A stretch of DNA of 32,000 nt from Candidatus Methanoperedens sp. (GCA_027460535.1 JAPZAR010000020.1:1-32000), one strand, 5' to 3'. Counted from the first letter of the stretch, positions 1 to 32,000 are shown. Numbers and translations: made by a program. Notes: generated by a model not told the origin, from the letters alone.

Positions 1-447
1 AACCAACCTGTTTACGCCAGCATAAATACTTCAAACCTCAATGGTACATATACGGTTAATGTCAAAGGCATGGCTTCAGCACCGAGGACTGATCCATCCA
101 AACCATACTATCCGCTGAACGGCCGGTGGAGCAGTGTTGCAAGCAGGCAGCTTACTATAGTTCAACCAGCGGGGTTTGATAACGGGACTGTTTATGGAAC
201 CCTGGGTAACATTGCAGGTGCAACAATAACTACCAACACGGGTGTTTCCACGACAACGAACGAGACCGGTTTTTATTCCTTGAATTTAGTAGCTGGTACC
301 TATCAGTTAACGGCTAGCAAAGAACCTCAGAATTATCCCAATAGTAGCGTGAGCGTGACTGTCGTGGCACGTACTACTGTAGTTCAAAATATTATCCTGA
401 CCCTCAGGCCCACGGGAACGATAAGCGGCACGGTCACGAATGCATAA
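1..447 (+). CDS. 3' end of a secreted/surface protein with a carboxypeptidase-regulatory-like (CarboxypepD_reg) beta-sandwich domain. The 5' end lies outside the window.
   Basis: Frame 1 is open from nt 1, with no stop before the listed ATG at 70, and stops at 445-447. The motif GTVYG..IAGATITTN..TNETGFYSLNLVAGTYQLTASK is typical of CarboxypepD_reg domains. The sequence is Thr/Asn-rich with N-x-S/T sequons. Confidence 0.6.
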   Translation, partial: NQPVYASINTSNLNGTYTVNVKGMASAPRTDPSKPYYPLNGRWSSVASRQLTIVQPAGFDNGTVYGTLGNIAGATITTNTGVSTTTNETGFYSLNLVAGTYQLTASKEPQNYPNSSVSVTVVARTTVVQNIILTLRPTGTISGTVTNA

Positions 448-899
448 GACAGCGGTTCAGTTGCGGAGCGTTCGTGAGATTGAATTATTTGCACTACTAT
501 GAAACAATGCTGGTTGATGGTTCTTATGCGAACAAAATAATGATGTCAAGATTGAGCAATTCCCTACCGTTCAGGCTGGGTGGTACACGAACCCTCGGAA
601 TGGTTATTAAGGATTAAAAATAGCCTTCAGCTTCAAAATACACAATAGCAGCGTCATATTTTACGCAGTGAAAGGAAGACCTGGCGGTTTTAAAGTCCGC
701 CTGGAAACTTGATGAAATGAAGGAATTAACCACTTAGTCATAGCCATGGGCGATTGATATTATCGGACAACCTGTTTAGCCCTGAATAGTTTACTTTGAG
801 GTACTGAGAAAGTTTTCCCAGGGTTCCAACTGAACTGTCCAATAATAATATTAGAAATAATATTTTAAAAAATTCAATACCCGGTGCCATTAATCCTGT

Positions 900-1211
900 T
901 CATAACATTTTCTTTAGTTTATCTATTCTTATCGATTTGTAAATATTAATAAAGTTCGATTTCATCTTTACATCTATAAAAACATTTCTAATGTTCCCTC
1001 CTATGAACTGGCCTGAAGCAAAAGATAGCATAAGAAGTGGTATGATCGTCCAACTGAAACCAGATATTATCCTCAACAGAAATACTAGAGGAACTGGTAG
1101 ATGTATAGCCATCATCCACTGCCTGGAAAACCTATCGGCCTTGGATCTCCAGTAACCGAAGGGTATATTGATTAATAATACTACCAATATTAATTCAATT
1201 AGCGAAAGCAT
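900..1211 (-). CDS. Small hydrophobic membrane protein (about 3 TM segments), function unknown
   Basis: 103-aa ORF with clear hydrophobic helices (LILVVLLINIPFGYW, VPLVFLLRIISGF, IIPLLMLSFASGQFIGG). A GGAGA sits about 10 nt upstream of the ATG. It lies 211 nt downstream of, and co-oriented with, the cytochrome operon. No family was recognised. Confidence 0.45.
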   Translation of the reverse strand: MLSLIELILVVLLINIPFGYWRSKADRFSRQWMMAIHLPVPLVFLLRIISGFSWTIIPLLMLSFASGQFIGGNIRNVFIDVKMKSNFINIYKSIRIDKLKKML

Positions 1212-1422
1212 ATTATTGATTTCTCCTGTGGTTGTGTATTCTTATTCATCTTCGTGGCGCTAAGGGGGTAGAGGAGACTCTAACCGAAAGGTTGGGCAGG
1301 CCCCTGGAAGGATTTGCCAGTTTTGACGATAACTGGCTATCGTTTTCAACTCTGCTAAGAATGTGTTAGCATTTTCTAACAGATTCAGTTCTTTAACCTT
1401 TTGCCGTAAGCTCCTCTATTTT

Positions 1423-2820
1423 CTATTGTGCACCAGCATGACAGCTTAAGCAATTGTCACCTCCAAGACCTCCTGCTGATGTTACCGTTGTCAGAACCTG
1501 TGTAAAATTAGTATATGAAGAATTCTGGACAGAAACGGCTATTACCGTAGGTGTGTTATATGCTCCTCCTGCTGCCGTACTATTTGCTGTAACCTTAAGA
1601 GTAGTTTTGTTGCTACCTCTGGCAGGTACGTAAATCGATGTCCTGCCGAGCACTGATGGTGTTATAAAGTTCGTTGAATCCGAATCAGATACTGCGAGAG
1701 TATAATCTCCATTTGCATTACCGGTATTATTTACAGTAATATTATATGTATAATTACCTCCCTGAGTTATAACAGCAGATATCGGTGATGCCATTATTGT
1801 AACATTGTACGTGGGAGTAGATGGTGCCGTAACAGTCTCAGTAACATTGAAACGACCGCTATTCGCGTTAGTTCCCAGATATATTCTTCCTCCACTTGAG
1901 GTTGTTACCGAGACTTTTAGTGCAAGATATGATCCCGCTGGGGCAGTGAAATTAATGCTGCTCAGATCTATGATATAGCTTTGACCGTATCGAGAAGATA
2001 CTGCCTGCGTCTTGTATCCTAAAGATTTGAAAGTGCCCTTCTGAGCATAACCCAGATCAAAGCGGTATGTTGCAGTATAGCCACTTTTTTGACTCGACAA
2101 ATTAAAAGTAGCATCTGTTTTGCCTGCTATCGTTGTATTCGAACTATAATTTGTCGGTGAAATTGCTAAAAATTGATCACCGCTTTTAGTGGTGGTCAAA
2201 TAATCGATATTACATCCGAATCCTGAACTACTGAGTGAAGTAATCTTATAAGATGTTGGATGAACACCGCAACTTCCCCAGTTGGCTTTATAGCCTGAAG
2301 AACCTATGGCAACTGAAGAAGGAGTCCAATAATACGTCTTATCTGAGGCACTTGCAGCATTAATAAAAGGTATACCGTTATCTGTATACATTCCGGTGTT
2401 TCCGTGACATATATTACAGGCTACTCGAGCAATCTTTACTTTATCAATATGCCCAGTTGCCAATGGAGCACCATATCCTCCTGCACCTGTATGACAATTC
2501 TCGCAAGGAGCTGGTGTCTTAAAGTTTGCTGGATGGCCACTAACAGGTTGCGTACCATCTCCATGACATGCCCAGCATTTCTTGTCCTCTGCATTTACAG
2601 TCGAAGATGCTTCTTTGTTCAAACTCTTATGTCCTGAATTATTTGCAACACTGAAGTTGACATGTTCAGGTGCATAACCTCCATCATCCATACACTTCTT
2701 ACAGTCAGGACCTCCTCCTGCACTTGCCGCATTAATGGAAAATACTATTGAGAAAAATATAATCGAGAATATTACACTTCGTCCCAATATTTTATATTTT
2801 TTATTATTTTTATATTTCAT
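1423..2820 (-). CDS. Secreted tetrahaem c-type cytochrome with a CARDB/DUF11-like beta domain and a haem motif at the extreme C-terminus
   Basis: Sec-type signal peptide (MKYKNNKKYKILGRSVIFSIIFFSIVFSINAASA). Four CxxCH motifs: CWACH, CENCH, CNICH, and CLSCH, which lies 4 residues from the C-terminus. A CARDB-like stretch is present (GGNYTYNITVNNTGNANGDYTLAVS). The start ATG overlaps the upstream stop (ATGA at 2817-2820). Confidence 0.85.
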   Translation of the reverse strand: MKYKNNKKYKILGRSVIFSIIFFSIVFSINAASAGGGPDCKKCMDDGGYAPEHVNFSVANNSGHKSLNKEASSTVNAEDKKCWACHGDGTQPVSGHPANFKTPAPCENCHTGAGGYGAPLATGHIDKVKIARVACNICHGNTGMYTDNGIPFINAASASDKTYYWTPSSVAIGSSGYKANWGSCGVHPTSYKITSLSSSGFGCNIDYLTTTKSGDQFLAISPTNYSSNTTIAGKTDATFNLSSQKSGYTATYRFDLGYAQKGTFKSLGYKTQAVSSRYGQSYIIDLSSINFTAPAGSYLALKVSVTTSSGGRIYLGTNANSGRFNVTETVTAPSTPTYNVTIMASPISAVITQGGNYTYNITVNNTGNANGDYTLAVSDSDSTNFITPSVLGRTSIYVPARGSNKTTLKVTANSTAAGGAYNTPTVIAVSVQNSSYTNFTQVLTTVTSAGGLGGDNCLSCHAGAQ

Positions 2821-4724
2821 GATGACCTCCCAATTCTTATAATTCCTGTCGAACCTCTACCTCTATCTTGATATGGTATAAATTCAATATCGAGCTCAGG
2901 TGATTCAATATTCATATTGAAATTTACGACCTGTGATTTTTTGAGTTTATATTTGGAGGATAGATCCTTTCTAAGGACACCATTTTCATAGACATTCACA
3001 TCAATTTTTGATAGTTTGCTATTTGTTATGGTTATTGAATAGTCTCCATTTAAAAGAGAAACTTGCTTCGCATTTTTACTTGACGAATCTGACTTAACGA
3101 CGAGATTTAATATGACTTCAACCATATTTTTATCTTCAGCTATATTGTTGCTCGCATCATTGTCAGCACTGGTCGATTTTACTTCAACTCTATTTGTGTA
3201 GTTTCCTATGGTTGTATTTGGTACTGTATAACTGACATTGATATTTGCCGTGCCATCTCTTGGCATAGTTCCCAGATCGCAGGTAAAGTTAATCGCTGTA
3301 TCACAAGTTCCCTGAGATGGTGCAACAGTACCCCGGATAAATCCGTCGGGCCATGTATCATATACCTGTACACCTGAGGCGTCCGAAGGACCATTGTTAT
3401 TTACAGTAATAGTATAAGTATAGGTCTTCCCGTCTCCTGCAATGATATTGGATACGGCTTCGTTTTCAGTTATCGATAGGTCAGCATTAGCAGATGCCGA
3501 TGTTCCAAGAAGAGCTTTAGATGCATCTACTATGCCATATCCATAGGTATCATCCTTACCCGGAATTCCTGCATCAAACGCTGTACTATCAATTATCTGC
3601 CTGACATCTTTATTGTCTCTTTTTCCATCTCCATTGACATCAGCAAAATTTGTTGAAAATATCAGAGCCGCCACACCTGTCACATGTGGAGCCGCCATAG
3701 ACGTTCCGCTCAAAAGGCCATATCCTTCTTGTAGACAATGAGTTGTGTCAGCAATAATACATACCGTAGAATTTATTTTTACCCCGGGCGCCGCAACTTC
3801 GATCTTCTGATCTATTGGAGAGAAACTTGCTCTTTGACCATTCTGATCTATAGCCGTCACAGCAATAACAGAATCATATGCCGCAGGGTATAAAACAGGG
3901 CCTCCTCCAGTATTTCCTGCCGCTGCCACTAATAATATGCCAGAATCATATGCGGAATTAATCGCATCGAGTAGAGCAGTATTATTTTCAGGACTTCCAA
4001 GGCTCATGGAAATGATATTCATTCCATTGTCTTTCGCCCATTCTATGCCAGAAATGATTGAACTGGCAGTACCAAAACCGCCTCCGTCCAGTACTTTGAC
4101 TGCATATATGCTTGCCTCCGGTGCTGCTCCTACAACTCCAATACCATTATGTTCTGCAGCAATAGTACCAGAAACATGCGTTCCGTGACAAGTCCTATAG
4201 AATGATAGACAATTGTCATCCCATGGATCAGGATCGTTGTTTACAAAATCGTATCCACCTTTATAATTTCCTGCCAGGTCTGGATGGTTATAATCAATTC
4301 CTGTATCGAACACAGCTATTTTTACTCCAGTTCCATTGACATTTTGGCTATGTACGGGCTCACTACCGATATACTGGACCCCCCATGAACTGGAATATTC
4401 ATCTGTTGTCCTGAAGATAGTGTCGTTCACTATATATTTGATTCTGGAATCTTTTTTCATCTCTTCGATTTTGTCTTCAGGTATTCTTGCCGAAACTGCA
4501 TTTACCAGATGAAAATCTTTTTTCACCTTACCGCCATGACTTTGGACCTGTTCCTCTTCTGAAACTCCAACAGGCTTTTGATAACCAATTATAACGTCAC
4601 GATCTGCGGCAAGTGCTATTCCACTCAAAATAATGATAATAGCACAGGAATGTAGAGTAACCTTCAGAATCGCTCTACCTTTTTGTGGCAGTTTATTTTT
4701 ATTTGAAAGAAAGGATAAAGACAT
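2817..4724 (-). CDS. Secreted subtilisin-like serine protease (peptidase S8) with an I9-type propeptide and a C-terminal DUF11/CARDB-type domain
   Basis: The catalytic triad contexts VFDTGID (Asp), HGTHVSGTIAA (His) and SGTSMAAPHVTG (Ser) are present, with oxyanion AAAGN. The propeptide-like N-domain reads VIIGYQKP...HLVNAVSARIPEDKIEEM. The DUF11-like repeat reads KTYTYTITVNNNGPSDASGVQVYDTWPDGF. I place the start at ATG 4724 (MSLSF..., signal peptide ...IIIILSGIALAA), which has GGAGGA 8 nt upstream. The ORF-track start at 4817 would overlap the upstream gene. Confidence 0.9.
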   Translation of the reverse strand: MSLSFLSNKNKLPQKGRAILKVTLHSCAIIIILSGIALAADRDVIIGYQKPVGVSEEEQVQSHGGKVKKDFHLVNAVSARIPEDKIEEMKKDSRIKYIVNDTIFRTTDEYSSSWGVQYIGSEPVHSQNVNGTGVKIAVFDTGIDYNHPDLAGNYKGGYDFVNNDPDPWDDNCLSFYRTCHGTHVSGTIAAEHNGIGVVGAAPEASIYAVKVLDGGGFGTASSIISGIEWAKDNGMNIISMSLGSPENNTALLDAINSAYDSGILLVAAAGNTGGGPVLYPAAYDSVIAVTAIDQNGQRASFSPIDQKIEVAAPGVKINSTVCIIADTTHCLQEGYGLLSGTSMAAPHVTGVAALIFSTNFADVNGDGKRDNKDVRQIIDSTAFDAGIPGKDDTYGYGIVDASKALLGTSASANADLSITENEAVSNIIAGDGKTYTYTITVNNNGPSDASGVQVYDTWPDGFIRGTVAPSQGTCDTAINFTCDLGTMPRDGTANINVSYTVPNTTIGNYTNRVEVKSTSADNDASNNIAEDKNMVEVILNLVVKSDSSSKNAKQVSLLNGDYSITITNSKLSKIDVNVYENGVLRKDLSSKYKLKKSQVVNFNMNIESPELDIEFIPYQDRGRGSTGIIRIGRSS

Positions 4725-4728
4725 ATAT

Positions 4729-6150
4729 CTATCCTCCTGTGACCTGTGTAGAATTGGCGCCATATATGCTGTTGACTGTTGCTGTATCTCCAATCCTTGC
4801 ATCCGGACTCGTGACATTAATAGACGTTTCTGACCAATTTGTAACTTGGACAGATCGGAACGTAGTTACGTTATTGATCGTAACATATGTCCAATTATTG
4901 TATGCAGGATCGTATGTCCCAAATCCTGAACCGTTGATCGTAACTGTCTTAGATATAAGTGTAGATTTAAGTATTGCAGAGTTGACGATGACTTCCGGCC
5001 CAACTACAAATGGTCTTTTATTACTTTCTTCATTTCCATCTTTTATAAGATATATTGCGTACAAACCTTTATTCAGTGGTGGTATCGTTACAAAAATCTC
5101 ATGATCGTTTATTCTAGTCGGATTTATTGTAATATTACTTATGGTTGTTCCGTTTTTAATAACTCCTTTAGTAAGGGCTACAATTGATGACCGAGTGATA
5201 CCATTAACTGTTGTCACAAAGTTTTCTCCATGGATTGTCAGGTTCGTTGTCTCTCCTAAAAGTGCCTGATTTGTACTAAGGTGGTCAATAGTTGGTACGA
5301 TAAGGTCAGATCCTGGCGCTAAACTGCCTGCTACATACCATGCATGACAACCTTGGCAATCATTTGGTCCAAGATGACCAAAGCCTGACTGCGAAGATGT
5401 ATTGGCAATGTCCCACTGAATATTATGTATGGCATTTATACTATGACATCTCTCGCAAATTCGTATAGAGGAAGGCCCATTCGCCCCATCATGGTTATCA
5501 TGGCACAATTCACATTTTGAGTTGTTCTGATTAATGAATCCACTCAAATTTCCTAAGCTGTGATGTGTCTTATTATTACTGGCTATGAAAGGAGTGGCTG
5601 TTAAATCCTGTCCATGACATGATTCACAACCCCCCCATTTCTTGCCACTTGTTAGATTGATTACTTTAAAAGTTGCATTGGGTGTCAAATTGGATAGTGG
5701 GGAAGTAGCTATATAGTGTCCATCGTTAATATTATCTACCAGACTTCCATGACAGGCTTGACAATTTCCAATCGTTGCAGCTTGTGTTTCGTGATGCTGT
5801 CTTCGAATATTCATCCCGTTAAAGGTATTATTATGGCATTGTATACAATTCCTAACCATTGTAATACCAGTCCCATCTGGAAGAACAGGGTGACAATCTG
5901 TACATTGAAATGGCTGACTTGTGTACCGATTTATAGCATGGTTCGCTACAAGGTTATGATGCGTGTCTGGTACACCTGAGGCATGACAAACTCTGCACAT
6001 TGTCTCATTATAATTAATCAACAATGTATCATAAATACCCATATTTTGATTAACTGGTGGCGCCGGAATAGCAGCAAATGCCAGACCTACCAGTATCAGG
6101 CCTACTGTCATGGGCAATAAATAGTTTAATATAAAATGTTTTTTATTCAT
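4729..6150 (-). CDS. Secreted octahaem c-type cytochrome with C-terminal IPT/TIG-like Ig domains
   Basis: Signal peptide ...LILVGLAFAA. Eight CxxCH motifs: CRVCH, CTDCH, CIQCH, CQACH, CESCH, CELCH, CERCH, CQGCH. The C-terminal half has IPT-like repeats (PTIDHLSTNQALLGETTNLTIHGENF; TVTINGSGFG). I count 18 N-x-S/T sequons by hand. GGAGTGA sits 4 nt upstream of the ATG. Confidence 0.9.
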   Translation of the reverse strand: MNKKHFILNYLLPMTVGLILVGLAFAAIPAPPVNQNMGIYDTLLINYNETMCRVCHASGVPDTHHNLVANHAINRYTSQPFQCTDCHPVLPDGTGITMVRNCIQCHNNTFNGMNIRRQHHETQAATIGNCQACHGSLVDNINDGHYIATSPLSNLTPNATFKVINLTSGKKWGGCESCHGQDLTATPFIASNNKTHHSLGNLSGFINQNNSKCELCHDNHDGANGPSSIRICERCHSINAIHNIQWDIANTSSQSGFGHLGPNDCQGCHAWYVAGSLAPGSDLIVPTIDHLSTNQALLGETTNLTIHGENFVTTVNGITRSSIVALTKGVIKNGTTISNITINPTRINDHEIFVTIPPLNKGLYAIYLIKDGNEESNKRPFVVGPEVIVNSAILKSTLISKTVTINGSGFGTYDPAYNNWTYVTINNVTTFRSVQVTNWSETSINVTSPDARIGDTATVNSIYGANSTQVTGG

Positions 6151-6335
6151 TATTTCACTCCTATCCTATCCATACAAAATTGAAATAATCGATATTTCCA
6201 TAATTTCAAATATCTAAGGGAATATTTTTCTTGAACTCCTTGTTTTAATTCACTTTACCTTATTTTGTTTCTCATTCTATCCTATTTTTATTGATTATAA
6301 CATCTTTTTAAATCATCTTATACAAATTAAGAATC

Positions 6336-6376
6336 AAAAAAATATAAAGGAATTAATTTTAAATAATCAATTCCTT
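6336..6376 (-). terminator. Hairpin plus T7 tract downstream of the 610-aa octahaem gene (read on the minus strand)
   Basis: 6347-6358 (aaggaattaatt) pairs with 6365-6376 (aatcaattcctt): 12 bp with 1 mismatch and a 6-nt loop. On the minus strand it is followed after 4 nt by TTTTTTT (plus-strand A7 at 6336-6342). Oligo-T is the archaeal termination signal. Confidence 0.45.
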
Positions 6377-6454
6377 CTAAATTCATATTTTGCCAGTTTT
6401 TTATTCTTATTTTATTTTCCTCATTTTGTTTTGTCTTTCAATTCATATTTCCAT

Positions 6455-8287
6455 TTACCTCGATATCTGGAAGTTGTTGTCGCTCATATCTGTATACAAC
6501 GAGTTGCTTGTGCTTGTTATTCTTATCTTGTAGTTAGTTCCGGTTGACTGGACGCGAGGAATATTCCAATTATAGGGACCAGTATTCGAAGCACTCTTTG
6601 CAATTGTGCTCACTACTGATGTGCCTTTAAGAAGTTCTATCTTTACACTTCCACCAGGATTACCTACAGATGTCCAAGTTATTGCGTGAGTCGTACCGCG
6701 CTTCCAATTTTCTCCTCCATTTGGAGAAGTAACTGTTATAGACGGTGTAGGTGTCGGAGTACCACCCACTATTGTAGCCGTTGCTTGTCCACTATCTGCA
6801 GTTATCACTGTTACCGTATCTCCTGCTGCTACCGAACCGGATAATGTTGCTACTATCTGTGTATCGCTCCAGCTGGTGATGCTGTCAGAATAATACACAT
6901 TTCCTGCATGATTGAAAGTGACATATTGCTGAGCATTTGTTGCCGGTTGGCTTCCTAATCCAGTTCCTGAGATAGTTAGAGTTCCGCCATTCAATGTCGC
7001 TGAATTTATTGTCACTTTGCTTACCACTGTCAACGGTTTAATGTCGCTTGGTTTGGGCACATTCTCTACAGCATCGGTTTTTACAACCTTGATATAATGT
7101 GCACCTGCTGCCAGATTTACTGTAACAGTTATCTGCCCATTTGATATGACATCTGGAGTGAGATTTGTCTTATCATCTATATTCACAACGGTTGTAGCGC
7201 CAGTCTGCACGAAGTTGGTACCTGTGAGCGTCACAACTGTCGGAGTATTGGCGTTGAATACAGTCGGATTTGCCAACTGAACATCTGGAACAATAGCTCC
7301 TGCGAATGGATTCACATCACCGGCATCATACCATGCATGACAACCCTTGCAGTCCCATGAATGGTTTGCCGGATCTGAAGGATTATTTGAACCTATGTGA
7401 CCATATCCACGTAATGTACTGGTATTGGCAAAGTCATACTGAACATTATGAATAGATCTCACGCTATGGCACGTTTCACATCCTCTGACATTAAGAACAT
7501 CTGATATATCGACATGGCACCATGTGCATTTATCGAATATTTGTGTCGGTCCACCAGTTATTCCAAGTATCTCATTGTGGTGGGCATTATTATTACCAGT
7601 TGCATTTGGCGGGGCACTATATACTCCACCGATGGGACACGGCTGTCCACCAATCCCACAAACTACTTGAGTAAAGTAAATCGGCGGATTTGCTAATGCA
7701 TTCTCCGAATGGCAAGCTAAACAACCTCCCCATACTCTCCCAGAAGTACTGTTGAAGGCTTTGTATAATGCACTGGGTGTCACCTCGCTTGGAGGATAAG
7801 GAGGAATGTAATGTCCGTCATTATAATCATCCACTGATGCGCCATGACAGAATTTGCAATTTCTTGCCTGTGCATGCGTAGTGTTGTGATGGGGCCTGGT
7901 GAAGTTACTTACATGTGCGCCAAGGGAATCGCCCCAGAAAGGAGTACTATTATGACAATCCATGCAATTTCTATCTATTAATATTCCAAATCCTGAACCT
8001 GGTGTTGACGGATGACAGTCTTGACATCCAAATGGTTGGCTTGTGCTTGGATTTATAGCACTCGTTGCAACAAGATTGTGGTGCCTAGTTGGCACTCCGC
8101 CAGTCACCAAGGGACTGGATGTAGAATTATGACAACCTCTGCACAGAGGCTCAGTATAGTTAATCATCATCGTATCGTAAATACCGAAATTCTGATTAAC
8201 TGGTGGCGGCGGAATAGCAGCAATTGCTAATATTGCCAAAAATGCCAGAGCAAAAATCGGTATCAAAATTTTTCCTTTAATTTTCAT
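6455..8287 (-). CDS. Secreted octahaem c-type cytochrome with IPT/TIG-like domains and a C-terminal Kre9/KNH-like Ig domain
   Basis: Signal peptide ...AFLAILAIAA. Eight CxxCH motifs: CRGCH, CQDCH, CMDCH, CKFCH, CLACH, CTWCH, CETCH, CKGCH. It has an IPT-like PDVQLANPTVFNANTPTVVTLTGTNF, a TPTPTP linker, then ITVTSPNGGENWKRGTTHAITW...YKIRITS. It is a paralogue of the 473-aa and 670-aa genes. Confidence 0.9.
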   Translation of the reverse strand: MKIKGKILIPIFALAFLAILAIAAIPPPPVNQNFGIYDTMMINYTEPLCRGCHNSTSSPLVTGGVPTRHHNLVATSAINPSTSQPFGCQDCHPSTPGSGFGILIDRNCMDCHNSTPFWGDSLGAHVSNFTRPHHNTTHAQARNCKFCHGASVDDYNDGHYIPPYPPSEVTPSALYKAFNSTSGRVWGGCLACHSENALANPPIYFTQVVCGIGGQPCPIGGVYSAPPNATGNNNAHHNEILGITGGPTQIFDKCTWCHVDISDVLNVRGCETCHSVRSIHNVQYDFANTSTLRGYGHIGSNNPSDPANHSWDCKGCHAWYDAGDVNPFAGAIVPDVQLANPTVFNANTPTVVTLTGTNFVQTGATTVVNIDDKTNLTPDVISNGQITVTVNLAAGAHYIKVVKTDAVENVPKPSDIKPLTVVSKVTINSATLNGGTLTISGTGLGSQPATNAQQYVTFNHAGNVYYSDSITSWSDTQIVATLSGSVAAGDTVTVITADSGQATATIVGGTPTPTPSITVTSPNGGENWKRGTTHAITWTSVGNPGGSVKIELLKGTSVVSTIAKSASNTGPYNWNIPRVQSTGTNYKIRITSTSNSLYTDMSDNNFQISR

Positions 8288-8367
8288 TTTTGCCTATCCT
8301 CTTTTTTCTTTTTCTATTTTCTGTTTTTTTTCTTTTCTTTTTATATATCCTGCATGAATGTAAAATT

Positions 8368-8405
8368 AAAAAAATTGAAAGAAGAGATCATTCATCCCTT
8401 CTTTC
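8368..8405 (-). terminator. Hairpin plus T7 tract downstream of the 670-aa octahaem gene (read on the minus strand)
   Basis: 8377-8384 (gaaagaag) is the exact reverse complement of 8398-8405 (cttctttc), with a 13-nt loop. On the minus strand it is followed after 2 nt by TTTTTTT (plus-strand A7 at 8368-8374). Confidence 0.45.
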
Positions 8406-8421
8406 TAACTTACAATTTTTT

Positions 8422-10434
8422 TTACGGTTTCACGATGCTGAATACGCTGTCGCTAGTATCCTTGTATATCGTGTATGTCTGACCTTTGGCGTTTACGCTT
8501 GTTATTCTTACCTTATAGGTTGTTCCTAGTGCCTGGGTACCAATCGCCCAACTATAGGTACCAGAGTTCGCAGTGCTAATTGTTTTCTTAACACTCGTTC
8601 CTAGAAGGATTTCTATCTTTACATTTGCTCCCATCTGACCAACTTTTGCCCATGTTATCGTCTGAGTGGTTTTTTGTTTCCAGGTCTCTCCTCCATTTGG
8701 AGAAGTAACTGTTATTCCTGGTGTTGGTGTTGATACTACAATAGCTGCCGCTGCATCTCCAGCGTCCGCAGTTATCACTTCTGCCGTATCTCCTGCTGCT
8801 ACTGTACCAGATACTGTTGCCACTATCTGTGTATCGCTCCAGCTATTGATACTCGCAGAATAACCTGCATGGCCGACAATGACATATTGCTGAGCATTTG
8901 TTGCCGGTTGACTTCCGAATCCAGATCCGGAAAGAGTTAAGGTTGCGCCGTTCAATGTCGCTGAAGACAAAGTGACCACTGGCACAACAGTCAATACTGA
9001 CAGTTTGCTTAGCGTGTCTGGGCCTTTCACAAGTTGCAGTTGATGGATTCCTGCGCTCAGTGCCGGAATGCTGACTACTATCTGCGTATCTGTCTCAGAT
9101 GTTGGTGTATATGTCACTCCATCTACAGTTACTACAGATGTATAGGCATCATTCACGAAGTTCGAACCTGTGATGGTAAGAGTCGTTGCAGTGTTTACAG
9201 CTATTACTGACGGGCTTATACTATCCACTGTTGGAATAATAGGTCCTGAGAACGGATTTGTATCTGCTGGCAGCCATGAATTGTGGCATCCATAACAATC
9301 TGTATTATTTCCTACGTGCCCAAGTCCTTGGGTTGTACCTGCACCAGCAAGTTCGATATTATGGATACTTTGCACACTATGGCATTTCTGACAACCTGTA
9401 CCATTAATGGTAATATTAACGGTACCTGGTTCAAATGATCCGTTAGCTGCGTCCTTCGCCTCGATAGTTGAGTTTCTAAGTTCCAGTGAACTAGGTAAGA
9501 TTTCACCAGTAAATGGATTGATTGCGGTGAATGTCTCGCCTGGATATATTACATGGCACCAGCTGCAAACTGCACCCGGGGTCCTGCCTCCAAGAGTTCC
9601 ATATCTACCACTTACATTCACAAAACCGTCCAGAATTGTCTGGTGATGGCTGTCGTGGTTGTCCAGAATTGGTGTCCCAGTATACAAGCCTTTTGCAGCT
9701 AAACTGTTATTGTTTGATGCATTTACCGTACCCAAATGGCATGATTCGCAACCTCCCCATGTCTTATTTTCCAAAGTGGTGCCATCCGAATGGTAGAGTG
9801 TAGTGGGTAATGGTTGTAAGCTGGTGATCTTAAATGTGGCGAACGGGGTTATCATGAAGTCCGTAGCATACGATGGTACATAATGACTGTCGTTGTAGTT
9901 GGCTACGAAACTGCCGTGACAGATCTTACACTGCCTGGCCGCTACAGGATTTCCAATATTCGCATCATCATATGTTGTATTGAAGTGATGCGGTCTGCTT
10001 AAATTGCCCACATGGCCGCCAATGGAATTTCCCGTGAAATTGTTTGCTGGATTATGGCAATCTGTACAGCTACGGTCCAACAATATTCCATTTCCTACTC
10101 CTGGGGTCGGTGGATGGCAATCTCCACATCCGAATGGAGCATTGGTAAGCGGATTTATCGCATTTCCTGACAACAGTCTGTGATGTCTTGTTGGTACGCC
10201 ACCAAGGACATTACCGTATCCACCAGGGGTGTTTGTTCCTGTCGTTTGATGGCAGGCTCTGCACGCATTCTGGTCTGTTGCATTGGTTTGGAAAAATGCT
10301 ATCGAAGTATCGAATATACCAAGGTTCTGCGGCACCGGCGGTGGTGGTGGCGGTGGCGGTGTTAACGCCCAAGCTAAGCCGACAAACGCCAGAAAGACGA
10401 CAGCGGCCGCTAAATACAATTTTTTATTTTTCAT
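8422..10434 (-). CDS. Secreted octahaem c-type cytochrome with a polyproline N-terminus, IPT/TIG-like domains and a C-terminal Kre9/KNH-like Ig domain
   Basis: Signal peptide ...AFVGLAWA followed by LTPPPPPPPPVPQNLGIFDT. Eight CxxCH motifs: CRACH, CGDCH, CTDCH, CKICH, CESCH, CSWCH, CQKCH, CYGCH. It has an IPT-like PTVDSISPSVIAVNTATTLTITGSNF and a C-terminal ITVTSPNGGETWKQKTTQTITW...YKVRITS. GGAGA sits 8 nt upstream of the ATG. Confidence 0.9.
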   Translation of the reverse strand: MKNKKLYLAAAVVFLAFVGLAWALTPPPPPPPPVPQNLGIFDTSIAFFQTNATDQNACRACHQTTGTNTPGGYGNVLGGVPTRHHRLLSGNAINPLTNAPFGCGDCHPPTPGVGNGILLDRSCTDCHNPANNFTGNSIGGHVGNLSRPHHFNTTYDDANIGNPVAARQCKICHGSFVANYNDSHYVPSYATDFMITPFATFKITSLQPLPTTLYHSDGTTLENKTWGGCESCHLGTVNASNNNSLAAKGLYTGTPILDNHDSHHQTILDGFVNVSGRYGTLGGRTPGAVCSWCHVIYPGETFTAINPFTGEILPSSLELRNSTIEAKDAANGSFEPGTVNITINGTGCQKCHSVQSIHNIELAGAGTTQGLGHVGNNTDCYGCHNSWLPADTNPFSGPIIPTVDSISPSVIAVNTATTLTITGSNFVNDAYTSVVTVDGVTYTPTSETDTQIVVSIPALSAGIHQLQLVKGPDTLSKLSVLTVVPVVTLSSATLNGATLTLSGSGFGSQPATNAQQYVIVGHAGYSASINSWSDTQIVATVSGTVAAGDTAEVITADAGDAAAAIVVSTPTPGITVTSPNGGETWKQKTTQTITWAKVGQMGANVKIEILLGTSVKKTISTANSGTYSWAIGTQALGTTYKVRITSVNAKGQTYTIYKDTSDSVFSIVKP

Positions 10435-10474
10435 TTTTTTTCTCCTATCTATATTACTACTATATCACACATTC

Positions 10475-10514
10475 AGACCTCGATTCGGACAGTGATATCC
10501 GAATTTTGAGGTCT
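10475..10514. promoter_or_regulatory. Bipartite inverted repeat 41-80 nt upstream of the first octahaem gene. It is either a candidate operator or a 5'-leader hairpin.
   Basis: agacctc (10475-10481) pairs with gaggtct (10508-10514), and attcgga (10483-10489) pairs with tccgaat (10498-10504). That is 14 complementary positions within 40 nt, inside an otherwise AT-rich spacer. Confidence 0.35.
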
Positions 10515-11016
10515 TAATTCAGATCGATATCAATCCTTGATAATGATCCTCCTCTGTATATGATCTAGTAGTAGTATGCACGAATCTCAATTTGATTGCA
10601 TTATGATCTATTATGGTTGTACTGAATTCATCATTCATGTTTTCGCCCTATCCCGCGTTTTTCTCAGGACACTTGAGTTTTCCTATCCATTCAACTCTCA
10701 ATCCTTTCAAAGGTCAGTGTCATGATTGCTCATTAGGATATAATGCAACTTTTAATCTCAAAACCATATTTATGGATAAGATAGTAATTGATAATTATTA
10801 AGTTGCATCCTATCCTAACTATTATTCCCACTCTATATTAGTTTAAATAATTGTATGGATAAAACATATATGGGAATTAATATCCTATTCTAATAATAAT
10901 TCATATATAGGAAAGATGTATTTTTTTTCTAGTAATAATCAAAATATGAAAAAGATGTATATCTTAACTATCCAGTAAATATCATTGCGCAGTTTTCAGC
11001 AAAAGAAATATCAGAA

Positions 11017-11268
11017 TTACTTCGTCATAACCGTATTAATGTCATCCAATTTTTTCAACAATTCTTTCCCCTCGCTTGTCAGAATATATTTATCCTCATC
11101 AGTACGGTCAATAAAATTTTCATTCATTAAAAATTCTAAATGTTTATTGAAGTTTTTCCAATCAATATAAGCCTTATGCATAATTCGCGTCTTCTTAGCA
11201 TCTTTCTCCACTTGTATTATCTTGAGAATTTCTCTGATAATTTCCCATCGACTTCTATAATTGCTCAT
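11017..11268 (-). CDS. Small winged-helix DNA-binding protein (HTH_45-like archaeal wHTH)
   Basis: 83 aa. The pattern RSRWEIIREILKII....KKTRIMHKAYIDWKNFNKHLEFLMNENFI....KYILTSEGKELLKKL matches the small archaeal wHTH family (PF14947-like). This comes from motif memory, not from a search. Confidence 0.7.
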   Translation of the reverse strand: MSNYRSRWEIIREILKIIQVEKDAKKTRIMHKAYIDWKNFNKHLEFLMNENFIDRTDEDKYILTSEGKELLKKLDDINTVMTK

Positions 11269-11303
11269 GCCACAGTCCTATCCGGTTGATAATATGCCTC
11301 ATT

Positions 11304-11413
11304 ATGTATATGAGGGTTTCGATTGCCATTGGTATGCAATGTTAATTAAAGAAAATGTATATGAGGTTTTCGATTTGCATTGGCATACTATATTGATTAA
11401 ACAAGATGTATAT
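11304..11413. repeat. 51-bp tandem direct repeat (2 full copies plus the start of a third), each copy beginning with a TATA-like ATGTATAT box
   Basis: Copy 1 is 11304-11354 and copy 2 is 11355-11405. I align 41 of 51 positions identical by hand. A third ATGTATAT begins at 11406. The repeat sits in the divergent spacer between the wHTH gene (minus strand) and the ABC operon (plus strand). Confidence 0.6.
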
Positions 11414-11763
11414 TCGTTACGTAACGGATAGTATTTATTATGATCTAAAGCTTATGGTGCTCCAAACCATTAACAAGAGACGATATATACAAATAGATGG
11501 TTTCAAAGAAAGCACAAAAGAAGACAAAAACAAAACAGAAGAGGGGGATAAAAAATACGAAGATGAACGGAATTGGAAAGAATATAACGTAAAACCGGTC
11601 AAGCTGGGGAACTCTCGCTGGAATTTCTTGAGAACCGGGATGCCGAATTACCAAAAAGAATTCAGTGCAAAACGATGCCTAAATCAGCAATATCTCAATC
11701 CAATGGCAAACTTCATAGCGTGGTAAGACCCTCTGGAGGACTGAAGAAGGACGAGGGACTGAA

Positions 11764-12639
11764 ATGGAAAAAACAGTTGAAGTTTCACATGTATCAAAAT
11801 CTTTCAACGGGCAGCCGGTTGTTAAAGATATTTCCTTTGAGATAGCACCCGGTGAGGTATTCGGCCTGATAGGACCGAACGGGGCCGGGAAAACCACGAT
11901 CATCCGGATGCTTCTTGATATAATGAAACCGGATTCCGGCGAAATAAATATCCTCGGAGGACGAGCTGGTACCAAGGACATGATCGGCTACCTTCCAGAA
12001 GAGCGGGGGATGTATCGGCGACTTTCGGTAATGGATACCCTGATGTATCTTGGCGCCTTGAAAAACAGGCAGAGTAGAGAGAGAACATTGTCCCTCCTTG
12101 AAAAGATGGGCATGCTCACAAATAAGGATATGAAGATCCAGGAACTCAGTAAGGGCATGCAGCAAAAGATCCAGTTCATTGCGGCGATAAACCACGACCC
12201 GCAGCTCATAATCCTCGACGAGCCCTTCTCAGGTCTTGACCCTGTGAACATGAAGCTTGTTAAAGACCTGATACTTGAACTCAGCAGGGAAGGAAAAACT
12301 GTGCTGATCAGCACTCACATGATGGACCAGGTGGAGCGCATGTGCGAGCGGATATTCATGATACACCGTGGAAAAGGGGTATTATACGGCAGCGTATCTG
12401 AAATAAAATCCAGGTATGGCAAGAATACTATTTTCCTTGAGTTCGAAGGCGAGCTGAAAAATATAACCGGTGTAAAGAAGATCAGTCATTCGGGCAATTA
12501 CGCTGAACTTGTTCTCGAACCCGGGGTGGATACCCGGGATATACTAAAGAGTATTGCAGCCGACGTCAGGGTGAACAAATTCGAGGTTTCAGCCCCGTCA
12601 TTGAACGAGATATTCATAAAGGTGGTTGAGGGAACATGA
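11764..12639 (+). CDS. ABC transporter ATP-binding protein (ABC-2/NatA-type exporter ATPase)
   Basis: Walker A GPNGAGKTT, signature LSKGMQQK, Walker B LIILDEPFSGLD, H-loop STHMM. The stop overlaps the permease start (ATGA at 12636-12639). Confidence 0.95.
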   Translation: MEKTVEVSHVSKSFNGQPVVKDISFEIAPGEVFGLIGPNGAGKTTIIRMLLDIMKPDSGEINILGGRAGTKDMIGYLPEERGMYRRLSVMDTLMYLGALKNRQSRERTLSLLEKMGMLTNKDMKIQELSKGMQQKIQFIAAINHDPQLIILDEPFSGLDPVNMKLVKDLILELSREGKTVLISTHMMDQVERMCERIFMIHRGKGVLYGSVSEIKSRYGKNTIFLEFEGELKNITGVKKISHSGNYAELVLEPGVDTRDILKSIAADVRVNKFEVSAPSLNEIFIKVVEGT

Positions 12640-13817
12640 CCAAGTGGATCACGATAGCTAAGCATGAATACACATATAATATCCGCAGGAAGGAATTCCT
12701 TTTCGTGACATTTGGGCTTCCTTTATTTATTTTTGCGATAGTAGGTCTTCCGGTTCTTTTGATCGGCAATTCGATTATCCAGGAAGAATACAGGATCGGA
12801 TACGTCGATAACACAGGTTCATTTGGCGGTTCGAATTTTACCCTGTATTCAAACGAAGACCTCGCAAAAAAAGATCTTTTAGAAGGAAATATAACCCAAT
12901 TCTTTGTTGTCCCTTCCAACTATTTCAATACAGGTGAGATCTATATATACTCAGCAAAAAGCTTGCCTTCCGGGTCGAAAATTATCGAGGACAAGATAAG
13001 AGGCTTCCTTCTCGACAACCTGCTGGCGGGCGAGAAAAAAGAGACTCTGGATAGAGTAAAAAACCCGATGAACAGCCAATATTTCACGCTGAGCGACAAA
13101 GGAGAAACCAGAAAGGAAGATTTATCTGCAATTCTGGTTCCAATTGCATTTGCACTTTTCTTCATAATGTCCATCTTCACCTCATCAAATTTTCTTCTGC
13201 AGGGCGTGGTGGAGGAAAAAGAGAACAGGATTATGGAAATACTCCTGTCCTCGGTCTCATACCGGGACATGCTTGTGGGCAAGATTTTTGGGCTCGGGGC
13301 TGTCGGGCTGACCCAGATGTTCATCTGGCAAATCGCAGGGGCAGCACTTCTTTCCATGAATCCTGCCGCATCCTCCCTCATTGACAAGATACACATTTCT
13401 GCACCGCTTTTGATGTTCGGGGCCAGCTATTTCATACTGGGTTACATTCTTTTTGCCTGCATTATGGCCGGCGTGGGAGCTATAGCCACGACTTCCCGGG
13501 AAGGGCAGCAGATGGCAGGGATATTTTCATTAACGGCGGCGTTGCCTTTGATACTTTTCCAATTCATAGCGATGAACCCGGACGCGACAATCACCAGGGC
13601 GCTGAGCTATTTCCCCCTGACTTCCCCTGTCACAATGATAATGCGTCTTTCGCTGACAGATGTGCCGTTCTACGATGTCATGATCAGTACAATGATATTG
13701 GCGCTTACGGTTCTCATTGTGATAGAATCATCTGTTAAAATATTCAGGGCAAGCCTTTTGATGTACGGTAAGAAACCGACGATTAGCGAACTTATAAAAT
13801 ATCTTCGGACTGGATAG
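12636..13817 (+). CDS. ABC-2 family transporter permease (NatB-like, with a large extracytoplasmic loop after TM1)
   Basis: 393 aa. One N-terminal TM is followed by a soluble loop of about 130 aa and then 5-6 TM helices. It is translationally coupled to the ATPase. Confidence 0.85.
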   Translation: MTKWITIAKHEYTYNIRRKEFLFVTFGLPLFIFAIVGLPVLLIGNSIIQEEYRIGYVDNTGSFGGSNFTLYSNEDLAKKDLLEGNITQFFVVPSNYFNTGEIYIYSAKSLPSGSKIIEDKIRGFLLDNLLAGEKKETLDRVKNPMNSQYFTLSDKGETRKEDLSAILVPIAFALFFIMSIFTSSNFLLQGVVEEKENRIMEILLSSVSYRDMLVGKIFGLGAVGLTQMFIWQIAGAALLSMNPAASSLIDKIHISAPLLMFGASYFILGYILFACIMAGVGAIATTSREGQQMAGIFSLTAALPLILFQFIAMNPDATITRALSYFPLTSPVTMIMRLSLTDVPFYDVMISTMILALTVLIVIESSVKIFRASLLMYGKKPTISELIKYLRTG

Positions 13818-13897
13818 TTCGCCGCGCTATCTTTTCCTGGAATACCGCCATCCATCTTTATTTTTTCTCTCGAATGCAAAAGCAAAAATAGGACTAA

Positions 13898-13905
13898 ATG
13901 TATAT
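13898..13905 (+). promoter_or_regulatory. TATA-box-like element upstream of mutS
   Basis: ATGTATAT is centred about 22 nt upstream of ATG 13923 and about 31 nt upstream of the alternative ATG 13932. The spacing suits a very short-leader or leaderless transcript. A GGAG at 13912-13915 argues instead for the 13923 start. Confidence 0.3.
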
Positions 13906-13922
13906 CAAAGCGGAGAAAGCCA

Positions 13923-16526
13923 ATGGACAAGATGACACCTGCCATGCGCCAGTATTACGAGGCAAAAGAAAAACACAAGGACGCATTGATATTCTTCAGG
14001 ATGGGCGACTTCTATGAGTCCTTCGGGGATGATGCGAAGATAATCGCAAAAGAGCTTGAGATAACACTTACCTCAAGGGGCAGGGACAAAGAGGGAGAGG
14101 ATATGCCTCTTGCCGGTATCCCATACCACGCTGTCGATTCATACCTTCCCCGCCTTATAAAGAAAGGCTACAAGGTTGCGATATGCGAGCAGCTTGAAGA
14201 CCCAAAGATGGCTAAAGGCGTAGTTAAAAGAGGGGTTGTCAGGGTCATCACCCCGGGTACCGTGATTGATTCTTCTCTGGTCCTGGACCAATCGAACAAT
14301 TACCTCATGTCGGTTTCAGGTGAAGGACAGGAATTCGGGGTATCGTTCCTTGACATGAGCACAGGCGAGTTCTTAACCACACAGTTCAAAGATAACGATA
14401 ACTGCGACAAAGTGATTAGTGAAGCCTCACGGATGCATCCTGCTGAATGCATTCTTCCGCCAATCCTCTACGATGATCAAAAGCTTGTGGAGCGCCTGAA
14501 AAAGATCGATATTACAGTTAACAAATTTGATGCCGAGTATTTCGAAACAAAAACTGCACGCGTCCGTCTCCTCAAACATTTTGGCACCATGACGCTTGAA
14601 GGCATGGGATGTGAGAACCTGCAGCTTGCAGTTTCTTCAGCAGGTGCTGCGCTGGAATATGCACAGAAGACCCAGATGAGAGATTTGCAGCATATCCAGA
14701 CAATAAGGACGTATTCCGAGAATGAATTCATGGGACTTGACTCCATCACTTTGCGGAACCTTGAGATTGTGCAGGGTGTACGCGGTGGGTCAGACAACAC
14801 TCTTCTGTCGGTTCTTGACAGAACAAAAACTCCAATGGGAGGACGTTTGCTTCATAAAATGCTCCTGAAACCGCTGATATCATCTCCGAAAATAAAGGAA
14901 AGACTCGATGCCGTTGAGGAGATCATTAAAAAAACATTGCTAAGATATGACCTGAGGTCACAGCTTTCGCGCATCCGCGACATAGAACGCTTGATCGGGC
15001 GCATCGTCTATGGCAACTCCAATGCCCGCGACCTTATTGCGTTGAAGACATCCCTTGCTACCATTCCGGAGATAAAAAGATCCCTTAAGGAAAACGATAT
15101 CAACTCAATTTTTCTGGCAGGCATGACCCAGAAGCTTGGTGATTTTTCAGATATTGTCGACCTGCTGCAAAAAGCGATCGTGGATGAACCGCCTCCTGGG
15201 GTTCGAGAGGGGGGGATGATAAAGGATGGGTATAACGAAAAGCTGGATGAGCTCAAAAAGCTGTCTCTGCACGGCAAGGATTGGATTGCTGAGATGCAGC
15301 AGAAAGAACGTGAGCGCACAGGCATCAAATCACTCAAAATAGGTTATAATTCGGTTTTCGGGTATTACATAGAAGTAACAAAGCCAAACCTTTCGCAGGT
15401 CCCTGCTGATTATATCAGGAAGCAGACAACCGCAAATGGGGAACGTTTCTATACGCCGGAACTCAAGGAAAAGGAAGTGATGATACTTTCTGCTGACGAA
15501 AAAAGGATGGCGCTTGAGTTTGAGCTTTTCAATGTGGTCAATTCTCATATCGGAGGTAGGGCAAAGGAGCTTCAGCTTGCTGCCGGGGCATTGGGGGAAC
15601 TTGACGTAACTGCGAACCTTGCCGAGATAGCTGTGAACAGCAAATATGCAAGACCGGAAGTGAATGAGAGCTGCAGCATCCTTATCCGGGACGGGAGGCA
15701 TCCGGTCGTGGAGAGAACGCTTCCGGGTTTTGTCCCGAACGATACTCAAATGGACTGCCAGGAGAACCAGTTCCTGCTCCTCACCGGTCCCAACATGGCA
15801 GGAAAATCCACATACATGAGGCAGACCGCGTTGATCGTGATAATGGCGCAGATCGGAAGTTTCGTGCCTGCCTCTTATGCCTCAGTGGGGATCGCTGACA
15901 GGATATTCACGCGTGTGGGGGCATTCGATGACCTTTCCAGCGGGCAGAGTACATTCATGGTGGAGATGGTTGAGCTTGCCAACATCCTGAATAATGCTAC
16001 GCCAAGAAGCCTCATTCTTCTTGATGAAATAGGGAGGGGAACGAGCACCTATGACGGGTACAGTATCGCAAAGGCAGTGGTTGAATTCATACATAACAAA
16101 GACCGTGTAGGTGTCAGGTCACTTTTCGCAACGCATTATCATGAGCTTACTGCGATGGAAAAAATGCTGAAAAAGGTTAAGAATTACCATATCGCAGTAA
16201 AAGAAGAAGGCAACGATCTGGTATTCCTCCGAAAGATCGTTCCGGGGGCGACCGACAGGAGCTATGGTATCCATGTTGCCCGACTTGCCGGGGTTCCGTT
16301 GAAGGTGACCCAGAGGGCAAAGGAGATATTAAGAGAGACAGAGAACGGGAGCGCAATAAATAAGGGTAGGGAAAGTTCCAGGTTTACACAGCTCATGCTT
16401 TTCGGGCCGGAATCCGGAAAAGAATCGCCGATTCTCGAGGAATTAAAAAACCTGAATGTGGATGCAATGACGCCTCTGGATGCGCTTAATGCGCTCGCTG
16501 CGCTCAAGAAGAGAGTGGAGCGGTAA
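13923..16526 (+). CDS. mutS: DNA mismatch repair protein MutS (bacterial MutS1 type)
   Basis: The N-terminal mismatch-binding motif MTPAMRQYYEAKEKHKDALIFFRMGDFYESFGDDA is present. So are Walker A GPNMAGKSTYMRQ, Walker B LILLDEIGRGTSTYDG and FATHYHEL. It is 867 aa. An alternative start is ATG 13932. Confidence 0.97.
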   Translation: MDKMTPAMRQYYEAKEKHKDALIFFRMGDFYESFGDDAKIIAKELEITLTSRGRDKEGEDMPLAGIPYHAVDSYLPRLIKKGYKVAICEQLEDPKMAKGVVKRGVVRVITPGTVIDSSLVLDQSNNYLMSVSGEGQEFGVSFLDMSTGEFLTTQFKDNDNCDKVISEASRMHPAECILPPILYDDQKLVERLKKIDITVNKFDAEYFETKTARVRLLKHFGTMTLEGMGCENLQLAVSSAGAALEYAQKTQMRDLQHIQTIRTYSENEFMGLDSITLRNLEIVQGVRGGSDNTLLSVLDRTKTPMGGRLLHKMLLKPLISSPKIKERLDAVEEIIKKTLLRYDLRSQLSRIRDIERLIGRIVYGNSNARDLIALKTSLATIPEIKRSLKENDINSIFLAGMTQKLGDFSDIVDLLQKAIVDEPPPGVREGGMIKDGYNEKLDELKKLSLHGKDWIAEMQQKERERTGIKSLKIGYNSVFGYYIEVTKPNLSQVPADYIRKQTTANGERFYTPELKEKEVMILSADEKRMALEFELFNVVNSHIGGRAKELQLAAGALGELDVTANLAEIAVNSKYARPEVNESCSILIRDGRHPVVERTLPGFVPNDTQMDCQENQFLLLTGPNMAGKSTYMRQTALIVIMAQIGSFVPASYASVGIADRIFTRVGAFDDLSSGQSTFMVEMVELANILNNATPRSLILLDEIGRGTSTYDGYSIAKAVVEFIHNKDRVGVRSLFATHYHELTAMEKMLKKVKNYHIAVKEEGNDLVFLRKIVPGATDRSYGIHVARLAGVPLKVTQRAKEILRETENGSAINKGRESSRFTQLMLFGPESGKESPILEELKNLNVDAMTPLDALNALAALKKRVER

Positions 16527-16532
16527 TCTCCG

Positions 16533-16564
16533 GAATGCAATATCATGCTCGTAGCATTCTTTTT
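16533..16564 (+). terminator. Hairpin plus T5 tract downstream of mutS
   Basis: gaatgc (16533-16538) pairs with gcattc (16554-16559) and is followed directly by ttttt (16560-16564), 7 nt after the mutS stop. Confidence 0.45.
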
Positions 16565-16662
16565 CGTACGGTAACTTAAATTCAACAAGCTCAACAGAAA
16601 AATAGGTCGCGGTTATTTTGAAAATTGTTTTAATTAATAATAGCTTTTCCAGCCCTCGCATA

Positions 16663-17718
16663 TCAATTCATATTTCTATCCATATTTCTAATATAAATAT
16701 ACAACGGAAGGGCAATAAACGCGTATAACCCGAAAAAAACAAGTACATCCGAACCTGCGGCGCCGCTTGATAATCTGGTCACAAGATTAAAAGGCGAATT
16801 TGCGAAGAGATATCCGCCCATGAACAGCAGTATGAGAATAAGGGAATATACATACTGCGAAATGATCCGTTCCCTGTATCTGACAGCAACAATTGCCCCG
16901 ACAAGGACGATCACAGAAGCGACTATCCCTGCCAGCAGCAGTATTAACCAGGTGTTATGAACTTCAATATGGTTAAACCGCAGGAGTGCGAGCCATAAGA
17001 AAGCCTGCAAAGGGACGATCATCACTGCGGTTATCATTTTACCGTAGATTATTTCCAAAAAAGAAACCGGGGATACCAGCAGTAGATCCATTGTCTTACG
17101 CTCATATTCCTCGGTTATCATATCAATTATCAGGCCGCCAGAAATGAAAACAGGGGTAAATACAAGGAGCGGGATAAGTATGCCGTAAATAAACTCAAAA
17201 TAGGTCGAAGTTTTCTTGGGAACGTCATCGACATATAATCGTATCGGCTCAAAACCTGTCCTTGGATTTCTTGCATCCCTCACATACGTTTCAAAATCCT
17301 CAAGGGGTTTCTTGAGCGCAAGGGTAACAAGAGTCCCTTTTATGTCTGATTTCGGCAGGTATAGCACCAGCTGGATGATCTCGTTACCATCCGGGCTGAC
17401 GGCAGGGACAACAAGAACGGCGTCGATCTTGTTATTGTTAAAATCCGCGAGCGCTGATGGAAGGTCGATGTAATAGTGCGGAGCCACCTGGCTTTTTCCA
17501 ATGAACTGTTTTAAATCCCCTCCGCCCACAATTCCCACTTTTGCTCTCGGAGCATCGTATTTATCAAGGGCTGAAGGATCAAAGAAGGATGCGAGGCCTA
17601 TAACGAGCAGGGAAGAAAAAGATGCGAGCATCAACTGTATAATGATTGCAAGGATGAGTGTCTTCTCGCTGAGGAGCGATTTCATCTCTTTTTGCGCAAC
17701 TGCCGTGACATTACCCAA
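16663..17718 (-). CDS. ABC-2-type transporter permease-like membrane protein
   Basis: 351 aa. It has an N-terminal TM, an extracytoplasmic domain of about 130 aa, then 5-6 TM helices. The start overlaps the upstream gene by 8 nt. There is no adjacent ATPase gene on this strand. Confidence 0.7.
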   Translation of the reverse strand: MGNVTAVAQKEMKSLLSEKTLILAIIIQLMLASFSSLLVIGLASFFDPSALDKYDAPRAKVGIVGGGDLKQFIGKSQVAPHYYIDLPSALADFNNNKIDAVLVVPAVSPDGNEIIQLVLYLPKSDIKGTLVTLALKKPLEDFETYVRDARNPRTGFEPIRLYVDDVPKKTSTYFEFIYGILIPLLVFTPVFISGGLIIDMITEEYERKTMDLLLVSPVSFLEIIYGKMITAVMIVPLQAFLWLALLRFNHIEVHNTWLILLLAGIVASVIVLVGAIVAVRYRERIISQYVYSLILILLFMGGYLFANSPFNLVTRLSSGAAGSDVLVFFGLYAFIALPLYIYIRNMDRNMN

Positions 17719-19444
17719 ACAGGACCCCCCTTACCAGATACAGGTTATATAAAGAATGTATGATCGATGCAAGGATGATCGAAAAAAGGTAGTTCCCGGT
17801 AGTTTTCAGGGATAACGAGGCGATCGTGGTACTGGTAACATGCAACAGTAGTGGTAATATTAGAAGGCCGATACCCATCACGGACCCGAAGACCGAGCCC
17901 CCAATGCTGGCGATAACGACAAGCAGTAAGACTTTTTCACCGATGAAAAATCCTGCACCTGAAAGAAGCCCGAATGCAAAGGCATTGCGCGTTGTGGCGG
18001 GCTTTATTTTTCTTGAAAAAACAGTGTAGATCCCGACCGATTTCACCACTTCTTCTATCAACGCAGCCAGAGCGATGAAAATTATTATTCCTGTGCGTAT
18101 GGGAAGGTTGAACATCAGGACGATAAGCATCAGTTGTATCGAGAACACAAGGGGCAAAAGCGCGATGCTCAAAAAGAAAAGCGGTGCAGGCACCCGATCA
18201 ATGAATACCTGGACAGAGTCAAGAAGTTTGCTCTTTATAGGCTTCTGGGTGAAAAGGTCCTCCTCGCGGTAGATGAATATCCCGAACATGAATATCAGGA
18301 TAGAAACAAGATAAAAAGGTATGGTCGAGAACAGGTAGTCACTTGCTGAAACCGTTTCATTTTCCAGGAGTCTGACCACAAGGGTCATCGGTGATATGAT
18401 GCTGATGGCATGGATATTGGCGAACATCGCGGGGAGGAAAATATAACCTGAGAGAATGACTGAGAGGAATACGAGGATAAAAGTAAGCTCTTTGAAACTG
18501 CGCGCGATTATCGCTCCCAGGAAAGCCGTTGAAAGGAAAAGAAGGGATACCGGGAGCAAGAGAACTACTATCCATGCATTCCCCCCCATGTAGAACGATA
18601 TGGCAGACATTAAAGCCAGGGTTACGAGGAGATATGGGAGAAGTTTACCTAATACTATCTCATATGGTCTTGCAGGGGAAACGAGTAAAAGTTCACCTTT
18701 TCGCTTCACCCTTTCTTCCATTATGCTTCCTGAATAAAGCTGGGCCACGAAGTACATGGGGAAGATAAAGAGAAAACTCAGTACAACGGATTTGAAAGGG
18801 ATGGGCGGATTGAAATGCGAAGGAGTTGCAAGAGCCTGTTCTCTTATCGGGCTCTTTTGTGTATTGGCGACTTCTTTTATGGAAGGGATTGTATCTTTCC
18901 GGGTTTGTTCGGGGGTTTTTTCTGGGGTTGCGGGATTTTCTGTTTTGTCCGGGGATGCGGTGTCAGGCAATTTCTGAAGCGAAATAGGCGCAAATATCCG
19001 CTCCCTTTCAAGATTCTTTATTGTTATCCATACGGGAAAGGTGTCGTTCAGATCGTTGTATGAAAGAAGCCTGGCTTCATCGTATCTCAGAATGGCTTTA
19101 TCAAGGGCATCCAATGCCGAAATAGATTTTTCAGAATTCGTGTGGGTTACCTTATTTCCGGATATCAGTATGTCAAAGCCGCCCATTTCAAACAGTCCTT
19201 TTGCCACTGGTTCTTCTGCAATATAGACCTCGAATTTATCATCGGTCTTCAGCACGGATGCCAGGGAAGGGTCTGTGACCACGACTTTATAGATATTATC
19301 GTTCAGGTGGAGCCCCTCTTGTGAAACATTAAAGGAGACCGCCGCGATTAGAATTATCAGGCAGGCTGAAAGAATAATCGTTTTTTTACCGAAGCCCAAC
19401 CTCGTCCGTCTCAGTTCCCATTTCGAGATCGCCAATAAACCCAT
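17711..19444 (-). CDS. Fusion membrane protein: ABC-2 permease-like N-terminal part plus a CPBP (CAAX/Abi) intramembrane protease-like C-terminal part
   Basis: 577 aa. The N-terminal topology resembles the neighbouring gene: TM1, a large loop, then about 6 TMs. The C-terminal roughly 140 aa carries CPBP-like motifs (LIEEVVKS resembling EExxxR; IIHSLYNL resembling HxxxN). The motif match is imperfect, with Lys in place of Arg. Confidence 0.6.
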   Translation of the reverse strand: MGLLAISKWELRRTRLGFGKKTIILSACLIILIAAVSFNVSQEGLHLNDNIYKVVVTDPSLASVLKTDDKFEVYIAEEPVAKGLFEMGGFDILISGNKVTHTNSEKSISALDALDKAILRYDEARLLSYNDLNDTFPVWITIKNLERERIFAPISLQKLPDTASPDKTENPATPEKTPEQTRKDTIPSIKEVANTQKSPIREQALATPSHFNPPIPFKSVVLSFLFIFPMYFVAQLYSGSIMEERVKRKGELLLVSPARPYEIVLGKLLPYLLVTLALMSAISFYMGGNAWIVVLLLPVSLLFLSTAFLGAIIARSFKELTFILVFLSVILSGYIFLPAMFANIHAISIISPMTLVVRLLENETVSASDYLFSTIPFYLVSILIFMFGIFIYREEDLFTQKPIKSKLLDSVQVFIDRVPAPLFFLSIALLPLVFSIQLMLIVLMFNLPIRTGIIIFIALAALIEEVVKSVGIYTVFSRKIKPATTRNAFAFGLLSGAGFFIGEKVLLLVVIASIGGSVFGSVMGIGLLILPLLLHVTSTTIASLSLKTTGNYLFSIILASIIHSLYNLYLVRGVLFG

Positions 19445-19820
19445 CGCATTTATATTACTGTTTGATTAAATAATAGTTTCTATATCTAGATAGAAAATTA
19501 TAGGGTATCGACCGCCATTCTGAAGAAGGATGTGTTAGCGTGGATGGCCTTGAATTTCCGCCCGATTAGCTTTTTCCAGCAAAGCCTTTGCCTGTTGCGG
19601 AAGGCATAACGAATCCTCAGTAACTTCCCAAAAAGATTTTTGCAAAAATAGGATTGATGAATATGGCCAAGATTCAGTAATAATCGGCTGATAAACAGTA
19701 CTGTTCAGGCAATCAAAAACTATATATCACAAGGTGGCCTAGGAGTTAATGGATGAGTGGCTGGATTTGAGAATTCTATCACTAATTATCGTTTTGAGAT
19801 TGATGGAGGAGTGTAAAAAT

Positions 19821-20082
19821 ATGGAAAATCAAAGACTTGGAATGCTCCCGGATTATCCAGATTTTCGGGACTATACATTCGAAAATAGGGAATTACTTGA
19901 AAAAGAAGAGGTTTACAACCTTATTTCACCGATTGGGTCGGAAAAAATCGATTTAACGACTTTGCCACAGTGCGCAGATCCCAGGTTGGCTGCCTTACGA
20001 TTATGTACTGAAAGAGGCGGCAGCAGATTTCTGGTCCCTACTCCAGCGGGTGGATATGGAGCGTTCAGGATCTACTAGTTAA
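19821..20082 (+). pseudogene. Papain-like (C1) cysteine peptidase relic with the catalytic core deleted
   Basis: From ATG 19821 (GGAGGA 10 nt upstream) the sequence reads MENQRLGMLPDYPDFRDYTF...LPQCADPR. This resembles the N-terminus of prokaryotic C1 peptidases (G..PD.PD.RDY....LP..vDLR). From about 19985 the +1 frame reads IPGWLPYDYVLKEAAADFWSLL, resembling the C1 C-terminus. No Gln/Cys/His/Asn catalytic segments are present in any frame between them. Confidence 0.5.
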
Positions 20083-20092
20083 GGAATAGATC

Positions 20093-21349
20093 ATGGCAAC
20101 GAAAAAATGGACAGTTCTGGTATACCTCGCAGGTGATAACAACCTCGATGAGGATGGAGCAAGAGATCTTGCAGAAATGGCAAAAATAGGGTCTAATGAC
20201 AATATAAACGTAGTTGCCCAGTTTGACAGGGCAGGCAAAACTGGAACACAAAGGTTCTACATCACTAAAGGCGGCGGATACCCAAAAGACAGCATTGCAG
20301 ACCTCGGTGAAACCAACACAGGCGATCCCAAAGTACTGATAGATTTCTTGAAATGGGGCATCACGGCATATCCGGCTGAACATTACATGGCAGTACTCTG
20401 GAACCATGGTAGTGGATGGAACGAGGACGACGTCTATGACAGGGCGGTAAAGGTTAGTCCTGAGAAAGAAAAATTCCCGCTGATGGCAAAGAGGGCTTTC
20501 CGTGATAAAAGGATAAAGAAGGTGATGTTCAGCACCACAATGGATGAAATATTGAGCCAGCCGGCAGCATTAAGAGGCATCCTTTATGATGACGAATCAA
20601 AGGACTTCCTTGACAATGCTGAAATGAAGAACGTACTCATCGAAGCTGCAAAACTGACCCCTAACAAGCGTTTCGATATAATAGGTTTTGATGCCTGCCT
20701 GATGAATACGGTAGAAGTGGCTTACCAGCTTAAAGATACAGCAAAGGTAATTGTTGGATCAGAAGAAACAGAACCAGACGCAGGGTGGCCATACGACAGT
20801 GTTCTTGGTGCCCTTGCTGCAAATCCTTCCATGAGCCCGCAGGAATTTGGCAAGGCAATAGTGGATCTGTATATAAGATCCTACGATAAAGGCGTTAACA
20901 GCGAACCTGTAACAATGGCAGCTGTCAATCTCGATAAGATATCTGCTCTGATATCAACTATAGATAAATGTGCTGTTGCTCTTAAAAAGAATATTGCGGC
21001 CCAAGATACGTTCAATGATATAATGCTCTGTTCTGAAAATGTACAGAAGTTTTATTATCGAACATATAAGGATATTTTCGACTTTGCAAAACTAATCAAG
21101 GAAAAGTCAAAAGTTAAAGAGATACAGGACACATGTGCAGGTGTAATGGAAGCATTGAAACCTTCAGACAATAGTTACGTAATAGCTTCAATGTCTCTCA
21201 CCACAAATATGGCGAATGCCCATGGTGTCTCTGTATATTTCCCTGGACGCGAAAGCTACACCAAGTATTACGACAGGCTTGACTTTGCAAGAAAGAGCAA
21301 GTGGGATGAATTCATAAAAGCATACCAGAAAGCGTATGATACGTATTAG
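20093..21349 (+). CDS. Clostripain-family (C11, clan CD) cysteine peptidase with no signal peptide
   Basis: KWTVLVYLAGDNNLDEDG at the N-terminus. The catalytic His context is AVLWNHGSGW and the catalytic Cys context is IIGFDACLMNTVEVAYQL. These are the characteristic C11 motifs. Confidence 0.9.
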   Translation: MATKKWTVLVYLAGDNNLDEDGARDLAEMAKIGSNDNINVVAQFDRAGKTGTQRFYITKGGGYPKDSIADLGETNTGDPKVLIDFLKWGITAYPAEHYMAVLWNHGSGWNEDDVYDRAVKVSPEKEKFPLMAKRAFRDKRIKKVMFSTTMDEILSQPAALRGILYDDESKDFLDNAEMKNVLIEAAKLTPNKRFDIIGFDACLMNTVEVAYQLKDTAKVIVGSEETEPDAGWPYDSVLGALAANPSMSPQEFGKAIVDLYIRSYDKGVNSEPVTMAAVNLDKISALISTIDKCAVALKKNIAAQDTFNDIMLCSENVQKFYYRTYKDIFDFAKLIKEKSKVKEIQDTCAGVMEALKPSDNSYVIASMSLTTNMANAHGVSVYFPGRESYTKYYDRLDFARKSKWDEFIKAYQKAYDTY

Positions 21350-21398
21350 GATCAGTGGTTATCTTACCACTATTTTTACTAAAGGATGGTGAAAAAAA

Positions 21399-21644
21399 AT
21401 GGAATTATACTTTTATCCTGAAAAAACAGAAGAAATGGCAAAAGCCCTTAAGGTGGCGAAAAGAGAAGAAGAATCTCTATATAAGCTGACAGAGTTAGTA
21501 AAAAAAATACAGGATGATTTAGAGGGATCTAAATTGCCTAAATGGGAAGTATCTCTAAAAGGGTATATCGAGGTATCTTCAGGAGGATTATTACCCGGTG
21601 GAAAAACCGGGTTCGAAGCTACGATAAAAATATCAAGCCCCTGA
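21399..21644 (+). CDS. Small hypothetical protein (helix plus Gly-rich beta-hairpin), possible partner of the C11 peptidase
   Basis: 81-aa ORF 49 nt downstream of the C11 gene on the same strand, with GGTGA 8 nt upstream of the ATG. No family was confidently recognised. Confidence 0.5.
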   Translation: MELYFYPEKTEEMAKALKVAKREEESLYKLTELVKKIQDDLEGSKLPKWEVSLKGYIEVSSGGLLPGGKTGFEATIKISSP

Positions 21645-21829
21645 ATATCATCTTTTAAACGCTTCATTTTTAAGGGCATTTTCTGACATCGAGATCATGC
21701 GATGCTATTCCACCGAAGGACTCAACGCCTTGTTACTTATGGCCTTAAGCGATGCTTGTCCGATGGAACTATCACGAAGAATATATATAATAATAGGTAA
21801 AGTATTATTGAAAATGGCATTATGAGAAA

Positions 21830-23089
21830 GTGTGTGGTGTGAAACGAATAATAATATGGCTGCTTGCCATGCTGGTAATTGTTAGTGCTCCAGGCATGGC
21901 TGCTCCGGACCTTTCGAATTCAGGTGGAGGAAGCTGGCAGTATTACAGAGATGTAAATATCAGTGAAAAATCTGGTTCCACTCTGACTGATTATCAGATA
22001 CATTTACAGCTTTCAAGCAACAATTTCACCAACGGTGCACAAATCTACGGTGAAGACATAAGGTTCATGGATGCGAAAGGGAATGAATTGAGTTACTGGA
22101 TTGAGTATTGGGATGCCATTGCAGGAAGCGCAAGAATGTGGGTGAAAGTGAACATACCGCAGAGAGGAAGCACGGGTATTCGAATGTATTATGGAAATCC
22201 TAATGCGAGCAGCTCAAGCAATGGCAGCAGGACTTTTATATTTTTTGATGATTTCCAGAATAACGATCTTGCTGCGAACTGGGAAATATATACGATAAGG
22301 TATAATATTTCATCAGAAGGCCTCAAAACATCGCAAAACTTTTCGGAAAACAGCCTGAATGTTAGTGAATTTGAGGGGCAGCAGATAATATCTGGAAGTA
22401 CTTTGAGAAATTCTGATTATGAATACGGCAAAGGATTAAGGACAGTAAAAAGCTTTACACCGCCGTTGATCTATGAGATAGACCGCATCTCAATAAATCC
22501 ATTGGGGGATGGAGTGCTGGGATTCATCCATTTATATCAGGACGACAATAACTGGTATAGTTATGGCGGTGGAATTAACAGGAAAAATGAGGAACACAAA
22601 ATATTCAGAGTGTCCAAAATATCAAGAGTCCCGCTTGAAACATTCAGCGATGATGTTGGAGACATAGATGATTATGGTTTCCATGTATTCAGGATCGTGC
22701 ATGACGGAACAAACGTTAAGTTCTATATGGATAATGTTCTTGAAGTCTCAGAGAATGTTTCAACTTTAAATAATCTGAAAATAGGAACATCTTCCTGGTT
22801 AAAGACAGATGTTTCAACTATTAAAGTAGTATTTGATAATGCAAGAGTCCGCAAATATGCCACCCAGGAACCGACCATAGAAGTCGGGCCTGCCATACCA
22901 ATTGCAACTCCAACTCCACTTCCCACCACACCTCCGACTCCGCTTCCCACCACGCCTCCGACTCCGCTTCCCACCATATCTCCGACTACCACCCCAATTA
23001 TAGACCCTGCAGTTGCGACCATAGTTACAGCATTAATTGGAGCAATAGCTTCAATCATTGTAGCTGTTTTAGCGCTAAAGAAAAAATAG
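21830..23089 (+). CDS. DUF2341 domain surface protein with a LamG/concanavalin-like region, a Pro/Thr linker and a C-terminal TM anchor
   Basis: The DUF2341 pattern is present: WQYYRDVNISE...LTDYQIHLQL...GEDIRFMDAKGNELSYWIEYWD...ARMWVKVNIP...IRMYYGNPNA. The PT linker is TPTPLPTTPPTPLPTTPPTPLPT. The C-terminal helix AVATIVTALIGAIASIIVAVLALKKK follows. The start is GTG 21830, or more likely GTG 21839 (MKRIIIWLLAML...). Confidence 0.85.
   Translation: MCGVKRIIIWLLAMLVIVSAPGMAAPDLSNSGGGSWQYYRDVNISEKSGSTLTDYQIHLQLSSNNFTNGAQIYGEDIRFMDAKGNELSYWIEYWDAIAGSARMWVKVNIPQRGSTGIRMYYGNPNASSSSNGSRTFIFFDDFQNNDLAANWEIYTIRYNISSEGLKTSQNFSENSLNVSEFEGQQIISGSTLRNSDYEYGKGLRTVKSFTPPLIYEIDRISINPLGDGVLGFIHLYQDDNNWYSYGGGINRKNEEHKIFRVSKISRVPLETFSDDVGDIDDYGFHVFRIVHDGTNVKFYMDNVLEVSENVSTLNNLKIGTSSWLKTDVSTIKVVFDNARVRKYATQEPTIEVGPAIPIATPTPLPTTPPTPLPTTPPTPLPTISPTTTPIIDPAVATIVTALIGAIASIIVAVLALKKK
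22907..22990 (+). repeat. 24-nt coding tandem repeat (3 copies plus a partial) encoding the TPPTPLPT linker
   Basis: Copies lie at 22907-22930, 22931-22954 and 22955-22978, with a partial copy at 22979-22990. Copies 2 and 3 differ at 2 of 24 nt. Confidence 0.8.
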
Positions 23090-23310
23090 AAACGTTGAGA
23101 AAATGCGACAATCTTCCTCTGGATTTGTGTTCCAGCTTATTATTCCTTGAAAGATGGTTTGGTTCCCTACTTGTGGGCAAAGGCTATTCCTTTTGAAGTG
23201 AACCAACCTGCAGCCAAAAAAACAAGACCCTGCGCGGGAGTGGAGATGCGAGCAAAACTCGCAGAGGCTGTAAAGAAATACAAATATGTTGTGGCGTAAC
23301 AAGACTCAAA

Positions 23311-26300
23311 TTAAAGAGTAATCGCAAATTCAAGCTCTTTCTCCCCGGCCAGGTTCTTTCTCAATATCCTGACTTTTATAGTATCACCTTCCTTTTTATC
23401 AAACATAGAGATCTTTACATCCTCTATGCCCTCGATTTTCCAGTCATCAATGGAGATGAAGATATCATCTTTTTTGAGCCCTGCTTTCTCTGCGACGCTA
23501 TCATTTTCGACATCGACTATTCTGACCCTGCCATCTGCTTCCGTGAGGAAAATCCCAATCTGCACGGCAGGTAGCGGCGGTATGGGTTTCGGGAAAAGCA
23601 CAAAATTCCCCACATCTTCATCAGTGCTCTCCGAACCCTGTATCAATGTTGCATAATCTTTACCGTTTAGCCTGAATGCGCGTTTCGGGATACCCGAACC
23701 ATACATAATATGTCCGGAACCGGCAAGTACAACAATCTGGTAATCCGGGTTCTGTTTCAGGAATTCATCCACTGAATGAGCCATGGTTTCATCCCAGAGT
23801 ATCTGGGACTGGTAGAAATAGTTAAAGTTTCCGAACCCTTGATCTCCATGCTGGTCGAAAATCTCTTTAAGACTTTTTTTGTAATCCTCATCCGACATAT
23901 CCATATCCTTGGGGATTTGTTTTTTTTCCTCATCAGTCAGGACGTCAAGACCGCCTTTTGTAACATTTTCAATGATCTCTGACCGAAGATTAAGGGCTAC
24001 TACAGGGATATTCTTTGCTTTTGCAAAATTAATAATCTCCCTGTAAAGATTATAATCATATCCCCACCTCTTGAAATACTGGGTTTGTTTCAAAAATTCC
24101 TTTTCAGTTATATTTCCGGCGATATAATCATCTATAGCCTTCTGGAACGGTTTCTGGAACATCTCCATGCCAATGGCAAACTTATGTCCCTTCTCAGAGA
24201 GGTTCATAATAATCGAAAGCTGCACCTTATGTTCTTCATAACTGTCATGTGTTTCTCCGATATAGATAATAGTCTTGTCAGAAATATTGCGGACGATCTC
24301 ATCGAGTTTAATTGTCTTTTGAGGCTGGATCCCCAGCACGGGCTCGTATAAACTAAGCCTTATCCCATTTTCGGTTCCATCTGTTTTATTCTCTACATTC
24401 TTACCTTTTTCAAACCTTATAAGAGAATATTGCCCGTAGTGAAATATCTTTCTTGACGCAAGGTCAACCTCCTCTTTTGAATCTCCCTCGGCAACAGCTA
24501 TCACCTTTGAAGTGTTCAGGGGATTTTCAGCTACGGCAAGGCTGAATCCCGGCCCTGGCATTTTCCATCCGCCGAAGAGCCTCTTAAGAATCGGGCTGTC
24601 AGAACCTAACACGAGAATGGAAGATGCTGTTATATCTTCATCTTTAATTTCCTTTTCTTCCTTTGCGATAAAACCCTCACCTTTGAAAACGTTTATTAAA
24701 TCCTCATATTTTTCTTTATCTTTTTCAGGGATAACGATGAGCCTTTTTTCATCTCCCAGGAGCCTTGATATAACAGGCGGGGTTTCTTTTTCCGAAAGTC
24801 TGCGCATTAAGTCGTAGTCGCCGTCAAAAACCATTTCTTGAGGGGTCCCGTTTGAAGGGACCTCAAACGTCTCATTTTCCTTTCTTATTTCCAGTATCTT
24901 TGTGACTTCACCTTTATCTGTATTTATCTTGAGCGGTAGATTGAATTCATACGGCTCACCTTCCTGGATAACCTTAAAAGATGTTGTTGGGACGCCATCC
25001 AGGACGACCACTCTCTGGTCTTCTACATTGATTGATATCGCCCCTTTTCTGTAAAGCCACTGGTTGAAAAACCGCTCCAGGTTCCTGCCTGAGGCGTTTT
25101 CAAAGGCTATTTTCACATCATCCCATGTTGCGTCCTGAGATGCCTTTTCTTTGATAAGTCCCCTTAATCCCCTGTAGAATGCATCGTCTCCTATCTCGTT
25201 ATTAAGCATATGGAATAACATTGTCCCCTTTCCATAGCCAATTGCCTCGGATGCGAAATCCGTCCTCTGGAAGAAATCTGCAAGTTTAGTCTCTTTATCA
25301 GGTTTAACATAGCTCTGATAATCGATGAGGAGTTTCTTCCTGTACTGCTCACCCTCGCCTTTCTGTTTTTCATAAAGATAGTCGGACTGGTAAGTAGTCA
25401 GCCCCTCTATCCAGTTTCCTTTTTCAAAGTCATCGTAAACGTAATTTCCAAACCACTGGTGCAGGATCTCATGTCCCAGGGATGTATTGACAATGAATGG
25501 AAGACGTATGACATCCCTGCCCAGGAGTGTAAATGTGGGCATTGAATACCCTGTGGGAAGAACGTTCTCAACGACGGAAAACCGTTTGTACGGGTAAGGG
25601 CCTATAAGCTCCTCATACATCTTCATGTATTTCTTTGTATATTCGATGTAAGTATCTGCTCGTGAGATGTCTTCAAGATATCCAATAATGTCATGTGAGA
25701 TGTTGCCAGGGAAAAAATATACATAAATGTCTACACCATGATATGTTTCTTTCCGTATCATGTATTTGCCTGCAACAAGGTTTATTTTATGCAGAGGGTA
25801 AGGAAAGTTGGAGGTATATTCCATACCCCGCGATGTATTCTCAGCAGTAATCCCATCCGCCTCGGAGACTGCACTAAAACCTTCCGGAAGGAGCGCCTTC
25901 AAATGATAATATGCTAAGTTGTCTATACGTGGATACCATATTCCTGTCAGGGATATTCCCTCATCACTGATAATATCATTTGAGACTACGCCGGCATTTT
26001 GAAGATTTTCATTTGCATTTACTTCCCCAGGCTTATATTCGAAAAATACTTCAAGAGTGCCTTTGCCTTTTACCTTGAATATCCCCTCTTTGATCTGAGG
26101 CTCCAGAGGCAATCCGTTTAGCATTACAGAGGTGATTTTGAGGTTTCCGGTAGAAATGTTCATCTCCCTGTTTTCTGAAAGGGTAGTCGTTGAGACGCCT
26201 TTGAGAAGATTTTTTGAAATATCGAACGAGACAGAGAGGTTGCAAAACGGAAGGTTTTCCGCTGCCGCTACATTGGATATGAAAACTCCACTCACGAGAA

Positions 26301-26325
26301 GTGCAATAAATAGTATGATTTTCAT
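23311..26325 (-). CDS. Secreted multidomain protein: M1-family zinc metallopeptidase, a ChaN/Tiki-superfamily (Cofac_haem_bdg) domain, and a C-terminal PDZ domain
   Basis: Signal peptide MKIILFIALLVSGVFISNVAAA. The M1 zinc site is GHEILHQWFGNYV...WIEGLTTY. The usual GxMEN exopeptidase motif is replaced by GYSMP. The ChaN-like segment is IIYIGETHDSYEEHKVQLSIIMNL...FAIGMEMFQKPFQKAIDDY...NIPVVALNL. The PDZ-like segment is VRIVDVENDSVAEKAGLKKDDIFISIDDWKI. Confidence 0.85.
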   Translation of the reverse strand: MKIILFIALLVSGVFISNVAAAENLPFCNLSVSFDISKNLLKGVSTTTLSENREMNISTGNLKITSVMLNGLPLEPQIKEGIFKVKGKGTLEVFFEYKPGEVNANENLQNAGVVSNDIISDEGISLTGIWYPRIDNLAYYHLKALLPEGFSAVSEADGITAENTSRGMEYTSNFPYPLHKINLVAGKYMIRKETYHGVDIYVYFFPGNISHDIIGYLEDISRADTYIEYTKKYMKMYEELIGPYPYKRFSVVENVLPTGYSMPTFTLLGRDVIRLPFIVNTSLGHEILHQWFGNYVYDDFEKGNWIEGLTTYQSDYLYEKQKGEGEQYRKKLLIDYQSYVKPDKETKLADFFQRTDFASEAIGYGKGTMLFHMLNNEIGDDAFYRGLRGLIKEKASQDATWDDVKIAFENASGRNLERFFNQWLYRKGAISINVEDQRVVVLDGVPTTSFKVIQEGEPYEFNLPLKINTDKGEVTKILEIRKENETFEVPSNGTPQEMVFDGDYDLMRRLSEKETPPVISRLLGDEKRLIVIPEKDKEKYEDLINVFKGEGFIAKEEKEIKDEDITASSILVLGSDSPILKRLFGGWKMPGPGFSLAVAENPLNTSKVIAVAEGDSKEEVDLASRKIFHYGQYSLIRFEKGKNVENKTDGTENGIRLSLYEPVLGIQPQKTIKLDEIVRNISDKTIIYIGETHDSYEEHKVQLSIIMNLSEKGHKFAIGMEMFQKPFQKAIDDYIAGNITEKEFLKQTQYFKRWGYDYNLYREIINFAKAKNIPVVALNLRSEIIENVTKGGLDVLTDEEKKQIPKDMDMSDEDYKKSLKEIFDQHGDQGFGNFNYFYQSQILWDETMAHSVDEFLKQNPDYQIVVLAGSGHIMYGSGIPKRAFRLNGKDYATLIQGSESTDEDVGNFVLFPKPIPPLPAVQIGIFLTEADGRVRIVDVENDSVAEKAGLKKDDIFISIDDWKIEGIEDVKISMFDKKEGDTIKVRILRKNLAGEKELEFAITL

Positions 26326-26669
26326 CTTAACCCCCTATGTCAGGTACCTTTCTGGTTGTTACTGTCGACATTATGAATTCATCTTAACATTAAATAAAGT
26401 TTTGTTCAATATAGGAGTTTATAATTCTCACTAATCGGGTAAAGATGCTGATATCAAGGTGCTACATGCACATGAACGCAGCTAAAAGAAGACTGAGCTC
26501 CGCCATGTCTGTCCACTACAAACTGCTTGCCTGATCGCAAGAATTAGAATGAGTCCCGGAATCTCTATAACAGAAACAATCATTATTATTATCGGTCAAA
26601 GCCTCTCGTTTTTCATGAAAACTCTTCACCTATAGATATTAAATATGTGCAATATACCCGACTATCCAT

Positions 26670-27095
26670 CTAAAATACCTTGTAAAGATGTTGGTTCGAT
26701 GAGGATAAACAATTGTCGTAGTGCCTTTTGACCATTAGCCATGATTTCACTCTTGCTCTTAATTCGCCTATGTCTATAGGTTTGCTCATGAAATCATCTG
26801 CACCTGCCTCTATAGCTTTCATCTTATCCTCATTTCCGTCGAGGACTGTTACCATTACAATGGGGATTGCCGCGGTTTTTTTATTGGTTCTAAGCTCTTT
26901 GCAGACCGCATAACCGTTTGTGTTCGGCATCATTATGTCCAGGAGAATAATGTCAGGGAGTATTTTTTCCGCCTTGATTAACCCATCAATCCCGCTCTTT
27001 GCTTTCACAACCTCGTACTCTAACGATAAGATCCCCTCCATGAATTCGATATTCAATGGCTCATCATCCACTACCAGTATTTTCAGTTTATTCAT
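26670..27095 (-). CDS. Stand-alone response regulator receiver (CheY-like REC) protein
   Basis: KILVVDDEP (acidic pocket), ILLDIMMPNTNG (phospho-acceptor Asp), PIVMVTV, and AGADDFMSKP (conserved Lys). It has no output domain and no adjacent histidine kinase. Confidence 0.9.
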   Translation of the reverse strand: MNKLKILVVDDEPLNIEFMEGILSLEYEVVKAKSGIDGLIKAEKILPDIILLDIMMPNTNGYAVCKELRTNKKTAAIPIVMVTVLDGNEDKMKAIEAGADDFMSKPIDIGELRARVKSWLMVKRHYDNCLSSSNQHLYKVF

Positions 27096-27108
27096 ACTAT
27101 TGTTATTT

Positions 27109-27237
27109 TTATATATTTATATGTTTTTTTATGATATCAACCACATGTATTGGTTTTGAGATGTGATCATCCAGGCCAGCTTCGGTGATTCTTTCTTTAT
27201 TTCCCTTCATGGAATACGTTATCAAAGCTATTACTGT
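27109..27237 (-). pseudogene. Decayed fragment encoding the C-terminal third of a receiver domain
   Basis: My minus-strand translation gives TVIALITYSMKGNKERITEAGLDDHISKPIHVVDIIKKHINI*. This matches the beta4-alpha4-beta5 consensus of REC domains (..vIaLTa.....e....aG.ddyl.KPi). It is bounded upstream by a TAA, and no N-terminal half is present. It ends 14 nt before the intact REC gene, in a different frame. Confidence 0.45.
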
Positions 27238-27368
27238 TTAATATACTCTTAATAATTATAAATATATAATGCTTACGCTAAGATTTTTATCGTGAAATAC
27301 TTCATTAGTCACGAAACCGCCTACGACGTATGAGGCCTGAATGTAGTATTTCCAGGGAACATGCGAAA

Positions 27369-27605
27369 TTATTCCCTTTGTGTTTTCTCGATCATATCGC
27401 ACGCTATCTTTGCATTCATAAGATAGTCGTCAACCGAGGAAAGGACCGTACCTATCTTCCCGGATGCGAATGTGACAGTAACTGTATTCTCCCCGATTTC
27501 TGTCCTGATCTCCGAAAGATTATCCGGGGCAAGCGATTTTGCGATCGTATCCACCATTTCATCTGCTCTCTCGCCCTTGAAAACCAATTTTCCCATTATC
27601 TTCAT
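27369..27605 (-). CDS. pcc1: KEOPS complex subunit Pcc1-like protein
   Basis: 78 aa. The pattern ADEMVDTIAKSLAPDN...TVTVTFASGKIGTVLSSVDDYLMNAKIACDMIE fits archaeal Pcc1. The start overlaps the recJ-like stop (ATGA at 27602-27605). Confidence 0.7.
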   Translation of the reverse strand: MKIMGKLVFKGERADEMVDTIAKSLAPDNLSEIRTEIGENTVTVTFASGKIGTVLSSVDDYLMNAKIACDMIEKTQRE

Positions 27606-28921
27606 GCTTTCCCTTTCAACTGTTTTCCGATTATGGAATCAAGGATATCGATGAATTTCATCGCCGTTCCTTTGGGTATTGTGGCACCTGAGGCTACATC
27701 ATGCCCTCCGCCCATACCCCCGACGGATGAGGCCGCTTCGCGCATTCCGGCTGCAAGGTCAAGTCCCGCTGCGACTAATTTTCTTGTTCCCCGGGCTGAG
27801 ATCTTTATCATGTTTTCCACTTCGTTCAATGTCACGAAGGGTTTGTCGGGAAACAAATAGCGTGTCATGGTGCCCGCGATCGCGCCCGTACCGCTTGAAT
27901 CCTCAAGCATGACATACCTCAAATTCTGGCCAGACCTTACATGTGTCTGCGCTTTCCTGATAGTGCTGATAAGAACCCGCTGATTTTCCCTCATAGTCTC
28001 AAGGGCTTCACTGGCAGCCGAAGTATCCCGCATGCAGACAGCCAGACCAAGACCCGCTCTTTCCGCATTTCCACATGCGTTCAGTACATTCACAAGATCA
28101 TACATATTGGATATGACCTCATTATTCAGGATGAAAATCTCCCCTATCAATGACTCTATTGCCGGCAGGCTTCCCTGCCTTGCCAGCTTCAGCGCGATGA
28201 GGGAAGCGAATTTCGTCATTTGCTCATTTGTAAGATCTTTAATCCTTCCACCTACTCCCGCCTCCTCAAGAAATCCCCGGATCTTGTCCTTATCGCCCGT
28301 TATATCCAGAAAAGGATCTATACTGGATTCGAAGAATTCCCCAACCGGGTCGTCTCCCATTCGCAGCCCTTTCCTGACAGATACTATCTTTTTTTCAACT
28401 GCTTCGTCCAGGATGAACTTATTAGCTCCTTTCATGGGCTGTTTATCGCCGGTCGCCCCGGCTATAGCAAGTCCTGCAAGATCGGTATTTTCACCCATCT
28501 CCCTGGCTACCATATAAGCGCCGCATGAGGCGCACAACTCCGATGATCCATCGATCCCCACAAGATGGGGGTTGAGCTGGAGATGTTCCAGTTCACCTGT
28601 GGGTTTATGATGGTCGATAATTATTGCTTCTTTTATCTTTGAAGAAAGTTCTGTCTGGCCGCTCCCCATGTCGCATAAGATGACTGTCCCGGAGGATGTT
28701 TTTTCTATCAACTCGATCGTAGACTGATCAAAATGGCTGACAATCGTGGCATGGAACTGTATCCCGCTCCTGTGCAACGCATTGCACATTATTCCGGCAG
28801 CAGATATGCCATCAGCGTCATTGTGGGAAATGAGCCTCACCGAGTCGAGTTCGGATATGGCAGCTGCCACCTTCTTACTTAATGTCTCAAGCTCAATGAG
28901 GCTCTGCTTTCCATCAATCAT
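27602..28921 (-). CDS. DHH/DHHA1 phosphoesterase, archaeal RecJ/Cdc45-like nuclease
   Basis: DHH motifs SHNDADGISAAG, CDMGSG and IIDHHKP are present, along with the DHHA1 motif GGGHDVASGA. It sits directly downstream of rps15, an arrangement recurrent in Euryarchaeota. Confidence 0.85.
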   Translation of the reverse strand: MIDGKQSLIELETLSKKVAAAISELDSVRLISHNDADGISAAGIMCNALHRSGIQFHATIVSHFDQSTIELIEKTSSGTVILCDMGSGQTELSSKIKEAIIIDHHKPTGELEHLQLNPHLVGIDGSSELCASCGAYMVAREMGENTDLAGLAIAGATGDKQPMKGANKFILDEAVEKKIVSVRKGLRMGDDPVGEFFESSIDPFLDITGDKDKIRGFLEEAGVGGRIKDLTNEQMTKFASLIALKLARQGSLPAIESLIGEIFILNNEVISNMYDLVNVLNACGNAERAGLGLAVCMRDTSAASEALETMRENQRVLISTIRKAQTHVRSGQNLRYVMLEDSSGTGAIAGTMTRYLFPDKPFVTLNEVENMIKISARGTRKLVAAGLDLAAGMREAASSVGGMGGGHDVASGATIPKGTAMKFIDILDSIIGKQLKGKA

Positions 28922-28927
28922 CGCGAC

Positions 28928-29386
28928 TTATCTTGAGATCAACAACTCGGCCCGTTCCATTGAATATTTCCAGTCAGAAGGCAGCACACCTTCCCTGCGA
29001 TAGTATTTTTCAAGCCGCCTTATCTTAGACACCATATTATTGATAGACCGCTTGTTATGTGCATCCTTCGGGTTCCTGTCAAGATGTTTTTTCAGGTCAA
29101 GCACCTTTACGATCAGGTTACGGATATCCTCTGGTACGCTTGGAGCCACATTTTTTTCCTTCATGATGGTAAATATTTTTTTACCGGCCGCAAGATGGAC
29201 ATCAGGAACACCATTGCGATCCCTTAAAATCATTCCGATCTGGCTGGATGTTTTGCCCTGGTTTGCAAGCTGTATTATTGCTTTCTCAATCTCTTCTTTA
29301 TTCGAATTCGACCAGGCGGGCGGTTCTGCCCGATAGGGCTTCTTTGATCCGGACTGCCCTTTTTTGCGTGTATGCATTCTTGCCAA
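28928..29386 (-). CDS. rps15: 30S ribosomal protein uS15 (archaeal S15 / eukaryotic S13 type)
   Basis: (M)ARMHTRKKGQSGSKKPY...PAW at the N-terminus and ...LESKIRRLEKYY-like C-terminal helices. It is 152 aa. The start is TTG at 29386, with GGAGG 7 nt upstream. Confidence 0.95.
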   Translation of the reverse strand: MARMHTRKKGQSGSKKPYRAEPPAWSNSNKEEIEKAIIQLANQGKTSSQIGMILRDRNGVPDVHLAAGKKIFTIMKEKNVAPSVPEDIRNLIVKVLDLKKHLDRNPKDAHNKRSINNMVSKIRRLEKYYRREGVLPSDWKYSMERAELLISR

Positions 29387-29932
29387 TTAATTTCCTCCAA
29401 TAATCATTTATTTCTGTTTTTGTTTGTATTCTATAAAAGCGAAGGCAAATCTTAATGGAGAATGTATATTAAATACCTTTCCAAAAACACATGATAGTTT
29501 TTTAACATAGTAAAAAAAAGACAATCGCTAATTGATTCTCAACGTTATAAATCTTGTGAGTACCTTTCAATTCGTATTGGTAAATGCCCTAAAGTGCAAC
29601 ATTTCTCACTTGATTGACCTAAAAATAACCCATAATAATTTAATACGGGGTTACTATTTATTGTAGTCACGTTTATTACAAGACGGATAGTTTTTTGAAT
29701 CCATTGGTTCTCTTTTAACCTTTGTTACAGTTTTGTAGATGTTCAAAATAGTGCTCCATCAAATGATTAATATGTCCGCCCTGATGATATCGAAGTAATG
29801 GCTTTGCATGCGAATATCTTTTTTCTTGAAGGAAAGCTAATTGAAGCTGAGAAGGGTTTATTGGCTCTGAATCCCAACTATCCTTTGGCATTATATTTAT
29901 AGGGCGCAGTGTAATAATATAGGAGAGCTACA

Positions 29933-31363
29933 ATGAAAAAACAACTTAAAACGAAACAGATAGTTAAGAATTCGTTTGATTGGTTAATTCCAATTATATT
30001 TTTAATATCATTAATAAATTCATTACGTGCAGCATTCTCACAGTATTATCTAATAGGATATGCTGATGATATTGCCCTGACTTTATGGGGTAAAGTTCAT
30101 GGGATATCAATATCAATTCTGATAGACCAGACTGGAACGGGGTATAGACCAATAAGAAATCTTATGTTTGCTATTGGATACACGCTATGGGGTTCTAATA
30201 CTTTCATGTATTATCTGCTTAACGGCATACTATTTGCAGGAGCAATGATATTTTTATATCTAATAGTGAAAATGTTCAGTAATAAATTCGGAGGGGTATG
30301 TGCAGTTCTCCTTTACATTTTCTTAGACGCAAGTTTTATTTTGGTATGGAAAATAAATTTTGTGGTGACTCTGTCTGAGTTATTTTTCATGATGGCAAGT
30401 TTATATTATTCATTTCGGTTCTATGAAAGTCATAACCGCAATCATTTGCTATTATCTTTCGTAATTGGAATCCTTGCATTCATGTCAAAAGAACCGTCTA
30501 TTATCATAATACCAATAGTAAACTTGCTATATCTGATTAGTAAATCAGAACATGTGAACAAACCACATAGAAACATAATCATCGGTTTTTATATTCTAAT
30601 TCCTTTCATATTTTTAGTAATAATGCTGGTCAAAGCTCCTGAAGTCGGAGGGCATCCTACAATCGATATGTTTAAAGAAAAATTATTTTTCTATATCGAC
30701 CAAGAAGCAACATGGCAATTAAAGAATATTTATTTATTTGGGTTTGTTTTATTATTTAGTCTAATAAAAATAAAGGATGTTCGATATCAGATAGGATTGA
30801 TATGGGTTGCAATTGGGATTACTTTAAATTCACTATCTACTCAAATTGTGCAACCAACCTATTTAGCTGAAGCAAATCTTGGATTTGTTTTTTTGTTTGG
30901 AATAATCATTAGCAGTATAAGGGCAGAACATAAATTGGTTCAAATCATCTTTGCGGCAATAATAATATTACAACTTGTTGCGATTCCCCAAGAAATAGCC
31001 AATACAAATAATTATCAAGAGAATGCAGCATCTTCGCAAACAGTCGTAAAAGAAATTGTAGTGTATTTAAAATCTAATATGAAAGAAAATGCAACTATAT
31101 TTTATATTCCGTCTGATGTTAGAAGTAAATACGGTGAACAAATAGATGCAATATACTTCCAAGACTTATTGTGCCTTGAGAATAGATGTGACATTAATGT
31201 GAAGTTATTATCCAATAATACTAATAACGGTTACATTGTTTTGATAAGTAATCTGGACGTATATGTGTTTGTAAATGAATATAAAGAAATTATTTCGAGA
31301 AAAATATCCTCTCAGAAAGAATTTAAAATAGGACAAAATGTAGGATATGTATTACAAATATGA
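29933..31363 (+). CDS. Polytopic membrane protein, possibly a GT-C fold glycosyltransferase (ArnT/PMT-like)
   Basis: 476 aa with about 11 predicted hydrophobic helices. An acidic GYADD motif sits in the first extracytoplasmic loop after TM1, as in GT-C enzymes. A soluble C-terminal domain of about 110 aa follows. GGAGAG sits 6 nt upstream of the ATG. The functional assignment is tentative. Confidence 0.65.
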   Translation: MKKQLKTKQIVKNSFDWLIPIIFLISLINSLRAAFSQYYLIGYADDIALTLWGKVHGISISILIDQTGTGYRPIRNLMFAIGYTLWGSNTFMYYLLNGILFAGAMIFLYLIVKMFSNKFGGVCAVLLYIFLDASFILVWKINFVVTLSELFFMMASLYYSFRFYESHNRNHLLLSFVIGILAFMSKEPSIIIIPIVNLLYLISKSEHVNKPHRNIIIGFYILIPFIFLVIMLVKAPEVGGHPTIDMFKEKLFFYIDQEATWQLKNIYLFGFVLLFSLIKIKDVRYQIGLIWVAIGITLNSLSTQIVQPTYLAEANLGFVFLFGIIISSIRAEHKLVQIIFAAIIILQLVAIPQEIANTNNYQENAASSQTVVKEIVVYLKSNMKENATIFYIPSDVRSKYGEQIDAIYFQDLLCLENRCDINVKLLSNNTNNGYIVLISNLDVYVFVNEYKEIISRKISSQKEFKIGQNVGYVLQI

Positions 31364-31406
31364 TTCTACCTTGGAAACGAAGTTATTAAAATCCATCTCC
31401 CGATAT

Positions 31407-31538
31407 TGGCGGCCGCCCAGAGGGTTCGGGCATAGCCCGAATCTGCCTGCAGGCGGACGGCGTCCTTAGTGCGTGGGTTGGGCGACAGTCCCTGCGCTGC
31501 GCGCTTCCTGCCGTCCAGTGCTCGCTGCGGTGGTGACC
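31407..31538. other. GC-rich, highly self-complementary island. It is a candidate structured ncRNA or an inserted element of unknown class.
   Basis: I count 93 of 132 nt as G/C by hand (~70%), against AT-rich flanks. A hairpin spans 31418-31445 (CAGA ggg TTCGGGC ata GCCCGAA TCTG). Palindromes GGCGGCCGCC (31408-31417) and CCTGCAGG (31446-31453) are present. A long-range complement pairs GGACGGC (31455-31461) with GCCGTCC (31510-31516). I found no tRNA cloverleaf, C/D, H/ACA, RNase P or SRP signature. Confidence 0.3.
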
Positions 31539-32000
31539 TGAAAATCAATACAGATATTATATTGATACGGCGCGTAAGGTCTTACAATCCTCCTATCAAG
31601 AGGTGTGATAAGCAAATTTAATTGTCGGGCAATGTCCTCAATTTTTTTCAGTATCCCATCGAACAGGTCGTCTTCATGCGAGATCGCATAGAAATGAATG
31701 ATCCCGCCGTTTTTTATTGCCTGGAGCGCAGCCTCCAGGAACTCAAGTCCGCTGTGAGGCAGGTTCATAATGATATGATCGGAACCGGAAATCCCTTTAA
31801 CGGCCTCTTTCGCCTCACCTTCTCTTATTTCAACATTCCCGATTTTGTTAAGTTTAATGTTTTTTTTTAGATATTTGATCGCATCAGGATTTTTATCAAT
31901 TGCGATAACATGCGAGGCTGGGTTTCTTTTCGCGATCAGGATACTGAATGGCCCGACACCGGCGAACATATCCACGACCAGATCTCCGTCCTTTACCTGG
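31466..32000 (-). CDS. trm5: tRNA (guanine37-N1)-methyltransferase Trm5/Taw2-family class I SAM methyltransferase. The 5' end lies outside the window.
   Basis: The frame stays open upstream of the listed GTG to nt 32000 (QVKDGDLVVDMFAGVGPFSI is the SAM-binding motif). NLPHSGLEFL (the NLP motif) and a ...YNICIDFQV terminal strand are present. The last 22 codons (TTAASTGRQEARSAGTVAQPTH) are encoded by the GC-rich island and are probably not native. Confidence 0.8.
   Translation of the reverse strand, partial: QVKDGDLVVDMFAGVGPFSILIAKRNPASHVIAIDKNPDAIKYLKKNIKLNKIGNVEIREGEAKEAVKGISGSDHIIMNLPHSGLEFLEAALQAIKNGGIIHFYAISHEDDLFDGILKKIEDIARQLNLLITPLDRRIVRPYAPYQYNICIDFQVTTAASTGRQEARSAGTVAQPTH

Follow-up and report, generated by a model that had tools for sequence, protein, structure and literature searches.

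A Candidatus Methanoperedens Cluster of Three Tandem OmcZ Paralogues and an OzpA-Type Subtilisin, a Homologue and Probable Counterpart of the Geobacter Nanowire Module

The analysis of the window (the whole stretch of 32,000 nucleotides under study, from a Candidatus Methanoperedens sp. MAG) revealed a gene cluster homologous to the omcZ-ozpA pair of Geobacter, with the cytochrome gene present as three tandem paralogues. With a probability of about 0.7, the cluster works as a nanowire module whose cytochrome precursors are matured by the protease. The homology of cytochrome and protease to the Geobacter pair, the conservation of the putative haem ligands, the order of the domains and the adjacency of the genes were observed directly, and the cleavage, the cut position, the polymerisation and the conductivity would be expected by analogy with the Geobacter system. 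An earlier note on this DNA had proposed an OmcZ/OzpA-like nanowire module composed of precursor octahaems and a cognate subtilisin, and this idea is supported and reinforced by the homology of both proteins and by the synteny in related genomes. The departures from the known module are minor: the array of three cytochromes, a DUF11 insertion in the protease, the lack of a prolyl isomerase gene and a contracted member of a giant cytochrome family placed downstream.

Organization of the Cluster

The five co-oriented genes described in the earlier note were confirmed and all lie on the minus strand; they code for three secreted octahaem cytochromes (A, B and C), a secreted S8 protease and a cytochrome with four CxxCH motifs (D). 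In the OmcZ paralogues A (8422..10434, 670 aa) and B (6455..8287, 610 aa), a signal peptide leads into an 8-CxxCH core, which in A carries long insertions, and the tail of both is made up of two IPT/TIG domains and a Kre9/KNH-like Ig domain. C (4729..6150, 473 aa), the paralogue most like an OmcZ orthologue, starts with a signal peptide, has its 8-CxxCH core at residues 27-278 and ends, past a linker, in two IPT/Ig domains. It is followed by the OzpA-type subtilisin (2817..4724, 635 aa), with a signal segment, a propeptide, a catalytic domain, a DUF11 domain and a C-terminal domain, and by D (1423..2820, 465 aa), which carries a signal segment, a CKKCM sequence, three CxxCH motifs, beta-rich modules and, at its end, the haem motif NCLSCHAGAQ.

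The genes around the protease had been described as overlapping or abutting, which is accurate for C, S8 and D alone: the S8 ATG (4724) is found 4 nt past the C stop codon, with AGGAGGA immediately 5′, and the D ATG overlaps the S8 stop codon (ATGA), whereas A and B are separated by 134 nt and B and C by 304 nt. A 666-aa version of the S8 reading frame, reaching position 4817, was rejected as an upstream extension, since AGGAGGA precedes the ATG at 4724 and public gene calls agree with this start.

The Octahaem Cytochromes

A, B and C have exactly eight CxxCH motifs apiece, every one of them N-terminal (before residues 385, 318 and 270, respectively), and Pfam searches revealed TIG domains after the haem region in the three proteins and a third, Kre9/KNH-like Ig domain in A and B, bearing out the previous description of N-terminal haem motifs followed by haem-free IPT/Ig tails. 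Beyond these motifs, B has two extra cysteines, and A and C have none. Searches with phmmer against the PDB matched the Geobacter sulfurreducens OmcZ entry 8d9m with E values of 1.3e-56 for C, 7.1e-47 for B and 2.3e-38 for A; 7lq5 was also among the PDB matches (E 3e-27 for B), and OmcZ was the sole PDB sequence matched by the three cytochromes. The matches extend from the haem core through the linker and over the tandem Ig tail, which pairs with OmcZ residues 285-463, and that of C runs end to end (residues 18-469 against 14-463 of 8d9m). Similarly, 8d9m was the best Foldseek match of the AlphaFold model of C (E 3.7e-8, target-normalised TM of 0.60 and 33% identity, for a haem-free model with core pLDDT of 55-83), in which a disordered linker is followed by two beta-sandwiches. 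The comparison of the haem cores with filament cytochromes suggested in the earlier note thus placed OmcZ first, and no chain of OmcS, OmcE or archaeal ECNs was present among the PDB matches of A, B, C and D at E values up to 1-10.

In the alignment of 81 homologues, the eight CxxCH motifs are invariant, except for the first cysteine of motif 6 (C213), which is preserved in at least 90% of them. Eight non-motif histidines are also invariant (H64, H65, H119, H120, H196, H197, H242 and H259, in C numbering), comprising the HH pairs 64/65, 119/120 and 196/197. The C histidines align to OmcZ histidines, and these eight are predicted to provide the distal haem ligands within the same subunit, as the conserved distal histidines do for the eight haems of G. 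sulfurreducens OmcZ (GSU2076). The second haem-binding motif of the latter is CX14CH, whereas A, B and C show at this position a canonical CxxCH, the majority state among homologues; in fact, the atypical loop was reported in just 15 of 146 homologue clusters, and the canonical variant still makes wires (10.64898/2026.07.18.739370). Therefore, CX14CH is not a defining feature of the OmcZ family.

C also shares with Geobacter OmcZ the signal peptide followed by an AxPPPPVNQ mature N-terminus, the linker followed by two IPT/Ig domains and an identical precursor length of 473 aa, although identity is only about 33%. The predicted masses of its precursor and core are 53 and 32 kDa, compared with 50 and 30 kDa in Geobacter (PMC9473688). 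Judged from their sequences, A, B and C are true homologues of OmcZ along their entire length. Geobacter has one OmcZ, whereas the window carries three tandem paralogues, with core insertions and the third Ig-like domain in A and B. A Candidatus Methanoperedens sp. protein matches C with 100% identity, and the A-B-C array is conserved: orthologues were found in loci L004 and L021 for A, in the same position (58% and 56% identity), and for B (79% and 69%), and L004 preserves the same gene order.

The S8 Protease

The description of the protease as secreted and catalytically complete was corroborated by a Peptidase_S8 match in Pfam (E 5e-63), an intact triad (D140, H180 and S342, with N271 at the oxyanion position, in the 635-aa numbering) and a hydrophobic, signal-like N-terminal segment. 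An I9-like propeptide (about residues 41-130) precedes the catalytic domain (131-397), the DUF11 insertion (415-530) and the OzpA-type C-terminal domain (538-622). The Inhibitor_I9 score in Pfam, 19.0 bits, is below the cut-off of 21.2, and the region aligns to the propeptides of pro-subtilisin E and of the Geobacter hydrogenophilus orthologue. The S8 protein adjoining omcZ in G. hydrogenophilus is 45% identical over 391 aa, propeptide included.

The C-terminal domain (2859..3113, minus strand) belongs to a family-specific domain of about 95 aa common to OmcZ-linked bacterial S8 proteases. It was recovered by hmmsearch (domain E 5.6e-17, residues 538-622) with a profile built solely from 33 bacterial OmcZ-linked S8 tails, its pairwise match to G. 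hydrogenophilus being weak. Moreover, BLASTP gave 281-616 bits against all the complete OmcZ-linked S8 proteins and 240 against subtilisin E, a margin that is modest for the remotest bacterial members. By sequence criteria, this protease is a member of the OmcZ-linked (OzpA-type) S8 group. Like Geobacter OzpA (GSU2075), it is placed directly downstream of the cytochrome and has the same C-terminal domain, and it differs from it by the DUF11 insertion, which is specific to this clade. The earlier note had claimed no homology to OmcZ or OzpA, and this position has to be revised, considering the 8d9m matches (E 1e-56 to 2e-38) and the similarity of the protease, C-terminal domain included, to its bacterial counterparts.

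Conservation of Gene Order

Among the OmcZ-homologue loci, 66 extend far enough downstream to be informative, and in 59 of these (41 of 44 bacterial and 18 of 22 archaeal) an S8 gene comes immediately after the cytochrome gene in the same orientation, so that the synteny of S8 with octahaem orthologues anticipated for related genomes was largely observed. The remaining four archaeal loci had room for an S8 gene and contained none. The identities of cytochrome and S8 to the window proteins co-vary across the 59 loci (r = 0.88). Since each protein has its homologue in the bacterial pair and the two co-vary, the sequences indicate that omcZ and S8 would have been inherited or transferred as a unit, which refutes the earlier suggestion that the module had been independently assembled. 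A convergent archaeal pairing of an octahaem with a subtilisin, unrelated to OmcZ and OzpA, would explain the shared architecture and nothing more; it was rejected as extremely improbable in view of the full-length OmcZ homology, the protease homology extending to the family-specific C-terminal domain and the co-variation of the two genes.

A gene for a PpiC/SurA-type prolyl isomerase follows ozpA in 39 of 51 bacterial loci. Neither tblastn nor a profile made from 37 bacterial isomerases detected such a gene in the window or in any of the 27 archaeal loci.

Cytochrome D and Its Relatives

The previous designation of D as a tetrahaem cytochrome agrees with its count of four CxxCH motifs (three near the N-terminus and the fourth 4 residues ahead of the stop codon), but it belongs, in shortened form, to a family of giant multihaem cytochromes, and its CKKCM is a degenerate motif where homologues show CKxCH. 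In related clusters, the slot of D is occupied by 25- to 38-haem cytochromes, whose start overlaps the S8 stop codon in L001, L003 and L004, as observed for D. For example, L001 carries in this position a cytochrome of 2021 aa and about 37 haems, plus another with at least 12.

These overlaps, as well as the clade-specific DUF11 insertion, would also fit a protease mainly devoted to maturing D or its giant relatives, or acting as a general extracellular protease, for which the adjacency to OmcZ would be secondary. This explanation is improbable, given that the D family was found only in Methanoperedens (18 matches), that most of the bacterial and archaeal loci in which S8 follows OmcZ have no D homologue, and that the OzpA-type C-terminal domain has been kept.

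Proposed Maturation and Alternative Readings

According to the preferred reading, the OmcZ-like precursors would be exported and each loaded with eight bis-His haems, the C-terminal Ig-like tail holding the precursor monomeric. The co-translated, secreted OzpA-type subtilisin would strip its own propeptide and then cut the exposed linker that joins the haem region to the Ig tail, in C near VAGSLA|PGS, and the freed haem core of about 32 kDa would polymerise into a conductive extracellular filament, allowing electron export during methane oxidation. In vitro, the assembly of OmcZ, including a canonical-CxxCH variant, was triggered by OzpA cleavage (10.64898/2026.07.18.739370).

The C linker, AWYVAGSLAPGSDLIVP (5293..5343, minus strand), connects the last haem motif to the first Ig domain, and the putative OzpA-type cut after VAGSLA (residue 278) was placed by alignment to the FGNSS site of Geobacter (residue 284), taken from PMC9473688 and 10.1101/2023.08.01.549754. 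It shows no regular secondary structure in the predicted model (pLDDT 52-64). By the same alignment, equivalent putative cuts would follow DAGDVN (residue 326) in the B linker, AWYDAGDVNPFAGAIVP (7286..7336, minus strand), and LPADTN (residue 393) in the A linker, NSWLPADTNPFSGPIIP (9232..9282, minus strand). The three linkers are unlike the FGNSS site in sequence.

Some observations weigh against the nanowire reading. The cores contain N-x-S/T sequons (nine in C, nine in B and 14 in A) that, if glycosylated, could interfere with packing, and Geobacter OmcZ is unglycosylated (PMC9473688). Moreover, the tails are well conserved between domains of life, as seen in the 81-homologue alignment and reported previously (PMC9012536), and therefore may have a role beyond being removed. 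The missing isomerase, the linkers unlike FGNSS, the four archaeal loci devoid of S8 and the lack of visualised filaments in Methanoperedenaceae (PMC13046784) were also counted on this side.

It is thus conceivable, albeit unlikely, that these OmcZ and OzpA homologues make no nanowires, the octahaems being monomeric or associated with the S-layer or matrix, the Ig tails being kept for anchoring or adhesion, and long-range transfer being ensured by giant multihaem cytochromes or archaella. The conservation of the tails and the absence of the isomerase gene fit this scenario, as do the translational coupling of a gene of the giant cytochrome family to the protease in this clade and the fact that GSU1334, an OmcZ-like paralogue of Geobacter, was not found in filaments (PMC9473688). 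In addition, according to a 2026 review (PMC13046784), such filaments are still to be seen in Methanoperedenaceae and the archaellum model has not been settled. However, the conserved haem ligands, linker length and dedicated protease would be hard to explain if processing had been lost, and wires are still formed by a Geobacter OmcZ engineered to carry residues of a Methanogaster (archaeal) homologue (10.64898/2026.07.18.739370).

A more elaborate version of the nanowire module, in which A, B and C would all be substrates of a single DUF11-bearing OzpA-type protease, giving several nanowire types or mixed filaments, is put forward only tentatively. In this distinct archaeal variant, D or its 25- to 38-haem relatives, together with a highly conserved 103-aa membrane protein, might replace the bacterial isomerase as archaeal-specific factors for assembly, anchoring or charging. 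Relative to the Geobacter system, the window lacks the PpiC-type isomerase gene and has a multihaem cytochrome gene coupled downstream, and the archaeal envelope has no outer membrane.

Comparison with Known Systems

The novelty implied in the earlier note does not stand: omcZ/ozpA homologue clusters were already described in Methanoperedens, Borgs and ANME-2 (Gu 2023; Ouboter 2024; the Borg preprint; Chadwick 2022; PMC9473688, PMC10874420, 10.1101/2023.08.01.549754, PMC9012536), and their nanowire interpretation has been published for this genus, so the novelty of the cluster is low. In the same genus, Metp_02468 (OmcZ homologue) and Metp_02469 (OzpA homologue) are part of an orthologous Ca. 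Methanoperedens cluster upregulated on electrodes (Ouboter et al. 2024, PMC10874420). L001, from isolate METP1, is probably this published cluster, because the isolate name and the haem counts match. Its C-type OmcZ is 69% identical in the haem core and its S8 is 81% identical in the catalytic domain, and it shares with the window the order OmcZ, S8 and overlapping cytochrome, as well as the 103-aa membrane protein. The A- and B-type paralogues lie upstream in the window, whereas the L001 sequence begins too near the C-type gene to show them fully.

Clusters from Borgs and their Methanoperedens hosts also unite an OmcZ homologue with a subtilisin-like peptidase, whose best PDB match, 3whi, is that of the window S8 as well. 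As in the window, some of them have no non-canonical CXnCH and some present extra beta-domains in the tail, but a conserved isomerase was reported in those clusters (10.1101/2023.08.01.549754) and none is detectable here. The OmcZ homologues of ANME-2a, 2b and 2c (Chadwick et al. 2022, PMC9012536) belong to the same family, with 39-44% identity to C. In ANME-2c loci, such as L012 (Methanogaster E20), S8 is directly downstream, as in the window, and in the ANME-2a locus L024 no S8 gene adjoins the OmcZ homologue. The ANME-2 homologues are single copy, with shorter or different S8 tails, in contrast to the three copies of the window.

To our knowledge, no dedicated protease step exists for the filaments of OmcS, OmcE, Pyrobaculum calidifontis and Archaeoglobus veneficus, whose cytochromes differ from A, B and C in haem count. 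These nanowires of P. calidifontis, A. veneficus and Geobacter (OmcS and OmcE) are polymerising extracellular multihaem cytochromes (as cited in PMC13046784).

Genomic Context and Neighbouring Genes

Other genes in the window are typically chromosomal, such as those for MutS and ribosomal protein S15, and its G+C content is about 41%; therefore, the window was read as host chromosome and not as Borg. The gene for the 103-aa small membrane protein (900..1211, minus strand) has copies about 90% identical inside the OmcZ clusters of L001 and L021 and could be an accessory gene; the protein matched no Pfam or NCBIfam entry, and its participation in the OmcZ system is uncertain. Upstream of A, a gene for an 83-aa winged-helix protein of the HTH_45/Sso10a-like type (11017..11268, minus strand; Pfam E 1.6e-22, NCBIfam Sso10a_fam E 1e-19) might encode a regulator of the cluster, and a copy with 73% identity adjoins the cluster in L002.

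Homology of the octahaem cytochromes to OmcZ

The five-gene cluster, comprising three octahaem cytochromes (A, B and C), a subtilisin-type S8 protease and a further cytochrome (D), represents with a probability of about 95% a homologous version of the module formed in Geobacter sulfurreducens by the nanowire cytochrome OmcZ and OzpA, the subtilisin that removes its tail. The phmmer searches performed with A, B and C against all PDB sequences recovered OmcZ and essentially no other match. C was aligned to the 473-aa precursor sequence (8d9m) with an E-value of 1.3e-56, its residues 18-469 pairing with 14-463, and to the 258-aa filament form (7lq5) with an E-value of 1.4e-32; the corresponding values were 7.1e-47 and 3e-27 for B, and 2.3e-38 and 1.7e-11 for A. 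These alignments spanned the mature N-terminus (AIPAPPVNQ versus AVPPPPVNQ), every haem motif, the linker between the last haem motif and the first Ig domain, and both Ig-like domains. The phmmer results thus revealed an unambiguous homology to OmcZ, which the earlier note had refrained from claiming. A relationship of the haem cores to OmcS, OmcE or the archaeal ECN proteins was rejected, since the PDB sequence searches with the three cytochromes gave no similarity to them.

Exact counting confirmed the eight CxxCH motifs initially read in each of A, B and C, all N-terminal and followed by haem-free tails of IPT/TIG domains, and A and B presented an extra third Kre9/KNH-like Ig domain. In the AlphaFold model of C (mean pLDDT 76.6), the core was modelled haem-free and with only moderate confidence; its best Foldseek match was the OmcZ nanowire 8d9m (TM 0.60 on target, 33% identity), the other matches being tandem Ig domains that corresponded to the tail. 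All eight CxxCH motifs were invariant in 81 homologues, save C213, the first cysteine of motif 6, which was kept in at least 90% of them. Eight additional histidines were also invariant (64, 65, 119, 120, 196, 197, 242 and 259, C numbering), and those of C align with OmcZ histidines, which agrees with the eight bis-His haems that OmcZ coordinates within each subunit (PMC9473688).

Gene organization

As first described, the five genes were co-oriented, all of them on the minus strand: A (8422-10434, 670 aa), B (6455-8287, 610 aa), C (4729-6150, 473 aa), the S8 gene and D (1423-2820, 465 aa, four CxxCH motifs). The S8 ORF overlaps C in its listed form (2817-4817); inspection of the sequence placed its start at the ATG at 4724, four bases past the C stop codon and preceded by AGGAGGA, and public gene calls take this same ATG, giving a protein of 635 aa. 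The D start codon lies on the S8 stop codon (ATGA). The protease had been described as wedged between cytochrome genes with abutting or overlapping codons, which holds for C-S8-D only, A and B being separated by 134 nt and B and C by 304 nt. A hairpin with a T-run and a TATA-like box were found in the A-B spacer. An exact look-up of the 473-aa C found no public record because public calls begin at M14, and a 460-aa form is recorded in public databases.

The OmcZ-linked S8 protease

The S8 protein presented a hydrophobic, signal-like N-terminus and an intact catalytic triad (D140/H180/S342, plus N271), and its propeptide aligned with those of pro-subtilisin E and a Geobacter orthologue. The initial picture of a secreted protease is upheld by the triad and the signal-like segment; the propeptide is a putative I9 one, the Pfam I9 match being slightly below threshold. 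The protein shared 45% identity over 391 residues, including the propeptide, with the S8 encoded directly downstream of the Geobacter hydrogenophilus omcZ homologue (locus L043). When BLASTP was run on a single database, it scored 281-616 bits against each complete OmcZ-linked S8 and 240 bits against subtilisin E. Moreover, a profile built solely from the ~95-residue C-terminal tails of 33 bacterial OmcZ-linked S8 proteins matched residues 538-622 of the window protease (E 5.6e-17), as well as the Methanoperedens proteases of loci L001, L003, L004, L005, L018, L019 and L021. This family-specific C-terminal domain sets OmcZ-linked S8 proteases apart from generic subtilisins. Between it and the catalytic domain, a DUF11 domain (415-530) was inserted, and this insertion was common to the closest Methanoperedens loci.

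Synteny across Archaea and Bacteria

An OmcZ-family alignment, scanned against a single genome of each species, yielded 78 loci; 66 of these were informative, with 3.5 kb or more of sequence following the haem core. A same-strand S8 gene was found directly downstream in 59 of these 66 loci (18/22 archaeal, 41/44 bacterial), with a median of 998 nt from the core end to the catalytic-domain match, so that the S8-octahaem synteny in related genomes, on which the earlier proposal depended, was verified. The cytochrome-core and protease identities to the window proteins covaried across loci (r = 0.88), and therefore the pair moves as a unit. Taken together, adjacency and covariation refute the earlier idea that the module was independently assembled.

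The A-B-C order was kept in L004 (58%, 79% and 66% identity), where S8 (84%) and a member of the D family come next, and in part in L021, L002 and L003; the tails varied, the A- and B-type proteins of L004 having no third domain. A PpiC/SurA-type prolyl isomerase gene followed S8/ozpA in 39 of the 51 bacterial loci among L025-L078, and tblastn and profile searches found none in the window or within 10 kb in 27/27 archaeal loci (L001-L024, L031, L032 and L045). This steady absence from the examined archaeal loci is a detail added here for the clade.

Proposed maturation and its alternative

It is fairly likely that the full Geobacter-type mechanism is at work in this archaeon. The precursors would be exported and loaded with haem, and the protease would mature itself and then cut the exposed linker, which in C is AWYVAGSLAPGSDLIVP and was unstructured in the AlphaFold model; the core would finally self-assemble. 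Judging from the sequence, the C counterpart of the Geobacter FGNSS cut site would lie after VAGSLA278, and C is predicted to be reduced from 53 to 32 kDa, near the 50 and 30 kDa of Geobacter (PMC9473688). The core of C would comprise residues 27-278; for B and A, the predicted cores of about 37.5 and 44 kDa, from precursors of 67 and 72 kDa, would end near DAGDVN and LPADTN. These expected cleavage positions and masses of the three paralogues are details added for the clade. The earlier note had proposed such a mechanism by analogy, and as an analogy this reading was right. Homology, ligand conservation and adjacency were observed, and cleavage, cut position and polymerisation are inferred from them.

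As the main alternative, the OmcZ/OzpA homologues might act as non-filamentous extracellular cytochromes, which we consider unlikely. Among the points most favouring caution are the missing isomerase and the abundance of N-glycosylation sequons in the cores: the cores of C and B each contain 9 N-x-S/T sequons and that of A contains 14, against 0-1 in the tails of A and B. Geobacter OmcZ was reported without glycosylation. If the archaeal cores are indeed N-glycosylated, this would affect how filaments pack. In addition, a 2026 review stated that no Methanoperedenaceae filament had so far been visualised and that the conductive-archaellum model was open (PMC13046784). The absence of the CX14CH loop was also considered as evidence against filaments, and rejected. 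This motif of Geobacter OmcZ, whose loop is part of the subunit interface (PMC9473688), is replaced by a canonical CxxCH in A, B and C; since the loop occurs in only 15/146 homologue clusters, the canonical state being in the majority, and canonical-motif OmcZ assembles after OzpA cleavage all the same (10.64898/2026.07.18.739370), its absence does not argue against assembly.

Cytochrome D

In addition to its four CxxCH motifs, D carried a degenerate CKKCM as first motif, where homologues have CKxCH. Its placement in a stand-alone tetrahaem family was rejected, since its N-terminal modules and terminal haem motif were common to cytochromes of 1053-2021 aa in the same operon position. D (1423-2820, minus strand in the window) sits where L001 (4028-10093), L004 (13236-17489) and L003 (13245-16931) encode giant cytochromes, with modules common to both, and in all members the terminal motif NCLxCHAGAx lies 4-5 residues before the stop. 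The family is modular and Methanoperedens-restricted, ranging from 465 aa and four CxxCH (window) to 2021 aa and ~37 haems. The small size of D could reflect either a true contraction or repeats that collapsed during assembly. Another detail added for the clade is that coupling between the protease gene and a gene for a repeat-variable multihaem cytochrome is conserved.

Relation to described systems

The novelty implied earlier did not hold, the system having already been described in this genus. Very close homologues of OmcZ in ANME-2a, 2b and 2c were described by Chadwick et al., who deduced a transfer between domains of life (PMC9012536), and Wang et al. stated that omcZ-ozpA operons occur widely in both Bacteria and Archaea (PMC9473688). 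Ouboter et al., who cite Gu et al. 2023, showed that the Methanoperedens homologues Metp_02468 (OmcZ) and Metp_02469 (OzpA), in a cluster including 37- and 15-haem cytochromes, were upregulated on electrodes (PMC10874420). A Borg preprint described OmcZ-peptidase clusters conserved in Borgs and hosts, some variants being without the atypical haem motif and some having extra beta-domains (10.1101/2023.08.01.549754). Locus L001, from Methanoperedens isolate METP1, encodes an OmcZ homologue whose haem core is 69% identical to that of C, an S8 whose catalytic domain is 81% identical to that of the window protease, a cytochrome of 2021 aa bearing 36+2 motifs and another one with 12 motifs or more; because the gene content matches, we infer that it is the published Metp_02468/Metp_02469 cluster. 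C and D each matched, at 100% identity, a protein annotated in a MAG of Candidatus Methanoperedens sp.

For the export of electrons over long distances by methane-oxidising archaea, OmcZ-type nanowires are the leading candidate. Their existence in Methanoperedens is an experimental question, raised earlier by the published clusters and not by the window. The remaining value of this known system lies in clade-specific details and testable predictions.

Flanking genes and motifs

Directly downstream of D, a 103-aa small membrane protein (900-1211, minus strand) belonged to no family in Pfam or NCBIfam. Copies with ~90% identity were found within the OmcZ clusters of L001 (10187-10420) and L021 (11437-11667), better conserved than the cytochromes themselves, and none in the L003 and L004 flanks.

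The heptamer GGATAGG occurred on the minus strand just upstream of C, B, A and a helix-turn-helix gene (6160-6171, 8293-8299, 10647-10815 and 11277-11283, respectively). All seven copies in the 32 kb were on the cluster strand in cluster intergenic DNA; this count, against 3.3 expected, is not significant alone, the placement being the notable feature. In L001, L004 and L005 the motif also lay 16-19 nt ahead of the start of the C-type omcZ gene; it may serve as an RBS-like element or as a site for a regulator. The helix-turn-helix gene, upstream of A (11017-11268, minus strand), encodes an 83-aa winged-helix protein (HTH_45/Sso10a-family), possibly a local regulator or chromatin protein, and a 73% identical copy adjoins the OmcZ cluster in L002.

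Farther away, a 1004-aa fusion (23311-26325, minus strand) combined Peptidase_M1, a ChaN/Tiki-type haem-binding domain (Cofac_haem_bdg, E 1.6e-64) and a C-terminal PDZ. A clostripain-family (Peptidase_C11) protein (20093-21349) and a DUF2341 protein (21830-23089), both on the plus strand and a few kb from the cluster, raised the unusual local density of peptidases and secreted or surface-type proteins.
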